Assembly (NCBI GenBank): GCA_938084745.1
Contig: CALKEZ010000001.1
Location: forward strand, 1,127 to 65,126
DNA length: 64,000 nucleotides
DNA from: an uncultured Gammaproteobacteria bacterium
GTDB taxonomy: Bacteria > Pseudomonadota > Gammaproteobacteria > Eutrophobiales > Eutrophobiaceae
Direction of reading: 5' to 3'
Positions within the stretch are counted from its first letter, which is position 1. Each line of letters starts with the position of its first letter. The notes under the pieces are model-generated. The model worked only from the letters and a program-made list of their open reading frames with translations. It ran no database searches and was not told where the DNA came from. The position numbers were made by a program, and so were the translations under genes. Shown here one piece after another: positions 1-64,000 of the stretch.

Positions 1-170
1 ACGAGTCGCTGTCAAATCCGAACTGGAAACAGGCAACGCTACGCTTTTGCGCTGCGTTTTTATCACTTATTTTGTTTGGCCTGGGTTTTGTCTGGTCTTT
101 AGTCGATAAAAATAAATTGGCTTTACATGATATTCTTTCAAAAACCAGACTGATTGTTAGCAAGGACTGA
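1..170 (+). CDS. RDD family membrane protein, 3' end (partial; not in ORF track)
   Basis: Frame 3 is open from the window edge: ESLSNPNWKQATLRFCAAFLSLILFGLGFVWSLVDKNKLALHDILSKTRLIVSKD*. It has the RDD C-terminal 'D...LHD.LS.T' pattern and converges on lptG, a common arrangement. Confidence 0.8.
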   Translation, partial: ESLSNPNWKQATLRFCAAFLSLILFGLGFVWSLVDKNKLALHDILSKTRLIVSKD

Positions 171-180
171 GCGCAAGCAC

Positions 181-1242
181 TCAATAACGTTTTTTAAGCG
201 TGTAATAAATATAAGCCAACACCAGTATCGTTGGTAAACAAACACTGATAAATGCCGGCACACCGTAAACTATGCCCAAGTGCCCTGTCACCTGATTCAC
301 CAGATGAAATGTAATTCCGAGTAATGCACCGATAAACACACGTTGACCCAATCCCATGGGGCGTCCTTCACATCTGACGACACAGATAGACAGCAGGATC
401 ATCGCCAGGATCGCAAATGGATTGATTAATTTCGACCAGAAGGCCTGCACATATTGCTTACTGCTCTGATTATTCGCTTTAAGATAATCTATGTAGCTGA
501 TTAAACCATACACCGATAAGTACTGCGGTTTAATGGTGACGAGATTAATCACCTCCGGATTTAATAGCGCTTTCCATTCCACTGTCTCGTAGTGGTTATT
601 TATTATTTTTTCTTCAGAGATTTCCGTCTTTAGAATGTCATGTAACATCCATCTGTCTTCATTATATTCTGCGTGTTTAGCATAGAGACTGGATTTCAAT
701 TGGTTACTTTTATCAAATTCGTAAATATAAATGTCTTCGACGCGATCACCCGGCAAAATCTTTCTTATATTAATGTAATTATCACCATCGCGTGACCAGA
801 ACCCATGTTTCGTTTTCATTGAGATTTGCTGTGTTAATGCGATAGATCGCTGTTGCTGTGCCGTTTGTTCCGTCATAGGCGCAATAACTTCTCCAATTAA
901 CACGCTGAGGATGACGAAGACCAAACCGGTCTTCATCAACGAGTAAGCCAGTTGCATTTGCGATACACCCGATGTTCGAATGACTGCCAGTTCAGAGGTA
1001 TTAGCCAACATACCCAGTGCCGTCATACTGCCGATAACGGTCGCTATCGGAAAAAGTTCATAACTCAAGCGCGGTATGGTTAGTAACACATACTGTATGG
1101 CCTGAGGAACGCCATAATCACCGCGACCGGTATCATCAAGTTGGTCGACCAAAGCAAAGAACGAAAACACCGAAACCAGTGCAAACAACGCCAACATGGT
1201 TGTGAGCAGTATGCTGCGTCCCAGATATCGATCGAGTATCAT
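181..1242 (-). CDS. lptG: LPS export ABC transporter permease LptG
   Basis: MILDRYLGRS start, 'SELAVIRTSGVS' motif, multi-TM with periplasmic domain; directly downstream of lptF. Confidence 0.95.
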   Translation of the reverse strand: MILDRYLGRSILLTTMLALFALVSVFSFFALVDQLDDTGRGDYGVPQAIQYVLLTIPRLSYELFPIATVIGSMTALGMLANTSELAVIRTSGVSQMQLAYSLMKTGLVFVILSVLIGEVIAPMTEQTAQQQRSIALTQQISMKTKHGFWSRDGDNYINIRKILPGDRVEDIYIYEFDKSNQLKSSLYAKHAEYNEDRWMLHDILKTEISEEKIINNHYETVEWKALLNPEVINLVTIKPQYLSVYGLISYIDYLKANNQSSKQYVQAFWSKLINPFAILAMILLSICVVRCEGRPMGLGQRVFIGALLGITFHLVNQVTGHLGIVYGVPAFISVCLPTILVLAYIYYTLKKRY

Positions 1243-2346
1243 TTAGTCCGCCGGAATGACTTGATGTTTATCGCCAGCCTGCTTTTTGTATCGGTATTGA
1301 GGCAGGTAATACAGGGCCAATAATATCGCGCCCAGTAAAAAGTGTACCCACCACAAACCAATAAAGCCTGGAATAACATCCCGATTCAGTAGTGTTTTCG
1401 CAATCCCCAGCAAATTACTGTAGATAAGATAAATCGATATGCCGATTAAAAACGGCATGTACTTGCGATCGCTGGTGTGTGCCTGCATCAATAAAATTGC
1501 CAGTATAGACAGCAATAAACAGGAGAAAATTAATGAGATCCGCCATTGCAACTCGGCAATATAAGTCTTGTTGTCAGAGCCGATGATTTCTGCTGTTGAT
1601 AATGCCGCTGTTTTTGCGCCCGGGGCATTTGTCTCCCCGCTCTCTGTTAAAATTGCGTAGTGCTCGTACTCGGTTATCTGGTAATCAAGCAGCCCGGGCG
1701 TACCAACATAACGTCGGCCATCACTAAAAACGATATATTTGTTGCCTGATTTTTTATCCAGTCTAAAGCGGGCACTGTCAGAGGTTAAAACACCGAGTTT
1801 TCCGTCCTGCCGTACCTGTAGAAAAACTTCTTCCATCGACAGGTTATCGGGTGATGGCTTCTGCACATAAACCACACGGTCACCCTGGCTAAACTCTTTA
1901 AATTGTCCCGCTTTAATACCCGAGATATCAGATTCCTGTTTGGCTCTTTCTTTCAAATTGTGTACGCCCTGTTCTGCCCAAGGCGCAAAAAACAAGGTAA
2001 TAACCGCTACAATAAAACAAAAAACAAGCGCGAACCTTACCACTATGCCAATTTGAAAAACTTTACTTATTCCCGCCGCAGCCAATATCACCAGTTCCCT
2101 GTCGCTGTCCATACGGGAAAAAGCCAGTAGCATGGCCACAAGTATTGAAATGGGTAATATCTTGGGCAAGGTTGCCAACATTTTATAGGCCAGCATCAGG
2201 AAAACCATGTCCGGTGGTAAGCTACCCTCGGCAGCATCTGCCAGAAACCCCACAAATCGATTACTGGCGATAACAAGAATCAGCAAACTCAATATCCATA
2301 GCAATTTTTGCAACAGTTCCCGGTAGATATAATGCTGGATGATCAC
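1243..2346 (-). CDS. lptF: LPS export ABC transporter permease LptF
   Basis: MIIQHYIYRE start, 'DRELVILAAAG' and 'AELQWR' motifs; divergent from pepA as in other gammaproteobacteria. Confidence 0.95.
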   Translation of the reverse strand: MIIQHYIYRELLQKLLWILSLLILVIASNRFVGFLADAAEGSLPPDMVFLMLAYKMLATLPKILPISILVAMLLAFSRMDSDRELVILAAAGISKVFQIGIVVRFALVFCFIVAVITLFFAPWAEQGVHNLKERAKQESDISGIKAGQFKEFSQGDRVVYVQKPSPDNLSMEEVFLQVRQDGKLGVLTSDSARFRLDKKSGNKYIVFSDGRRYVGTPGLLDYQITEYEHYAILTESGETNAPGAKTAALSTAEIIGSDNKTYIAELQWRISLIFSCLLLSILAILLMQAHTSDRKYMPFLIGISIYLIYSNLLGIAKTLLNRDVIPGFIGLWWVHFLLGAILLALYYLPQYRYKKQAGDKHQVIPAD

Positions 2347-2571
2347 AATGGCAGGCTCATGTTATTAAATGCGGCTTTGCTTAGTTGAAGATAAATGAAT
2401 AAACTTGGTTAAAAATAAGGTTTTAATCATTTTTCGCTGTTTTTAACAAAAAACGAAACGATTATGACACGCTTGATCTCAAAGTGAAGAACAATTAATG
2501 CATAATCGTAACGTCATTAACCAAACAACAACAATAAACTTATAGAGTACGTAAACTTACTGGAGCTGGTA

Positions 2572-4065
2572 ATGGATTTTAATATCAAGAGTGGCAATCC
2601 CGAAAAACAACGCACAGCTTGCGTCATTGTCGGCATTTTCGAATCACGACGCTTATCGCCAGCCGCCAAGGCGATTGACACAGTAAGTAAAAAATACCTG
2701 TCTAATCTGATACGCCGTGGTGATATGGATGGCACTAAGGGGCAATACTTATTGCTGCATAATGTGCCGGGTATGATTGCCGATCGGGTACTGTTAATCG
2801 GCTGTGGCAAAGAACGGGAAATCGACGATCGAAACTATCGCACTATCATCGCGAACAGCATCCGCACCTTGAATAACACCGGTTCACTGGACGGGGTTAA
2901 CTACCTGAGCGAATTACCCATCAAGGGGCGCGATCATGACTGGAAAATCCGGCAGGCCGTACAGATAGCAGAACATACGCTTTATGAATTTAAAGCACTA
3001 AAAACCAAAGAGAAGAAAAACCGGCGCCCGTTGCGCAAAATCACCTTTACCGTGCCCACGCGTCGTGAACTACCGCAGGGTGAAATTGCCATGCAAGAAG
3101 GACGCGCCATTGCGAACGGCATAAAACTAACTCGCGATCTTGCCAACTACCCTTCGAATATCTGTACACCCACCTACTTGGCGCAACAGGCAACGGCATT
3201 AGCCAAAGGGCATCGTTCATTGACGGTAGAGATATTAGAAGAAGCCGATATGAAAAAACTGGGCATGGGATCATTGCTCTCTGTTTCACAAGGATCTGCC
3301 AGACCGGCAAAACTGATTACGCTGGACTATAAAGGATCGAAAAAAGCACAAAAACCAATCGTTCTCGTTGGTAAAGGCGTTACGTTTGATACTGGTGGCA
3401 TATCGATCAAACCTTCTCCCGCTATGGATGAAATGAAATACGATATGTGTGGTGCAGCATCCGTGCTCGGAACGCTCGCTGCTGTCGCAGAACTTGGTCT
3501 GCCGATTAACGTCGTTGGTGTAATTCCGGCAGTTGAAAATATGCCGAGCAGCACAGCTACCAACCCCGGTGATATCTTTACCAGTATGTCTGGACAGACT
3601 ATCGAGGTTCTTAATACAGATGCAGAAGGTCGGCTGATACTATGCGATGCCATAACCTATAGTGAGCGCTTTAATCCGGGTGTCGTTATTGATATTGCAA
3701 CCTTAACCGGCGCCTGTGTCATCGCCCTGGGTAAACATGCTAGCGGCTTGTTAAGTAATCACAATCCACTGGCAAGAGATTTACTCAATGCCGGTGATGA
3801 GTCTGGTGATCGGGCCTGGCAATTACCCTTATGGGACGATTATCAACAACAACTGAACAGTCCATTTGCTGACATGGCCAATATCGGGGGCCGTGAGGCT
3901 GGCACGATTACCGCCGCCTGCTTCCTGTCCCGATTTGCCGAAAAATACCACTGGGCGCATCTGGATATCGCCGGCACAGCCTGGTTATCCGGTTCAAACA
4001 ATAAAGGCGCGACCGGTCGACCGGTCTCATTACTGATGCAGTACATCATCAATCAAACCAAGTAG
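2572..4065 (+). CDS. pepA: Leucyl aminopeptidase PepA (M17)
   Basis: [19 protein letters not shown] and NTDAEGRL M17 motifs; GGAG RBS upstream. Confidence 0.98.
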
Positions 4066-4082
4066 CGTTAGAAGAACCGGCA

Positions 4083-4523
4083 ATGTCACGCGTAGACTTT
4101 TATATACTGCCCGACGGAAGTAATAGTGATCGCTTTGCCTGTGCAATCGCGACTAAAGCCTGGACGAATGGAAATAGAGTACATATCCATACAACATCAG
4201 CAGCATCTGCAACCACATTTGATGATTTGCTCTGGATTTATAAAGATATCAGTTTTGTGCCACACGAAATATTCGATGGCAATGCGCATGAAGAAACACC
4301 GGTTACCATTGGTTATGATGATCACTACCCGGAACCATCTCAGGTGATGATTAATCTTGGTGCTGATGTGCCTGGTTTTGCGTCGCGTTTTGAACGGGTC
4401 ATTGAGATTGTGGGCGGTAATGAATCGATGAAACAACTGGCACGTGAACGTTACCGTCAATATAAACAAGCCGATTATGAAATACATAACCATAAGATTG
4501 ATAGTCTGACCGAAGATGATTGA
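4083..4523 (+). CDS. holC: DNA polymerase III chi subunit
   Basis: RVDFYIL, LW..SFVPH and ARERYRQYK motifs; pepA-holC-valS synteny. Confidence 0.95.
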   Translation: MSRVDFYILPDGSNSDRFACAIATKAWTNGNRVHIHTTSAASATTFDDLLWIYKDISFVPHEIFDGNAHEETPVTIGYDDHYPEPSQVMINLGADVPGFASRFERVIEIVGGNESMKQLARERYRQYKQADYEIHNHKIDSLTEDD

Positions 4524-4914
4524 TTCAAGTGAGACATCCTCGCAGGAGCTTAATGAGGCAGACCGAAACAATCTGATCAATCGCATCGATGAGCTTGAGC
4601 AGTTATTAGCAAAAAAGAAAACAGAATCAAGACAAGCCAAACTGCCGCGACTAAAAGTCGGCACGGATGGCATTCCTGTGCTGGTGGATCCTGTCAATAT
4701 TGATGAACTCGATATGGAACAGGAACAGGTCTTCAAGCAAATAGAACAGGACGATCAACTGATAAATGACATTATCAATAAGGTCGACAAGGAAATATCC
4801 GGCGATTTGGACGAATTAATTCTGATGCTCAAAGACAGCATTATTGATGAAGTGAAAACACGATTACTCAAAGAGTTTCATGTCAGCAAGGATAACTCGA
4901 CTAAAAAGGAATAA
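4516..4914 (+). CDS. Acidic helical hypothetical protein between holC and valS (DUF2486-like position)
   Basis: Overlaps the holC stop; N-terminal helix, IPVLVDPV motif and acidic C-terminal helices. Confidence 0.75.
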   Translation: MIDSSETSSQELNEADRNNLINRIDELEQLLAKKKTESRQAKLPRLKVGTDGIPVLVDPVNIDELDMEQEQVFKQIEQDDQLINDIINKVDKEISGDLDELILMLKDSIIDEVKTRLLKEFHVSKDNSTKKE

Positions 4915-5043
4915 CGGCCGAATAGCCGCAGCAACTCCGAAAATAACCTAATAAAGATTGCCCTGAACAGCCTCCATGTGGACAATACGCCTCCCTATAA
5001 TAGGGCTAGTCAGCTTAGCCCCTAAAAGTGTTTGTTATTGATA

Positions 5044-7818
5044 ATGGATAAAACCTATAAACCTGAAACCATAGAAGCCAGTTGCTACGCTAATTGGGAG
5101 AAGCACAATTACTTCGCACCAAAAGGCGAAGGATCTCCCTATTGCATCATGTTGCCGCCGCCAAATGTAACGGGCAGCCTGCACATGGGGCATGCCTTTC
5201 AACAAACATTAATGGATGTTCTGACGCGTTATCATCGTATGCAGGGTGATGATACTTTGTGGCAATGCGGTACCGATCATGCGGGTATCGCCACCCAAAT
5301 GGTGGTCGAACGCCAACTCCAGCAAGACAATATATCTCGTCACGACCTGGGACGGGAAAAATTTGTTGAAGCCGTCTGGGACTGGAAAGAACATTCCGGT
5401 AACACCATCACCCGCCAATCACGACGCCTGGGCACATCGATGGACTGGTCACGCGAACGTTTCACGATGGACGAAGGACTTTCCGAGTCGGTCAAGGAAG
5501 TGTTTGTCCGTTTACACGATGAAGGTTTGATTTACCGTGGTAAGCGACTCGTTAACTGGGATCCGGTATTACACACCGCCATATCTGATCTCGAAGTTAT
5601 CTCCGAAGAAGAAAATGGCCACCTTTGGCATATGCGTTATCCGCTCAAAGAACCCATCGACGGTCTTGACTTTATTGTTGTTGCGACGACACGACCTGAA
5701 ACGATGTTGGGCGATGCCGCGGTTGCGGTTCATCCCGATGATGAACGCTACAAAAACCTGATTGGCAAAGAAGTCTTGCTGCCATTAACTGATAGAACGC
5801 TACCGGTTATTGCCGATGACTATGTTGATCCTGAATTCGGTACCGGTTGTGTCAAGATAACACCGGCCCATGATTTCAATGACTATGCCGTGGGTGAGCG
5901 ACATGCACTGGACAAAATAAATATTTTTACCGTTGATGCAGCACTCAATGATGCTGTGCCGGAAAAATATCGAGGCCTGGATCGTTATCTAGCCCGCAAA
6001 CAAATCCTTGCTGATCTTGAAGAACTCGGACTGATAGACAAAATTGACGATCATAAATTAATGGTGCCACGCGGTGATCGTTCGCATGCTGTTGTAGAAC
6101 CTTATCTGACGGATCAATGGTATGTGAAGATCCAGCCATTGGCCGATCCCGCTATCAAGGCGGTGAAAGACGGCGACATAAAATTTGTTCCTGCCAACTG
6201 GGATAAAACCTATTTTGAGTGGATGAACAATATCGAAGACTGGTGTATCAGCCGCCAGCTCTGGTGGGGACATCGTATTCCAGCCTGGTATGACGATGCG
6301 GGGAACATCTATGTCGGTCGTGATGAAGCCGAAGTCAGGGCAAAGCACAATCTGGGCGATATCAATCTGCGACAGGATGAAGATGTATTGGATACCTGGT
6401 TTTCATCCGCGCTTTGGCCCTTCTCCACTCTGGGTTGGCCGGAGCAAACTCCCGAACTGGCTAAGTTCTACCCAACTAACGTACTGGTAACCGGTTTCGA
6501 CATTATCTTTTTCTGGGTCGCCCGCATGATCATGATGGGCCTGAAATTCATGGGTGATGTGCCATTCAAGGAAGTGTATATCCATGGCCTGGTACGTGAT
6601 GGTGAAGGTCAGAAAATGTCCAAGTCGAAAGGTAACGTCCTTGATCCGATCGACCTGATTGACGGCATTCAACTCGAAGATCTCATCAGTAAGCGCACCA
6701 ATGGCATGATGCAACCGCAAATGGCAGCAAAGATCGAAAAGGCTACGCGCAAGCATTTCCCGGAAGGCATAGAGGCATACGGCACCGACTCGTTACGCTT
6801 TACCTTTGCCTCGCTGGCAACACAGGGTCGATTCATTAATTTTGAAACCGGCCGCATAGAAGGCTACAGAAACTTTTGTAACAAAATATGGAATGCCACT
6901 GTTTTCGTCATAATGAATGTCGAGTCACAGGCAATCGATATCACTCAAGGCGCAAAAGAATTTGGTCTTGCTGAACGTTGGATAACGACAAAGTTAGCTG
7001 AAGTTATCGCAGCGACGCATGAAGGGATGCTGACCTATCGTTTTGACCTTGCTTCACAGGCACTTTATGAATTTACCTGGGATGAATATTGTTCCTGGTA
7101 CATTGAATTATCAAAAACCACATTGAACAGTGCCGAGACCAGCGAAGCTGAAAAACGGGGCACCTTATATACATTATTAAATGTACTTGAAACCCTGCTG
7201 CGTGCATTACACCCGTTTATTCCGTTTATCACGGAAGAACTTTGGCATCGCGTTGCCCCGTTATTAGGTAAGCAAGGACCTAGCGTTATGCTTGCGGCTT
7301 TCCCGCATCAGGATGAGTACGAGCATGATAAGTCTGCACTGGAACAAATGGAGTGGGTTAAAGCCTTTATTATGGGTGTGCGTCGTATCCGCTCTGAACG
7401 CGATATCTCTCCCGGAAAACCATTAAACGTGTTTGTTCGTAATGGCACAGCCCCGGAACGTCAATGGCTGGAAGATCATCAAGCCTATATCAAAACCCTG
7501 GGCCGGATTGAGTCTATCAAAAATGCAGAAACCGAGATGGACGATGCCGTCATGGCATTAGCTGGCGACATGACCTTACTCGTTCCGTTAGCCGATATTA
7601 TTGATCCAGTCGCAGAACATAAACGTCTGGAAAATACGATTGAAAAATTGCAAAAGGAAAAGTCAGGCCTTGAAGCAAAACTGGATAACGCCAGTTTCGT
7701 TGAACGTGCGCCGGCAAATGTGGTTGATGGTGCAAAACAACGGCTTGCTGATACACTTAACGAAATCAAGACCTACGAAACCCAACTTCACTCTATATCA
7801 AAACTACTAGAACAATAA
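5044..7818 (+). CDS. valS: Valyl-tRNA synthetase
   Basis: [13 protein letters not shown] (HIGH-like), KMSKS, C-terminal coiled coil; ATG at 5044 (MDKTY) preferred over TTG at 5032. Confidence 0.99.
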
Positions 7819-8498
7819 TGTTTGCCACTATTAAAGAAGAAATTGACGTTGTCTTTGAACGCGACCCGGCAGCACGTTCTGTGCTGGAGACGATCTTCAC
7901 CTGTCCCGGCTTTCAGGCGATTGTTTTTCACCGTTTCAACCATTGGCTGTGGAACAAGAAGCTCTATTTCATTGCGCGCTTGATGGCACATATTGCTCGC
8001 TTCCTGACCGGTATCGAAATACATCCCGGCGCCAAAATCGGTCGCCGTTTCTTTATCGATCATGGCATGGGTATCGTCATAGGCGAAACCTCCGAAATCG
8101 GTGATGATGTCTCCATCTATCATGGTGTCACACTCGGCGGCACAACCTGGAACAAAGGTAAACGTCACCCAACCCTGGAGAATAACGTTGTCATCGGCGC
8201 CGGCGCAAAAGTCCTTGGTCCTATCACTCTAGGCGCAGGAACACGTGTGGGTTGTAATGCCGTCGTTGTGAAAGACACACCGCCAAATGCAACTGTCGTG
8301 GGTGTACCGGGGCATGTTGTTGTGAAACGCAATGATGAAGATAAAGATGCCCAGCGCGAGGCCATGGCCAAAAAAATCGGCTTCACTGCTTATGCAGAAA
8401 GCAAGGACATGCCTGATCCGATCCAGAATGCACTGGAGTCAGTACTGGATCATTTGCATAAAGTTGAAAGCGAACTGGAAGAGCTGAAGAAAAAATAA
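7818..8498 (+). CDS. cysE: Serine O-acetyltransferase
   Basis: [23 protein letters not shown] and KRHPTL hexapeptide-repeat motifs; TAATG overlap with valS. Confidence 0.96.
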
Positions 8499-8512
8499 GC
8501 GGGATTTAACAC

Positions 8513-8728
8513 ATGACTGAACAAAAAGACCCTAATATTTTCCAAATCGCTTTTAGCCTGATTGCCTCTTTTTGCGGCGTTCAAACAAAAGAAAACATGG
8601 CGCGTGACGAAGCCTACATAGAAAAAAATGGCATCAAGGTCTATGTCATCATCGGATTCTTTCTGGTGTTTTGTATCTTGCTTACCCTATTTGGTATCGT
8701 TCAGTTGGTTTTGAAGCTGGCGGTGTAA
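8513..8728 (+). CDS. Small membrane protein, DUF2970-like
   Basis: 'SLIASFCGVQ..N..RD' motif followed by a C-terminal TM helix. Confidence 0.75.
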   Translation: MTEQKDPNIFQIAFSLIASFCGVQTKENMARDEAYIEKNGIKVYVIIGFFLVFCILLTLFGIVQLVLKLAV

Positions 8729-8856
8729 ACCGTTTAAAAGACAATTTTTCCGAATTACTCGAAACAAACCTTCCCTCGCAGCTGAGCACACAGCTGCAAA
8801 TAACAATAGATCTCATTTATTTACAATAACTTAGCTGTCATATCGCAATACGGCTT

Positions 8857-8906
8857 AATTCCGACTAAACTAATCAACAATATAGTTGACTAAACTACTG
8901 GGTTAT
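8857..8906 (+). promoter_or_regulatory. Two tandem type-1 IscR operator sites overlapping the iscR-suf promoter
   Basis: AATTCCGACTAAACTAATCAACAAT (8857-8881) and ATAGTTGACTAAACTACTGGGTTAT (8882-8906) resemble the type-1 consensus ATASYYGACTRWWWYAGTCRRSTAT; the second contains a TTGACT -35-like hexamer. Confidence 0.85.
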
Positions 8907-8952
8907 GTGACCCTTGCCACCCCTTATTTAGGGCAAAATAGAGAATTAGACG

Positions 8953-9408
8953 ATGAAAATGACAACTAAAGGCCGTTATGCCGTAACCGCGATGCTCGAT
9001 GTGGCGCTGCATGATAGCGATGGCCCGGTGAATCTGGCGGATATTTCCCGGCGTCAGGATATTTCCCTGACGTATCTGGAACAGTTGTTCAATAAATTAA
9101 AACGACACGAGCTCGTTGAGAGCGCCCGAGGACCCGGCGGTGGTTATCGCCTGGCGCAGGCAGCAGACAAGATTACTGTTGCCAAGGTTATTTATTCAGT
9201 CGATGAACCGATTGATGTGACACGCTGTAAAGGTAAACAAAATTGTCAGGGCGATCTGCGCTGTCTGACACATGATTTGTGGATGGAATTGAATATGCAC
9301 ATTTCGGGATTTTTGAATGGGCTAACACTGGGCGATTTGATTAAACGTAATAATGTAAAACAAGTCTCTGATCGACAAGATGTGATCATGCTGCAACTAC
9401 AACACTGA
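8953..9408 (+). CDS. iscR: Fe-S cluster assembly transcription factor IscR (Rrf2)
   Basis: [28 protein letters not shown]; cluster ligands C-x5-C-x5-C-x2-H intact ([18 protein letters not shown]). Confidence 0.95.
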
Positions 9409-9416
9409 TAAATACT

Positions 9417-9770
9417 ATGACTACAGAAACAACTATTAATCTTACTGAAAGCGCCAAAAAACACATCGAGAGTGTTCTCGCGAAGGATACCGACGGTATT
9501 GGTTTACGCGTTGGCGTGAAAACCACGGGCTGCTCCGGTTACCAATATGTCATTGAGACTGCGAAAGCCATCAACGAAGAAGACCGGATTATTGAATCGA
9601 ATGACATCAAGATCGTCATTGATGAGCAAAGCCTGCGTTATCTTGCCGGAACAGAACTTGATTTTGTTCGTGAAGGTTTGAATGCCGGCTTTAAATTCAA
9701 CAATCCTAATGTTGAGGAATCCTGTGGTTGTGGTGAAAGCTTCAGCCTCAAAGAAGAATCGGGAACATAA
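9417..9770 (+). CDS. sufA: A-type Fe-S carrier (SufA/IscA, HesB family)
   Basis: GCSGY and CGCGESF motifs; lies in a suf operon. Confidence 0.88.
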
Positions 9771-9774
9771 ACTT

Positions 9775-11223
9775 ATGGCAACGAATACTGAAAATGTAGA
9801 AGAACTGGTTCGCAAAGACTATGAGCATGGTTTTTTCACTGATATCGAAAGTGATACCGTGGAACCTGGCCTTAGCGAAGAGACCATTGCGTTCATTTCG
9901 GCAAAGAAGGAAGAACCGGAATGGTTGCTTGAATGGCGTTTGAAAGCCTATCGTCATTGGCTAACCATGAAAGACCCGACCTGGGCGCATCTGGATATTG
10001 AACATATTGATTATCAGGCCATCTCTTATTATTCAGCGCCAAAATCGAAAGATGACGGTCCCAAGAGTCTTGATGAAGTTGATCCAAAATTATTAGAAAC
10101 ATACGAAAAACTTGGCATTCCGCTGCAGGAACAAATGATGTTGGCGGGGGTTGCCGTCGATGCGGTGTTTGACAGCGTCTCTGTTGCGACCACCTTTAAA
10201 AGCAAGCTGGCCGATGCCGGTGTTATCTTTTGCTCATTCTCAGAAGCAGTAAAAGAATATCCGGAACTCGTTAAAAAATATCTGGGCTCTGTTGTCCCTG
10301 CGGCTGATAACTTTTTTGCCGCATTAAACTCGGCCGTGTTTACGGATGGTTCATTTGTTTATATCCCCAAGGGCGTGCGTTGCCCGATGGAACTGTCAAC
10401 CTATTTCAGAATTAACGCGTCCAACACCGGACAGTTTGAGCGTACCTTGATCGTCGCTGATGAAGCGAGTCACGTCAGCTATCTTGAAGGTTGTACCGCG
10501 CCGATGCGCGATGAAAACCAGTTGCATGCAGCCGTCGTTGAGTTGGTTGCCTTGGAAGATGCGCAAATAAAATACTCTACCGTACAAAACTGGTACCCCG
10601 GTGATGAGAACGGAGTAGGTGGAATATATAACTTTGTGACTAAACGCGGTGATTGTCGCGGCAATAACTCAAAGATCTCCTGGACTCAGGTAGAAACCGG
10701 ATCAGCGATTACCTGGAAATATCCAAGTTGTATTTTAAAAGGAGATAACTCTGTCGGTGAATTTTATTCCGTCGCCGTCACGAACAATCATCAACAAGCC
10801 GACACCGGTACAAAGATGATCCATATCGGCAAGAATACCCGTAGCACGATTATTTCCAAGGGTATCTCTGCACGACATGCGCAGCAATCCTATCGCGGGC
10901 TGGTTAAGATCAGCAAGAGTGCAGAAAACGCCAGAAACTATACACAATGTGATTCCTTATTAATGGGCGATCAATGCGGTGCCCATACCTTCCCTTATAT
11001 TGAAGCGAAAAACTCAACAGCAACCGTTGAGCATGAAGCAACAACATCGAAGATTGGTGATGACCAATTATTCTATTGTATGCAACGCGGTATTAAGGAA
11101 GAAGATGCGGTCAACATGATCGTTAATGGCTTTTGTAAGGAAGTATTCAAGGAATTGCCGATGGAATTCGCAGTAGAAGCACAAAAACTTCTGGGTATAA
11201 CACTTGAAGGTGCGGTTGGGTAA
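9775..11223 (+). CDS. sufB: Fe-S assembly protein SufB
   Basis: [25 protein letters not shown] and EHEATTSKI motifs; likely start is ATG 9775 (MATNTENV), not 9682. Confidence 0.98.
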
Positions 11224-11312
11224 AACAGGTAACGTGAAAAGTAGAAAGTGAAATGTAATAGCAATATGCGCCAACGCTTGGATACGACACAAGATTATTA
11301 AGGTAACTAATT

Positions 11313-12068
11313 ATGCTTACAATTAAAGATTTACACGCAAAAGTTGAAAAGAAACAAATACTGAAAGGTTTAAACCTGGAAGTTAAAGCTGGAGAAGTGC
11401 ACGCCATCATGGGTCCTAACGGATCTGGCAAGAGCACATTAGCCAATGTCCTTGCCGGTCGAAACGGTTATGACGTCACCAAGGGCAATGTCGACTTCGA
11501 AAATGAAAACCTGCTTGAACTAGCTCCGGAAGAACGGGCCTGGAAAGGTTTATTTCTGGCATTTCAATACCCGGTAGAAATTCCGGGCGTCAACAATGTG
11601 TATCTTTTAAAAGCGGCGGTCAACGCTGTTCGAAAACATCGTGGCGAATCGGAGCTGGATGCGGTCGAATTTCTGGCGCTGATCAAGGAAAAAATGAAGC
11701 TGGTCAAAATGAAAGAAGACTTGCTCAACCGTTCGGTTAATGAAGGCTTTTCTGGTGGTGAAAAGAAACGTAATGAAATTTTTCAGATGGCGGTGCTTGA
11801 GCCAAAGCTCGCCATACTCGATGAAACTGATTCAGGTTTGGATATTGACGCACTGAAGATTGTAGCGGAAGGCGTTAACAGTTTACGCAATGAAGAACGC
11901 GCCATAATTTTAGTAACGCATTACCAACGTTTGCTGGATTACATAAAACCGGATTACGTGCATGTCTTGAGCGATGGCAAGATCATCAAGTCGGGTGGCC
12001 CTGAGCTGGCACTGGAACTTGAAGAAAGAGGTTATGACTGGTTGCTGGAAAAAGGTGAAGCTGCATGA
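11313..12068 (+). CDS. sufC: Fe-S assembly ATPase SufC
   Basis: GPNGSGKST Walker [24 protein letters not shown]. Confidence 0.98.
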
Positions 12069-13396
12069 GTGTCGATCTCGAACACTATATTAATGATTTC
12101 GAACAGCTTCAGAAAAATGACAACTGGTTTTCTGAGCAACGTCAGTCTGCATTAAATCTGTTTAAAGAAACCGGCTTTCCAAGTTCAAGACAGGAAGACT
12201 GGAGATATACAGACGTACGGCCGATCGCGAGAAAGAATTTTTCCAATATTCATCAACATGCAGTATCACTCAGCACTCAAGAGGTTGATGCCGTGCGATT
12301 TCAGGGACTGGATTGCATAGAGCTGGTTTTCATTAATGGCGTCTTTTGCAAGGAGCACTCGCAGCTAAAAGATTTACCTGCAAACGTAATTGTTGAAAAC
12401 ATGGCAGATGCTTTGGAAAAAGATGATGCACTGTTAGCCAAACATCTGACTCAACATGCGGATAATAATGTCAGCCCTTTTACCGCATTGAATACCGCAT
12501 TTATTCAACATGGCACCTATATTCAGGTACCGAAGAATACCGTCATTGAAAAGCCGATTAATATTTTATATTTGTCCAGGGGTGATACGAGTCCATTTGC
12601 GACGCACCCGAGAAACCTGATCATCATGGCTGAACACTCGGAAGCCACCGTGATAGAAAGTTATATTGGAATTGACGAGGGTGATTACTTTACTAACGCT
12701 GTGACTGAAGTTGTTTTATCTGCTGATGCTATTCTCAAGCATTATAAGGTACAGCAAGAAAGTTTGAATGCGTATCATGTTGGCAACCTGAATGTTGTCC
12801 ATGGAAAAAACAGTAAGCTTGAGTCTCATTCAATCTCACTGGGTGGCTCTTTGGTTCGAAACGATATTCATAGTCAACTTGCTGCAGAAGGCGCCGAGAT
12901 AGTCATGAACGGTTTATACATGACGACTGACAAGCAACATGTTGATAACCACACCCGTGTTGATCATCTCAAACCAAATACCTTTAGCACTGAAAATTAC
13001 CGCGGCATTCTGAATGGTAAAAGTCGTGCTGTATTTAATGGCAAGGTGATAGTACATAAGGATGCGCAAAAGATTGAAGCTCATCAAAACAACGCCAACC
13101 TGTTGTTATCAAATGATGCCGAGATTGATACCAAGCCCGAACTTGAGATTTATGCGGATGATGTAAAGTGCAGTCATGGCGCAACTGTCGGACAGCTAGA
13201 CCAAAACATGTTGTTCTATTTACGTTCGCGCGCAATTGATGAAGAAACAGCACGCAGCCTGCTAACCTATGCCTTCGCCGATGAATTGATAAGTAATATA
13301 AGCTTTACACCGATTAGAAACCGTCTTGAACGTCTCGTAATCGGTCAACTACCCGACGCTGCATTAATTCGTGAGTTTACTAATGAACAATCCTGA
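12065..13396 (+). CDS. sufD: Fe-S assembly protein SufD
   Basis: EDWRYTD and [20 protein letters not shown] motifs; ATGA overlap with sufC. Confidence 0.97.
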
Positions 13397-14645
13397 GCCT
13401 GCAAACAATATGCTTGATAACATATCCCGTTTTGATGTGGAAAAAGTGCGTGCTGATTTTCCAATATTAAAACAGCAAATACATGGCAAACCACTGGTTT
13501 ATCTTGATAATGCCGCGACCGCACAAAAACCAAAACAGGTTATCGATGTTATAAGCACATACTACCGTGAAACTAATTCCAATATTCATCGTGGTGTACA
13601 TAGCCTCAGTGAAAAAGCGACCGCGGAATATGAAGCCGCTCGCGACAAGGTTAAACAGTTTATAAATGCCGCCTCTACTAAAGAGATTATTTTTGTGCGT
13701 GGCGCTACTGAAGCCATTAACCTGGTTGCACAAAGCCTCGGGCGTAACACGCTAACGGCGGGTGATGAAATCATCATTACTGAACTTGAACATCATTCGA
13801 ACATTGTTCCCTGGCAAATTCTAAGTCAGCAAACAGGTGCTACTTTAAAATATATTCCGATAAATGATGCTGGCGAATTGATGCTGGAGGAATATGAAAA
13901 ACTGCTCAGTGATAAAACCCGTATCGTTGCCGTTGGTCATATCTCTAACGCGCTGGGAACCATCAACCCGATCAAAACCATTATTGATAAAGCACATGCA
14001 GTAGGTGCCAAGGTACTGGTCGATGGGGCACAAGCCGTTCCACATACAACAGTCGATGTAACAGAATTAAATTGTGACTTCTACGCTTTCTCGGGTCATA
14101 AACTCTTCGGTCCGACAGGTATTGGCGTACTCTATGGTAAAGAAGCCTTGTTAGAATCCATGCCGCCCTATCAGGGTGGTGGCGACATGATCCAGATGGT
14201 CACCATGAAAGAGAGTAGCTATAACTCGCTGCCTTATAAATTTGAAGCAGGCACGCCACATATCGCGGGGGTCATTGGTCTTGGTGCAGCAATTGATTAT
14301 GTGAATGAGCTTGGCCTCGATGCCGCAGCTCAATACGAACATGAACTACTTCTCTATGCTAGCGAACAGGCCACTCAAGTCGACGGATTAAACTTGGTTG
14401 GCACGGCAAAAAATAAAACCAGTATCCTTTCGTTCACACTGGACGGTATTCATCCACATGATATTGGCACCATACTCGATGGGGAAGGTGTTGCCATTCG
14501 AGCGGGACATCACTGTGCCATGCCGGTAATGGAACGGTTTAAAATTCCCGCTACAGCCAGAGCTTCGTTCGCTTTCTATAACACACGTGCAGAAATTGAT
14601 GTTTTATTTGAAGCCATCGAAAAATGTAAAAAGGTATTTAACTAA
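13383..14645 (+). CDS. sufS: Cysteine desulfurase SufS
   Basis: YLDNAAT, SGHK (PLP lysine) and RAGHHCA (group II catalytic Cys); exact start uncertain (13371, 13383 or 13410). Confidence 0.97.
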   Translation: MNNPEPANNMLDNISRFDVEKVRADFPILKQQIHGKPLVYLDNAATAQKPKQVIDVISTYYRETNSNIHRGVHSLSEKATAEYEAARDKVKQFINAASTKEIIFVRGATEAINLVAQSLGRNTLTAGDEIIITELEHHSNIVPWQILSQQTGATLKYIPINDAGELMLEEYEKLLSDKTRIVAVGHISNALGTINPIKTIIDKAHAVGAKVLVDGAQAVPHTTVDVTELNCDFYAFSGHKLFGPTGIGVLYGKEALLESMPPYQGGGDMIQMVTMKESSYNSLPYKFEAGTPHIAGVIGLGAAIDYVNELGLDAAAQYEHELLLYASEQATQVDGLNLVGTAKNKTSILSFTLDGIHPHDIGTILDGEGVAIRAGHHCAMPVMERFKIPATARASFAFYNTRAEIDVLFEAIEKCKKVFN

Positions 14646-15091
14646 TGTTTGATATAAAAGATTTATATCAGGAAGTCATTGTCGATCATAACCGCAGTCC
14701 GCGTAATTTTGGCAAACTCGATGATGCCGATACAACACTGGAGGGTTTCAACCCGCTCTGTGGCGATAAACTCACCCTCTATCTCAAGACTGACGGTGAA
14801 AATATCAGCGACATTGCGTTTGATGGTTCCGGTTGTGCTATCTCAGTTGCTTCAGCTTCATTGATGACCGATGCCATGAAGGGCAAGTCATTAGAGGAAG
14901 CCGAAAAACTGTTTAATGAATTTCATAAACTCGTCACGACAGATGATGAGTATGATGCCGAGTACCTGGGAAAACTGGCCGCACTAGCTGGCGTTAAAGA
15001 TTACCCCGCAAGAGTCAAATGCGCTTCACTCTGCTGGCATACATTACATTCAGCGCTACACGGCGAGAATACGCCCGTTAAAACAGAATAA
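14645..15091 (+). CDS. sufU: SUF system NifU-family protein SufU
   Basis: NPLCGD, GCAIS and RVKCA, with the SufU-type insertion before the third Cys. Confidence 0.93.
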   Translation: MFDIKDLYQEVIVDHNRSPRNFGKLDDADTTLEGFNPLCGDKLTLYLKTDGENISDIAFDGSGCAISVASASLMTDAMKGKSLEEAEKLFNEFHKLVTTDDEYDAEYLGKLAALAGVKDYPARVKCASLCWHTLHSALHGENTPVKTE

Positions 15092-15101
15092 GAGAAGAAT
15101 C

Positions 15102-15659
15102 ATGCAGGAAAATAAACCCATCACTTTAGAACGCGATTGCGATGCTGTTTTAATCCCGGTCGGTACACCGATAGAGTTACCCGAAGGTACAGTCGTGTTA
15201 ATCACTCAGGCACTCGGTGGCAGTTACACGGTTAATGTTAATGGTAATCTGGCACGCATCGATGCAAAAAATGCCGACGCGCTAGGTTTTGAAGTAGAAA
15301 CTCGGGCAGACGAGAATATCGCTAAAGAGTTGACCGGCGATGGCACTGTTGATGAAGACCTGGTCTGGGATCAGTTAAGAACTTGCTATGATCCGGAAAT
15401 ACCGATCAATATCGTTGAGTTGGGACTGATCTATGAATGTGATATCACCCCGCTAGGCGCAGATGGTAATCAAGTCGATATTGTCATGACGTTGACAGCG
15501 GCTGGATGTGGCATGGGCGATTTTCTGGCTGATGACGTGCGTTCGAAGATATTAGCTGTACCCAATGTTACCCGAGTAAATGTCAGTGTGACCTTCGAGC
15601 CACCCTGGAGTCAGGAAATGATGTCTGAGGCGGCACGATTAGAAACGGGAATGTATTAA
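15102..15659 (+). CDS. sufT: Fe-S assembly protein SufT (DUF59)
   Basis: ITQALGGSYTV N-domain, DPEIPINIVELGL and TLTAAGCGMG. Confidence 0.92.
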   Translation: MQENKPITLERDCDAVLIPVGTPIELPEGTVVLITQALGGSYTVNVNGNLARIDAKNADALGFEVETRADENIAKELTGDGTVDEDLVWDQLRTCYDPEIPINIVELGLIYECDITPLGADGNQVDIVMTLTAAGCGMGDFLADDVRSKILAVPNVTRVNVSVTFEPPWSQEMMSEAARLETGMY

Positions 15660-15804
15660 TCAAATTAAGGTGAAACGCACGTTCTGAATTTCTCTTTATA
15701 GCCGCCCATGTTTCATCTTTTTTGCACTTCGAAAAACAATTCTAATGCTATCGTCTGAAAAATTAATAAACGTAATATAACTAGATCCGATGAGGAATGA
15801 TTAA

Positions 15805-16143
15805 ATGGCTGGTTGGTTTGATGTGGCACCGGAAACAGAACTCTTGCCAGGACAGGCAAAATTAATTGATGTGGATAATGTCATGATCGCTGTTTTTAAT
15901 CTGGACGGTGAGTATTATGCTATCGAAGATGTATGCACCCATGATGGCTCACCGATGCTCGGTTGTGGTCTCGATCCAAAACAGGTCATCGATGGTGCCG
16001 AAATCATTTGCCCGCGTCATGGCGCACGTTTTTGTGTGAAAACGGGTGAAGCACTGACACCGCCCGCCTATGAGCCAACCACCACGTTTCCTGTCAGAGT
16101 AAATGAGGGAATGGTGCAGGTTACAGACGACCGTTGGGACTAA
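15805..16143 (+). CDS. Rieske-type [2Fe-2S] ferredoxin
   Basis: CTH and CPRH Rieske boxes; GAGG RBS upstream. Confidence 0.9.
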   Translation: MAGWFDVAPETELLPGQAKLIDVDNVMIAVFNLDGEYYAIEDVCTHDGSPMLGCGLDPKQVIDGAEIICPRHGARFCVKTGEALTPPAYEPTTTFPVRVNEGMVQVTDDRWD

Positions 16144-16300
16144 TTACACAAAATTCCAGCCTTTAATGAGCTTTTTAAGCTAGATAACTGCTTTTTATAC
16201 AAAAAAAAGCCTTTTCACAATTTCACCTGAAGTCGCTAACACGTATAATTCGCGATTTTTTATACTTAATAATAAGAACTGTCCAAGGAGATTTGGCTGC

Positions 16301-16747
16301 ATGGCACTTGAAAGAACACTCACTATAATTAAACCCGACGCGGTAGCTTCGGATTTCACCGGCAAAATATTAGCAATGATAGAAGACGCCGGACTGCATA
16401 TTATTGCTGCAAAAATGTTACATTTAAGCAGCCAAAAGACGGACGAGCTGTACGCTGAACATAAGGAGCGTTCATTTTATCCGGCATTAAAAGAATTTAT
16501 GGTCTCTGGCCCGGTCATGGTGCTTGCGCTGGAAGGCGAAGATGCTGTTACAACACTTCGTAATATCATGGGTGCAACTGTACCTAAGGAAGCAGAGGTA
16601 GGCACAATTCGTAATCTATATGCTGAACATGAATTTGTTGGAGGTGTACTTGAAAATGCCATACATGGATCAGACAGTGTTGAAAGTGCTAAAAAGGAAA
16701 TTGACTTTTTCTTCAAAGCTGATGAAATTTGCCCAAGAACACGCTAA
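16301..16747 (+). CDS. ndk: Nucleoside diphosphate kinase
   Basis: ERTLTIIKPDAV and NAIHGSDS; AGGAG RBS and a TATAAT upstream. Confidence 0.97.
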   Translation: MALERTLTIIKPDAVASDFTGKILAMIEDAGLHIIAAKMLHLSSQKTDELYAEHKERSFYPALKEFMVSGPVMVLALEGEDAVTTLRNIMGATVPKEAEVGTIRNLYAEHEFVGGVLENAIHGSDSVESAKKEIDFFFKADEICPRTR

Positions 16748-16753
16748 GAAAAC

Positions 16754-17842
16754 ATGACTGAAAAAACCAATCTTCTTGATTACGACCTGAAATCTCTGGA
16801 ATCTTATTTCAATGAGATTGGCGATAAGTCTTTTCGTGCGCGACAAGTTATTAAATGGATATACCATCACGGTGTTGTTGACTACCAGTCAATGACTAAC
16901 CTGAGTAAGAGTTTACGCAGCAATCTCGAAGAAAATACAATTATTAAACTGCCGGAAATTGTCACCGAGCAGCGATCTGAAGATGGCACTCGCAAGTGGC
17001 TGATCCGGGTCGATAATAAAAATTCTGTTGAGACCGTGTTTATCCCGGAGAATGATCGTGGCACCTTATGTATCTCGTCACAGGTAGGGTGCCCTCTCGA
17101 TTGCAAATTTTGTTCAACCGCTCAGCAGGGCTTCAATCGCAATCTCACTACCAGTGAAATCATTGGTCAGGTATGGATTGCTAATCAGGCACTGGGTTGT
17201 TTTGAAAGCGGCAAACGCCTCATTACGAATATCGTCTTTATGGGGATGGGAGAACCATTACTCAACTATAACAATGTACTGAAAACCATAAATCTATTAA
17301 CGGATGATCTGGCCTTCGGTCTTGCCCGTCGGCGTGTCACGGTCAGTACCTCGGGCATCATTCCGGAAATTGAACGATTAAAAGACGATACCAATGTCAG
17401 CCTGGCAATCTCTTTACATGCCAGTAACAATGAACTTAGAAATAACATCGTACCCATAAATCGTTCATACCCACTGAACGATCTTTTAGCCGCCTGCAAG
17501 CGCTATTCTGAAGGCAGGGATAATGAGACTGTTACCATAGAGTACGTCATGCTCAATGGTGTTAATGACGGTTTGCAAGATGCACGCGACCTTGTTAAAT
17601 GCTTACATGACTTACCGGCCAAGGTTAATTTAATCCCGTTTAACAAATTCCCGGGGACAAATTATACTTGTTCAGATCAGAATACGATTAATGCATTCAG
17701 GGATATATTAATCAAGGCTGGCATAGTGACTATTACGCGTAAAACTCGTGGTGATGATATTGATGCGGCTTGCGGGCAACTGGTGGGAAAAGTCTCAGCC
17801 AAAGCAGCAAGACATCAAAAAACCTCGGCGGGACAGATCTAG
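16754..17842 (+). CDS. rlmN: 23S rRNA/tRNA m2A methyltransferase RlmN (radical SAM)
   Basis: CISSQVGCPLDCKFC, MGMGEP and DIDAACGQL. Confidence 0.97.
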   Translation: MTEKTNLLDYDLKSLESYFNEIGDKSFRARQVIKWIYHHGVVDYQSMTNLSKSLRSNLEENTIIKLPEIVTEQRSEDGTRKWLIRVDNKNSVETVFIPENDRGTLCISSQVGCPLDCKFCSTAQQGFNRNLTTSEIIGQVWIANQALGCFESGKRLITNIVFMGMGEPLLNYNNVLKTINLLTDDLAFGLARRRVTVSTSGIIPEIERLKDDTNVSLAISLHASNNELRNNIVPINRSYPLNDLLAACKRYSEGRDNETVTIEYVMLNGVNDGLQDARDLVKCLHDLPAKVNLIPFNKFPGTNYTCSDQNTINAFRDILIKAGIVTITRKTRGDDIDAACGQLVGKVSAKAARHQKTSAGQI

Positions 17843-18618
17843 TGCATATTATCAGACAAAAAATTATTCTGCTGTTAACCGCTTTAATAGTTGTTGCCGG
17901 CTGCAATCAGGTCGGAACGTCGAATAACAATATCCGCGCATCGCAAACAACCAATGAGATCGCCGCCGCTAATCTTGATCTTGGTATTGAGTATATGAAA
18001 CAGGGTGCCTATGAAAATGCATTAAAGAACCTGGAAAAAGCAAAACAAGCCGATCCGGCTTATGCACCAACATACAACGTGTTGGGTTTACTCTACCAGC
18101 GACTTGGCGATACTAAAAAAGCTGAAGATAATTTCAAGCGTGCACTTGGCTTAAACAGTTCCGACTCATCAACACTAAACAACTATGGTAGTTTTTTATG
18201 CCAGCAAGACAGACTGGAAGAAGCAGAAAAAACTTTCTTAAAAGCTGCCGACAACCCGCTCTATGAGTATCCGGAAATTGCCATCACCAATGCCGGCTTA
18301 TGTCTTTATAATAATCAACGCGAGAAGGAGGCGGAAAACTATTTTCGACAGGCGCTGAAATTAAACCCGAGCATGCCGCAGGCGCTTATCAAAATGTGTG
18401 AAATATCGTTCAATACTCCCAACTATCTTTCAGCAAGAGCATACCTGCAACGTTACCAGCAAGTTGCTCGGCACACAGCAAGAAGCCTCTGGCTGGGAAT
18501 ACAAATAGAACAAGAGCTTGGTGATAAAGATGCGGTTTCGAGTTATATATTGCTTCTGAAAAACACTTATCCGGATTCTAAAGAAGCCGCTTTATTACAG
18601 CAATCAAGGATTCGATAA
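17842..18618 (+). CDS. pilW: Type IV pilus biogenesis/stability TPR lipoprotein PilW/PilF
   Basis: Lipobox VAGC, TPR repeats with NNYG.FLC; GTG at 17842 overlaps the rlmN stop; synteny. Confidence 0.9.
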   Translation: MHIIRQKIILLLTALIVVAGCNQVGTSNNNIRASQTTNEIAAANLDLGIEYMKQGAYENALKNLEKAKQADPAYAPTYNVLGLLYQRLGDTKKAEDNFKRALGLNSSDSSTLNNYGSFLCQQDRLEEAEKTFLKAADNPLYEYPEIAITNAGLCLYNNQREKEAENYFRQALKLNPSMPQALIKMCEISFNTPNYLSARAYLQRYQQVARHTARSLWLGIQIEQELGDKDAVSSYILLLKNTYPDSKEAALLQQSRIR

Positions 18619-19544
18619 TGACTGAGAACTTATCTAATGAAAACAACGTCAATGCATATGAAACACCAGGACAAATATTACGTGGCCGACGTGAAGAATT
18701 AAATTTATCGCTGCAAGATATCACCAAACAAATACACCTCGATATTTCTGTATTAGAAGCGATAGAACAAGACGTAAATGATGGCATGCCTGCAGCGACT
18801 TATGTACGGGGTTATTTGCGTAGCTACGCCAAGATAGTCGGTGCCGATGCAGATCATATCATTGCACTTTATAATTCTGATTCACCCCCATCACCACCGG
18901 ATATATTGCCTGAGGTAAAACCACCAACGCAGGTCAGTAGCAGTGACAAACCGGTTAAGGCATTTACGTATCTGCTCACATTAGCACTCGTGCTGTTATT
19001 GTTAATCTGGTACCAAAGTAATTTTATCGTCGATACTTCTGCGACTAACGAGCCGGAAAATTATAATAGCGAGCATGTGATTAACGGAGTTGATGTCACC
19101 TATGATGTTATCAAACACCCTGATTCATGGCAGTCACCCAAATACACGTCAGAAAAACAACCGGCTCCTGAAGTACTTGATTCAACATCAGTAAATGAAG
19201 ATGAAATGCTTGAACTCCAAACCGATGATGGTGAAGAAACGCTGGGATTAATCTCAATAGCCGGGATAGAGAATAAAACACCTCTAGCCACTACCGGAGC
19301 CGGACCCGATAGCATCGATTTAACACTAACACGAGATTCCTGGATTGAAATTCATGATGCCAATAATGAACGTATTTTTCACGACCTTGCACTTGGTGGA
19401 GAGCATTACTCAATTAAAGGCAGCGCGCCTTTTAAAATATTGTTTGGGTTTTCGCCCGGCGTCAGCATGAAGTTTAATGGCAAGGACTTTGATCATTCGC
19501 GCTATTCCAATAACGGCATTGCCCGATTCAAACTACCTGAATAA
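18618..19544 (+). CDS. rodZ: Cell shape protein RodZ
   Basis: N-terminal HTH (YVRGYLRSYAKIVG), single TM, C-terminal DUF4115-like 'SWIEIHDA'. Confidence 0.9.
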   Translation: MTENLSNENNVNAYETPGQILRGRREELNLSLQDITKQIHLDISVLEAIEQDVNDGMPAATYVRGYLRSYAKIVGADADHIIALYNSDSPPSPPDILPEVKPPTQVSSSDKPVKAFTYLLTLALVLLLLIWYQSNFIVDTSATNEPENYNSEHVINGVDVTYDVIKHPDSWQSPKYTSEKQPAPEVLDSTSVNEDEMLELQTDDGEETLGLISIAGIENKTPLATTGAGPDSIDLTLTRDSWIEIHDANNERIFHDLALGGEHYSIKGSAPFKILFGFSPGVSMKFNGKDFDHSRYSNNGIARFKLPE

Positions 19545-19625
19545 TAATTTGCATTATTCATAATACGATTTCATTTCGATACTGCTAAATTGCGACTTTA
19601 TTAACAGGGTTTTGGAGACTTTTTG

Positions 19626-20894
19626 ATGGCTAAGATACAAGCGATTCGTGGTATGCATGACATACTCATGCATGACACTCCGCGCTGGCAATTTCTCGAG
19701 GAATCCATCAAAGCCATCCTCCATCAATATGCTTATCAGGAAATCCGCCTGCCTGTGGTGGAAAAAACCGAACTGTTTAAACGTTCGATCGGTGATAACA
19801 CCGATATTGTTTCCAAAGAGATGTACAGCTTCAATGATCGCAACGAAACCAGTTTGACCTTGAGACCAGAAGGGACAGCCGGTTGCGTACGCGCTGGCAT
19901 TGAACATGGTTTGTTTCATAATCAAACTCAACGGCTTTGGTATATTGGCCCCATGTTTCGACATGAACGACCTCAAAAAGGACGCCAACGACAATTTCAT
20001 CAAATTGGTGTTGAAGCATTCGGCTTTGCTGGTCCGGATATTGATGCCGAACAAATACTGATGTGCGCACGGCTATGGCGGGCATTAAACCTTAGCGACA
20101 TTAACCTGGAGTTAAATTCGCTTGGCACCAGTGAGTCACGCGCTAACTACAGGAAAATACTGGTTGATTATTTTTCAGCCCATAAAGACCAACTCGATGA
20201 TGACAGCCTGGTAAGACTGGAACAAAACCCGTTACGGATACTCGACAGTAAAAACCCGGACATGAAAACCTTGATCGGGCAATCACCGACACTGGCAGAA
20301 CATCTCGATACTGAATCGGCCGATCATTTTGCCGGTCTTAAGGCGATACTCGATAGTGCCGGAATCGAATACCAAGTGAATCCGAGGTTGGTCAGAGGTC
20401 TCGATTACTATGGCAAGACCGTATTTGAATGGACTACCCAGCAGCTCGGTGCACAAGGTACCGTTTGCGCCGGTGGTCGTTACGATGGGCTGGTCGAACA
20501 ACACGGTGCGTCGCCAACGGCGGCGGTCGGCTTTGCGATGGGTCTCGAACGCCTGCTGGAGTTAACTGATTTTAGCGCTATGCCCGATAAACACTCGCCG
20601 CATGTGTATCTGTTGTTATCGGGTGATCGTGCTGTTGAACGTGGTTTATTACTGGCTGAAGAACTTCGTAGCCAGTCACCCCGGCTCAGGATTTTAAGTC
20701 ATTGTGGTGGCGGCAGTTTAAAAAGCCAGTTCAAGAAGGCTGATAAATCAGGTGCTCAACTCGCTTTTGTACTGGGTGAGGACGAACTTGCGCAAAATCA
20801 GGTAACCATCAAGTTTTTACGTTCAGATGAGCCTCAAACCGCCATTAAGTGGTCAGAAATAGTCCATTTCCTCACTACGAAATTGTCGATTTAG
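19626..20894 (+). CDS. hisS: Histidyl-tRNA synthetase
   Basis: [24 protein letters not shown] and GGRYDGL. Confidence 0.98.
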
Positions 20895-21159
20895 CTAAGC
20901 CCTGGAACTCGTGATTTTTTCCGGCGTTCTCGGTTGAGGGAGTTGCAAAGAGTTGCCGTATAAGGGTTAGATGATGATCCAAACCTCGCGATAACGCTAT
21001 CCGCGTGAGAAAAATGCATATTCGACGGTGATCTGCCGATAATTCGATAAATAAGTGCCTCTTAACACTAAACAAACGTAAAACCCACGTTATAATGTGC
21101 GCCCGCTACGGGTAGTGATCCCACGCCGAACATTCAAGTATTCCCAGGAGATTTTAGAA

Positions 21160-21792
21160 GTGGATGTCTACAAAACAGAAGAAGAACAAGTCGAGGCCAT
21201 TAAGAAATGGTGGCATGAAAACGGCAAATCAATTATCGCCGGTGTTGTCTTAGGCATAACCGCAATATTTGGCTGGCGCGCCTATGATAGCCATACCGCA
21301 CTTCAAGCTGAAGCAGCCTCAACACTATATGAACAAATGCTTGGTGCATCACGTGAAAATGATACGGAAAATACCCGTGTTTATGCCAATCGTATTCTTG
21401 ATGATTACAAGTCCGGCACCTATGCGGTATTTGCCAAGCTGATGCTGGCCAAAGTTGATGCTGAAGCGGGTAATCTCGATCAAGCAGAACAGGATTTACG
21501 CTGGGTATTACAGAAGAATTCTCAGCCTGAAATTGAACATATCGCTCGATTGCGACTGGTGCGGGTATTGATTGCGGCCAACAAGCTCGAACAGGCAATG
21601 GAAACGCTTAATATCGGCAAGCCGGGAGATTTCCTCGCCAGCTACGAAGAATTGCGCGGCGATATTTATGCCAAGCAAGGCAAGCCTGAGGAAGCAAGAA
21701 AAGCCTACGAAAAATCACTTTTCAACACGCCACCATCTGGAGAAGCACAATCTCTTTTAGAAATGAAACTTGATAATTTAGGTAGAAGTTAA
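21160..21792 (+). CDS. yfgM: YfgM family ancillary SecYEG translocon/TPR protein
   Basis: EEEQVEAIKKWW..NG, TM helix and TPR; likely start is GTG 21160 after AGGAG (21146-21150). Confidence 0.9.
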   Translation: MDVYKTEEEQVEAIKKWWHENGKSIIAGVVLGITAIFGWRAYDSHTALQAEAASTLYEQMLGASRENDTENTRVYANRILDDYKSGTYAVFAKLMLAKVDAEAGNLDQAEQDLRWVLQKNSQPEIEHIARLRLVRVLIAANKLEQAMETLNIGKPGDFLASYEELRGDIYAKQGKPEEARKAYEKSLFNTPPSGEAQSLLEMKLDNLGRS

Positions 21793-21793
21793 T

Positions 21794-23134
21794 TTGTTTA
21801 CTCTTGTCCGTTGCGCTGCAACCTTACTTTTAATTTTATCGACTTGTGTTGGCTGCGGTGCTTCAAAGGTCGTGGGCGACTGGCTCGGTGGCAACGAAGA
21901 TAATACCGAACCACCCTCACCCTTGGTTGAAATTGTCACCACTGCAAAGCTGACCAAGTTATGGTCTGCAAATATCGGCAAAGGCACTGATGAATTATTC
22001 ATCAAACTTGCGCCGGTCGTTTTGGGCGATCGAATTTTTATCGCCGATACCCGGGGCGATGTTGCGGCTTTATATGCCGAAACAGGCAAAAAGGTCTGGC
22101 GTATAGACAGCGATTTACCCATCACCGGGGGGCCCGGAGCAGATGAAAATCTGATTTTAGTTGGTTCCAGTGAAGGGGATGTACTGGCTCTGGCTAACAC
22201 GACGGGCGACGAAGTCTGGCGTTCAAAAGTATCTAGCGAAATTCTATCTTCGCCACGAGAAGGTGATGGCGTGGTCGTTGCGAGAACCATCGACGGAAAA
22301 ATCTTCGCACTTGATGCAACAAGTGGAGAACGTCTTTGGGTCTATGACCGAACCGTTCCTACCTTAACGCTGCGTGGAACAAGCACCCCGGTGATTGCAA
22401 ATGGACTGGTTATCGTCGGCTTCGATGGTGGCAGGGTTACTGCGCTTGAATTAAAAACCGGAAAATTAATCTGGGAAACCAAGGTCGCTATTTCAAGCGG
22501 CAGAAGTGAATTGGAAAGAATGGTTGATATTGATTCTCAACCCTTGATCATCGGCGACACCATTTATGTCACTACATTTCAGGCCAATGTCTCAGCCTTA
22601 TCATTAGCAAGTGGACAGGTTCTATGGCAACGCGACATATCGTCGCACTCGGAACTAGCCGCAGACAGAGAAAACCTCTATGTGACCGATCAGGATGGTA
22701 ACGTCTGGGCAATAGATCGCTTTTCAGGCACCTCCGTATGGAAGCAGGACAAACTAACATACCGGAACCTCACCGGACCTACCGTTCTGGAAGATAAGAT
22801 TATTGTCGGCGACTTTGAGGGTTACTTGCACTGGTTAGATAAGGCAACGGGCGATATGGCCGCGCGAGTGGAAGTGGAAAGCGATCCTATACTGACTAAA
22901 CCTATAGTCTCAAATAACATACTCTTCGCCTATTCCAGCGGCGGTAAACTTGCAGCCTATACGTATGTCAATAACGATATAAAAGGTCGACCCAATAAAC
23001 CTGTCGTTAAAGAAGACGTCAAAACGCAGGAAATCACTGAGTCAGAAAAGGAACAACCTGAAAATGATGAAAAAGAAGGATCGTTTTTTGGCCGATTCCT
23101 GAATATATTTTCTGGTGATGACGAAGCAGAATAA
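21794..23134 (+). CDS. bamB: Outer membrane protein assembly factor BamB
   Basis: Lipobox CVGC, PQQ-like beta-propeller repeats, LTLRG and ELERMVDID; extended acidic C-terminal tail. Confidence 0.93.
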   Translation: MFTLVRCAATLLLILSTCVGCGASKVVGDWLGGNEDNTEPPSPLVEIVTTAKLTKLWSANIGKGTDELFIKLAPVVLGDRIFIADTRGDVAALYAETGKKVWRIDSDLPITGGPGADENLILVGSSEGDVLALANTTGDEVWRSKVSSEILSSPREGDGVVVARTIDGKIFALDATSGERLWVYDRTVPTLTLRGTSTPVIANGLVIVGFDGGRVTALELKTGKLIWETKVAISSGRSELERMVDIDSQPLIIGDTIYVTTFQANVSALSLASGQVLWQRDISSHSELAADRENLYVTDQDGNVWAIDRFSGTSVWKQDKLTYRNLTGPTVLEDKIIVGDFEGYLHWLDKATGDMAARVEVESDPILTKPIVSNNILFAYSSGGKLAAYTYVNNDIKGRPNKPVVKEDVKTQEITESEKEQPENDEKEGSFFGRFLNIFSGDDEAE

Positions 23135-23188
23135 CACTTCGTCATTATCATTGATGAATTCATCAACCACACAACACTAGTACACATT

Positions 23189-24586
23189 ATGAAACCTGTC
23201 ATCGCTATCGTTGGTCGACCCAACGTTGGCAAATCTACCTTTTTCAATCGCTTAACATCAAGCCGTGATGCGCTGGTCGCTGATCGTCCGGGTGTTACAC
23301 GCGATCGTCAATATGGCGTTATGCATTATGAAGACCGATCATTTCTGGTCATCGACACGGGTGGGATAGGTGAAGAAGATCATGACAGTCAGGATGTTGC
23401 TAACTTGATGACAGAACAATCCATGTTGGCAGCAAGCGAAGCTGCGGTACTCATCTGGATCGTTGATGGCCGCACTGGACTCACACACGTTGAAGAAGTG
23501 CTGGCAGCAGAGTTTCGAAAATTGGACAAACCCATATTTCTTGCGGTTAATAAAATTGAAGGTTACGACCCCGAACTCACGAAAGCTGAATTTTACCGTT
23601 TGGGTGTGGATTCTATTTGGCCCATTTCTTCCAAGCGCGGTGACGGTGTACCGAGCCTGATAGACGCCGTTACTAAAAAGATTCCGGCAACAAATGAAGA
23701 AGAAGTTGAAGAACTGGAAGGTCTTGCGATTTCTGTTTTAGGTCGGCCCAATGTCGGTAAATCAACCTTGATCAATCGCATGTTGGGCGAAGAACGGGTA
23801 CTGACTTTTGATCATCCCGGCACAACTCGCGACAGCATCAAGATTCCCTTCGAAAAAGACGGTAAAGATTACATCCTGATTGATACGGCGGGCGTACGCA
23901 GAAAAAGTAAAGTACACGACATGGTTGAAAAGTTCAGCATCCTGAAATCATTTGATGCCATTAATGCAGCCAGAATAATTATACTTGTACTCGATGCCAG
24001 CGAAGGTGTAACCGAGCAAGACACCACCCTGTTAGGCATGATCGAAGATAGCGGCAAGTCGCTAATTATTGCTGTTAATAAATGGGATGGCATGGAGACC
24101 TCGGACAAGGAACGCGTAAAGGCCTTGTTGTCACGCAAATTCAGTTTTGTTGATTATGCACAATACCATTTCATCTCGGCACTGCATGGCACTGGCGTTG
24201 GTAATTTATTCAAGACGATAAACAAAATAGAAAAATCACTGGATATCAATGTTTCCACCTCGGACATGACCGACATCCTGGAAGACGCTGTCGCTAAACA
24301 CCCGCCACACATGGTACAAAGTCGACGAATAAAACTACGCTATGCGCACATAGGTGGCACCGATCCAATACGCGTCATTATTCATGGTAATCAAACTGAC
24401 AAAGTACCCGATGCCTACAAACGTTATCTCGCAAGTGTATTTCGTAAACGCTTAAAATTGGTCGGAACAAATGTTCTGGTTGATTTCAAACAAGGCGACA
24501 ATCCCTACAAAGACAAAAAGAATATCTTAACTGCAAGACAAGTTACTAAACGTAAACGTTTAATGAAGTTTGTTAAAAAACGTTAA
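23189..24586 (+). CDS. der: Ribosome biogenesis GTPase Der (EngA)
   Basis: Two GRPNVGKST G1 motifs, DTGG/DTAG and a KH-like C-domain. Confidence 0.98.
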   Translation: MKPVIAIVGRPNVGKSTFFNRLTSSRDALVADRPGVTRDRQYGVMHYEDRSFLVIDTGGIGEEDHDSQDVANLMTEQSMLAASEAAVLIWIVDGRTGLTHVEEVLAAEFRKLDKPIFLAVNKIEGYDPELTKAEFYRLGVDSIWPISSKRGDGVPSLIDAVTKKIPATNEEEVEELEGLAISVLGRPNVGKSTLINRMLGEERVLTFDHPGTTRDSIKIPFEKDGKDYILIDTAGVRRKSKVHDMVEKFSILKSFDAINAARIIILVLDASEGVTEQDTTLLGMIEDSGKSLIIAVNKWDGMETSDKERVKALLSRKFSFVDYAQYHFISALHGTGVGNLFKTINKIEKSLDINVSTSDMTDILEDAVAKHPPHMVQSRRIKLRYAHIGGTDPIRVIIHGNQTDKVPDAYKRYLASVFRKRLKLVGTNVLVDFKQGDNPYKDKKNILTARQVTKRKRLMKFVKKR

Positions 24587-24900
24587 GTCTTATCTAATAA
24601 CCTAAAACACTTTTAAGTGTTATGTCAGGCTACCGGCCATAAGCGGATATAGCAAATATCGATTGATATCAACGTCACTTAACATAAAAGGATGGGTGCT
24701 GAAATCTTCTTCCCTATTTAAATTGGGTAGGTTTTATGACTGCCCTTTTAATCAAGCTTAGTTCGATCAAAGCTAAAATGGGTAGATATCATCTACAAAG
24801 CTATTTATACTGAAATCGTTTTTTGAATTGCACATAGCGACCTCTGTCTATCAGACACCTGGTCTCTGCCGATATATCATCACATAACGGTATAACGATA

Positions 24901-25458
24901 ATGAAAAACGAAGGTCTCAATCGTCGGCAATTTTTATGTCATAGTGGCAAAGCCCTTGCGGGTGTTGTCGTTGCCTCTTCCGGTGTCGTATCCCTTGTCT
25001 TCCCTGCCACAGGCTGGTCTGCTCCGCTTGCTGTTCTCGATGAACATGAAAGTAAAACGCTGCTACACATGACGCGATTGTTATATCCGCATGATGCTGT
25101 CGAAGATAAATTTTATGCTGTTGTTGTTAAAGCACTGGATACTGACGCCAGTACGGCTGAAGACAAAGCACAACAACTCAAAGAGGGCGTAAAAAATCTG
25201 GACAAACTGGCCAATGGTAACTGGAGAGAACTCTCTACGGATAAGCGCAACACCATGCTGAAGAACATCGAAGGCACTGCATTTTTTGAACAAGTCCGCT
25301 CGAAATGCATTACCGGGATTTATAATAATAAAGAATTGTGGCCACACTTCGGCTATGAAGGCGCTTCTGCCAAACATGGTGGTTATATCAATCGTGGTTT
25401 TAACGATCTGGATTGGTTACCTGAGCCACCGGAAGAGGCCAGTCCCAAAGCACGTTAA
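24901..25458 (+). CDS. Tat-signal protein, gluconate 2-dehydrogenase subunit 3-like (small subunit of GMC dehydrogenase)
   Basis: NRRQFL twin-arginine motif, h-region and WSA cleavage site; C-terminal 'W..FGYEG...GGY..RGFNDLDWL'. Confidence 0.8.
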   Translation: MKNEGLNRRQFLCHSGKALAGVVVASSGVVSLVFPATGWSAPLAVLDEHESKTLLHMTRLLYPHDAVEDKFYAVVVKALDTDASTAEDKAQQLKEGVKNLDKLANGNWRELSTDKRNTMLKNIEGTAFFEQVRSKCITGIYNNKELWPHFGYEGASAKHGGYINRGFNDLDWLPEPPEEASPKAR

Positions 25459-25477
25459 AAAATAACGGAGAATTCTC

Positions 25478-27046
25478 TTGGCGAACATTGATTTTAACGA
25501 TAACACTGCGGTTGTCATTATAGGTTCAGGTGCCGGTGGCGGTACGCTGGCAAATGAGCTTTGCCAGAAAGGTATTAAGGTTGTGCTGCTTGAAGCCGGT
25601 AAACACTTGAGCATCGCTGATTTCGTCAATGACGAGTGGCCTTCCTTTAGTCAACTGGCCTGGCTGGATAAACGTACGACATCCGGTAATTGGCGAGTCG
25701 CCAAAGACTTCCCAAACCTGCCAGCATGGATCTGTAAAACCGTCGGCGGTACTACGACGCATTGGGCCGGTGCAAGCCTGCGCATTCAGGATCATGAATT
25801 CAGAGCAGAGACACATTATGGAAAAATAGACGGCGCTAACCTGATTGACTGGCCTATAACGTTAAACGATCTTGAGCCTTACTATGCCAGAGCCGAAGAT
25901 AAGATGGGCGTTACACGCACGAACGGCATTCCCGGTCTGCCCGGCAATAATAATTTCAAGGTCATGTATGCCGGTGCGAAAAAGCTGGGCTATAAAGAAG
26001 TACATACCGGTCGTATGGCGATTAACAGTCGCCCCCGAGACGGTCGCGCAGCCTGCCAACAAATCGGGTTCTGTTTTCAAGGTTGTAAATCCGGTGCCAA
26101 ATGGTCAACGCTATATACCGAGATCCCGGCAGCAGAAGCCACAGGCCAACTTGATTTACGTTCTGAATCCCATGTTTTACAAATCAAACACGATGCTACT
26201 GGAAAAGTCAGCGGCGTTTTATACGCAGATAAAGATGGTGCGCAGCATTTGCAGCAGGCTCGCATTGTTTGCGTCGCCGGTAATTCAATAGAATCACCTC
26301 GCTTATTACTAAACTCGGCAAGCTCCTTATATCCCGATGGTCTTGCTAATTCGTCAGGACAGGTCGGCAGAAATTATATGCGACACACTACCGGTTCGGT
26401 TTATGCGACGTTTGAAAAACCGGTACACATGTATCGTGGCACGACCATGGCAGGCATTATTGCTGATGAGAATCGACACGACACCCGTCGCGGTTTTGCC
26501 GGCGGTTATGAAATGGAAACTTTATCTTTGGGTCTACCGTTCATGGCAGCGTTTCTTGATCCCGGATCATCCGGTAAAAAGTTTAGTGATGCATTGGAAG
26601 ATTATGCACACATGGCGGGGATGTGGATCGTCGGTGAAGACATGCCACAGGAAAATAATCGCGTCACCTTACACGCGACTGAAAAAGATCAGCATGGCCA
26701 ACCCGTGCCTAACGTTCACTTTGATGATCATAAGAACGATATCGCCATGCGTAATCATGCTTATCAACAAGGCAAGTTAGTCTATGAAGCAGCAGGGGCG
26801 AAAACGGTTCTGGAAACACCGCCGTATCCTTCAACGCATAATCTCGGCACAAACCGCATGAGTGCAAAAGCTGGCGACGGTGTCTGCAACGGTTTTGGAC
26901 AAACACATGATATTAAAAATTTATTTATTTCTGACGGCAGTCAGTTCACAACGGGTGCTGCTGAAAATCCAACCTTAACGATTGTGACGCTTGCTATTCG
27001 CCAGGCGGATTACATCGCAGCGGAAATGAATAATAAAAATATCTAG
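25478..27046 (+). CDS. GMC family oxidoreductase flavoprotein
   Basis: GSGAGG FAD-binding motif, VGGTTTHW, CQQIGFCFQGC Cys cluster, THNLGT (catalytic His) and NPTLT; TTG start with GGAG RBS. Confidence 0.92.
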   Translation: MANIDFNDNTAVVIIGSGAGGGTLANELCQKGIKVVLLEAGKHLSIADFVNDEWPSFSQLAWLDKRTTSGNWRVAKDFPNLPAWICKTVGGTTTHWAGASLRIQDHEFRAETHYGKIDGANLIDWPITLNDLEPYYARAEDKMGVTRTNGIPGLPGNNNFKVMYAGAKKLGYKEVHTGRMAINSRPRDGRAACQQIGFCFQGCKSGAKWSTLYTEIPAAEATGQLDLRSESHVLQIKHDATGKVSGVLYADKDGAQHLQQARIVCVAGNSIESPRLLLNSASSLYPDGLANSSGQVGRNYMRHTTGSVYATFEKPVHMYRGTTMAGIIADENRHDTRRGFAGGYEMETLSLGLPFMAAFLDPGSSGKKFSDALEDYAHMAGMWIVGEDMPQENNRVTLHATEKDQHGQPVPNVHFDDHKNDIAMRNHAYQQGKLVYEAAGAKTVLETPPYPSTHNLGTNRMSAKAGDGVCNGFGQTHDIKNLFISDGSQFTTGAAENPTLTIVTLAIRQADYIAAEMNNKNI

Positions 27047-27071
27047 CCGGTGCTGAGTACAACTTTATAAC

Positions 27072-28238
27072 TCAGTATTGCAACTGGATACCAAACGTCA
27101 CCTTATCTACATCCCTGCCGGCATAACCACTGGCATTGGTATCGCCACTGACATAGCTCAGGTTCAATTTGGCCATATGACCTGAAATAACATAGTTCGT
27201 GCCAATCTCGAAAGAATCACTTGAAGTTGCTGCAGTGGGATTATTTTCAACATAGCGAAGATATGGCTGGAACTTACCGACACCAATAACCTTGGGGTAT
27301 AAATAACTTAGCGTGGCAAAAACGGAATTGCCATCGAACAAACAAAAGCAATCGGCTAAGCCAGCTGCCGGCGGTGATGCGGCACTGTAGTCCGAATCAA
27401 AATCTTTATACTCTGCTTCGATAGTAACGACACCAATATCCGGAAGTACCGTTTCGGATAATAGATCAATCGAATAACCAAAGTAGTCACCTTGCTCAAC
27501 AGCACTGCCGCTTCCGCCATCCTGATTTTGTAATGTGAGCGCAACTGTAAAAAGATTACCTTGCTCGCCAAAGTAAGTAGAGCTGGTGTAATAGCCAAAG
27601 TTGGATTCTACATTGAGAAAATTGTAGGTTAATCGTGCGGCATAAAGTTTATCGTTGGATTGATTGCTGAAACCTTTCAAACCATCAACGATTCCAAGTG
27701 CATAATGAAACTTACCCGTCGTGCCCCAGAACACTCCGCCTTCGCCACGTCCGAGACTACCGGCAGCACCACCGAGCTCCGTTGGAAATAGCGGCTGACG
27801 ATATTGGATCCAGTTCATACCATAGAAAGGACCACTCATGCCGATACGATTACCGGGGACCACCAGACGCCCTAACCAAAGATTAAAGCCGGGGTGTAAT
27901 TCAAAACGAACCATGGCATCGATAAGTTCGGTAGAGTCATGATTTTGCTTGTCGGTGTTGATACTGAACTTCAGGTATTTATGTAGCTGCGCAGCGATAT
28001 AAACACGAATACTGTCGAAAGACACCTCAGAATTATTATCGAGATCACTCTTTCTGGAATCGAGTTGCATGCGGGCACCGCCGCCAATACTCAACCAAAC
28101 GGTATCACTGTGTTCAAATTTAACGCCGGCTGAGACTGATGCGGAGGTGAAAAAAATAATACTTAAAAGAAAAAGACCAAGTGTGCTGCGAACACACGCA
28201 CGGCAATCGCGCGACTGCTGCTCTTTGTTCATGATCAT
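27072..28238 (-). CDS. Outer-membrane beta-barrel porin (OprO/OprP-like)
   Basis: Signal peptide (VSA|G), alternating amphipathic beta strands, YAARL motif and terminal beta-signal FGIQLQY; exact start uncertain. Confidence 0.8.
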   Translation of the reverse strand: MIMNKEQQSRDCRACVRSTLGLFLLSIIFFTSASVSAGVKFEHSDTVWLSIGGGARMQLDSRKSDLDNNSEVSFDSIRVYIAAQLHKYLKFSINTDKQNHDSTELIDAMVRFELHPGFNLWLGRLVVPGNRIGMSGPFYGMNWIQYRQPLFPTELGGAAGSLGRGEGGVFWGTTGKFHYALGIVDGLKGFSNQSNDKLYAARLTYNFLNVESNFGYYTSSTYFGEQGNLFTVALTLQNQDGGSGSAVEQGDYFGYSIDLLSETVLPDIGVVTIEAEYKDFDSDYSAASPPAAGLADCFCLFDGNSVFATLSYLYPKVIGVGKFQPYLRYVENNPTAATSSDSFEIGTNYVISGHMAKLNLSYVSGDTNASGYAGRDVDKVTFGIQLQY

Positions 28239-28464
28239 GCCCCTTTTTATTATTACTTATTTTTATTGCACGTCTTGAGTAACAAATAGAGCATCCAGCA
28301 TTATCGTTTATCTGTAAAAGATAACGTCAGCTACGCAAAGTTACTGATTTTCCATCGCCGTGATTACTGCTTAACAGTAACCAACGTCACCACAATCTGA
28401 GAACAAAGTAACAGGTTTAATACAGTTATGTACTAAGCCGTCAAATCAATACAAAACCTGACAG

Positions 28465-29517
28465 CTAAAGCTGGTTATACAAACCTCTTAAGGTATCGAG
28501 TATGAGCTTGGCGTCTTCCCCTGTTTCCCATTCACCGTCTTTACTCATCACAATCGCTTCGGTTTTATCGCCGACACCGGTGAGACTTAATTGATAAGCT
28601 TTACCCTCATCTTCGTCATCACCCCAGAACTTCAATTTTGATAAAAGTCCCTTTTCTTCTTGCGCGCCTTTGGGCTTGAAGTAGCGAAAATCATAAATGC
28701 CTTTTTCCTGATCACTTGCTTCGATGACATACTCAGCGCGTTCCAGAATCATTTTTGCTTCGCGCCATGCGCGGGTAAATTCCTGTGGAATAGCCAAATA
28801 GCTTTTGCCATCACCAACATCAAGGACTTCTGCCTTCAGTTTTGCCGGTGCAGGTATGGCTGCGGTGGTTGTTGCTGCTGAGCTACTTGCCGTACTTGTG
28901 GCGTTAGTCACTTCCGTTCCATAAAAATGCAGGTTTAATTTACGAATAACATCCTTTTCCAGATTCGTATCGGCTAATGTTTCCAGCCATTCTCCTTCAG
29001 ACAGATCTTCTTTTTCGCTCGACATAAATAACATCGTGCCACCGGACTCATCGGGCTCGGTAAAAATCTTGAATTTGTATCTACTGCCATCTTCTTCTTT
29101 CCAGGCTGTTTCAAGCACACCTAACTCGGCATCATCTAGGTCGATTTTATAGCCCTTCTCTAGCCAGAACTCGCGTAACTTAGGCCAGATGTCAAACGCC
29201 GAACCTCTTAAGGCCAACCATTGCTCGCCATCAACCTCACCTGAACCAAGGACAGAACCCTGACGTTTGCTAATGGAGCGTTGTCTTTCAAACTCACTCA
29301 ACGAAGTCGATTCTTCGCCCGGAATATCGGCCGAATATTCGCCTTCCGTTACAGTCAAATCGGGCGGCACTTCCAGTTGTGGCATGCCTCTGCTTTTTTG
29401 ATAGGCATTACGTTTGTCGGGCAAGACCTTATCCAGGTCGCCTAGACCGGGAATATTTGAACAACCATAAATAGCAAGAAAACTAAGTATTAATCCGAGA
29501 TTGCGTAAAATCGTCAT
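28465..29517 (-). CDS. bamC: Outer membrane assembly lipoprotein BamC (NlpB/DapX)
   Basis: Lipobox IYGC, LEVPPDL motif; directly downstream of dapA. Confidence 0.88.
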   Translation of the reverse strand: MTILRNLGLILSFLAIYGCSNIPGLGDLDKVLPDKRNAYQKSRGMPQLEVPPDLTVTEGEYSADIPGEESTSLSEFERQRSISKRQGSVLGSGEVDGEQWLALRGSAFDIWPKLREFWLEKGYKIDLDDAELGVLETAWKEEDGSRYKFKIFTEPDESGGTMLFMSSEKEDLSEGEWLETLADTNLEKDVIRKLNLHFYGTEVTNATSTASSSAATTTAAIPAPAKLKAEVLDVGDGKSYLAIPQEFTRAWREAKMILERAEYVIEASDQEKGIYDFRYFKPKGAQEEKGLLSKLKFWGDDEDEGKAYQLSLTGVGDKTEAIVMSKDGEWETGEDAKLILDTLRGLYNQL

Positions 29518-29523
29518 GTGAAA

Positions 29524-30414
29524 TTATATAACTCCTGCCTGTTTCATGGCGTCTAGTAATTGGGGTTCCGCTGATTCCGACATCCAGGTCATAGGCAGTC
29601 TAATACCAGCCTGGATAAGACCCATTTTATGCAAGGCCCATTTCACTGGTATTGGATTTGATTCAATAAATAATGTCTTATGCAGACCAACTAGTGTTTC
29701 ATCTATTTTGCTGGCACCTGCTGCGTCGCCTTTGAGTGCCAACATACACATTTCATGCATTGCTCGCGGAGCCACATTTGCCGTTACCGAGATTACCCCA
29801 TCTCCACCTTGAAGGATAAAATCTTTGGTCGTCTCATCGTCACCGGTTAAAAGTAGAAAATCAGCGCCGGTACCCTCGCGTATTTTCTTTATCCGGGTCA
29901 GATCACCCGTGGCTTCCTTAACACCAATGATGTTTTCTACAGAGGACAGACGGATGATTGTTTCCGGCAACATATCACAAGCAGTTCTACCTGGCACATT
30001 ATACAGTATTTGCGCTATATCTACGGCTTCAGCAACAGCCTTGTGGTGCAGGTACAATCCTTCCTGAGTAGGCTTGTTATAGTAAGGTGTTACCAGTAAA
30101 CAGGCATCCGCTCCCGCTTTTTTAGCACATGCAGTCAGGGATATGGCTTCAATGGTTGAGTTTGCACCAGTGCCGGCGATAACCGGCAAGCGTCCCCCAA
30201 CAATCTCGACAACCTGTTTAATCACAGCGCAGTGCTCTTTTTCAGTCAGGGTGGCGGATTCACCCGTCGTACCAACGGCTACAATCGCGTCAGTACCCTG
30301 CGCTATATGAAATTCGAGCAAGTTCTCCAATGCAGGAGTATCAAACTCTGTGTCTGGACGCACCCCGGCTTGCATCGGGGTGACTATGGCAACCATACTT
30401 CCGGTAAACAACAT
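29524..30414 (-). CDS. dapA: 4-hydroxy-tetrahydrodipicolinate synthase
   Basis: GTTGES, YNVPGRT, GVKEATG and NPIPVK. Confidence 0.98.
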
Positions 30415-30584
30415 ATGAATAGTTAATTATGAGTAATTGACAAAAACGTGTATGGTACTTAATGATGCAACCCTATGACAAGGACATTGGCCTTTATATA
30501 ATATTCATTGCAGTTCAATAATGACAATGGTACTAATATCAGACCCTTTATACCGTAATTACCTAAATACATCCCAAGTATAAG

Positions 30585-31112
30585 ATGCAAAATAATCTTG
30601 TAGTCAGCGCGTTGGTAGAAAATTCCAGCGAAATCATACGTAAATTTTCCAAATTGTCTAAATCCAGCGGTTGTAATATCGTTGATAGTCGCTTTAAGGT
30701 CTTGGGGCAGGAGCTTTCCTTGATGCTATTCCTGTCGGGAACCTGGGATGCGATAGCCAAGATTGAAGACATGCTCGGCGTTCTCGCTCGGGAGCACGAT
30801 ATCAAGATAATGACAAAACGGACCACGGTCGACAAATTACAAGGCGATGCGATGCCTTATGCGGTTGATGTTGTCGGTCTTGATCAATCCGGAGTAATTT
30901 TTGATATAACTGACTTCATGTCGACCAACAATTTGCTGATTCAGGAATTGGCGTCAAATACCTATCATGCCTCCTTGACCGGGGCGAAGATGTTTTCCTT
31001 GCATATGATGGTCAATATCCCGTCGGACACATCGATTGCTTCTGTTCGTGGCGATTTCATCGAGTTTTGCGATCGTCTTAATCTGGACGCAATAATGGAA
31101 CCGGTAAAATAA
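30585..31112 (+). CDS. gcvR: Glycine cleavage system regulator GcvR (ACT domains)
   Basis: GCNIVDSR, SGTWDAIAKIE and FCDRLNLDA; divergent from dapA. Confidence 0.9.
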   Translation: MQNNLVVSALVENSSEIIRKFSKLSKSSGCNIVDSRFKVLGQELSLMLFLSGTWDAIAKIEDMLGVLAREHDIKIMTKRTTVDKLQGDAMPYAVDVVGLDQSGVIFDITDFMSTNNLLIQELASNTYHASLTGAKMFSLHMMVNIPSDTSIASVRGDFIEFCDRLNLDAIMEPVK

Positions 31113-31139
31113 ACAATGTGAGCAACGCGAAGAATAACT

Positions 31140-31607
31140 ATGAGTAAAGTCAGTATTGGGAAAAAAGTTCCCGCATTCAGTCTGCCGGCCACCGGTGATC
31201 AAACCATCAAACTATCAGCCCTAAAAGGTAAAAATATTGTTTTATATTTTTACCCTAAAGACAGCACTCCGGGCTGCACGCTGGAAGGTCAGGATTTTCG
31301 GGATAACATCCGCAAGTTCAGTTCCCGGAATACTATCATTCTGGGCGTCTCCAGAGACAAATTAACCTCACACGAAAAATTCAAAGAGAAGCAATGCTTC
31401 CCGTTTGACTTACTCTCGGATGAAGACGAAACGCTTTGCAATTTATTTGATGTGATTAAAGAAAAAAATATGTACGGCAAAAAAGTCATAGGCATTGAAC
31501 GCTCAACCTTCCTGATTGATGAAAAGGGAGTATTGCGAAAAGAATGGAGAAAGGTGAAAGTGAAAGGACATGTCGACGAAGTCCTTGAAGCCTTAAAAAC
31601 TCTTTAA
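31140..31607 (+). CDS. bcp: Peroxiredoxin Bcp/PrxQ
   Basis: YFYPKDSTPGCT peroxidatic motif and GIERSTF. Confidence 0.95.
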   Translation: MSKVSIGKKVPAFSLPATGDQTIKLSALKGKNIVLYFYPKDSTPGCTLEGQDFRDNIRKFSSRNTIILGVSRDKLTSHEKFKEKQCFPFDLLSDEDETLCNLFDVIKEKNMYGKKVIGIERSTFLIDEKGVLRKEWRKVKVKGHVDEVLEALKTL

Positions 31608-31626
31608 CAATAATTTTAATCTCACT

Positions 31627-33033
31627 ATGTCAGCAAAAATTCTGTCTCGCATTTTTGTACTCGATACCAATGTGTTGATGCATGATCCGGCATCACTGTT
31701 TCGGTTTGAAGAACATGATATTTTTATTCCAATGGTGGTGCTGGAAGAGCTTGACGCCGCCAAGAAAGGTGTTTCTGAAGTTGCGCGTAATGTGCGCCAG
31801 GTCAGTCGTTTTCTTGATGAAATCATTAGTGATGCAGAAACGGATGATATTGATAAAGGTCTCCCATTAAATTCGGCCAGACAATTAAACGGGCATAGCG
31901 AACCTGCTGGACGACTCTATTTACAAACGCAGATTTTACCCGACAGCCTGCCAGAAAGCCTGCCGGGCAAGAATGCAGATAACTCGATCCTTGGGATAAC
32001 GCTTTCCCTACAAAAAAATTATCCCGATAAAGTGGTCACCCTCGTTTCCAAGGACATCAATCTGCGTATTAAAGCGCGGGTAGTCGGTATACATGCTGAA
32101 GACTACACCAGTGACAAGGTACTGGACGATGCCGATCTACTTTATACCGGCATTAATGAATTACCTGAAAATTTTTGGGATGCAAAATCGGAAGCCCTGA
32201 CCTCCTGGCAGGAAGATATGCGGACCCTCTATGAGATTAAGGGGCAACCACTTGCGGAATGTTATCCGCATCAAAGTTTATACACTGATGAAGGTACAGG
32301 TTTCGAAGCGTTGGTCAAAAAAACCAGTAAAGAAAAAACGACTTTAGTCCACGCCATTGATTATAAAAAAGATAACCAGGCTGTATGGGGCGTGAATGCC
32401 CGCAACCGGGAACAAAACTTTGCTTTCAACCTGTTAATGGATCCCGATATTGACATGGTGACTATTCTGGGTGCTGCAGGTACGGGTAAAACATTGCTGA
32501 CCCTGGCAGCCGGTCTGGCTCAGGTAATGGATAAAAAAATCTATCGCGAGATTATTATTACTCGCGTGACTATCCCTGTTGGCGAAGACATAGGCTTCCT
32601 GCCCGGTACGGAAGAAGAAAAGATGGCACCATGGATGGGGGCCCTACTCGACAATCTTGAAGTATTAACCGAATCGGATGAAAGTGGTGAATGGGAACGT
32701 GCTGCTACTGCTGACCTGCTAACCAAACGTATCAAAATTCGTTCCCTTAACTTCATGCGCGGACGTACCTTTCTGAATCGCTTTATTATTGTGGATGAGG
32801 CACAAAACCTGACAGCCAAGCAGATGAAGACCTTGATTACGCGCGCAGGACCGGGCAGTAAATTAATCGTGCTGGGAAATATTTCACAAATCGATACACC
32901 TTACCTGACGGAAACCACCTCGGGGCTTACCTATGTTGTTGATCGCTTCAAAAACTGGGAACACAGTGGCCATATAACGTTAATGCGTGGCGAACGCTCT
33001 CGACTGGCTGATTTTGCCAGCGAAGTTCTTTAA
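31627..33033 (+). CDS. PIN-PhoH family protein (PhoH2-type)
   Basis: N-terminal PIN domain (VLDTNVL, VLEELD, KDINLRIKA) fused to a PhoH ATPase (GAAGTGKT, FMRGRT, DEAQN). Confidence 0.92.
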   Translation: MSAKILSRIFVLDTNVLMHDPASLFRFEEHDIFIPMVVLEELDAAKKGVSEVARNVRQVSRFLDEIISDAETDDIDKGLPLNSARQLNGHSEPAGRLYLQTQILPDSLPESLPGKNADNSILGITLSLQKNYPDKVVTLVSKDINLRIKARVVGIHAEDYTSDKVLDDADLLYTGINELPENFWDAKSEALTSWQEDMRTLYEIKGQPLAECYPHQSLYTDEGTGFEALVKKTSKEKTTLVHAIDYKKDNQAVWGVNARNREQNFAFNLLMDPDIDMVTILGAAGTGKTLLTLAAGLAQVMDKKIYREIIITRVTIPVGEDIGFLPGTEEEKMAPWMGALLDNLEVLTESDESGEWERAATADLLTKRIKIRSLNFMRGRTFLNRFIIVDEAQNLTAKQMKTLITRAGPGSKLIVLGNISQIDTPYLTETTSGLTYVVDRFKNWEHSGHITLMRGERSRLADFASEVL

Positions 33034-33150
33034 GAGGTAGCGTGATTTAGCCAGCGCGGACTGATTCATCCGACTTTACTAAATCTACTATAGGAATCAG
33101 GCTTTTTGCCGCTATAAATATTGACTCAATATTTATATTAAAAAGCCGTT

Positions 33151-33924
33151 ATGCAGCAAACTTTCCAGCATAGACAACACAGCACCCCGTCTAAAGAACA
33201 GGCCTATCAAAATGATTTGATGCTAGCCGCCGATTTTCAACGCGCGGTATTGCCGAAAATCATCCAGATTGATTATTTGGATATTGCCTTGATGTACAAA
33301 CCCTACGACACCGTATCGGGTGATGTGTATGACTTTATCCTGAACCGAGAGAGAGAACTTGCCATCTTCGTTGGCGACGCCACGGGGCATGGTATTTCTG
33401 CCGCATTAATGACCATGATGGTACATATTGCCATCGATAGTCTTACTCCAAACCTGTCAACAGACGAATCCATTCGCAAACTGAACCGCGTAATTGCATC
33501 ACGCAACACGGGTCGATCTGTCAGCAGTGTCTTGTTGCGGATCACCCCGCAAGGAAAAATGACATTAACCCATGCCGGACATCCCTCCGCTATTGTGATA
33601 CCTGCCGACAACTCCGGGCTGGTTCTGTTTGATGAAGCGGGTTGTGCGCTCGGTTTGTTTATTGAAGAACCGGTAAAATATATTGAAGAAACCTATCAAT
33701 TAAAACCCGGCGACAAGGTAATCGCGTATACCGATGGTCTAATTGAATGGCGTAATAAAGATAAACAAGTCTATGGTGCTGAAAAACTACTGAATTACAT
33801 CAAGCAGAACCACGCGCTTGATTGCGATGCGTTAATGCAGGGGATTTATGCCGATGTTGAAGCATTTGCAAACCAGCAAGAGATTAACGATGACTTAACG
33901 TTGTTAGTTGCTAGATATAATTAA
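33151..33924 (+). CDS. Stand-alone PP2C/SpoIIE-family serine phosphatase (RsbU-like)
   Basis: VSGDVYD, GDATGHG, HAGH, YTDGL and DDLT motifs; no sensor domain. Confidence 0.9.
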   Translation: MQQTFQHRQHSTPSKEQAYQNDLMLAADFQRAVLPKIIQIDYLDIALMYKPYDTVSGDVYDFILNRERELAIFVGDATGHGISAALMTMMVHIAIDSLTPNLSTDESIRKLNRVIASRNTGRSVSSVLLRITPQGKMTLTHAGHPSAIVIPADNSGLVLFDEAGCALGLFIEEPVKYIEETYQLKPGDKVIAYTDGLIEWRNKDKQVYGAEKLLNYIKQNHALDCDALMQGIYADVEAFANQQEINDDLTLLVARYN

Positions 33925-33963
33925 CCGTAAACAACACACGAATAAGCAGAAGTCTCAACCTGA

Positions 33964-35043
33964 TTAAGTACGCCCCGTTAATGTCGTGTCATCACTCTCA
34001 TGCGTCGGCCAGACATTGATCAAGGCTTTGACCAGAGTTGCTAATGGAATAGCAAAGAACACACCCCAAAAACCCCATAAGCCACCAAACACCAGTATCG
34101 CAACGATGATCGCGACCGGATGCAGGTTGACCGCTTCCGAAAACAGAATAGGCACCAGAACGTTACCATCAAGAAACTGGATGACCAGATAGGAGAACAT
34201 TAGCCAGGTGAAATCGGAGCTAATACCCCATTGAAAATAGGCCACAAAGGCGACCGGTAAAGTCACGACAGCCGCACCTATATAAGGTATTAAAACCGAC
34301 AGACCGACCAGCATCGCCAGTAGCGAGGCATAATTAAGACCGAGAATAACAAAAAGAATATACGAGACGGCGCCGACAATAATGATCTCATTGAATTTGC
34401 CGCGGACATAGTTACCAATTTGCGCGTCCATCTCTGTCCAGATCTCATTCACCAGCCGTCTTTCCTTTGGTAGAAACCGCCCCAACCAATCCAGAATGAT
34501 GCTTTTGTCTTTCAGAAAAAAGAAGATCATTAACGGTACCAGTACCAGATAAACAAGAACCGTAATAATTGCCGGAATTGACGCAACAGATAACGAAAGA
34601 ACACTGCGCCCAAGCTCGCTAAAGCCCTGGCGGATTGTGATAATGAGTTGGCTTATATATTCTTCAGAAATAAATTCAGGGTATTGTCCGGGTAAGCGCA
34701 ATAACAGATCCTGTCCATTATTAATCATGTCCGGCACTTCCTGAAAAAACTGACTCACCTGCTTTGATAGTAATGGCATCAATCCAAACAAAATAAACAA
34801 CATGAAAGCAACAAATAAGAGGTAAACCAGGCTCACCGCCCAAAGTCGTGAAAACCGTTTTCCTTCCAGTTTTAAAACCGCGCCTTCGAGTAAATAGGCA
34901 ATGATAAGTGCTGCCAACAAGGGCGCTAACATTTTGCCCATGGTTAGCAAGATCGCAGCGCCGAGGAATAACAAGACGACTAATAATGCCGCTTGCGGAT
35001 CAGTAAAGTAGCGTCGATACCATGAACTAATAAAGTCAAACAT
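33964..35043 (-). CDS. AI-2E family transporter (PerM-like)
   Basis: Multi-TM protein with IPYIGA, QFLDGN and LHPVAII..GG.WG..G.FFAIP. Confidence 0.92.
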   Translation of the reverse strand: MFDFISSWYRRYFTDPQAALLVVLLFLGAAILLTMGKMLAPLLAALIIAYLLEGAVLKLEGKRFSRLWAVSLVYLLFVAFMLFILFGLMPLLSKQVSQFFQEVPDMINNGQDLLLRLPGQYPEFISEEYISQLIITIRQGFSELGRSVLSLSVASIPAIITVLVYLVLVPLMIFFFLKDKSIILDWLGRFLPKERRLVNEIWTEMDAQIGNYVRGKFNEIIIVGAVSYILFVILGLNYASLLAMLVGLSVLIPYIGAAVVTLPVAFVAYFQWGISSDFTWLMFSYLVIQFLDGNVLVPILFSEAVNLHPVAIIVAILVFGGLWGFWGVFFAIPLATLVKALINVWPTHESDDTTLTGRT

Positions 35044-35154
35044 GTGTTACATCGTGTTCAATTATAATTTGAATCATCATAGCGGTATCTTTCATCGACA
35101 GCGAGCAGATAGCATAATTATGTATCTAAACCATGAAAACTTAAGGGACAGTGC

Positions 35155-35190
35155 AAAAAAAAAAGGGCGCCGGAGGGGGTGGCACCCTTT
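35155..35190 (-). terminator. Rho-independent terminator with C-rich loop
   Basis: Minus strand reads AAAGGGUGCC-ACCCCCUCC-GGCGCCC followed by U10. Confidence 0.85.
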
Positions 35191-35243
35191 AAAAATACAA
35201 CAAAACTGCTGAGGAGGAAAACAAAACCTAACTATTTCTCAGT
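35155..35243 (-). ncRNA. Candidate sigma-54-dependent small RNA (~90 nt)
   Basis: No ORF; lies between a -24/-12 promoter and an intrinsic terminator; contains UUUUCCUCCUC and a terminator loop ACCCCCUCC (both anti-SD). The 5' end is inferred from the promoter. Confidence 0.6.
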
Positions 35244-35251
35244 AGTTATAA

Positions 35252-35268
35252 AGCAGTAGTTGTGCCAA
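35252..35268 (-). promoter_or_regulatory. Sigma-54 (-24/-12) promoter
   Basis: TTGGCACAACTACTGCT is GG-N10-GC with a TGGCAC core; IHF-like ATTCAATGACTTA at 35286-35298 and NtrC-like half-sites at 35330-35368 lie upstream. Confidence 0.75.
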
Positions 35269-35418
35269 CCTTGATTAGTACCGATATTCAATGACTTAGA
35301 CAAAACCTGACAGATACATGTTATATAATTGCACCATGATCGTTTATTTTTAGGACATAAATGGTGCGTTGCAAAAAAAAATGTCCCTCATCAGTGAATC
35401 TGGCTAATATCAGGCAAT

Positions 35419-36471
35419 ATGGATCAAACACAGTTATCAAGTCAGATAAAATCCTGGGGTATCGCCTTAGGCTTTCAGCAAGTGGGTATTACTACAACCT
35501 CTCTCGAGGAAGATGAAACACACCTGCTTAACTGGCTAAATCAGGGACGGCACGGCGAGATGGCGTATATGCAACGACATGGCAACAAACGCAGCCGTCC
35601 CGGGGATCTGGTAGCCGGTACTATCAGCGTGATCTCGGTAAGAATGGATTACCTGCCGCCATCCAGCAAACACCCTGGACAAGTGCTTAACAATAATAAG
35701 CTCGGCTATGTTTCTCGCTACGCGATGGGGCGTGATTATCACAAACTCATTCGCCACCGCTTACAAAAGCTCGCAACTAAAATAGAAAAGCAGTACGGCG
35801 AATTTGGTTATCGTTGTTTTGTCGACAGTGCGCCGGTGCTGGAAAAAGCACTGGCACGCAATGCCGGCTTGGGATGGATAGGCAAACACAGCAATCTCAT
35901 CAACCCTAAAGCCGGATCATGGTTTTTTCTGGGCGAAATATATACTGATTTACCACTCGAAATTGATACGCCATTTACAGAACAGCATTGTGGCACCTGC
36001 AATGCCTGTATCGACATATGCCCTACACAGGCAATAGTCGGTCCCATGCAAGTTGATGCACGTCGTTGTATTTCTTATTTGACGATTGAATTACGTAGTT
36101 CCATCCCGGAGGAATTTCGAAAGATGATCGGCAACCGTGTCTATGGCTGTGATGATTGTCAATTGATCTGTCCCTGGAACAAATTTGCCAAAAATACCGA
36201 GGAAGATGATTTTCGTGTGCGCAATGGCCTGGACGCACCAACGCTGGTTGACTTGTTTGCCTGGACAGAAACAGATTTTTTGAAAAATACTGAAGGATCT
36301 GCTATCCGTCGGATAGGTTATGAATGTTGGTCGCGAAATATTGCTGTGGGCTTGGGTAACGCGCCCAATAGTGATGAGACTATTAACGCCTTGCGCTTAC
36401 GGCAGAACGATCCCTCGGCTATGGTGCGTGAACATGTGGCATGGGCGTTGGCACAGCATGCCTTAAATTAA
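35419..36471 (+). CDS. queG: tRNA epoxyqueuosine(34) reductase
   Basis: RYAMGRDYH, VDSAPVLEK, CGTCNACIDICPT and YGCDDCQLICPWN. Confidence 0.96.
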   Translation: MDQTQLSSQIKSWGIALGFQQVGITTTSLEEDETHLLNWLNQGRHGEMAYMQRHGNKRSRPGDLVAGTISVISVRMDYLPPSSKHPGQVLNNNKLGYVSRYAMGRDYHKLIRHRLQKLATKIEKQYGEFGYRCFVDSAPVLEKALARNAGLGWIGKHSNLINPKAGSWFFLGEIYTDLPLEIDTPFTEQHCGTCNACIDICPTQAIVGPMQVDARRCISYLTIELRSSIPEEFRKMIGNRVYGCDDCQLICPWNKFAKNTEEDDFRVRNGLDAPTLVDLFAWTETDFLKNTEGSAIRRIGYECWSRNIAVGLGNAPNSDETINALRLRQNDPSAMVREHVAWALAQHALN

Positions 36472-36485
36472 GCATCAGCGATGCA

Positions 36486-36944
36486 CTATTCAGAAAACAT
36501 CGTTTCTCCTTCTACATTAAATACCGTACCTTCAACACTCATAACCCGTACCTTCATACCTGCGGGCATATCGGTGCCCCTTACTTTCCAGGTCGAGTCA
36601 TCTACCTTGACCTTACCGACACCATTCACTATCGCTTCTTCCAGTGTAAAACTGCGGCCTATGTATTGCTCGCCGCGCCGATTAAGGTGGGGTTCATCCC
36701 TTACTTCGGGATTCATTTTTTGATGACGTTTATACATATAGACACTTACTATCGATAACACGCCAAAGATAATGACTTGAATCAATAAAGGTATGCCCGG
36801 CACAGCGTATAACAACAAACCCACAACAAAGGCGGAGATACCCATCCATAAAAAATAGGCTGCCGGTAATACCATCTCAATAATGATCATCACGACAGCA
36901 GCAATCAGCCAATGCCAAAAAGCAATCTGTTCTAACCATTCCAT
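36486..36944 (-). CDS. NfeD family protein (YbbJ-like)
   Basis: Three N-terminal TM helices plus OB fold (LNRRG..YIG, GKVKVDDSTW); paired with an SPFH gene. Confidence 0.9.
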   Translation of the reverse strand: MEWLEQIAFWHWLIAAVVMIIIEMVLPAAYFLWMGISAFVVGLLLYAVPGIPLLIQVIIFGVLSIVSVYMYKRHQKMNPEVRDEPHLNRRGEQYIGRSFTLEEAIVNGVGKVKVDDSTWKVRGTDMPAGMKVRVMSVEGTVFNVEGETMFSE

Positions 36945-36954
36945 AAGCTACTCC

Positions 36955-37884
36955 TTAAACCGACCCGATATTTTTATCACCTTTAGCAAAAGTTTCCTTG
37001 GCAATTTCAGAAATTCCCGCAAGAGCACCAATCACATTACTTGCCTCTAGTGGCATCAGAATAACTTTATGATTTGGCGCAGACGCAACATCTTTTAGTG
37101 CCTCAACATATTTGGTTGCCACAAAATAGTTTATCGCCTGAATATCGCCGGTAGAAATTGCATTCGAAACATCTGTAGTCGCCTTGGCCTCGGCTTGAGC
37201 TTCACGCTCGCGCGCTTCTGCATCAAGAAAAGCCGATTCTTTACGTCCTTCAGCTTCCAGTATACGTGCCTGTTTTTCGCCGGTAGCTTTTAAAATGGCA
37301 GCCTGTTTTTCACCTTCCGCTTCCAGGATTAAAGCGCGCTTTTCGCGTTCTGCTTTCATTTGACGCGCCATGGAGTCAACCAGATCTTTGGGTGGTGTAA
37401 TATCCTTAATTTCAATACGTGTCACCTTCACACCCCAGGGACCGGTAGCTTCATCAACCACATGCAATAACTGCGCATTAATCGTATCGCGCTGTGACAG
37501 CAATTCATCCAGATCCATAGAGCCCATCACAGTACGGATATTGGTCATCGTGAGATTCAGGATTGCTCGGGTAAGATTATTAACCTCATACGCCGCCTGT
37601 GCTGCATTCAACACCTGAAAGAAGACCACACCATCAACTCTGACCATGGCATTATCTTTAGTGATAACCTCTTGTGAGGGAACATCCACAACCGTTTCCA
37701 TCATATTCATCTGCGCGCCTATCCGGTCAAAGAATGGCACAATAATATGCAAGCCTGGCGATAAGGTGCGTTTATATTCACCAAAGCGTTCCACCGTATA
37801 CTCGTGTCCCTGAGTAACGATAGTGACCGCTTTTACCAGTAAAACAATTGAAAAAATAAAGACGACGAGAATAAACTCGGTCAT
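36955..37884 (-). CDS. qmcA: SPFH/band 7 domain protein (QmcA-like)
   Basis: [27 protein letters not shown] and QMKAERE. Confidence 0.9.
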
Positions 37885-37903
37885 AACGGTTCTCCCTAAT
37901 AAA

Positions 37904-38272
37904 TTATTTTATAAAACGTATCGTGTAAGGGTAGCGATAACGCACCCCGTCATTCGCTTTGATGGAAGCAACAATAATCACGATAATCTGAAAGATGAGT
38001 AATGCCCCAAGCAGGAAAAACCCGATAAAAACAAATATCAATATCACAGAAATAACCATCGCGATAAGCATTGTTAATTGAAAATTGAGTGACTCTTTAC
38101 CTTGATCATTAACGAAAGGCATCTCGTCTTTTTTGATCATCCAAACGATTAATGGACCGAGCACACTGCCCAGCGGAATGACAAAGCCAGTGAAGGCGCT
38201 CAGGTGACACAGCATACCCCAAAGTCGCTCATCCTTATCGGGAATATCCACCGTTTCAATGTCCTGAGTCAT
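37904..38272 (-). CDS. DUF4870 membrane protein
   Basis: [22 protein letters not shown] and YRYP; ATG 38272 preferred. Confidence 0.88.
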
Positions 38273-38366
38273 ATCGGGCTCCTGAATTAACAAATATTAG
38301 AGAACGTTAATACCTAGAATATCTGCCGGAAACATTATCACTCCACACGCTGTTTGTCTCAGAGAA

Positions 38367-39239
38367 TTATTGCGCTTCGGGCTGATTTTCATCTTTTTCA
38401 TCATTGCCATCAAAATCTTCATTCACCAGGATAGACATTCCCGGTGCGGCTTTATCCAGCCAGCCACGAATACGTTTTATCAAAACATCGTCCATCTTGT
38501 TAAAATAGTGATCTGCGCCGGCAATTTCTATCTGGGTGTACAAGCGATTATTGCCTTTTTTTGCCGCGAGGCGACGATCCGGTGCCCTCCTGATGACGTT
38601 CCTGAAATCACGACTTCCGTAAATATCCAACAACGGTACTTTTGATTTTTCGATCAAATCAAGAATATTAATTGCCGGTTTTACAAATCCATAACCTTGC
38701 AATCCTATTGCAACCAGCGCGACAACTTTTTGTCTTTGTTCGCGTTCAAGATAAGCAAGCGCCGTTGCCGCACCAAAACTGTGTCCGATGATGACAATGT
38801 TCAGGAATTTACGTTCGCGCAAGAACCTGACTGCTGCCTCAATTCGAGCAGCCGCCGGCTGTAATGTCTGCCCATAATCCTCAATCTGGTTTTCCGGTGC
38901 CACTACCGGTAGCTGGATTGATAACGTAGTCCAACCATGCTCGGGTAATTGGGCCCGAAGTGGTGCGATAGTCTGGGGCCAATCCGCATGCGCACCCATA
39001 CCGTGTAAAATAATTGCCGCGCCATGAGCCGTTTCACTAGTTTGAGTGGTATAAAGCGCCAAAAATTTATCATCTTTGCTGTCCAGCCACAGGATTTCCG
39101 TTGCCTTGACTGTCTCCGCCAACTTTTCTGTAGTCCGCTTCTCCCAGTCCTTGTCAACCACATCGGCATTAATCGCTATACTGACCGCCAACAATAACGA
39201 AAGCACGATACTCATCTGAATTCTCTGTTTCATAGTCAT
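38367..39239 (-). CDS. Exported alpha/beta hydrolase (DUF3530-like)
   Basis: Signal peptide, ILHG, GHSFG nucleophile elbow and ADHYF. Confidence 0.82.
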   Translation of the reverse strand: MTMKQRIQMSIVLSLLLAVSIAINADVVDKDWEKRTTEKLAETVKATEILWLDSKDDKFLALYTTQTSETAHGAAIILHGMGAHADWPQTIAPLRAQLPEHGWTTLSIQLPVVAPENQIEDYGQTLQPAAARIEAAVRFLRERKFLNIVIIGHSFGAATALAYLEREQRQKVVALVAIGLQGYGFVKPAINILDLIEKSKVPLLDIYGSRDFRNVIRRAPDRRLAAKKGNNRLYTQIEIAGADHYFNKMDDVLIKRIRGWLDKAAPGMSILVNEDFDGNDEKDENQPEAQ

Positions 39240-39370
39240 CTATTAAACCCCAACCACTATTTAGCAACAAGTAGGCCAGATAATCGCTCAGATAGTAGCG
39301 ATGGCTGGGCTGATCAGGTAAAGTTGCCCCACTTTTAACAGCACGTTAAACAAAACGAAAAATAGCTTCC

Positions 39371-40045
39371 ATGACTGAATACGTAATCGCACCCTCAATT
39401 TTGTCTGCGAACATGGCTCGACTCGGCGAAGAGACCGAAGCAGTATTAGCTGCCGGCGCTGATTTTGTGCACGTTGATGTCATGGATAATCATTATGTAC
39501 CGAACCTGACCTTCGGCCCGGTCGTGGTCAAGGCCTTGCGTGACTTTGGTATTAAAGCGCCATTAGATGTACATCTTATGATTAAGCCCGTGGATCGTAT
39601 CATCCCTGATTTTGCCGAGGCCGGTGCCAGTTACATTACCTTTCACCCGGAAGCATCGGAACATGTAGACCGCAGCCTGCAATTGATTCGTGATAGCGGT
39701 TGTAAATCCGGGCTGGTCTTTAATCCGGCAACACCACTTGATGTACTTGAATACGTGATGGATAAGATCGATATGATTTTGCTGATGTCAGTCAATCCCG
39801 GTTTTGGTGGACAATCTTTTATCAACTCGGCGCTGGACAAACTCAAAGCAGCCAGAAAATTAATTGATGATTCCGGTTACGCTATACGGCTAGAGATTGA
39901 TGGTGGCGTCAAGATCGACAATATCGCCGAGATTGCCAGGGCAGGCGCAGATACCTTCGTTGCCGGTTCCGCTATATTTGGCAGCGATGATTACCCATCA
40001 ACCATCAAGGCAATGCGAGATCAACTAGCCCAAGCTAATAGCTAA
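39371..40045 (+). CDS. rpe: Ribulose-phosphate 3-epimerase
   Basis: [29 protein letters not shown] and EIDGG. Confidence 0.98.
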
Positions 40046-40080
40046 AACACACAACTTATTCTTTACCTTGTGTCTATTAA

Positions 40081-40755
40081 ATGATGTCTATCAAAACACC
40101 CGAACTGGTTCTACTTGATCTTGACGGCACTCTGGTCGATTCGATACCCGATCTGGCCTGGTCGGTAAACCAAACCCTGCGCGAATTATCGCTGCCTGAA
40201 CGCGATATAGTCAGTATCCGGAACTGGGTTGGCAATGGTTTGGAAAAATTATTACATCGCTCGCTGACGGATGACTTTGATGGTGAAGCAGAAAGAGTCT
40301 TGTTTGAAAAAGCGATGTCGATTTTCATGGCGGTCTATAGTGACAACATGTGTAATCTCAGTACCTGTTATCCAGGTGTACTTGAAGGTATCGCCCAACT
40401 TAAAGAGAGGGAAATCACGCTCGGCTGTGTTACCAATAAGCGCGGTGAATTTGTTGGGCCGATACTGGAAACACTGGGACTGATAAATGATATGAGTATA
40501 GTCATTGCGGGTGATACCCTGGCTAAAAAGAAACCCGATCCCTTACCGTTACTCCATGCCGCCTCACACTTCAGCACAGATCCGGCACTATCGTTAATGG
40601 TCGGTGATTCAGAGAGTGATGTGAAGGCAGCACGTGCAGCTGGTTTTCAGATCGTTTGTGTCAGCTATGGTTATAATCACGGTCGTGACATACAAGAAAC
40701 CAACCCGGATGCGGTGATTGATTCTATCGCCGATCTGACAAGTCTTTTTTCATAA
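40081..40755 (+). CDS. gph: Phosphoglycolate phosphatase (HAD)
   Basis: [19 protein letters not shown] and MVGDS; rpe-gph synteny. Confidence 0.93.
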
Positions 40756-40760
40756 GCATC

Positions 40761-42239
40761 ATGATTAACGAAAACGAATTCAAGCAACTCGCTGAACAAG
40801 GTTATAACCGTATACCTTTGATGCGCGAGGTGCTGGCCGATCTCGATACACCACTCAGCACCTACATGAAATTGTGTTCCGCACCCTATACTTATTTATT
40901 CGAGTCGGTTCAAGGCGGTGAAAAGTGGGGACGTTATTCCATCATCGGATTACCTGCTCAGAAAATCATTTCGATTACTGGCACAAAAGTCACCATTAAA
41001 GAGAATGACACTATTGTTGATGAATACACTGTTGACGATCCACTCGCCGAAATCGAACGCATTCAAAAAGGCTATAACGTTGCCGAGATAGAAGGCATGC
41101 CACGATTTAATGGCGGTCTGGTCGGTTACTTTGGTTATGAAACCATTCGTTATATAGAACCGCGTTTGAATAAACACGATAAAGTCGATCCTATCGGTTC
41201 ACCCGACATACTCTTGATGGTATCGGATGAAGTCATCGTGTTTGATAACCTGGGCGGCAAACTGTATATCATCGTCCATGCAGATCCGAATAACAGTGAT
41301 GCATTTTCAAACGCACACGCCAGGCTGGATGAACTGGTCGAAACTCTGGCCACTAAACAAATACAACAGTCAACATCAAATGGTTCACGTACTGTTAATG
41401 AAAATGATTTTATTTCGGGCTTTACCCAGGCGAATTACGAAGCGGCGGTAGATGCCATAAAACAGTATATTGTTGATGGTGATGCGATGCAGGTAGTACT
41501 CTCGCAACGGTTGTCTATCCCGTTTGCATCTGAACCGATCAATCTTTATCGCGCTTTACGTTGCCTTAATCCTTCACCCTATATGTACTTTCTTGATCTG
41601 GATGATTTTCAGATCGTGGGATCTTCTCCGGAAATACTGGTTCGACTGGAAGACGATATTGTCACGGTCAGGCCCATTGCCGGTACACGTCCTCGCGGTA
41701 AGACAGAAGCCGAAGATCTGGCTTTGGAAAAAGATCTGTTACAGGATCCGAAAGAACTGGCTGAGCATTTAATGTTGATCGATCTGGGACGCAATGATGC
41801 CGGCCGTGTTGCCGAGATGGGCAGTGTCAGCTTGACCGACAAGATGATCATTGAACGGTATTCGCATGTCATGCATATCGTTTCTAACGTTACCGGAAGA
41901 TTAAAAGCAGGCATGAGCGCGATCGATGTCTTACGTGCTACCTTCCCCGCTGGCACTGTATCTGGTGCACCGAAAATTCGGGCGATGGAGATTATCGACG
42001 AACTGGAACCTGTTAAACGCGGCGTCTATTCCGGTGCGGTGGGTTACCTCTCCTGGAATGGCAATATGGATACGGCGATCGCGATACGCACTGCCGTCAT
42101 TAAAGATAAAACCTTGCATATACAAGCTGGCGCAGGCATTGTCGCCGACTCTATTCCGAGAAATGAATGGGATGAAACCATGAATAAAGGCCGCGCCATT
42201 TTTCGAGCCGTCAGTTTGGCCGAGAAAGGTTTGACATAA
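40761..42239 (+). CDS. trpE: Anthranilate synthase component I
   Basis: [32 protein letters not shown] and [12 protein letters not shown]. Confidence 0.96.
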
Positions 42240-42252
42240 TAAAGGTAACGCC

Positions 42253-42834
42253 ATGCTGTTGATGATCGACAATTACGATTCCTTTACCTACAACCTGGTT
42301 CAGTATTTTGGTGAGCTGGGACAGGAAGTGCAGGTCTATCGTAATGATAAAATTTCGCTCGCCGAGATTGAAAAACTGGCACCTGAGCACATAGTGATTT
42401 CACCCGGACCCTGTACACCAAATGAAGCCGGAATTTCGATTGATGTGATCAATCATTTTAAAGGTAAAATTCCCTTGCTTGGCGTGTGCCTTGGTCACCA
42501 GAGTATTGGCCAGGCCTTTGGCGGCGAAATTATCCATGCGCATGACATCATGCACGGTAAGACCTCGGATATTTATCATAAAGGGACTGATGTGTTTCGT
42601 GGTTTTGAAAACCCCTTTACCGCCACCCGTTATCACTCGTTGGTCATTAATAAGGAAAACCTGCCGGATTCGCTGGAAATCACGGCATGGACCCAGGACA
42701 AGGCAGGTAATCTGGATGAGATCATGGGAATCAGACATAAAGAACTCAATATTTCCGGTGTACAGTTTCATCCCGAATCGATACTAACGTCGTATGGGCA
42801 TGAGTTATTGCAAAATTTCCTTAACAATTCATAA
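42253..42834 (+). CDS. trpG: Anthranilate synthase component II (glutamine amidotransferase)
   Basis: [24 protein letters not shown] and QFHPES. Confidence 0.95.
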
Positions 42835-42848
42835 GTATACTTTTGATA

Positions 42849-43868
42849 ATGGATATTCAAACCGCACTCAATGATGTCATCAGTGGCAAGGATTTAAGTC
42901 GCACTGATATGCACAGCGTCATGCGAACGATCATGCAAGGTGACGCAACGCCAGCACAGATTGGCGGCTTGTTGGTCGCGCTACGCTTAAAAGGCGAAAG
43001 TGTCGATGAGATTACCGCAGCAGCTGAGGTCATGCGTGAATTGGCTACACGGGTTGACGTTGATAAAAATCACCTGGTCGATACCTGCGGTACCGGCGGT
43101 GATGGTGCCAATACATTTAATATCTCAACGACCTCCGCTTTTGTTGTTGCCGCAAGTGGTGCCAAAGTCGCCAAGCATGGTAATCGATCGGTTTCCAGCA
43201 AATCGGGCAGTGCTGACGTACTCGAAGCCGCCGGGATTAACCTGACATTAAGTGCACAACAGGTTGCCAGCTGCATTGAAAATGTAGGTATTGGTTTTAT
43301 GTTTGCGCCGATGCATCACAGTGCAATGAAGCACGCAATTGGACCACGACGGGAACTCGGCATCCGAACCTTGTTTAATGTACTCGGTCCGTTAACCAAT
43401 CCAGCTGGTGCGCCTAACCAGGTGATTGGCGTCTTTAGTAACGACTGGTTAGAGCCGTTGGCTGAAACATTGAAACAACTGGGCAGCAAACATGTGCTGG
43501 TCGTGCATGCCGAGGATGGCATGGATGAGATCAGCATTGCCGCCAAAACATCCATTACAGAATTAAAAGATGGCCACATCGATCATTATGAAATCACGCC
43601 AGAGGATTTCGGCATGCAGAGGCAGAGCATTGAAAAACTGGCGGTTAAAGACGTTGCCGAGAGTTTGTCGATGATGCAATCTGTGCTGGAGAATACTGAT
43701 GGGCCGGCAAAAGACATAGTCTGCCTAAACGCCGGGGCGGCGATATACGCTGCGGGTCTCGCCGACTCTATTAGCGAGGGAGTTGGAATAGCCATCAAAA
43801 CAATCGCATCTGGCACTGCAAAACTAAAACTGGAACAACTGATACAATATAGCCACTCATTTAAATAA
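42849..43868 (+). CDS. trpD: Anthranilate phosphoribosyltransferase
   Basis: [24 protein letters not shown] and GMDE. Confidence 0.97.
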
Positions 43869-43876
43869 TAAATCCT

Positions 43877-44683
43877 ATGCAAGCAGATACACCCGATATA
43901 TTGAAAGAGATACTTAACTACAAAGCCGAGTATGTCGCACAGGTTAAAAAATCATCCTCATTAAAAGAACAAAAAGCGAAAGCGGCTGATTGTCCTCCCG
44001 TGCGTGGTTTTACTTATAATCTGTCGAAGACCATCAAAGCGGGACAGCCCGGAGTTATAGCAGAGATCAAAAAGGCTTCTCCTAGTCGTGGTATCATACG
44101 GGAAGATTTTCAGGCCGACGCGATTGCCAAAAGTTATGCTGATGCCGGCGCCTGTTGCTTATCGGTACTGACCGATATCAAATATTTTCAGGGTTCCGAT
44201 GATTACCTTAAACAGGCGCACGCGGCCTGTAGTTTGCCAATACTGCGCAAGGATTTCATGATCGATCCTTATCAGGTCTATGAAGCCAGAGTGATTGGTG
44301 CTGACTGTATCCTGATTATTGTGTCGGCTTTATCTGACTTACAAATGCAGGAATTGGTTGGGGTTGCCAACGAGCTTGGACTGGATGTACTGGTCGAGGT
44401 ACATAACCGTGAAGAGCTCGAACGCGGCCTGATGCTTCGCACACCGCTGATAGGAATTAACAACCGGAACCTGCACACGTTTGAAACTGATCTGGATACT
44501 ACTCTTGGTCTGTTAACAGATGTTTTTCAAGACCGCACTGTCGTCACAGAAAGCGGCATTCACACCCAGGAGGAGGTAAATTTGATGCGTAAAAATAACG
44601 TTAATGCCTTTCTGGTAGGTGAAGCCTTTATGAAGGCAACAGATCCTGGCGCTGAGCTTAAAAAACTATTTTTTTCTAATTAA
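43877..44683 (+). CDS. trpC: Indole-3-glycerol phosphate synthase
   Basis: [26 protein letters not shown] and ESGI. Confidence 0.97.
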
Positions 44684-44737
44684 TATATCGGCTTCAAAGG
44701 AAGTCGTTAAATCATATAAATAAAGGAGTATCTTGTA

Positions 44738-45625
44738 ATGATGACACGTAAATTAATACACAGTTTTATAGGCCTGATTTTATCATCATCGTTTATTAAC
44801 CTCGCCCATGCCGAAGGAGAGGGACTCGAACTGGCCTGGGAATTAACCGGTCTGGCCAATCCTGAATCCGTTGTTTACGATCCAAGGCTAAACCTGCTTT
44901 ACGTTTCCAACGTGAATGGCGGACCAAATGATAAGGATGGCAACGGTTATATCTCGCTCGTCTCCATGGACGGCAGGATAATCAATGAAAAATGGGTTAC
45001 TAATCTAAATGGACCGAAAGGACTCGCCCTATCCGGCAACATGCTTTACACCGCAGACATAGATGAGATTGTGACAATTGATGTTGACCACGGACGCATA
45101 CTAAACAAATACAAAATTGATGGTGCTAAATTTCTAAATGATGTTACCGCAACTGATACCGGCGATATTTATGTCTCTGATATGCTGACCAATAAAATTC
45201 ATTTGTTATCCGGTACTACAGTAACAACCTGGCTGGAATCGGATGAACTTGAATTTCCAAACGGCTTACTCTTTACCGAAGACGATATCATTCTCGGGAC
45301 CTGGGGCAAGATGACCGATGGCTTTGCAACAGAAGTTCCCGGACATCTAAAGCGTATTTCATTAAAGACGAAACAGATTTCGGACATTGGCGATGGTTCT
45401 CCTGTCGGCAACATGGATGGTGTTGAAGGCAATGATGACATCGGTTTTTATGTCACCGACTGGATGAACGGCACGCTTTTCCACATCAGTGCAAAAGGTG
45501 AAGTAACGACCCTGTTGGATTTAGATCAGGGCAGCGCAGATATTGAATTGGTACTGAAGAAACATCTGCTCATCATTCCAATGATGAATGACAACAAAAT
45601 GTTTGCCTATAAAATTCAACATTAA
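44738..45625 (+). CDS. Exported SMP-30/gluconolactonase-like beta-propeller protein
   Basis: Signal peptide AHA|E; PES, LND, PNG and MDG propeller metal-site motifs; AGGAG RBS. Confidence 0.8.
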   Translation: MMTRKLIHSFIGLILSSSFINLAHAEGEGLELAWELTGLANPESVVYDPRLNLLYVSNVNGGPNDKDGNGYISLVSMDGRIINEKWVTNLNGPKGLALSGNMLYTADIDEIVTIDVDHGRILNKYKIDGAKFLNDVTATDTGDIYVSDMLTNKIHLLSGTTVTTWLESDELEFPNGLLFTEDDIILGTWGKMTDGFATEVPGHLKRISLKTKQISDIGDGSPVGNMDGVEGNDDIGFYVTDWMNGTLFHISAKGEVTTLLDLDQGSADIELVLKKHLLIIPMMNDNKMFAYKIQH

Positions 45626-45640
45626 TCAATAGACCATAGC

Positions 45641-45681
45641 AAAAATCGCCGGCATGCCAGTCACATGCTGGCGATTTTTTT
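45641..45681. terminator. Bidirectional intrinsic terminator
   Basis: AAAAATCGCCGGCATG-CCAGTCA-CATGCTGGCGATTTTTTT inverted repeat with A/T tails on both sides. Confidence 0.85.
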
Positions 45682-45903
45682 GCATCCGACTTAACTCCGC
45701 CGAAATTATTTTTTTGGGATTGATAATAAATGTTAGTATTTTTTAAAATTTGTACTAATATCCGCAAATAAAATTAACTGTGTATAAACCCAATAAAAAA
45801 AGATAATCGGAACACTCGCTCACATACTGTGCCAACCTTACGCCCGGGGCTTTCTTTAGCCTCACCCCTGTGAAAAAAACAATCTACTTGTATAGCAAGT
45901 GCC

Positions 45904-46623
45904 ATGGACGTTGAACTACCGATAACTATCCTGCGTCAGCCGGATGACACGACTTGTGGTCCGACCTGTTTGCACGCGGTCTATAATTACTATGGTGAGG
46001 ATATCTCTCTGGATGAGGTTATTACTGACACGGAGACGTTGCAGGCTGGTGGTACGCTGGCAGTCTTTCTTGCCTGTGCCGCCCTGCGTCGCGGCTATAA
46101 AGCAACGATCTATACTTACAACCTTCAGGTTTTTGATCCGACCTGGTTTGCCTCGCCGGATATTGATATAGCAGAGCGCCTGATAAAACAGGCCGAAGCT
46201 AAAGAAGATAAAAAATTGCGCTTTGCAACCGAGGGCTATCTGGAGTTTCTAAGACTGGGCGGTAAGCTCCGGTATGTTGATCTGACTACCGGACTGTTAC
46301 GTAACATCATTCGACGTCGTCTGCCGATCCTCACCGGACTCAGCTCGACGTATCTTTATAAGACAAAACGAGATATTGATGACGAGCCTTCAGGTGATGA
46401 CATCCGAGGTTACCCGGATGGGCACTTTGTTATTTTGAGTGGTTACCACCGACATGATCGAACCGTATTAATTAATGATCCGTATGAGCCGAACCCGGTA
46501 TCGGGTTCACTCACCTATGCCATCAATATTGATCGGGTGATTTGTGCCATCTTGCTAGGCGTACTCACTTATGATGCCAACCTGTTAGTTATACAACCGG
46601 CCAATTCAAGGAAAAAGTCATGA
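45904..46623 (+). CDS. Peptidase C39-like (papain-fold) protein
   Basis: Q-x5-C (QPDDTTCGPTCL), GHFV (His) and NDP (Asp) give a catalytic triad. Confidence 0.85.
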   Translation: MDVELPITILRQPDDTTCGPTCLHAVYNYYGEDISLDEVITDTETLQAGGTLAVFLACAALRRGYKATIYTYNLQVFDPTWFASPDIDIAERLIKQAEAKEDKKLRFATEGYLEFLRLGGKLRYVDLTTGLLRNIIRRRLPILTGLSSTYLYKTKRDIDDEPSGDDIRGYPDGHFVILSGYHRHDRTVLINDPYEPNPVSGSLTYAINIDRVICAILLGVLTYDANLLVIQPANSRKKS

Positions 46624-48092
46624 ACATACTCCTGGTCGTAAACAACCCTAACAATTGGCCACTGCAAATTCCCGGGGTCAGTGTCGTCGCGGCACGCACC
46701 TACCTGACTGATCCGGCCTACTCTGAAGGTAAAAAAACGCGCGTCTTCAATCTGTGTCGTTCCTATAGTTATCAACGCACCGGTTATTATGTGTCACTGC
46801 TGGCCGCGGCACGCGGTCACAAACCGATGCCTGACATTAATACGATTCAGGATCTTAAATCACCCCATGTGATTCAGGCTATATCAGAAGACATGGAAGA
46901 ATTGATTCAAAAAAAGCTCAGTCATTTGCAATCCAAACGCTTTACCTTGAGTATTTATTTTGGTCGAAATATAGCGAAACATTATGATAGTTTGAGTTTG
47001 CGCTTATTTAATCTGTTTCAGGCGCCCTTACTACAAGCGCGGTTTGTCAAAAGAAAGACCTGGCAACTGGAATCCATTCGCACGATAACCGTGACGGACA
47101 TACCCGATAACCATCGCGACATTGTGATAGAGGCAGCTTCAAATTATTTTTCCGGCCGTAAACGTCGCGTCAAAAAAGGCACCACGACGCGATTTGATCT
47201 GGCGATATTGCATGACCCGGATGAAAAAGAACCACCGTCCAATGAAAAGGCCTTAAAAAAGTTTCAAAAAGCAGCAGAGTCTGTCGGACTGGACTGTGAA
47301 CTTATTACTAAAAATGATGTGAATCGTATTGCTGAATTTGATGGCTTATTTATACGTGAAACCACGCTGGTTGATCATCACACTTTTCGCTTTGCACAGC
47401 GTGCCGTAAATGAAGGCTTGATCGTTATGGATGATCCCAACTCGATACTTAAATGTACCAACAAGGTTTATCTGGCCGAATTAATGGCGCGGCATAATAT
47501 ACCCATACCCAAGACCATGATCGTGCATCGGTATAATATCGATCAGATAGAGAAAACCCTGGGCTTGCCCTGCATCTTGAAAAAACCAGACAGCGCATTT
47601 TCGATGGGCGTCTCCAAGGCGGAAAATCGGGAGGAATTAATCTCGACCGTAAAAACCCTGCTTGAAGATTCGGACCTTGTCATAGCGCAACAATTCCTGC
47701 CTACAAATTTTGACTGGCGTATCGGTATTTGTGATCGTAGGCCGTTATATGCCTGTCGTTACCATATGGCAGATGAGCATTGGCAAATAATCAAACGTGA
47801 TGCACTGGGTAATTCTACCGGTGAGGGTACTGCCGATACGATGGCGATTGGTGAAGCACCGGATGATGTAGTGAACATCGCGCTTAAGGCAGCAAACCTG
47901 ATAGGTGATAGTCTTTACGGCGTAGATTTAAAACAGGTTGGTCAAAAATTCTACCTGATTGAAATTAACGATAATCCAAACATTGATAGTGGTTGTGAAG
48001 ATCTGGTTCTGAAGGATGCGCTCTACCGGGAAATCATGGGGGTGTTTATCAAACGCATAGAAGCTCGCAAACTCGGCTTATATGGACGCTAA
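46620..48092 (+). CDS. RimK-family ATP-grasp ligase with N-terminal RLAN domain
   Basis: N-terminal NLCRSY.Y...GYYVSLLA.ARGH (RLAN); ATP-grasp motifs CTNK, KKPDSAFS.GV, QQFLP..DWRI, GVDLK and EINDNP. Confidence 0.9.
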   Translation: MNILLVVNNPNNWPLQIPGVSVVAARTYLTDPAYSEGKKTRVFNLCRSYSYQRTGYYVSLLAAARGHKPMPDINTIQDLKSPHVIQAISEDMEELIQKKLSHLQSKRFTLSIYFGRNIAKHYDSLSLRLFNLFQAPLLQARFVKRKTWQLESIRTITVTDIPDNHRDIVIEAASNYFSGRKRRVKKGTTTRFDLAILHDPDEKEPPSNEKALKKFQKAAESVGLDCELITKNDVNRIAEFDGLFIRETTLVDHHTFRFAQRAVNEGLIVMDDPNSILKCTNKVYLAELMARHNIPIPKTMIVHRYNIDQIEKTLGLPCILKKPDSAFSMGVSKAENREELISTVKTLLEDSDLVIAQQFLPTNFDWRIGICDRRPLYACRYHMADEHWQIIKRDALGNSTGEGTADTMAIGEAPDDVVNIALKAANLIGDSLYGVDLKQVGQKFYLIEINDNPNIDSGCEDLVLKDALYREIMGVFIKRIEARKLGLYGR

Positions 48093-49338
48093 AATGCCAA
48101 AACCACTCTCAATTTTTTCTGCCTATGGCATAGAAATCGAATACATGATTGTTGATCGAAAGCATATGAATGTAATGCCGATCACCGATAAAGTGCTGCA
48201 CCATGTTGCTGGTGAATATCGCAATGAAGTAGATCAGGGTGAAATCGCCTGGTCAAATGAATTGGTTTTGCATGTTATTGAAACAAAAACCAATGGTCCG
48301 GCTAAATCTTTGTTACAGGTACCGGAACATTTTTTAAAAAATATAAAACAGATACAAACGATACTCGATGAGATGGGCGCGCGCTTGATGCCAACGGCCA
48401 TGCATCCGTGGATGAATCCGTTTAAAGAAACGCGATTATGGCCACATGATTCCAAAGAGATCTACGACACCTATAACGGCATTTTCAACTGCCAGGGACA
48501 CGGTTGGTCAAACTTGCAAAGTATGCACATCAACTTGCCGTTTGCGAACGATAAAGAGTTTGCCTTACTGCATAGTGCGATACGTACCCTATTGCCCATA
48601 TTGCCTGCTTTGTCGGCGAGCTCGCCGATAGTGGAAGGTTCGTCTACCGGAATAATGGATACCCGGCTCGAGGCTTACCGTCAAAATTCAAAAATAATTC
48701 CGTCTATTACCGGACTGGTTGTACCTGAAGCAGTGATCAGTGAAAAAGAATATCAACGCTTAATTCTGAAACCGATGTACAAGGCGATTGCACCATTTGA
48801 TAAAGACAAGATATTACAGGATGAATGGTTAAATTCACGTGGTGCGATAGCTCGCTTTGATCGAAATGCGATAGAGATACGTGTATTAGACACACAGGAA
48901 ACACCTGCCGTTGATCTGGCCATAGCCAGTTTTATCATTCAGGTATTAAAAAAACTCTCGGATAAAAGCTGGTCCAATGTCATAGAACAAAATACACATG
49001 AGACCGCAGCCTTAGCACAAATACTGGATAAGGTAATAGTCGATGCTGATCAGGCCGTGATAGATGATCGTGACTACCTGCAATTGTTCTCGTTCCCGGA
49101 CAAGAAATGCAGTACTCAGGAATTATGGCAATACTGCCGCGAGTCAGTCGATCTGAATACAGGCGAATTTGCGGCATCAACCACATCAATAATTGATTTC
49201 ATTTTGAAAGAAGGCCCCTTGGCCAGACGTATATTGAATGCCACTGGCAATAGTGTTAAAAAATCCAGGCTACACGAAACCTATCGTGTGTTGTGTGACG
49301 CACTGCTTGAAGGAGAACCTTTTGTTGGCATCGATTAA
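48082..49338 (+). CDS. Glutamate-cysteine ligase family 2 (GCS2)-type carboxylate-amine ligase
   Basis: GIEIEY, NEL..HVIE, HPW, SMHIN, SSP and EIRVLD metal/ATP-binding motifs. Confidence 0.88.
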   Translation: MDAKMPKPLSIFSAYGIEIEYMIVDRKHMNVMPITDKVLHHVAGEYRNEVDQGEIAWSNELVLHVIETKTNGPAKSLLQVPEHFLKNIKQIQTILDEMGARLMPTAMHPWMNPFKETRLWPHDSKEIYDTYNGIFNCQGHGWSNLQSMHINLPFANDKEFALLHSAIRTLLPILPALSASSPIVEGSSTGIMDTRLEAYRQNSKIIPSITGLVVPEAVISEKEYQRLILKPMYKAIAPFDKDKILQDEWLNSRGAIARFDRNAIEIRVLDTQETPAVDLAIASFIIQVLKKLSDKSWSNVIEQNTHETAALAQILDKVIVDADQAVIDDRDYLQLFSFPDKKCSTQELWQYCRESVDLNTGEFAASTTSIIDFILKEGPLARRILNATGNSVKKSRLHETYRVLCDALLEGEPFVGID

Positions 49339-50030
49339 TGAATCTGATTGTTAGCTGTGAACATGGCGGGAACAAAATTCCAAAACGCTATCTGCCACTA
49401 TTTAAAAATAACCTATCACTATTAAACAGTCATCGTGGCTGGGATCCAGGGGCATTGATACTGGCAAAAAAAATAGCGCTCGATTTATCAGCACCGTTAT
49501 TTTATTCAACCACATCCCGCTTATTAATTGATCTGAATCGATCATTACACCATCCCGGACTATTTTCAGAATTCAGTAAACGTGCCGATGACACTATCCG
49601 GCAGAAAATAATTAACAGTATTTATATTCCCTATCGAACCGGGATAGTGGAACATATAAAAAAAATTAAATCAGCAACAAACCCGATATTGCATCTGTCG
49701 ATACATTCCTTTACCAATAAACTGGAAGGTATCGAACGTACTGCTGATATTGGACTGCTCTATGATCCGTCAAAGCTGTCCGAAAAGAATTTTTGCAGAA
49801 AATTAAAAACATCGCTCGAACAGGCTTTTCCGGACCTCATTATCAGATGCAACTATCCCTATCGGGGTAATGCTGACGGCTTTACAACATACCTGCGACG
49901 CCGTTTTAATGAACGTGACTATGCCGGCATCGAGATTGAGATCAATCAAAAACATGTTGTTAGTGATAATGTGGTCTGGTCTGAAATTAAAAAGAAACTT
50001 GGCAATTTAATATTAAATAACGTCAAATAA
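49338..50030 (+). CDS. N-formylglutamate amidohydrolase-family protein
   Basis: CEHGGN, HRGWDPGA, SRLLIDLNR, SIHSF, NYPY and EIEI; TAATG overlap with the upstream gene. Confidence 0.88.
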   Translation: MNLIVSCEHGGNKIPKRYLPLFKNNLSLLNSHRGWDPGALILAKKIALDLSAPLFYSTTSRLLIDLNRSLHHPGLFSEFSKRADDTIRQKIINSIYIPYRTGIVEHIKKIKSATNPILHLSIHSFTNKLEGIERTADIGLLYDPSKLSEKNFCRKLKTSLEQAFPDLIIRCNYPYRGNADGFTTYLRRRFNERDYAGIEIEINQKHVVSDNVVWSEIKKKLGNLILNNVK

Positions 50031-50068
50031 GCGATAAGCAAATTTTAATTTACAGGTAAGAGCAGCTA

Positions 50069-51133
50069 ATGTTGAATCACGACTTCATAGATTTACTTAA
50101 AGCCATCATACGGCAACCCAGTGTCGTCGGCGCAGAACATTCATTCTTTAGAGTCTTGCAGCGTGAGCTTGAAGAACGCGGCGCAAAAGTAACCTGGTAT
50201 GAGGGCTTATTGGTTGCGCAAGGTAGTGACCCGTTTAGTGCTATGTTTTCGGCACATATCGATCGTCATGGCCTTATCTGCACTGGACCGAATGAATTTC
50301 AGTTTGCTGCGTTTATCTCTGCGAACAGAACAGACCTGTTAAACAATTCGGTTTCAGAAGAATTAATGAGCAAGGTAACAGAACGTTTTCAATCCGAACC
50401 TGTTTTCGCTTACGAACCATGGTCAGGTGCCTACCGCGGTAATGGCATTATTAAAAAATCTTATGTCTGCGAGAACAGGAACAACCTGATATTCGAACTC
50501 GAGGGTCTGGGTGATGTTGTTGCAGGCACACCGATCGCCTTTAAAGATAAGCTCAAGATCAATAATAATCGACTCGAGGGTCAGCTCGACAATGTGTTAA
50601 GTGCCGCTGTGTTAGTACATTTATTCAGTCTTGGTTTTAAAGGCACTGCATTTTTTACAGCACAAGAGGAGGCAGGAAAAAGTTGGCGTTATTTACTGGA
50701 GTGGTTCCGTCGTTTCGGTGGCTCAACTAACCGACTGTTCGTTGTCGACACCAGTCCGTTTCCAGACATTGCCACAGCCAATGAACAACTGCTCGTGTTA
50801 AGAGAAAAGGATGCCAATGCCCCCTTTAATAAAGAGGCAACGGCACACATTGAAAAACTCTGTCGAAATAATGATCTCAGTTATTTATATAAAGACCGCT
50901 ATGTAGAAGCCGACAATGCCCGCTTGCAAAGCCAGGGCGAAAAGCCACGTTCATTGGGCAGTACCGAAATGGGCAGAATAATTGCAGCATCGAATGGCCT
51001 GGTAGACGGCACCACAATTCAGATCCCGACGACGGGTTATCACACCATGGAAGAATCTGCCGCTATCGAATCAGTCGAAGCATTTATAGACATTCTAACG
51101 TTATTAGCTAATGACGTTGCCTATTCAACGTAA
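50069..51133 (+). CDS. M42/M20-clan dinuclear metallopeptidase
   Basis: AHID, QLDN, QEE, VD and YH metal ligands of clan MH. Confidence 0.8.
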   Translation: MLNHDFIDLLKAIIRQPSVVGAEHSFFRVLQRELEERGAKVTWYEGLLVAQGSDPFSAMFSAHIDRHGLICTGPNEFQFAAFISANRTDLLNNSVSEELMSKVTERFQSEPVFAYEPWSGAYRGNGIIKKSYVCENRNNLIFELEGLGDVVAGTPIAFKDKLKINNNRLEGQLDNVLSAAVLVHLFSLGFKGTAFFTAQEEAGKSWRYLLEWFRRFGGSTNRLFVVDTSPFPDIATANEQLLVLREKDANAPFNKEATAHIEKLCRNNDLSYLYKDRYVEADNARLQSQGEKPRSLGSTEMGRIIAASNGLVDGTTIQIPTTGYHTMEESAAIESVEAFIDILTLLANDVAYST

Positions 51134-51195
51134 AGCGCTATCTGAATTTTATTCATTTAAATCCTGACTTCCCAAATAACAGAGTGATAGACAGA

Positions 51196-53079
51196 TCAAT
51201 TTATTTGCTGCCCGTAAGATTTAAAGTCGCGCGGATCGATCAGGTATTTCTTGAGTCGCGACATCACCGTTGTTGGTTTCATATCCAGTAACTCGGCAGC
51301 ACCACCTTCACCAAAAACTTTTCCCTGGCATTGATCAAGTGCAACCAGTAAATTGCGTCGGTCTCTGTCTTTAATTTCCGAGTCTGTAAGGACTGTTTTA
51401 TCATTTAAAATTTGCCGAGGAACGTTTTCATTATTAATAGAAACGAGTTCATTAAAACGTATGCTATTACCCTGGGCAAGAATGACCTGTCGCTCTATTA
51501 CATTTTCCAGTTCGCGAATATTACCGGGCCAATGATAGCTTTTAAGTTTTTCCAGTTCACTTAAGGAAATTTTAAGACCTGTTTTTTTTGCCCGTATAAC
51601 AGCGCGCTGAATAAAGTGCTGTGTCAATAATGGAATATCCTCCGGTCGATTGCGTAGCGGAACCGACTCAATCGGGAACACGTTCAATCTAAAATATAAA
51701 TCTTCGCGAAAATGTCCCTGCTCTACCTGTTTTTTTAATTTACGATTCGTTGCGGCGATGATCCGTACATCAACATTTCGGGTTTTTGATTCACCCACTC
51801 GTTCAAACTGCTGTTCCTGTAACACGCGCAGTAATTTTCCCTGAAGATGAAGCGGAATCTCACCAACTTCATCCAGAAACAAGGTGCCGCCATCGGCTAA
51901 TTCAAATCGACCCGGACGATCTGATGTTGCACCGGTAAACGCTCCCTTTGCATGACCAAAGAATTCGCTTTCAAAAAGATCTTCCGGTATGGCTGCACAG
52001 TTCACCCGAATTAAAGATCGTTGAGATCGTTCACTCATCTCATGTATAGCACGCGCTATTAATTCCTTACCTGTACCAGACTCACCATTTATCAATACAG
52101 TGGCATCGGTAGGTGCAACCAGATTGATTTGCTGCACAATATTCTGGATAGCAGGACTCTTGCCTATTATTTGATGGTGATTAAATTCAGAATTGATTTC
52201 TTCTTGCAGATAAGCATTTTCCATTTCCAGTCTGTTTTTCAGGTTTTGTACTTCGATCAACGCTTCCAGTAATCGTTTCTTGTCGGTCTTTTTTTGTGAT
52301 ACGTCATGAAAAATAACAACTGCACCTACAATAAAACCGTTGTCACGAATCGGCGTGCTGGTGTATTCAACATCAACGGGCTTGCCTGATTTCGACCAGA
52401 AAACATCTTCCTCAACGGTATGTACTGTCCCATCCCGAAAAGCCTCAAAGATCGGACATTGCTCAATCCCGAAATGAGAGCCATTCACACGACTATGATG
52501 GATCATGCTATGCATATTTCGCCCGGCCAGCTCTGCGGCACTAAAACCCAGGATGCGCTCAGCGGCGGGATTGACAAAAGTAGTGATGCCTTTTTCATCA
52601 ACGCCGTAAATTCCTTCACCAACCGCATCAAGTATCAGTTGGTTTTCTCTTTCGAATTCCTGGAAGACCCGACTGACCCGGTTCCAATGACCAATACCGG
52701 AAAGATAATGTCGCTGCGCATCGGACAACTCGCGTAACTGATCCAGTTCATCTGCCAATTGCAGGCTCAAATGAAGCTGTAACTGATCACTGCTTTCAAA
52801 ACTGCGACCTGTTACTTCCATGCGTAGTTCGCCTTTATTACAGGTAAGTAATAAATGGTCTGACCAGGCCCGGCCCTGATCGATGACTTCTTCGGTAAAG
52901 ACCACCATCGCCGGGAAACTGGGCGAGAATAAATGACTGGCACGTTGTGATTCAATTTCTTCAACACTCATTCCCAGTAAACGACAGATTTCCTGATTAG
53001 CACCGATAATCTTGTCTGATATTGGTTCAACGACTAACTGGGGAGTAGCTGAATAATAAAAAAAACTGTCATTGATCAT
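51196..53079 (-). CDS. Sigma-54 enhancer-binding protein (PAS-PAS-AAA+-HTH)
   Basis: [30 protein letters not shown] and C-terminal HTH; N-terminal PAS domains; start is ATG 53079 or TTG 53094. Confidence 0.93.
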
Positions 53080-53172
53080 ATTTATTGGACTCAAAATAAA
53101 GGACGTAATACCAACGTTTTAGTAACGCTGTTTTGATATAGTTAGTAACTCTATCTCAACATCTATGCCAAC

Positions 53173-53225
53173 TACGAAATCTCGTTTTATTCACTATGAA
53201 ATATCGTGTATTACGAACTCTCGTA
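53173..53225. promoter_or_regulatory. Three TACGA-N4-TCGTA-type palindromes (putative UAS of the divergent activator)
   Basis: TACGAAATCTCGTT (53173-53186), TATGAAATATCGTG (53195-53208) and TACGAACTCTCGTA (53212-53225). Confidence 0.65.
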
Positions 53226-53292
53226 GTGATTTTTTATCTTACATAATCCTTTATATCCCTTTATATTCAACTAGTTAAAGAATTTCTCAGGC

Positions 53293-53309
53293 TTGGCCCC
53301 CCACTTGCA
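53293..53309 (+). promoter_or_regulatory. Sigma-54 (-24/-12) promoter of the cyanate operon
   Basis: TTGGCCCCCCACTTGCA is GG-N10-GC with TTGCA; IHF-like ATTCAACTAGTTA at 53265-53277; adjacent activator gene. Confidence 0.8.
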
Positions 53310-53435
53310 ATAGCCCTTACAGTGTGTGTGTTAACTGCGAGTCAAAACTTGCAAGTGATGCACCTTAATCACTTTGTTTTGTACAACGTGCACCGTAAAG
53401 ACGCATTACGATATCAACTTTAGAGGTAAGTGAAT

Positions 53436-54905
53436 ATGACCAATAAAAGTCTAGGCGACCCCTTTGACGCAAATAGCAAGTTGACACATTCGACCTCATG
53501 TCGATGTGAGACTTGTAAGGCCGAGCAATCCAGTCCCAATGGATTGAGCGATAGTGAACGACAGCAATTAATGGAACGGCAAGCCGAAGCTTCCGAAATT
53601 CATGCTTCCGGAAGTGAAAGAGGCGATACACCCGAATTTGAGAGCAGCGATGATATGCTTGACCGCGCCGTAGAGAGCGCCATCGTTCGTGGCATGTTTG
53701 GTCATAACGACGCCAGTCGTCGTAACTTTATCAAACTCGTTGGCGGTGGCACACTGGCAACCGTGCTCGGCAGTATTCTGCCTATGGATAAGGTAAAGGC
53801 CGCAGTTAAAGATTCATTCGGTCCTCTTGAAAAAACCAAATTAAAAGTAGGTTTTGTCCCGATCACTTGCGCCACACCAATCATCATGGCTCAACCTATG
53901 GGCTTTTATGCCAAGTATGGCCTTGATGTCGATGTCATAAAAACAGCCGGTTGGGCTGTCGCTCGAGACAAATCACTGAATGGCGAATACGACGCATCAC
54001 ATATGCTGACGCCGATGCCATTAGCAATGAGTATGGGTGCCGGTTCTACATCGACGCCTTATATCATGCCTGCAGTTGAAAATATTAACGGTCAGGCGAT
54101 CGTTCTGCACAATAAACATAAAGATAAACGTGATCCTAAACAGTGGAAAGGCTTTAAGTTTGGCGTGCCGTTTGATTACTCCATGCATAACTTTTTATTA
54201 CGTTACTATGTTGCTGAACATGGTATCGATCCCGATCAGGATATTCAGATAAGAGTAGTACCACCACCAGAGATGGTAGCTAATCTACGCGCCGGCAACC
54301 TGGATGGTTACCTGTCTCCAGACCCATTCAACCAACGTGCCGTCTATGAAAAAATTGGTTTTCTACACATTCTGACGAAAGATATCTGGGAAGGGCATCC
54401 TTGTTGCGCATTCGCTTGTAGTGAGAAATTTGCGAAAGAAATGCCAAATACCTATGCCGCACTGTTTAAATCGATCGTTGATGCAACACACTTCTCGGCT
54501 AAAGCAGAAAATCGTGCCGAAATTGCCAAAGCCATCTCACCTAAGAATTACCTCAATCAACCGGAGGTAGTGGTCAGACAGGTTTTGACCGGGCGTTATG
54601 TCGACGGTCTTGAAGAGAAAGTATTCGATGTGCCTGATCGAATCGACTTTGATCCGTTCCCATGGCATTCAATGGCCGTCTGGATTCTGACACAGATGAA
54701 ACGCTGGGGTTATGTTGAAGGTGATATTGACTACACCGGCATTGCCGAGCGCGTCTATGTTGCTGCAGAAACCGGCAAGGTCATGAAAGAACTGGGCTAT
54801 ACACCGCCGGATAAAACTTACCAGAACTACACCATCATGGGTAAAACATTTGATTACACCAAGCCGGAAGAATACATCAATAGTTTTGCGATTAAACGAG
54901 GCTAG
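53436..54905 (+). CDS. cynA: CmpA/NrtA-family ABC substrate-binding protein (cyanate-binding, CynA-like)
   Basis: GFVPITCATP, YSMHNFLLRYY, PPPEMVANL, PDPFNQRA and GHPCC; internal SRRNF Tat-like motif; upstream of cyanase. Confidence 0.85.
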   Translation: MTNKSLGDPFDANSKLTHSTSCRCETCKAEQSSPNGLSDSERQQLMERQAEASEIHASGSERGDTPEFESSDDMLDRAVESAIVRGMFGHNDASRRNFIKLVGGGTLATVLGSILPMDKVKAAVKDSFGPLEKTKLKVGFVPITCATPIIMAQPMGFYAKYGLDVDVIKTAGWAVARDKSLNGEYDASHMLTPMPLAMSMGAGSTSTPYIMPAVENINGQAIVLHNKHKDKRDPKQWKGFKFGVPFDYSMHNFLLRYYVAEHGIDPDQDIQIRVVPPPEMVANLRAGNLDGYLSPDPFNQRAVYEKIGFLHILTKDIWEGHPCCAFACSEKFAKEMPNTYAALFKSIVDATHFSAKAENRAEIAKAISPKNYLNQPEVVVRQVLTGRYVDGLEEKVFDVPDRIDFDPFPWHSMAVWILTQMKRWGYVEGDIDYTGIAERVYVAAETGKVMKELGYTPPDKTYQNYTIMGKTFDYTKPEEYINSFAIKRG

Positions 54906-54910
54906 CGATA

Positions 54911-55735
54911 ATGTCACTTAACTTTCGTGCCGGTGTCTTATCGCTGGTAATACTGTTCCTCTTGCTTGGAATTTGGGAAGCGCTTAATCAGCCGCCAGAT
55001 GCGTCAAAAGCGCTTTCCGAATTCGAACTTTTGATGGGTGGCTCGGATCAAGAAGCACGTGTTCCACCACCCTCGTCAGTGCTAAAACATGCTTATGATG
55101 AATTGAGTAATCCTTTTTATGATGCCGGACCGAACGATAAGGGTATTGGTATTCAAATCGCCTATTCGATTTATCGCGTTTTGTTAGGTTATTTCGCTGC
55201 TGCACTGATAGCGATCCCGTTAGGGTTTGTAATCGGGATGTCACCGTTGATGTATCGGGCGTTGAATCCTTTTATACAGGTGCTAAGGCCGATATCGCCG
55301 CTGGCATGGATGCCACTGGCACTGTTTATCATTAAGGACTCGGAACAATCAGCCATCTTTGTTATTTTCATTTGCTCTATCTGGCCGATGCTGATCAATA
55401 CCGCATTTGGTGTGGCGAGTGTCCGCACAGACTGGGTTCGCGTTGCGCAGACACATGAGTTAAGTCAATTAAAAACTGCGTTTCAAGTAATTCTGCCCGC
55501 TGCTGCGCCAACAATTTTAACCGGTATGCGCATCTCTATCGGTATTGCCTGGTTAGTTATCGTTGCAGCTGAAATGCTGGTGGGCGGAACCGGCATCGGT
55601 TACTACGTCTGGAACGAGTGGAATAACCTTGATTTAAACAGCGTTATTTTTTCCATCTTGATGATCGGTGTTGTTGGCATGATATTGGATTTTGCTCTGG
55701 GCACAGTCGCAAAAATTGTGCAGTACGAGGAGTAA
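54911..55735 (+). CDS. cynB: Cyanate/nitrate ABC transporter permease
   Basis: PNDKGIG, LRPISPLAW and AWLVIVAAEM NrtB-family motifs. Confidence 0.85.
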   Translation: MSLNFRAGVLSLVILFLLLGIWEALNQPPDASKALSEFELLMGGSDQEARVPPPSSVLKHAYDELSNPFYDAGPNDKGIGIQIAYSIYRVLLGYFAAALIAIPLGFVIGMSPLMYRALNPFIQVLRPISPLAWMPLALFIIKDSEQSAIFVIFICSIWPMLINTAFGVASVRTDWVRVAQTHELSQLKTAFQVILPAAAPTILTGMRISIGIAWLVIVAAEMLVGGTGIGYYVWNEWNNLDLNSVIFSILMIGVVGMILDFALGTVAKIVQYEE

Positions 55736-55739
55736 AAAA

Positions 55740-56648
55740 ATGAGTAAGTATTTTCTAAGTATGGAAGGATTGACAAAAATCTTTCCCAGTAAAGAAGAAG
55801 ACATGGTGGTATTTGAAAATATCAATATCGGTCTGAACAAGGGTGAATTCGTCTGCATCATTGGTCATTCGGGTTGCGGCAAATCCACCATCATGAATGT
55901 TCTGGCGGGACTCGATAGTCCTACTAGTGGCAGTGTCATTATGGATGGCCATGAAGTTTCCGGTCCGAGTCTGGATCGAGGCGTGGTATTTCAAAACTAT
56001 AGCCTGTTGCCGTGGCTAACGGCAATGCAGAATGTCTCATTTGGTGTTAAGGCGCGTTGTCCTGACTGGACCAGGGAACAGGTGATCGCACACAGTCGAA
56101 AATACCTGGAAATGGTCGGACTGGAAGAATCATTGAATAAAAAACCGGCACAATTATCGGGTGGCATGCGACAGCGCGTGAGCATTGCACGTGCCTTCGC
56201 TACCAACCCGAAGTTATTGTTACTGGATGAACCGTTTGGCGCATTGGACGCGTTGACCCGCGGAATTATTCAGGACGAGCTGATAAAAATCTGGGGTGAA
56301 ACACAACAAACTGTTTTCATGATCACGCACGACGTCGATGAAGCTATTTTACTGGCTGATCGCGTGCTGCTAATGACTAACGGCCCAAAGGCACGCGTTG
56401 CAGAATCGGTGCTGATCAATTTACCCAGACCACGTAAACGCGATACGGTTATTGATGATCCGAATTACTACAAGATTCGTAATCATCTGGTTCATTTTCT
56501 GGTGAAACGTTCTGAAGAACTATCCGGATCTGTAAGTGATGAAGACGGTGGCACCATCGTCATCGACCCGACTAAAGACACCAGCACCAAAGTTGAAAAT
56601 ACTGGTGAACAAGACACCAATCCACAATATGAGCGCGTCGCTCTTTAA
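55740..56648 (+). CDS. cynD: Cyanate/nitrate ABC transporter ATP-binding protein
   Basis: GHSGCGKST, LSGGMRQR and LDEPFGALD; ATG 55740 after GAGGAG. Confidence 0.85.
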   Translation: MSKYFLSMEGLTKIFPSKEEDMVVFENINIGLNKGEFVCIIGHSGCGKSTIMNVLAGLDSPTSGSVIMDGHEVSGPSLDRGVVFQNYSLLPWLTAMQNVSFGVKARCPDWTREQVIAHSRKYLEMVGLEESLNKKPAQLSGGMRQRVSIARAFATNPKLLLLDEPFGALDALTRGIIQDELIKIWGETQQTVFMITHDVDEAILLADRVLLMTNGPKARVAESVLINLPRPRKRDTVIDDPNYYKIRNHLVHFLVKRSEELSGSVSDEDGGTIVIDPTKDTSTKVENTGEQDTNPQYERVAL

Positions 56649-56672
56649 ATATATATCTATCAGGAGAATAAA

Positions 56673-57113
56673 ATGGATAAAGTAACCATGACAGAAAAAA
56701 TCATGAATGCAAAAACTAGTAAAGGGGCTAGCTGGGAAACGGCCGGTAAAACACTCGGTATGTCGCCAGTGTGGCTAACTTCGGCTTGTCTGGGAATGAA
56801 CAGCGCACCTGAAGAAAAAGCAAAAGCGATTGCTGATTACTTTGGTTTGGGGCCGGATGTTGTCGATGCGCTCGTTGCCTTCCCCACCAAGATATGGGAT
56901 CAAGCCGTTCCAACCGATCCGCTGATTTATCGTTTGTACGAGGTAGTCGGTGTATATGGTGAAACACTAAAAGAAGTTATTCAGGAAAAATTTGGTGACG
57001 GCATTATGAGTGCAATCGATTTTTCCATGGAAGTGGACAAGATAGAAGATCCTAAAGGTGATCGTGTTTTGCTTACCTTAAATGGCAAGTTTCTTCCTTA
57101 TAAATCCTGGTAA
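56673..57113 (+). CDS. cynS: Cyanase (cyanate hydratase)
   Basis: PTDPLIYRLYE, FGDGIMSAIDF and GKFLPY signature. Confidence 0.97.
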   Translation: MDKVTMTEKIMNAKTSKGASWETAGKTLGMSPVWLTSACLGMNSAPEEKAKAIADYFGLGPDVVDALVAFPTKIWDQAVPTDPLIYRLYEVVGVYGETLKEVIQEKFGDGIMSAIDFSMEVDKIEDPKGDRVLLTLNGKFLPYKSW

Positions 57114-57133
57114 TTTAGATTCAGCCTTTAGCA

Positions 57134-57607
57134 ATGACTGACAAGCAACGCCCACCGCTGCCACCGTTTGATTATGATAGTGCAACTATCAAGGTACGTA
57201 AGGCAGAAGATGCATGGAACACAAGGAATCCGGATGCCATTGCACTCGCTTACAGTGTTGATTCCGTCTGGCGCAATCGTGCAGAGTTCCTGCAGGGCCG
57301 CGATCAAATAGTCGCGTTCTTAAACCGAAAATGGATGCGTGAACTCGACTATCGTTTAATCAAGGAAATATGGGCACATGATAAAAATCGGATTGCTGTT
57401 CGTTTTGCCTACGAATGGCATGATGATTTAAACAACTGGTATCGATCCTATGGTAATGAAAACTGGGAGTTCGATGAAAGCGGTCTGATGAAAAAACGTA
57501 TTGCCAGTATTAACGATGTGACCATTGATGAATCGGAGCGGAAGTTTCATTGGCCCAGTGGACCGCGTCCAGAAGATTATCCGAGCCTGTCTGAACTGGG
57601 TCTTTAA
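57134..57607 (+). CDS. DUF1348 / SnoaL-like NTF2-fold protein
   Basis: [35 protein letters not shown] and RIASIND. Confidence 0.9.
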
Positions 57608-57796
57608 TACAATCCGGATTTTTCAGCTGGTTTATTGATTGACCGTTTCCTGCCAGCGCTGCAATGCCCTTTCGTAATAAACAAAAATACAATTTTCACA
57701 GCCACGGTTGCAACACTCTGCTGCATCTGGCCTGACCGGTTTTGTCGGATGTTGTTTTGACGTCTCTTGCTTATTCATTTTGAAAACTGAAGTTGA

Positions 57797-58216
57797 TTAA
57801 CCTGTTGCGAATAACTGTGCACGGTCTTTAAACGATTTAAACTCAAGTGCATTGGCACTAGCATCAGAAATAAAGAACGTCGCTTGTTCGCCTGGCTCGC
57901 CTTTAAAGCGGATGGTTGGCTTAATTAAATAATTGATCGGTTGTTTATCCAGTCGCTCGACAAGTTGATGCCAAACATCCCATTCCAGTACCAGACCGAA
58001 ATGTCTGACCGGTACTGCCTCACCATCAACCGGGTTCGTTTCAGCTTTATCTAAGGCTTCCGGTTTGACATGTGCGGAAAGTTGATGGCCGAAGAAATTA
58101 AAATCAATCCAGTGTTCAGCCTCACGACCAACCGTACAACCGATTATGTTCGAATAAAACTCACGCGTTGTTTTTATATCCCTGACCGGTATGGCAAGAT
58201 GAAACGGGGAAAGCAA
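57797..58216 (-). CDS. VOC/glyoxalase family protein
   Basis: FHLAIPV, WIDFNFFGHQL, VPVRHFG and NALEFK. Confidence 0.88.
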   Translation of the reverse strand: MLSPFHLAIPVRDIKTTREFYSNIIGCTVGREAEHWIDFNFFGHQLSAHVKPEALDKAETNPVDGEAVPVRHFGLVLEWDVWHQLVERLDKQPINYLIKPTIRFKGEPGEQATFFISDASANALEFKSFKDRAQLFATG

Positions 58217-58233
58217 AGTCGCAACGCCAGCCG

Positions 58234-59325
58234 TTATACATTAAACCTGAAGAGAATAACGTCACCGTCCTTAACGATGTATTCCTTGCCTTCTGAACGC
58301 CATTTTCCAGCATCCTTCGCGCCTTGCTCACCCTTATACTGAATGTAGTCAGCAAAAGCCGTGACTTCTGCCCGGATAAAGCCTCGTTCAAAATCAGTAT
58401 GGATAACACCGGCTGCTTTTGGAGCAGTCGAACCGACCGGAATAGTCCAGGCACGCACTTCTTTTTCACCAGCAGTAAAATAATTCTGTAACCCAAGTAA
58501 CTCGTAACCCGCACGAATAATACGATTTAAGCCTGGCTCTTCCATGCCCAACGCATCCAGAAACTCCTGTTTTTCATCCTCGTCCAGTTGCGATACTTCA
58601 GCTTCTATCGACGCACAGACAGGAATCAATTGGGCATTTTCATTTTCGATCAAGCCCTGGATTTTTTCTAACCAGGGATTGGAATCAAGACCGTCTTCTT
58701 CAACATTGGCAATATATAAAGTCGGCTTCTGGGTCAGCAAGTGCAGATTATAAATCAAGGCGAGATCATCTTCTGACAATGACATGGAACGTACAGGCAA
58801 GCCCTGATCCAGATGCGCCATTACGGCCTCAAGGCGTTCCTGTTCCAGCTTGGCTGATTTATCACCACTGCGGGTTAACTTCGCTGCTTTTTGTAGCGCC
58901 TTGGTGACGGTTTCTTGATCAGCAAGACAAAGTTCAGTATTGATAACTTCTATATCCGAAATTGGATCAACCTTACCCGCAACATGCACAATATTATCAT
59001 CGTCGAAACAACGTACCACCTGAGCAACGGCATGTGTCTCTCGAATATTGGCCAGAAATTTATTGCCCAGACCTTCACCTTTCGATGCACCTTCAACGAG
59101 GCCGGCAATATCAACAAACTCCATATGCGCCGGCACTATACGCTGCGGTTTGACGATCTCGGCCAGTTGTTGCATACGCTTATCAGGGACCGCGACAACG
59201 CCAACATGGGGGTCGATGGTACAGAAAGGATAATTCTCTGCGTCTATCGCTGAGTTGGTTAACGCATTAAAAAGCGTCGATTTACCGACATTTGGTAAAC
59301 CAACAATGCCACATTTAAATCCCAT
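58234..59325 (-). CDS. ychF: Redox-regulated ATPase YchF
   Basis: [22 protein letters not shown] and GLGNKFL; C-terminal TGS domain. Confidence 0.98.
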
Positions 59326-59343
59326 AGAATCTCTTCCGCATTA

Positions 59344-59949
59344 TTAAGCGGATGGATCCGCTTCAGGTTTATTTTTTTTATTCAGTTCTGTCATCAGCTT
59401 ATTAAGATTGTCCTGAAAAAACTGATCACTTTTTTCAAGTGCTAAAGAAAAAGACTGAATAATCTGTTCTTCTTCATCGGCACTGGCACGTCCGAGAACA
59501 TAAGGCACAACTTTATCCTTACTGCCGGGATGACCTACGCCTATTCTCAAACGTAAAAAATCACTATTCCCTGTAGCCTGAATAATATCGCGCAGGCCGT
59601 TATGGCCACCATGGCCACCGCCTTTCTTGAGCCGCACAGTGCCTGGACTCAGATCAATTTCATCATGGACGACCATGACTTGATCCATAGTCAGTTTATA
59701 ATAATTAACTATCGCTTGTACGGCAGCGCCGCTGCCATTCATAAAGGTTTGAGGTTTACATAGCCAACAATCGATAGACGCTTTCTGATAGCGGCATACT
59801 TCAGCTTGAAATTTTTTTTCGAAAGAAAAACTAAGTGAGAGTTTTTTTGCCAGGGCATCGACAAACCAGAAACCAGCGTTATGCCGTGTCATCAAATATT
59901 CGGGGCCCGGATTACCCAGGCCCACGATTAATTTGATCAAGGAAGACAT
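59344..59949 (-). CDS. pth: Peptidyl-tRNA hydrolase
   Basis: GLGNPG, TRHNAGF, HDE, GGHNG and RLRIG. Confidence 0.97.
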   Translation of the reverse strand: MSSLIKLIVGLGNPGPEYLMTRHNAGFWFVDALAKKLSLSFSFEKKFQAEVCRYQKASIDCWLCKPQTFMNGSGAAVQAIVNYYKLTMDQVMVVHDEIDLSPGTVRLKKGGGHGGHNGLRDIIQATGNSDFLRLRIGVGHPGSKDKVVPYVLGRASADEEEQIIQSFSLALEKSDQFFQDNLNKLMTELNKKNKPEADPSA

Positions 59950-59971
59950 CTCCTCAGCTTAATACTGAGTA

Positions 59972-60637
59972 TTAACTTTCCTTGTCTTCAGAATCTTTAT
60001 CTTCGTCAGGAGCTGCTGCCTCAATACCTTCTTCAGCTTCGGTTTCTTCTTCTGTTACAACTCGGGGTAGATGAACTGAAGCAACAGGCTGATCTTCTTC
60101 TTGACCGTGCAAGAGATCATAAATCTGAACGCCTTCAGGTAATTTCAATTCGGTAAGATGCACAGTATCACCGACATTAACCTCTAACATGTCTACTTCA
60201 ATGTATTCTGGCAAATCCTTGGGTAAACATACAATTTCCAGTTCCGAGATTAAGTGGCTGATAACACCACCATCGTTCTTGACACCAGCACATTTCTCTT
60301 CATTGATGTAATGCAGAGGCACACGCATATTCAGCGTTTCATTTGCATCGATTCGTAGTAAATCTATGTGCAACAACACGCGTTTGTAAGGATGGCGCTG
60401 CAGATCTTTCAAAACCACCTTTTCGCTATCATCACCCACTTTGAGCGTCAGGATGTGTGAGTAAAATGCTTCATGATCGAGATTGTGCATAATGGCATTA
60501 TGATTCAGCGAGATCATAGTTACCTCTTTGCCGGTACCATAAACGATACCGGGTACTTTGCCGGCGCGGCGTAGGCGGCGGCTCGCACCTTTCCCTACAT
60601 CCGTACGCGCTTCGGCGTTGAGTTCAAATTCATTCAT
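59972..60637 (-). CDS. rplY: 50S ribosomal protein L25/Ctc (long form)
   Basis: GKGASRRLRR, VPGIVYG and QRHP..HID, with TL5 C-domain and acidic tail. Confidence 0.96.
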   Translation of the reverse strand: MNEFELNAEARTDVGKGASRRLRRAGKVPGIVYGTGKEVTMISLNHNAIMHNLDHEAFYSHILTLKVGDDSEKVVLKDLQRHPYKRVLLHIDLLRIDANETLNMRVPLHYINEEKCAGVKNDGGVISHLISELEIVCLPKDLPEYIEVDMLEVNVGDTVHLTELKLPEGVQIYDLLHGQEEDQPVASVHLPRVVTEEETEAEEGIEAAAPDEDKDSEDKES

Positions 60638-60676
60638 TTTGTTACTACTCCTTAATATTTAAGGGTTATTGTTTAC

Positions 60677-60700
60677 CTCCTGAACGCGACCAATCAGGAG
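60677..60700 (-). promoter_or_regulatory. Hairpin in the rplY leader, candidate L25 autoregulatory element
   Basis: Minus strand CUCCUGA-UUGGUCGCGU-UCAGGAG forms a perfect 7-bp stem in the prs-rplY spacer. Confidence 0.5.
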
Positions 60701-60716
60701 AATTTAAGCAAAAAGA

Positions 60717-61670
60717 CTAATCCAGAAACATGGAGCTTAAGGATTCACCTTCTGCAATACGACGCATACTCTCAGCCAGCATTGCTGCCACACTGAGTTG
60801 TCGAATACGATCACAGGTTGCTGCCTCTGAGCGAAGCGGGATTGTATCTGTTACAACCAATTCATCAAGTCTTGAATTCTCTATATTTTTCACTGCATTC
60901 CCGGAAAGCACCGGATGCGTGCAGTAAGCGACCACTTTTACAGCTCCAAAATCCTTCAATGCCCCCGCAGCATTACATAAGGTACCGGCAGTATCGACTA
61001 AATCATCGATAATCACACAGGTTCGACCTTCTACATCACCGATGATGTTCATAATTTCGGATTGGTTCGGATTAGGGCGACGTTTATCAATAATGGCCAA
61101 ATCCGTATCATCCAAACGCTTTGCCAGTGCCCGGGCACGTACGACACCACCCACATCGGGCGAAACCACCATTAAATCAGGATACTTATGTTTCCATAAG
61201 TCACCTAACAACACAGGCGATCCATAGACATTGTCTAATGGAATATCAAAAAAGCCCTGTATTTGATCAGCATGTAAATCGACGGTCAGGACACGGTCTA
61301 TACCGGCGGCGGCGATCATATTCGCGACGACTTTTGCCGTAATCGGAACACGCGCTGAGCGAGAGCGTCGATCCTGGCGCGCGTAACCCAAATAAGGAAT
61401 AACCGCAGTTATCCGGGTCGCTGAAGCACGCTTCAAAGCGTCGGCCATGACCAACAATTCCATCAAATTGTCGTTAGTCGGCGCACAGACGGGTTGCATG
61501 ATATAAACATCCCGACCACGTACATTCTCGTTAATCTCAACCATGACTTCGCCATCGCTGAAACGACCCACTGATATTTTACCCAGGGGTATATTGAGAT
61601 ACTCGGCTGCCTCAAGTGCTAATTTTGGATTAGCATTACCACTGAATAACATCATATTGGAAATGGACAT
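60717..61670 (-). CDS. prs: Ribose-phosphate pyrophosphokinase
   Basis: [22 protein letters not shown] and DDLVDTAGT. Confidence 0.98.
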
Positions 61671-61702
61671 GAACTTGCGTTCTCCAGACTATTTAAAAAA
61701 TA

Positions 61703-61779
61703 TGGCTGGGGTGCCAGGACTCGAACCTGGGAATGCATGGATCAAAACCATGTGCCTTAACCAGCTTGGCCACACCCCA
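61703..61779 (-). tRNA. tRNA-Gln (UUG)
   Basis: Reverse complement TGGGGTGTGGCCAAGCTGGTTAAGGCACATGGTTTTGATCCATGCATTCCCAGGTTCGAGTCCTGGCACCCCAGCCA folds into a cloverleaf with anticodon TTG and encoded CCA; typical ispE-tRNA-Gln-prs position. Confidence 0.97.
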
Positions 61780-61817
61780 ATTTAATCATTTTTAATATCG
61801 TCACGAATGAACTTGTT

Positions 61818-62672
61818 TTAAACCCTGGATCGTTCAGCCGCCAATCGTTTTAATAAGGGCGATCTATTCATCCCTTTTACAACATAGCCTTGCCAGTTAT
61901 CCGGCAATTGCTGTTTTACTATTGTTGCTGCATCACTATCTGAGAATGGGGCAAATAAACAGGCACCCGTGCCGGTTAATTTTGCTGGTGCAAATTGCTC
62001 GAGCCATTCGAGAGCATTTGCGACCTTTTGGTAGTGTTTTCGCACCACAAATTCACAGTCATTTATGCCTCCCCTTTCGAGGAAGTCGCGTATTGTGATA
62101 GTAGGTGTATTCCGTGTCAAATCATCTGCGTTAAATACTGACGCTGTCGCGATACTACAACCCGGATGTACGACCAAATAAACGCTCTCTGTTGGTTCTA
62201 TGGGCGTCAGATTCTCACCCACGCCCTCGGCCCAAGCCGCTTGTCCATGAACAAATACCGGAACATCGGCACCAAGCGAGAGCCCAATACTGGCCAACTC
62301 CGTGGTAGATAATCCACATTGCCATAATTCATTTAAGGCTACCAGGGTCGTTGCGGCATCAGAACTCCCCCCCCCCAAACCACCACCAGCAGGAATACTT
62401 TTATTTACATTAATATGCACGCCCAGCTTGCAGCCGCTACTTTCTTTCAAACAACGCGCGGCGCGCACAACCAGATCATCCTCTGCTGCCACACCGGCTA
62501 ATGTTGAACTACGCGAAACGGTATTGGCTTCCAGAAGGGTAAAATCTATCTCATCGGCAAGCTCAATAAATTGAAATACCGTTTGTAACAGGTGATAACC
62601 ATCCGGTCGTCGCCCTGTTATATGCAAGAATAGATTGAGTTTTGCCGGTGCCGGCCAGGCAGAACTTAGCAT
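61818..62672 (-). CDS. ispE: 4-diphosphocytidyl-2-C-methyl-D-erythritol kinase
   Basis: PAPAKLNLFL, GYH.LQT, GGLGGGSSDAA and LGADVP. Confidence 0.97.
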   Translation of the reverse strand: MLSSAWPAPAKLNLFLHITGRRPDGYHLLQTVFQFIELADEIDFTLLEANTVSRSSTLAGVAAEDDLVVRAARCLKESSGCKLGVHINVNKSIPAGGGLGGGSSDAATTLVALNELWQCGLSTTELASIGLSLGADVPVFVHGQAAWAEGVGENLTPIEPTESVYLVVHPGCSIATASVFNADDLTRNTPTITIRDFLERGGINDCEFVVRKHYQKVANALEWLEQFAPAKLTGTGACLFAPFSDSDAATIVKQQLPDNWQGYVVKGMNRSPLLKRLAAERSRV

Positions 62673-62676
62673 GAGA

Positions 62677-63273
62677 TTAAATTTTCCAGTTTTGGATGAT
62701 TAATTTAAGTTGAATATCATCACTCTTGATTACCAGTTTTTCAGGTAGAGAAATACCATTATGGTCAACATAACGTAACACGCTAATATCAAAACCGGAC
62801 TGTTGCATATTCATAAGGCGACCCTTTTCATCTAGTTTGAGCCCACTAAAGATCATGTAAGGCTCAGGTACGCCGCGTACCCAGTACTTTAATCCATTCA
62901 GGTGCAGCTTCCAACCAAGCGCTTCATACAATAACTGCTCTGCGGTCTGGGCCATTCTGAATGTATTATCAGGTCCCTGCATAATGACCCCATCGCGGGT
63001 ACTTTTCAGGATATAGGTGCCTTGCCCTAGCGGCGCGATAACGCGTAATTCGTAATTTGTAGGCGATTGATTCCAAAGCAGTGTCGCGGTACCACTGTCT
63101 TGCTCATTCTTTACTGCAAGACGGCCATTGATATCCCAGCTATTAATGGCATGGATAGCGATTTGATGTTCAAGCCATAGTTGCGGTTTTAAATCTGCAT
63201 CAATTATTTTGGGGGCTGTCGTACAGGCGCCTAGCAGGGAGACTGCCAGTAAAAGTGGAATTAACCGGATCAC
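62677..63273 (-). CDS. lolB: Outer membrane lipoprotein LolB
   Basis: Lipobox LGAC, W...GR, PLGQ, W.RGVP and LP..L; lolB-ispE synteny. Confidence 0.9.
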   Translation of the reverse strand: MIRLIPLLLAVSLLGACTTAPKIIDADLKPQLWLEHQIAIHAINSWDINGRLAVKNEQDSGTATLLWNQSPTNYELRVIAPLGQGTYILKSTRDGVIMQGPDNTFRMAQTAEQLLYEALGWKLHLNGLKYWVRGVPEPYMIFSGLKLDEKGRLMNMQQSGFDISVLRYVDHNGISLPEKLVIKSDDIQLKLIIQNWKI

Positions 63274-64000
63274 GGTCTAAAGCGATTGATGACATCCAGT
63301 AAACGCTCATCAGTCGGCGTGTCTTTGAGAGCAGTATCCCATACTTGCTTTGCTGCCTGTTTATCACCCATTACCCAGAGTACTTCTCCAAGATGAGCTG
63401 CAATTTCAGGATCGTTTCTCAATTCAAGCGCCTTCTTTAAATATTCAACCGCTTCATCTAATCGGCCAAGACGATATAAGACCCAACCCATACTATCGAG
63501 GATGTAAAAATCAGTAGGACTTAATTCATAAGCCCGTTTCACATAATCGTAGGCTTCTTCATATCGATCAGTTCGATCAGCCAGTGTATAACCCAATGCG
63601 TTTAATGCCGTCGCATTATCAGCGTCTTCCGCAATGATAGCCCTGAGGTCTGCTTCCAGTATATCCATGTTGCCCATTTTTTCAGCCAGCATGGCACGCG
63701 AGTAAAGAATATCCGGATGACTTTCCTCTTCTATCGCCTTATCAAAAAACGCCATTGCCTGTTCATAGCGCTTGGCATCGATCAGGATTTCACCTTCGGC
63801 CTGAATGAGGATCAGGCGATTTGAGTCTTTGCCTTTTTGTATCGCATGGATGTTTTCCAATGCCTTATCAACATCACCTTGTTTAGCAAGTACCAGACTC
63901 AGACGAATACGTGCATCCAGATAATTTTCACCACCATGAACACCTTGGTATAAGTCACTGGCCTTATCAAACTCCTTCTTTTCTTCAGCGATTCGGCCCA
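63270..64000 (-). CDS. TPR-repeat protein, 3' part (continues beyond window)
   Basis: Frame is open to the window edge; ALNALGYTLADR, ILDSMGWV and EIAAHLGEVLW are typical of the TPR gene upstream of lolB. Confidence 0.9.
   Translation of the reverse strand, partial: GRIAEEKKEFDKASDLYQGVHGGENYLDARIRLSLVLAKQGDVDKALENIHAIQKGKDSNRLILIQAEGEILIDAKRYEQAMAFFDKAIEEESHPDILYSRAMLAEKMGNMDILEADLRAIIAEDADNATALNALGYTLADRTDRYEEAYDYVKRAYELSPTDFYILDSMGWVLYRLGRLDEAVEYLKKALELRNDPEIAAHLGEVLWVMGDKQAAKQVWDTALKDTPTDERLLDVINRFRP

Follow-up and report, generated by a model that had tools for sequence, protein, structure and literature searches.

The minus strand between queG and a PerM-like permease gene raises the question of whether this intergenic DNA encodes a regulatory RNA in its own right and, if so, what would switch it on and what it might act upon. 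The window (the whole 64,000-nt stretch of DNA that was analysed) comes from a 2.2-Mb genome whose assembly is 87% complete; the host belongs to an uncultured aquatic gammaproteobacterial family. On one side of the interval lies the divergent queG (epoxyqueuosine reductase; 35419..36471, plus strand; TIGR00276, 503.8 bits vs. a cut-off of 200), and on the other, downstream and on the same strand as the RNA unit, lies the PerM-like (AI-2E family) permease gene (33964..35043, minus strand), whose ORF matches AI-2E transporter models with an E of 4.5e-27, under the models' own cut-offs. A preliminary description had listed half-boxes, an IHF-like site, a promoter and a terminator in this interval, and each was recovered exactly where it had been placed.

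The proposal that these elements constitute an independent, non-coding unit with upstream activator sites, an IHF-type site and a -24/-12 element was borne out by its conservation in relatives. The module, defined here as a pair of NtrC-type sites followed by an IHF-type site, TGGCA-N8-TGC, an RNA of ~85 nt free of ORFs and a terminator rich in GC, was located by comparison of queG-perM intergenic regions between the two genes in 17 of 23 genus genomes and in at least four further genera; among the remaining genus genomes are one decayed relic (G019) and five that have lost the module. A DNA search matched nine of 22 genus relatives at 69–75% identity over exactly positions 35378-35157 of the window, and TTGGCAC-N5-CTGC is found in all ten sequences of this A-type, the present one included. 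Seven more genus genomes (B-type) hold a diverged RNA at the same site behind the same upstream boxes, and model R2, built from B-type sequences only, recovered the A-type loci (E 1.6e-5 to 1.1e-3), loci in three other genera (E 4e-10 to 1e-8) and that of G123 (E 0.004). In other genera the module was seen at seven loci, each of them flanked by queG and the permease gene and equipped with the boxes and the sigma-54 element. In the relic, the GG of -24 and the TGC of -12 are gone, as are its CCUC motif and its terminator. Wherever it occurs, the RNA is directed at this one permease gene, an orientation that a pure trans-acting RNA would not need.

Searches beyond this locus returned little else. 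Covariance models found exactly one copy in the genome of the window, and 150 other genomes sampled class-wide gave one weak candidate match (E 0.004). Some 27 genera of the family yielded no match. Scanning genome contigs with a 21-mer pattern of the terminator yielded 71 stretches, ten of them with TGTTGTA upstream; nine of the ten were the known A-type relatives and one was a chance match in a record of 67% GC, and the other stretches were dismissed as GC-rich chance matches. Weak model matches in G009, G003, G014 and G100 were likewise discarded as ordinary terminators or as having no promoter.

Read along the minus strand, the upstream half of the module opens 51 nt from the queG start with a distal enhancer box (NtrC-type site 1, cGCACCA-TTT-ATGTCCT; 35368-35352), recognized from sequence and alignment; including a conserved TTGC just upstream it spans 35352..35376, and ten columns at 35376-35355 are invariant among 17 aligned upstream regions. 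The proximal box (NtrC-type site 2, TAAACGA-TCA-TGGTGCA followed by A; 35329..35346, minus strand), recognized in the same way, has five invariant columns (GT.CAA) at 35334-35329 in the 17-sequence alignment. The half-boxes read CGCACCA (35368-35362) and TGGTGCA (35336-35330) on the minus strand, and the centres of the two 17-mers (35368-35352 and 35346-35330) are 22 bp apart, the distance being 20–22 bp across the window and the B-type relatives. An IHF-type bending site, TAAGTCATTGAAT (35286..35298, minus strand), follows; its plus strand reads ATTCAATGACTTA, one mismatch from the IHF consensus WATCAANNNNTTR, its TA (35298-35297) and TGAA (35290-35287) are invariant in the 17 sequences, and ihfA was identified in the same genome (172 bits vs. 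a cut-off of 120). The sigma-54 promoter TTGGCAC-AACTA-CTGCT (35252..35268, minus strand) has the canonical GG/GC spacing, with TGGCA and TGC invariant in 17 of 17 aligned relatives. Its -12 C at 35253 predicts a transcription start near 35241, relative to which the boxes have their midpoints near -97 and -119 and the IHF-type site lies near -51. Activator sites of sigma-54 units commonly stand ~80–150 bp from the promoter, frequently with an IHF site in between, and the arrangement here agrees with that. The 17 aligned regions have 29 invariant upstream columns, which form five blocks and lie without exception within the predicted boxes.

The RNA predicted from this promoter would be ~80–87 nt long (35155..35241, minus strand), with its start placed 12 nt after the -12 C and its end within the U-run. 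Its 5′ hairpin (35204..35236, minus strand) pairs AAUAGUU (35236-35230) with AGCAGUU (35210-35204) and has comparative support; the CUGAG/CUCAG stem suggested earlier for the 5′ end occurs in this genome only and gives way to the present helix, which likewise leaves CCUCCUC (anti-SD motif 1, 35217-35211, predicted unpaired) in the loop. A U-rich linker, UUUUGUUGUAUUUUUAAA (35188..35205, minus strand), is a candidate Hfq site or seed, and hfq is present in the genome (100 bits vs. a cut-off of 61.7); the linker core UGUUGUAUUUUUA is invariant in the ten A-type sequences, and B- and C-type RNAs have UCCUCUGCUC(C/U)UAA in its place. The intrinsic terminator (35155..35187, minus strand) comprises GGGUGCC (35187-35181), the loop ACCCCCUCC (35180-35172), GGCGCCC (35171-35165) and U10 (35164-35155), its loop bearing anti-SD motif 2 (CCCCCUCC) and UUUUGUUGUAUUUUUA preceding its stem. 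Every locus has a 7-bp GC-rich terminator stem followed by U7-U10; our terminator scan, with a loop limit of 8, missed the 9-nt loop found here.

Compensatory changes appeared in both helices once covariation was counted in an alignment fitted to the covariance model. Helix 1 (alignment A5) had 92.9% of cells paired and six of seven pairs changed on both sides (e.g. GUC/GAC vs. GUU/AAC), and helix 2 was 100% paired in 23 sequences, with four of seven pairs changed on both sides (C-G vs. U-A). Jointly, 96.7% of cells were paired, compared with 37–61% when the partner was slid, and 10 of 14 pairs had changed on both sides, pairing and double-change values that 0 of 500 shuffles reached in this model-fitted alignment. 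An independent MAFFT alignment of the seven B-type sequences gave a weaker result (two pairs with changes on both sides, a count matched or exceeded by 119 of 500 shuffles), and the RNA folding z-score was modest (-2.08, with 10 of 200 shuffles doing as well). The sequence types share no conserved ORF, and a small peptide was ruled out, since AUG is absent and the short frames that open with GUG or UUG are not preserved in relatives. In keeping with the earlier view that this is not a described family, an Rfam scan gave no family at gathering threshold in the region; at a permissive threshold, matches to RF00519 (17.8 vs. 41 bits), RF02344 (17.6 vs. 58.8) and RF00489 (ctRNA_p42d; 23.1 vs. 50) remained sub-threshold and owed what score they had to the CCUCC motif and the terminator. 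Of the sequence words in a 9.9-kb stretch, fractions of 0.20 and 0.13 were contained in two RNA runs, which had 0 contigs on 33900-36600 and are uninformative on expression either way; two runs of unrecorded kind covered 33900-36600.

The C-rich motifs noted at the outset proved to be kept across the sequence types: CCUC is the sole feature of the RNA body common to all of them, at least one copy being present in each. CCUC(C) matches the core of the anti-Shine-Dalgarno sequence of 16S rRNA, and the conserved motifs probably pair with Shine-Dalgarno regions. The terminator loop is C-rich in the A, B and G123 types and not in C-type, and in A-type the second CCUC stretch is replaced by a U-rich one, so that anti-SD content varies. 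Target prediction was attempted directly. RNAduplex, run over 8176 candidate start regions, returned loop-rich, unspecific optima. The same genome has a 14-nt perfect complement in the 5′ UTR of a gene for an OmpA-family lipoprotein; it was set aside as a candidate when five A-type relatives gave five extra 12-mer matches, none of them near such a gene.

How far these features require a stand-alone RNA gene depends on how the alternatives fare. The sigma-54 motif by itself is not significant: TGGCAC-N5-YTGC has one match in the window against 0.32 expected, with at least one in 29 of 100 shuffles, and a looser pattern has 19 matches in the genome against ~9 computed from base composition. A functionless chance assembly of motifs would accommodate that result but is scarcely credible in view of boxes, RNA and terminator conserved in at least five genera, their compensatory changes and their joint decay in the relic; it is because of conservation across relatives, not the promoter motif alone, that the finding stands above chance. 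That the regulatory RNA is real and its family uncatalogued is very likely, judging from the comparison of sequences. We consider it quite unlikely that the module is instead a regulated leader of the PerM-like gene, the sigma-54 element being that gene's nitrogen-responsive promoter and the terminator an attenuator, or the short RNA a by-product. In favour of such a leader, the module stands directly upstream of, and is directed towards, the permease gene at every locus in five genera, the gap to the start codon is 112 nt from the terminator end to 35043 here and 71–112 nt in C-type, G123 and the present loci, and a simple sigma-70 scan called no promoter between terminator and permease gene. 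However, the terminator is strong and does not vary, nor did the RNA body show any sequence that could pair alternatively with the 5′ half of its stem. Downstream of the terminator, a block (CTCGCTGT..AAGATACCGCTATGAT; 35076..35105, minus strand) with TATGAT or TATCAT is conserved in relatives with and without the RNA module, among them the five module-less genus genomes, which keep the permease gene; we infer that it is that gene's own promoter or operator. Insertions of ~70 to 260 nt are tolerated between terminator and block in four B-type genomes, and the RNA body evolves by types while CCUC persists, which would be unusual for a leader with no ligand-like conserved core. The earlier contention that the unit is not a simple perM leader is strengthened by the block after the terminator; the sigma-70 scan counts against it.

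Within the reading as a regulatory RNA, the activator and the mode of action can each be questioned. An activator other than NtrC (one of the genome's nine enhancer-binding proteins, such as the NtrX-like, the GlrR-like or an unclassified response regulator), answering to a signal other than nitrogen, is possible but unlikely. The genome encodes nine enhancer-binding proteins, none of which reached the NtrC cut-off, and rpoN, ntrC and glnA were not found in its 87%-complete assembly; the two sites in the window are only half-palindromes, with good outer half-sites (GCACCA, TGGTGCA) and poor inner halves (ATGTCCT, TAAACGA), and the conserved TTGC lies outside the 17-mer. Yet a true ntrC is present in four of four relatives searched (711–725 bits vs. 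a cut-off of 558.6), as is rpoN above its cut-off, and the missing ntrC is most simply an assembly gap; the presence of rpoN is implied by the nine enhancer-binding proteins. The NtrC site consensus is TGCACCA-N3-TGGTGCA, usually in two or more copies, and the comparison in B-type relatives, where the distal site is GCACCAtgaCTGTGC (GCAC-N7-GTGC) and the proximal site CACTAtgaTAGTGCAA, upholds the earlier labelling of the sites as NtrC-like by matching them to NtrC sites of the same genus: the proximal right half, TAGTGCAAT, recurs without change in the palindrome ahead of ntrB in G008 and G003, where GCACTAnnnTAGTGCAAT stands directly before that gene, and two such sites occur in G003 ~150–200 nt upstream of TTGGAAC-N5-TTGCA at a GSII-like glutamine synthetase gene. 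Exact GCAC-N7-GTGC is at chance level in the genome of the window (17 found vs. ~17 expected), and no clear sigma-54 promoter was seen upstream of glnA in G008 or G003. It is similarly possible, though we think it improbable, that the RNA is no general anti-SD repressor and acts on one or a few specific linker targets (UGUUGUAUUUUUA in A-type, UCCUCUGCUCUUAA in B- and C-type), or that it titrates a protein or another RNA, as sponge or decoy. Within each type, conservation does peak in the linker and not in CCUCC, and the C-type loop has no C-rich motif; but the linker is replaced between types while CCUC persists, and exact-complement scans with either linker returned no conserved site other than the sRNA gene. 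With the 10-mer complementary to the B/C linker, five C-type genomes gave seven matches, five being the sRNA gene itself (in five of five genomes) and two unrelated.

We therefore return to the reading as a stand-alone regulatory RNA gene of ~85 nt, transcribed by sigma-54 polymerase, activated by an NtrC-type protein, of Hfq type and with CCUC motifs that would pair with ribosome-binding sites, and consider this whole reading reasonably likely. The sRNA is probably NtrC/sigma-54-activated and trans-acting, and association with Hfq is probable as well. In the mechanism that we propose, an NtrC-type activator would bind the two sites centred ~97 and ~119 bp upstream of the start, and a bend at the IHF-type site at about -51 would bring it to the closed complex at TGGCAC-N5-CTGC. 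The RNA would start near 35241 and end at the strong intrinsic terminator (35187-35155), short of the permease gene; its U-rich linker and U-tail fit an Hfq-type sRNA, and pairing of CCUC(C) at the ribosome-binding sites of its putative targets may lower translation when nitrogen is scarce. A bolder version is distinctly doubtful: the RNA might act as a translation brake under nitrogen starvation, an NtrC-induced mimic of the 16S rRNA 3′-end which, through two or three copies of CCUCC, would contend with ribosomes for the strong Shine-Dalgarno sites of many mRNAs, its regulatory DNA being frozen and its body rebuilt from lineage to lineage (A, B, C, G123). Similar sigma-54-driven C-rich RNAs elsewhere in G135 and G138 would, if true, widen this into an uncatalogued class in the order.

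Sigma-54- and NtrC-dependent sRNAs have been described in a few model bacteria in culture, and the present locus offers a well-delimited candidate in an uncultured family, in which enhancer, IHF site, promoter, RNA and terminator were recognizable from sequence and confirmed by comparison alone. It also offers a new Rfam-type family of 23 sequences with two covariation-supported helices (models R1 to R3), and an instance of an sRNA whose body has diverged more than its promoter; one clade has exchanged the second C-rich stretch for a U-rich one. Should the anti-SD reading be true, nitrogen status would be linked to translation initiation in this lineage.

Our literature search found no sRNA at a queG-perM locus. 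Qrr, GlmY/GlmZ and CrcZ are sRNAs encoded by genes of their own that combine a sigma-54 promoter with an IHF site and an enhancer; their activators are LuxO, GlrR and CbrB, and their binding motifs, structures and modes of action are other than those described here. MmgR (alpha-r8; RF00519 'suhB'), which is under nitrogen-linked control, is of similar size and has a C-rich motif of the UUUCCUCCCU type between a small hairpin and the terminator; the present RNA is nonetheless not a member (17.8 bits vs. a gathering threshold of 41), and MmgR comes from another phylogenetic class. NrsZ of Pseudomonas aeruginosa, a processed RNA made up of repeated modules, lies beside ntrC and activates rhlA, whereas the RNA here is single-module, lies at a queG-permease locus and carries CCUC motifs. 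NrsZ is reported to be induced by NtrB/C in nitrogen limitation (PMC4253122); the two systems share the logic of NtrC, sigma-54 and an sRNA, but NrsZ is unrelated in sequence and structure. The level of the enterobacterial GlnZ is reported to follow NtrC/sigma-54 in nitrogen limitation, and GlnZ to repress mRNAs by pairing, with Hfq, being cut from the glnA 3′ UTR without a promoter of its own (PMC9731577; bioRxiv 10.1101/2022.04.01.486790), and NcS25 of Burkholderia cenocepacia is likewise reported to be NtrC/sigma-54-linked and mRNA-repressing with Hfq (PMC10117139). Neither has any sequence in common with the present RNA, nor is either known to be an anti-SD RNA. The rhizobial NfeR1 (alpha-r14) is reported to be a nitrogen-responsive trans-acting sRNA with CCUCCUCCC anti-SD motifs unpaired in several hairpins; NtrC binds its promoter, and NfeR1 silences ntrBC at ribosome-binding sites (PMC10746234). 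The same paper assigns it a sigma-70 promoter that is LsrB-activated and NtrC-repressed (PMC10746234). NfeR1 is an alphaproteobacterial RNA of three hairpins with an identical motif in each, and the RNA described here differs from it in score (RF02344; 17.6 vs. 58.8 bits), in its sigma-54 promoter and in its activator-type sites.

The 375-bp spacer (35044–35418) between the PerM-like AI-2E permease ORF (33964–35043, minus strand) and divergent queG (35419–36471, plus strand; 503.8 bits, cut-off 200) hosts what is, as judged from sequence comparison, a real, conserved and uncatalogued sRNA gene with a predicted sigma-54 and NtrC-type control region. The elements listed in the preliminary description are all present on the minus strand: half-boxes CGCACCA (35368–35362) and TGGTGCA (35336–35330), whose centres lie 22 bp apart when taken as 17-mers, and an IHF-type site, TAAGTCATTGAAT (35298–35286), all read directly from the sequence; a sigma-54 -24/-12 element, TTGGCAC-AACTA-CTGCT (35268–35252); an ORF-less unit; and a terminator (35187–35155) made up of GGGUGCC, the loop ACCCCCUCC, GGCGCCC and U10. 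Given the -12 C at 35253, transcription is predicted to start near 35241, yielding an sRNA of ~80–87 nt; neither an AUG nor a conserved reading frame was found in it, in the window or in relatives. Its predicted end lies 112 nt from the permease start codon, close to the ~110 bp initially noted. A GGAGG-type ribosome-binding site, sought by reading the sequence, is absent from both neighbour genes. The enhancer boxes (35329–35376) are only 43–90 nt upstream of the queG start codon at 35419, and an activator bound there could influence queG transcription too.

Motifs alone do not lift this module above chance. The sigma-54 promoter pattern matches once in the window, a count equalled or exceeded in 29 of 100 shuffles; a looser pattern matches 19 times genome-wide versus ~9 computed from base composition, and the single-sequence fold of the sRNA has z = -2.08. 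A generic terminator scan did not call the terminator hairpin because of its 9-nt loop. The supposition that no described family is represented here agrees with an Rfam scan, in which no family reached threshold (best scores versus thresholds, in bits: ctRNA_p42d, 23.1 versus 50; mmgR, 17.8 versus 41; ar14, 17.6 versus 58.8).

Using the spacer from the window’s own assembly (2.2 Mb, 57 contigs, 87% completeness), a DNA search of 40 relatives matched 9 of 22 same-genus genomes (69–75% identity) and none of 18 others, with the matched part corresponding exactly to 35378–35157, from boxes through terminator. These ten A-type sequences (window plus nine relatives) all carry TTGGCAC-N5-CTGC and share a nearly invariant 3′ half, UGUUGUAUUUUUA..GG(C/U)GCCAC(C/U)CCCUCCGGCGCC; a scan with a terminator 21-mer across bacteria and archaea (one genome per species) returned the same nine relatives, the remainder being GC-rich chance matches. 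When the region upstream of queG was extracted from 12 genomes of the genus that the DNA search had left unmatched, seven proved to carry a diverged, B-type RNA at the same place behind the same upstream boxes (GGUAGUC..CCUC..GACUGUCCUCUGCUCCUAA, then the terminator GGGCGUC-CCCCUC-GACGCCC), and five had a short spacer lacking the module (G014, G002, G016, G007, G021). A small contig of another relative, G019, holds the entire module in decayed form (locus L103, positions 265–350 plus 120 nt upstream): the -24 GG has become GA and CTGC has become CTAT, no CCUC motif is left and the terminator is disrupted; by its sequence, this copy is a natural pseudogene of the predicted sRNA. The perM–queG spacer comparison proposed in the preliminary description thereby finds boxes, promoter, RNA and terminator intact in 17 of 23 genus genomes, decayed in one and missing from five.

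When the upstream regions of the 17 genus members are aligned with MAFFT, each of the 29 invariant columns (29/29) lies in one of five blocks: 35376–35355 (10 columns: TTGC, GCA, A, GT), 35334–35329 (5 columns: GT.CAA), 35298–35287 (6 columns: TA, TGAA), 35267–35263 (TGGCA) and 35255–35253 (TGC). These coincide with the predicted enhancer boxes, IHF core and -24/-12 elements, while the intervening stretches vary freely; promoter conservation, whose absence was to have counted against the original proposal, is seen in the invariance of TGGCA and TGC. A covariance model trained on the B-type alone (R2) was applied to all 126 genomes of the order (one family, 34 genera). It recovers the B-types and reaches the A-types at E 1.6e-5 to 1.1e-3, the window’s own copy being missed under strict filters and scoring 21.5 bits (E 0.0046) in a small search. 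Three other genera contributed further loci with E 4e-10 to 1e-8 (G101; G102, G104, G105 and G106; G110), and G123 contributed one at E 0.004. All seven loci outside the genus carry two GCAC/GTGC-type boxes, a TAA..TTGA site, TGGCA(C/T)-N5-NTGC and a terminator, and all seven sit between queG (69–82% identical) and the permease gene (74–82% identical), oriented toward the latter. A pooled model (R3) returned the same set plus weak matches, which were rejected as something else on inspection; among 150 genomes sampled in the class outside this family, it gave one weak, uninspected match.

The seven B-type sequences, aligned by MAFFT, support two helices, with 99% of cells paired versus 28–55% for slid partners; only two pairs changed on both sides, a count reached by 119 of 500 shuffles. 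With all types pooled (23 sequences), pairing reaches 96.7% of cells versus 37–61% for slid partners, and 10 of 14 pairs show changes at both positions, values attained in 0 of 500 shuffles; the alignment used was fitted to the structure and is thus biased toward it. Clear compensatory cases are, for helix 1, GUC/GAC (B, C) versus GUU/AAC (A) and, for the terminator, C-G versus U-A. Helix 1 of the window joins 35236–35230 to 35210–35204, with 6 of its 7 pairs formed; relatives do not keep the CUGAG/CUCAG 5′ stem first suggested. The common plan comprises a 5′ hairpin whose loop bears CCUC(C)UC toward its 3′ side, a linker predicted to be single-stranded (UCCUCUGCUC(C/U)UAA in B- and C-types, UUUUGUUGUAUUUUUA in A-type) and the terminator. 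The terminator loop, taken for a second anti-Shine-Dalgarno motif in the preliminary description, is C-rich (CCCCUC) in A-, B- and G123-types but not in C-type.

The constant orientation of the module toward the permease gene, and the lack of any promoter call from a simple sigma-70 scan of the spacer, would suit a permease leader; this is nevertheless an unlikely explanation, since the terminator everywhere has a 7-bp GC-rich stem and U7–U10, and behind it lies a conserved block (35105–35076, CTCGC..AAGATAnCGnTATGAT) that also occurs in the five genomes that retain the permease gene without the sigma-54 module. Four B-type genomes moreover tolerate ~70 to 260 nt insertions between terminator and block. 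Such insertions directly follow the sRNA terminator (L118 in G009, L123 in G018, L125 in G004, L126 in G001) and also the L187 terminator, and several start with TGTACAGGAT(G/T)TAC, a motif absent from the window’s genome; they may represent a small mobile element targeting terminators.

The window’s assembly encodes nine enhancer-binding proteins, the best NtrC score being 401 against a cut-off of 558.6; searches of this 87%-complete assembly recovered none of rpoN, ntrC and glnA. As rpoN and a true ntrC (711–725 bits) are present in four of four relatives (G003, G010, G004, G008; 95–100% complete), the missing genes are most simply assembly gaps. One of the nine proteins lies in the window (51196–53094, minus strand; 632 aa, with a long N-terminal sensory part) and scores best against NifA and NorR models, both below cut-off. 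Five genomes were searched for GCAC(C/T)A-N3-T(A/G)GTGC, and four sites turned up, confined to two of them. Two lie directly before ntrB (GCACTAtaaTAGTGCAAT in G008, its equivalent in G003); the third, with a second site 42 bp away, is ~150–200 nt upstream of TTGGAAC-N5-TTGCA at a GSII-like glutamine synthetase gene of G003; the fourth precedes a small ORF for which no sigma-54 promoter is obvious. The GSII-like (eukaryote-type) gene itself (L153, 1260–1560, minus strand) displays a textbook layout of two GCAC-N7-GTGC sites plus that promoter; upstream of type I glnA in G008 and G003, no clear sigma-54 promoter was found. B-type sRNA enhancers read GCACCAtgaCTGTGC and CACTAtgaTAGTGCAA (centres 20 bp apart), and the invariant TAGTGCAA(T) of the sRNA enhancers is identical to the right half-site at ntrB; in A-types, window included, the outer halves alone are well kept. 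From this likeness to genus sites before ntrB and the GSII-like gene, NtrC is the best candidate and the probable activator.

In the best-supported reading, NtrC and sigma-54 would activate transcription of an Hfq-type, trans-acting sRNA whose CCUC(C) motifs would pair with ribosome-binding sites. The core of the 16S anti-Shine-Dalgarno sequence is ACCUCCU, and ihfA and hfq are present in the window’s genome. A duplex scan of 8176 candidate start regions was unspecific and named no target, and, in five C-type genomes, the B/C linker finds its complement only at the sRNA gene itself and two unrelated sites. A 14-nt perfect complement to the U-rich linker lies outside the window (C3:22547–22560), in the 5′ UTR, 27–40 nt upstream of the start, of a gene for a 256-aa OmpA-family lipoprotein downstream of ispG; this match may be due to chance, because no exact 12-mer was recovered close to a gene of this kind in five A-type relatives. 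Two RNA runs yielded no contig over the sRNA region, which speaks neither for nor against its transcription.

Other candidate RNAs were encountered among the extracted loci. A different sRNA candidate of ~75 nt (AAGAAUUAUCG-UUUA-CGAUAAU-AUCCUC.., then a GC-rich terminator) lies around position 1501 of L185 (G131), L186 (G132), L188 (G007) and L176 (G101), preceded in L185 and L186 by Fur box-like repeats of GATAATAATTCTTATT; its exact motif was not found in the window’s genome, and the candidate may be a RyhB- or PrrF-like RNA regulated by iron. In L175 (G135) and L187 (G138), at ~1501–1600, the sigma-54-like promoters TGGCCT-N5-CTGCA and TGGCAT-N5-ATGCT precede short C-rich RNAs (CUUCUCCUCCCCCC and CCCCCUCCCUCC) with terminators. 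These do not lie between queG and the permease gene and may be analogous sRNAs at other loci.

A literature search found no paper describing an sRNA at the queG–perM locus, and the predicted sRNA represents a new family of a known kind, whose function we infer. Its regulatory logic would be that of NrsZ (PMC4253122), GlnZ (PMC9731577) and NcS25 (PMC10117139), and its likely mode that of NfeR1/alpha-r14, which has three hairpins with CCUCCUCCC anti-Shine-Dalgarno motifs and silences ntrBC (PMC10746234); it belongs to none of these families. Unlike the sigma-54 and NtrC-type control predicted here, NfeR1 is reported to have a sigma-70 promoter activated by LsrB and repressed by NtrC (PMC10746234).

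Follow-up and report, generated by a model that had tools for sequence, protein, structure and literature searches.

RLAN-RimK compared with described ligase systems

In 2009, Iyer, Abhiman, Burroughs and Aravind (Mol Biosyst 5:1636) reportedly predicted RLAN-RimK amidoligase neighbourhoods by comparative genomics. Like the present locus, these are reported to combine a fusion of RLAN and a RimK-like ATP-grasp domain with a neighbouring papain-like peptidase and another amidoligase; the present locus has an extra, lineage-specific M42-like neighbour. The glutathione enzymes, GshA with GshB or the fused GshF, also pair a glutamate-cysteine-ligase-type enzyme with an ATP-grasp ligase and make a short non-ribosomal peptide. 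In contrast to that system, the cassette operon studied here includes peptidases, the ATP-grasp part is N-terminal in cassette-type fusions, the cassette proteins do not reach the NCBIfam cut-offs for GshA or GshB, and GshA (PF08886) and GshB are encoded separately in the host. The NAGGN osmolyte trio consists of the GNAT-ATP-grasp protein Ngg, AsnO and an M42 peptidase. Its dipeptide-making ATP-grasp enzyme and M42-family hydrolase offer a conceptual parallel for a small capped peptide, but there is no AsnO at the cassette; TIGR03103 was not among the matches of the ligase in the window (the whole 64,000-nt stretch of DNA that was analysed) at E ≤ 0.01. LysX and ArgX, which work with LysW, are close sequence relatives of the ATP-grasp half of the ligase and gave the top matches to the RLAN model, but the cassette ligase does not reach the LysX equivalog cut-off (59.1 vs. 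275.6 bits); no LysW-like gene was found in or near the cassette.

RimK with RimA and RimB, which carries out S6 polyglutamylation, likewise pairs a RimK-type ligase with a protease that trims the product (PMC11957791). That protease is retropepsin-like rather than papain-fold, however, the system lacks RLAN and GCS2, and the host encodes its canonical RimK separately from the cassette. In the thiohistidine clusters of TgiA and TgiB, RimK-Pfam enzymes and one YbdK-like enzyme serve to place Glu on a small molecule: as described for these clusters, TgiB joins Glu and thiohistidine into a dipeptide, and in a related cluster its position is filled by a YbdK-like enzyme (PMC13674229). The cassette differs in lacking a sulfoxide synthase and in having both ligase types together, with peptidases. 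Our literature searches found no characterised product for this combination of genes, in keeping with the original prediction.

Layout and conservation of the cassette

The features of the locus are collected in Table 1. Direct reading of the sequence showed an ATGA at the C39/RLAN-RimK junction (46620-46623), an 11-nt overlap, ATGGACGCTAA, between RLAN-RimK and GCS2 (48082-48092) and a TAATG between GCS2 and the FGase-like gene (49336-49340). The M42-like gene follows after a 38-nt gap and has its own Shine-Dalgarno-like AGGTAAGAG. Upstream, the terminator (fold of −25.8 kcal/mol with a T run after it) forms the border between the trpEGDC-NHL block and the cassette. The promoter match downstream of it is put forward tentatively because the scan gave 15 promoter-like sites, fewer than the mean of 21 in shuffled sequence.

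Table 1. Features of the ligase/peptidase locus, in window coordinates
Feature	Position	Strand	Size or residues	Family or evidence
Intrinsic terminator of upstream NHL-repeat gene	45641..45681	+		Terminator scan and fold energy
Candidate sigma-70-like promoter match, TTGATA-18-TAAAAT	45720..45749	+		10/12 positions agree; 222-nt intergenic region
C39-like (papain-fold) cysteine peptidase or transpeptidase, core member	45904..46623	+	239 aa	PF13529, PF03412
RLAN-RimK ligase, whole ORF	46620..48092	+	490 aa
RLAN domain of ligase	46620..47159	+	Residues 1-180	PF14401
RimK-type ATP-grasp module of ligase, complete, core member	47214..48092	+	Residues 199-490	PF08443
GCS2-family carboxylate-amine ligase, core member	48082..49338	+	418 aa	PF04107
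FGase-fold amidohydrolase, frequent but optional member	49338..50030	+	230 aa	PF05013
M42-like metallopeptidase, lineage-specific neighbour	50069..51133	+	354 aa	PF05343

None of the five proteins has an N-terminal hydrophobic segment (Kyte-Doolittle 19-residue mean at most 0.73 within the first 30 residues), and the five-gene block holds no exporter gene. When flanking ORFs of 15-110 aa were examined at 80 loci, no conserved small ORF was found beside the cassette, the largest such family occurring at 5/80 loci, all close kin. The cassette thus appears to come without an encoded substrate, because no conserved small ORF adjoins it and its outer neighbours differ between loci. The original prediction had described this arrangement of five ORFs, from the upstream terminator through the overlaps to the 38-nt gap, and the lack of signal peptides, of a precursor-peptide ORF and of an exporter; the sequence and the survey agree with it on each of these points.

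A neighbourhood survey of RLAN-RimK homologues showed that the C39, RLAN-RimK and GCS2 genes do co-occur, with this order kept in 57 of the 68 loci that have room on both sides. Counting only loci with room, the C39-like gene lies immediately upstream of RLAN-RimK in 68/78 and GCS2 comes after it in 65/74; an FGase-like gene follows GCS2 in 40/60 loci, and RLAN-RimK was present alone in 8/68. Stop/start overlaps recur at the C39>RLAN (46/70), RLAN>GCS2 (61/69) and GCS2>FGase (24/39) junctions. The same order and overlaps were found again across phyla. Records with the cassette include Nitrosomonas, Thiobacillus, Desulfobulbaceae, Acidobacteriota and Bacteroidota; within the host genus, only 3 of 23 genomes carry the cassette. 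Pairwise-distance matrices of the three core proteins were correlated (r 0.72-0.81, with 0/999 permutations as high), which shows joint inheritance only. Among longer homologues, 36/37 hold RLAN and GCS2 in a single chain of 898-998 aa, most with RimK too, and the ATP-grasp part is N-terminal of GCS2. Eight of these RLAN-GCS2 fusions, when placed in a tree, formed their own clade apart from the unfused type. Gene order, overlaps, correlated distances and fusions together support the reading of ligases and peptidases as a co-inherited unit, and the cassette is translated as a coupled operon.

That five unrelated enzymes with ordinary activities (S6 glutamylation, GshA, HutG, an aminopeptidase) merely stand side by side is very improbable, given the cross-phylum gene order and the fusion proteins. 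Elsewhere in its genome, the host has separate genes for a PF08886-type GshA (615.6 bits), for GshB (250.9 bits) and for canonical RimK (232.5 bits), and urocanase was not found in that genome (87% complete); the cassette enzymes are therefore not housekeeping enzymes, and the supposition that they are more than stand-alone S6 glutamylation, GshA and HutG activities holds. None of the five proteins reaches an NCBIfam equivalog cut-off. For the first four genes, chance adjacency is contradicted by conserved order, fusions and stop/start overlaps. It does fit the M42-like gene, which occurs in other contexts, and an FGase-like gene found without ligases in one genome (G022).

The five-gene unit first proposed did not survive the survey, as the M42-like gene adjoined RLAN loci elsewhere in 0/80 and 0/78 cases in two surveys. 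It is linked to the cassette only in the host genome and one close relative (G000 and G010), is unlinked in 3/5 genomes that have both it and a GCS2-type cassette, and elsewhere stands alone in other gene contexts. It probably does not belong to the core of the cassette and is at most a local, optional helper. The proposed three hydrolases therefore become one constant peptidase (C39), one frequent but optional (FGase) and one local (M42-like).

A sister system, in which a GNAT is fused to a C39-like domain (DUF3335) and accompanied by RLAN-RimK, occupies 50/78 class-sample loci and is commoner than the GCS2 type. The pairing of the ligase family with a papain fold is common to both, but GNAT stands in GCS2's place and there is no FGase. 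The ligases are of one family (42-45% identity), within which the RLAN-RimK proteins of the GCS2 type make up a separate clade (33 rows, SH-aLRT 100). Across either type, no partner accompanies RLAN-RimK as constantly as the papain fold, which adjoins it in 64/78 class-sample loci. In one sister-type fusion (P0242), the papain fold shares a single chain with RLAN-RimK; the GNAT domain of this protein scored 85.2 bits against RimI (cut-off 86.4), and TIGR03103 scored 36.2 (cut-off 569).

Properties of the encoded enzymes

The C39-like protein matched Peptidase_C39_2 (PF13529) at 3.2e-11 (44.4 bits) and PF03412 at 1.3e-7. Its residues Q12, C18, H174 and D192 were invariant in 29/29 sequences, and C18 aligned to the cysteine motif of the PCAT1 peptidase domain with a non-significant E-value. 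A hydrophobic, conserved stretch at the C-terminus (Kyte-Doolittle 2.20 at residue 212) would correspond to buried strands rather than a membrane anchor. C39 peptidases normally cut peptides, hydrolysis being the default for these enzymes.

In the ligase, RLAN (PF14401) was found at 1.8e-49 (167.7 bits) and RimK (PF08443) at 2.5e-11, with TIGR00768 spanning residues 209-454. Profile searches of the ATP-grasp half against the PDB recovered Pseudomonas RimK (7qys, 8.3e-11), E. coli RimK (4iwx, 4.6e-9) and LysX (1uc8, 2.3e-8). The RLAN domain had no sequence match to the PDB or to the ATP-grasp half of the same protein. Its predicted model (mean pLDDT 86.9) shows a truncated ATP-grasp-like fold: in VIA-align it matched ArgX (3vpb, Z 10.9, 173 residues aligned, rmsd 4.7), LysX/ArgX (5k2m, Z 10.6) and RimK (4iwx, Z 10.4), and the best 35 structural matches were ATP-grasp enzymes, judged by their titles. 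The RLAN domain is probably non-catalytic.

The GCS2 ligase (PF04107, 4.3e-27) and the FGase-like protein (PF05013, 3.5e-24) are each the product of the sole gene of their family in the host genome. Residues E8, H9, H119, H123, E199, E201 and others were invariant in 20/20 FGase-like proteins. The copy in genome G022 is 64% identical; that genome keeps the FGase-like and M42-like genes with both ligases absent, which means that the 'erasers' do not strictly require the 'writers'. The M42-like protein matched Peptidase_M42 (PF05343) at only 1.3e-5 (24.8 bits vs. a cut-off of 23.2) and had no NCBIfam match, and H63, D65, D174, E200, E201, D227 and H325 were invariant in 12/12 sequences. Catalytic motifs that had looked intact in the window are thus conserved in all three hydrolases.

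Candidate products of the cassette

We give roughly even credence to the reading that the cassette makes and trims, in the cytoplasm, a small, ribosome-independent, glutamate-containing peptide or amide. We infer both the product and every chemical step. The reading draws on the conserved, coupled gene unit, on the separate housekeeping enzymes of the host, on the lack of a conserved small ORF at the cassette and on the small-molecule precedents TgiB, MyfA and MyfB. The GCS2 enzyme would form one amide bond, of gamma-glutamyl type by family precedent, and the RimK-type module would add L-glutamate to a terminal carboxylate. Because RLAN and GCS2 are fused in nearly all longer homologues, the two ligases may act sequentially on the same molecule, like fused glutathione synthetases. 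RLAN, as a degenerate ATP-grasp-like module, would most likely help in assembly or hold the substrate rather than catalyse a reaction. The FGase-fold enzyme could reverse the acyl-glutamate bond, and the C39-like enzyme could hydrolyse or transfer the other part.

Several observations count against a small peptide. RimK is best known for acting on a protein, S6 of the ribosome; the top structural matches of the RLAN model are ArgX and LysX, which work on the carrier protein LysW; C39 enzymes normally cut peptides; and the sister-system GNAT scores near RimI, a protein N-acetyltransferase. The 'erasers' without ligases in G022 and the loci with RLAN-RimK alone also count against it, and the ligase-ligase fusion fits a protein tag and a small molecule equally. 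A write/erase mark on proteins or a carrier peptide is a live, if less likely, alternative. Here RLAN-RimK would glutamylate, at its C-terminus, a protein whose gene lies outside the cassette, GCS2, which belongs to the same superfamily as PafA, would link an amine to the terminal glutamate, the C39-like enzyme would expose or remove the tail and the FGase would trim. Such tagging is consistent with RimK and LysX as the closest solved relatives of the ATP-grasp half, with the likeness of the RLAN model to enzymes solved with LysW, with the intact C39 catalytic set and the RimI-like GNAT score, and with a zinc-ribbon DUF1451 gene directly 3' of RLAN-RimK at one sister locus. However, at the 80 loci neither a partner gene nor a small ORF is conserved beside the cassette, the host already has canonical RimK, and small-molecule substrates are documented for RimK-Pfam enzymes (PMC13674229, PMC8141765). 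Among these, MyfA and MyfB are described as glutamate ligases of the ATP-grasp type whose substrate is a small coenzyme, methylofuran (PMC8141765).

Another rival reading is activated-donor transpeptidation, in which the ligases would spend ATP on a short peptide with its terminal glutamate as leaving group. An acyl-enzyme of the C39-like protein would move the rest to an acceptor or another copy, giving oligomers or decorated acceptors, as modelled on the papain-fold phytochelatin synthase acting on glutathione. We find this doubtful and give it little weight: the argument is purely analogical, no acceptor was identified, and C39 enzymes hydrolyse by default. It draws on the constant adjacency of a papain fold to RLAN-RimK, on their fusion in P0242, and on the grouping of the acyltransferase BtrH and phytochelatin synthase with C39 in a papain-like assemblage, as given in a review (PMC10318531).

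It is hardly probable that the cassette matures or branches the polyglutamate chain of methylofuran, or another glutamylated cofactor, in the methylotroph host. The cassette is rare within the host genus and is found in Nitrosomonas, Thiobacillus, Desulfobulbaceae, Acidobacteriota and Bacteroidota, which are not known to be methylotrophs. In favour of such a role, three Fae genes are present in the genome, one of which is flanked by two ATP-grasp genes (contig C27), and the branching enzymes of the chain are stated as unidentified in PMC8141765.

How often each of the two variants occurs was worked out in this analysis, as were the RimK-GCS2 fusions and the ATP-grasp-like RLAN fold. The unit proper is cytoplasmic and has three to four genes, C39-like, RLAN-RimK, GCS2 and usually FGase-fold; it combines two ATP-driven amide-bond ligases with two peptide-cutting enzymes and is widely shared among bacteria.

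Gene content of the block and its conserved core

The original prediction described a five-gene operon. All five plus-strand ORFs were recovered at the coordinates it had claimed, and the junctions read from the sequence agreed with it as well, with ATGA, ATGGACGCTAA and TAATG overlaps among the first four genes and a 38-nt gap before the M42-like ORF. A terminator hairpin (−25.8 kcal/mol) was read upstream of the cassette, and a hydrophobic N-terminus was found in none of the five proteins, consistent with the signal peptides having been called absent. For no protein of the five did any model reach its curated NCBIfam cut-off. No Rfam family was matched near the cassette, either in the window or in four related loci. 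Metatranscriptome matches were limited to two runs of one study, in which a few contigs of 151–256 nt lay in RLAN-RimK, the RLAN/GCS2 junction and GCS2; these were not counted as evidence of expression because such libraries can contain DNA, and the uncovered parts prove nothing. A sigma-54 link to the cassette was considered and dropped, since the adjoining activator is convergent and is missing from the locus of the close relative G010.

Features of the window and of the compared loci
Feature	Sequence	Coordinates	Strand	Match or remark
C39-like ORF	window	45904-46623	+	Peptidase_C39_2, 3.2e-11 (Pfam)
RLAN-RimK ORF	window	46620-48092	+	RLAN, 1.8e-49; RimK, 2.5e-11 (Pfam)
GCS2 ORF	window	48082-49338	+	GCS2, 4.3e-27 (Pfam)
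FGase-like ORF	window	49338-50030	+	FGase, 3.5e-24 (Pfam)
M42-like ORF	window	50069-51133	+	Peptidase_M42, 1.3e-5, 24.8 bits vs. cut-off 23.2 (Pfam)
Upstream flank	window			trpE-G-D-C and NHL-repeat gene
Downstream flank	window			convergent PAS/sigma-54 activator, then NrtA/NrtB-like transporter genes
Variable trpC-ychF stretch	window	44683-57797		
Glyoxalase-like gene and ychF	window	57797-59325		
tRNA gene	window	61706-61779	-	sole Rfam match within the window
Fae gene between two ATP-grasp genes	own genome, contig C27 (L100, L103, L125)	16955-20973		
M42-like gene beside glutaminase	G147, L113	8271-13181		
Transglutaminase-like gene, then FGase	G022, L123	5275-7035		
DUF1451 zinc-ribbon gene	G025, L094	9466-10002		
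Solo RLAN-RimK relative	plasmid record, L114	4863-6452		
C39-like gene with in-frame stop	L080	7264-7971		tblastn range
GCS2 gene with in-frame stop	L041	9462-10706		tblastn range

A neighbourhood survey of RLAN-RimK homologues confirmed that C39-like, RLAN-RimK, GCS2 and often FGase-like genes co-occur across genomes. The RLAN-RimK family is very large (at least 8000 candidates at E ≤ 0.001), and the best 120 of these relatives showed 60–93% identity. Scanning one genome per species gave 598 pattern matches, 590 of which were confirmed, and the best 80 loci (56–74% identity) were kept. Their record titles place these loci in gamma- and betaproteobacterial lineages, Planctomycetota, Verrucomicrobiota, Desulfobulbaceae, Acidobacteriota, Bacteroidota and Tectomicrobia, and by the same titles relatives of at least 56% identity span seven or more phylum-level groups. 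Among the best 80 loci, counting those with enough flanking DNA, the C39-like gene lay directly upstream of RLAN-RimK in 68 of 78, GCS2 directly downstream in 65 of 74, and FGase directly after GCS2 in 40 of 60. In the 68 loci with enough DNA on either side, the patterns were the order C39-like, RLAN-RimK, GCS2, FGase (38 loci), the same order ending at GCS2 (19), RLAN-RimK alone (8) and others (3). Stop/start overlaps joined C39 to RLAN in 46/70 cases, RLAN to GCS2 in 61/69 and GCS2 to FGase in 24/39, with start sites chosen heuristically. Genes beyond these four varied between loci (50 neighbours were scanned, plus further ones), and conserved small ORFs adjoining the cassette were found only among close kin. 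Pairwise-distance matrices computed for the three core proteins (62 rows) correlated at r 0.72–0.81, with none of 999 permutations as high; this shows that the core proteins travel together and is not evidence of contact. The fifth gene did not follow this pattern: an M42-like gene adjoins RLAN in 0 of the 80 loci and in 0 of the 78 loci of a class-wide sample, and a five-gene operon is not supported.

The class-wide sample also revealed a sister system. Of 301 genomes drawn evenly from the class, 79 were found to carry RLAN (PF14401), at one copy each; leaving out the window's own locus gave 78 loci, whose ORFs were labelled with profiles from our own alignments. The neighbour of RLAN-RimK was a GNAT-DUF3335 (C39-like) fusion in 50 loci, DUF3335 only, at a contig end, in one, and GNAT only in five. 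The remaining loci held C39, GCS2 and FGase (nine), C39 and GCS2 (two), C39 only (two) or none of these (nine). From these counts, a papain-fold partner is adjacent in 64/78 loci, and GNAT is present in 55/78. The second module of RLAN-RimK systems is GNAT or GCS2, and the surveys fix the minimal unit as a papain-fold enzyme, RLAN-RimK and a swappable GCS2 or GNAT module. At one sister-type locus (L094), a DUF1451 zinc-ribbon gene directly follows RLAN-RimK, and its protein is a possible carrier or substrate. An M20 gene beside the same locus proved to be ArgE (NCBIfam, 547.7 vs. 460 bits) and was not counted in the system.

Fused forms were also found. Among proteins of 859–2450 residues, 37 matched the ligase at E ≤ 1e-20, and 36 of them carried RLAN (mostly also RimK) and GCS2 in a single chain of 898–998 aa, some sourced from Planctomycetes and Sandaracinaceae. 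Such fusions make the two ligases components of a single machine in another lineage. A covalent link between the papain-fold domain and RLAN-RimK also occurs, as in P0242, an 885-aa relative with the domain order GNAT-DUF3335-RLAN-RimK. In a quick-method tree of 101 RLAN-RimK sequences with SH-aLRT support and a midpoint root that served just for drawing, unfused sequences of the GCS2 type formed one clade (support 100; 33 rows: 21 GCS2, 10 solo and 2 C39-only) placed among GNAT-type sequences, and the eight fused proteins that had been included formed a separate clade (support 100). Solo forms, such as those from Gallionella records, nest within the GCS2-type clade, which would fit secondary loss or relocation of their partner genes. 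Short branches interleave sequences of different phyla, a pattern suggestive of lateral transfer. Relatives were found in 11 of 72,556 plasmid records, at 32–49% identity and mostly on Azospirillum chromids, with no sign of this cassette being plasmid-borne. One Pseudomonas aeruginosa plasmid record (L114) carries a solo relative of 42% identity, annotated 'RimK family alpha-L-glutamate ligase', between SDR and aminotransferase genes and near pagP and glutamate/aspartate transporter genes. Single in-frame stops, in one C39-like gene (L080) and one GCS2 gene (L041), may reflect pseudogenes, assembly errors or alignment spill-over.

Enzyme families and the RLAN domain

The RLAN-RimK ligase of the cassette matched ATP-grasp PF08443 over residues 281–456 (44 bits, cut-off 21), scored 59.6 of the 143.4 bits needed for TIGR00768 (rimK_fam), and 24.8 of the 331 bits needed for the S6--glutamate ligase equivalog. 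As expected of an RLAN-RimK system, RLAN lies N-terminal to the ATP-grasp part (residues 25–171, 167.7 bits), a papain-fold peptidase (C39-like/DUF3335) adjoins, and the operon encodes another enzyme that forms amides, GCS2 here and GNAT in the sister system. That the RimK module ligates L-glutamate to a carboxylate is predicted from family precedent; RimK and LysX are its closest relatives of solved structure. The GCS2 protein matched PF04107 (95.7 bits, cut-off 21), reached 66.3 of the 176.4 bits needed for the YbdK subfamily, and lay far under the cut-off of every NCBIfam GshA model; its sole match among PDB sequences was a plant glutamate-cysteine ligase (1.3e-3). The C39-like residues Q12, C18, H174 and D192 were invariant in 29 of 29 sequences and correspond, by family precedent, to the catalytic Gln/Cys/His/Asp set. 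The Cys motif aligned with PCAT1 at a non-significant E-value. Bacteriocin-processing Peptidase C39 is accompanied by an ABC exporter and a double-glycine precursor, whereas neither a precursor ORF nor an exporter was found in the block, as the original prediction had also reported. The FGase-like protein matched PF05013 (86.6 bits) and scored 15.7 of the 278.75 bits needed for TIGR02017 (HutG). HutG belongs to a histidine-utilisation context, whereas urocanase was not found in the host genome (2.2 Mb, 57 contigs, 87% complete). The NAGGN trio differs as well: the window's proteins gave no match to Ngg (TIGR03103), AsnO or the TIGR03106-type M42 enzyme, and TIGR03103 scored 36.2 bits against P0242, with a cut-off of 569.

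The host encodes GshA of the PF08886 type (615.6 bits), GshB (250.9 bits) and a canonical 302-aa RimK (232.5 bits) elsewhere, and the genome's sole PF04107 and sole PF05013 genes both sit in the cassette. The original prediction had named ordinary S6 glutamylation, GshA or HutG activity as the case against a shared system; the comparison sets the unit apart from glutathione synthesis, from S6 modification and from the degradation of histidine.

In Pfam, RLAN is described as an alpha+beta domain that is uncharacterised. Residues 1–200 were modelled from 30 sequences at a mean pLDDT of 86.9, with residues 183–198 forming a disordered basic linker. In an all-against-all structural search, the best match was ArgX (3vpb; Z 10.9, 173 residues aligned, rmsd 4.7), followed by LysX/ArgX (5k2m; Z 10.6) and E. 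coli RimK (4iwx; Z 10.4). The top 35 matches were all ATP-grasp enzymes by their titles, and Foldseek agreed. The match is moderate, as chance best scores are typically Z 7–8; it is uniform in kind and covers the whole domain. The RLAN profile found nothing among PDB sequences at E ≤ 10, and hhalign of RLAN with the protein's own ATP-grasp half aligned only the shared junction residues; because sequence searches gave nothing, the likeness rests on one predicted model. The invariant residues of RLAN, for example the motif G55-Y-Y-x-S-L-L-A-x-A-R65, do not include E-x-N, which we take to be the metal motif of the active ATP-grasp half. RLAN is probably a shortened, inactive copy of the ligase fold, and the RLAN-RimK protein would then be a pseudo-dimer in one chain. 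A literature search found no paper naming RLAN together with ATP-grasp and RimK; the 2009 defining paper lay outside that search.

The M42-like neighbour and the genomic setting

The PF05343 match of the M42-like protein is marginal and partial (residues 150–291). When the whole genome was scanned with PF05343, this protein was missing from the matches at E ≤ 0.001; there was no NCBIfam match, and the best E-value of its profile against the PDB was 0.14. Residues H63, D65, D174, E200, E201, D227 and H325 were invariant in 12 of 12 sequences and are candidates, by family precedent, for the two-metal ligand set (His, Asp, Glu, Asp, His) and the catalytic Glu. Only the H63/D65 and H325 segments aligned to solved M42 chains, at non-significant E-values. 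The family comprises 2598 proteins at E ≤ 1e-5. The best 120 of these, the window's own protein apart (P0121–P0240), were 79–93% identical, and their source names include Mariprofundus, Cycloclasticus, Psychrosphaera, Colwellia, Psychromonas, Thiomicrorhabdus, Nitrosomonas and Malonomonas. These 120 thus span gamma-, zeta- and deltaproteobacterial names, combining strong constraint with a patchy spread.

The gene is rare, occurring in 5/301 class genomes and 5/401 phylum genomes, our own included. It adjoins the cassette only in the window's genome and in G010, whose cassette proteins are 78–93% identical to the window's; these are two of the five genomes holding both the gene and a GCS2-type cassette. 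In G009 it lies on a contig other than the cassette's and has no FGase match upstream, and in G058 and G268 it also lies on contigs other than those of their complete four-gene cassettes. In G022, whose genome lacks RLAN, it lies between glucose/sorbosone dehydrogenase and SpoU methylase genes. In G147 it lies beside a glutaminase gene, with canonical rimK and an AstE/AspA-like gene running divergently, which is another setting rich in glutamate enzymes. Among 12 M42-like holders seen, nine also carried an RLAN system (five of the GCS2 type and four, unlinked, of the GNAT type) against a background of 26%, and Fisher tests on the class sample gave p = 5e-4 with the window's genome and p = 0.007 without it; the association is a lead and not a result, since the holders fall in only about seven genera and the feature itself had guided the choice of our genus. 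Action of the M42-like enzyme on what the cassette makes is judged possible but less likely than not.

The stretch from trpC(-NHL) to the glyoxalase-like gene and ychF is variable within the genus. All five genes recur at this spot in G010, none is present there in G004, G003 or G001, and G022 carries carbonic anhydrase, TauE, RNase H-like and transglutaminase-like (papain-fold) genes and an FGase gene 64% identical to the window's. The G022 transglutaminase-like gene precedes FGase, with neither ligase present, and is a second papain-fold/FGase pairing. The window holds an extra 6.6 kb (sigma-54 activator and ABC transporter genes) between the M42-like and glyoxalase-like genes. The cassette was found in 3 of 23 genomes of the genus and is accessory DNA in a hot spot whose cargo differs by species (loci L092 and L121–L124). 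The host, which we take for a methylotroph, has three Fae genes; the C27 group, in which one of them lies between two ATP-grasp genes, is probably an H4MPT/methylofuran cluster with MyfA/MyfB-like glutamate ligases. Near-identical DNA came mostly from marine, seawater and estuary metagenomes of 11 studies, several rows of which may be the source sample.

Candidate products and significance

RimK-type enzymes work by way of an acyl-phosphate and attach L-glutamate to a carboxylate, GCS2 enzymes form an amide between an amine and a carboxylate of glutamate, FGase takes an acyl group off glutamate's amine, and papain-fold enzymes perform cysteine-based acyl hydrolysis or transfer. From these family chemistries, the logic of the cassette would be two ATP-driven bond formations on one substrate, and for each bond type one cassette enzyme would be able to reverse it. 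In the sister system GNAT takes the place of GCS2, which suggests a module that caps an amine; the cap would be gamma-glutamyl in this cassette and acyl in the sister type. The RimK module may then extend a carboxylate with Glu.

We consider it an even call that the product is a small peptide. A protein tag is the less likely alternative: the cassette travels without a substrate gene, and its ligases fuse as in bifunctional peptide synthetases. In addition, RimK-Pfam enzymes with small substrates are documented (PMC8141765, PMC13674229). These three points favour the small peptide, and the counter-arguments to it are real. A further reading, which we judge improbable, makes the cassette a ribosome-independent tagging or transpeptidation machine. 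The two ligases would together assemble a glutamyl peptide activated by ATP, which the invariant C39-like cysteine enzyme would transfer, rather than merely cut, onto proteins or other acceptors, or would polymerise; the degenerate ATP-grasp RLAN would be a substrate-holding pseudo-enzyme, and the ultra-conserved M42-like peptidase a trans-acting eraser. Such a machine would make the cassette a bacterial counterpart of pupylation or of phytochelatin synthesis.

Systems of the RLAN-RimK kind were reportedly predicted in 2009, and Pfam carries an RLAN model. The window's locus is a further member of that kind, its sole peculiarity being the M42-like neighbour. It is unsurprising to a specialist, and the biochemical question it raises is worthwhile and directly testable. 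With the minimal unit fixed, the genes to clone are four and not five, which also guides the controls. RLAN-RimK ligases are common in the class, yet our literature searches found no paper naming a product, in line with the original prediction. Two outcomes are at stake, either a glutamyl peptide that is small and new or adducts on proteins. Should the product prove to be an abundant new peptide (osmolyte, thiol, chelator or nitrogen store) or a new protein mark, a long-standing gap in bacterial biochemistry would be filled.
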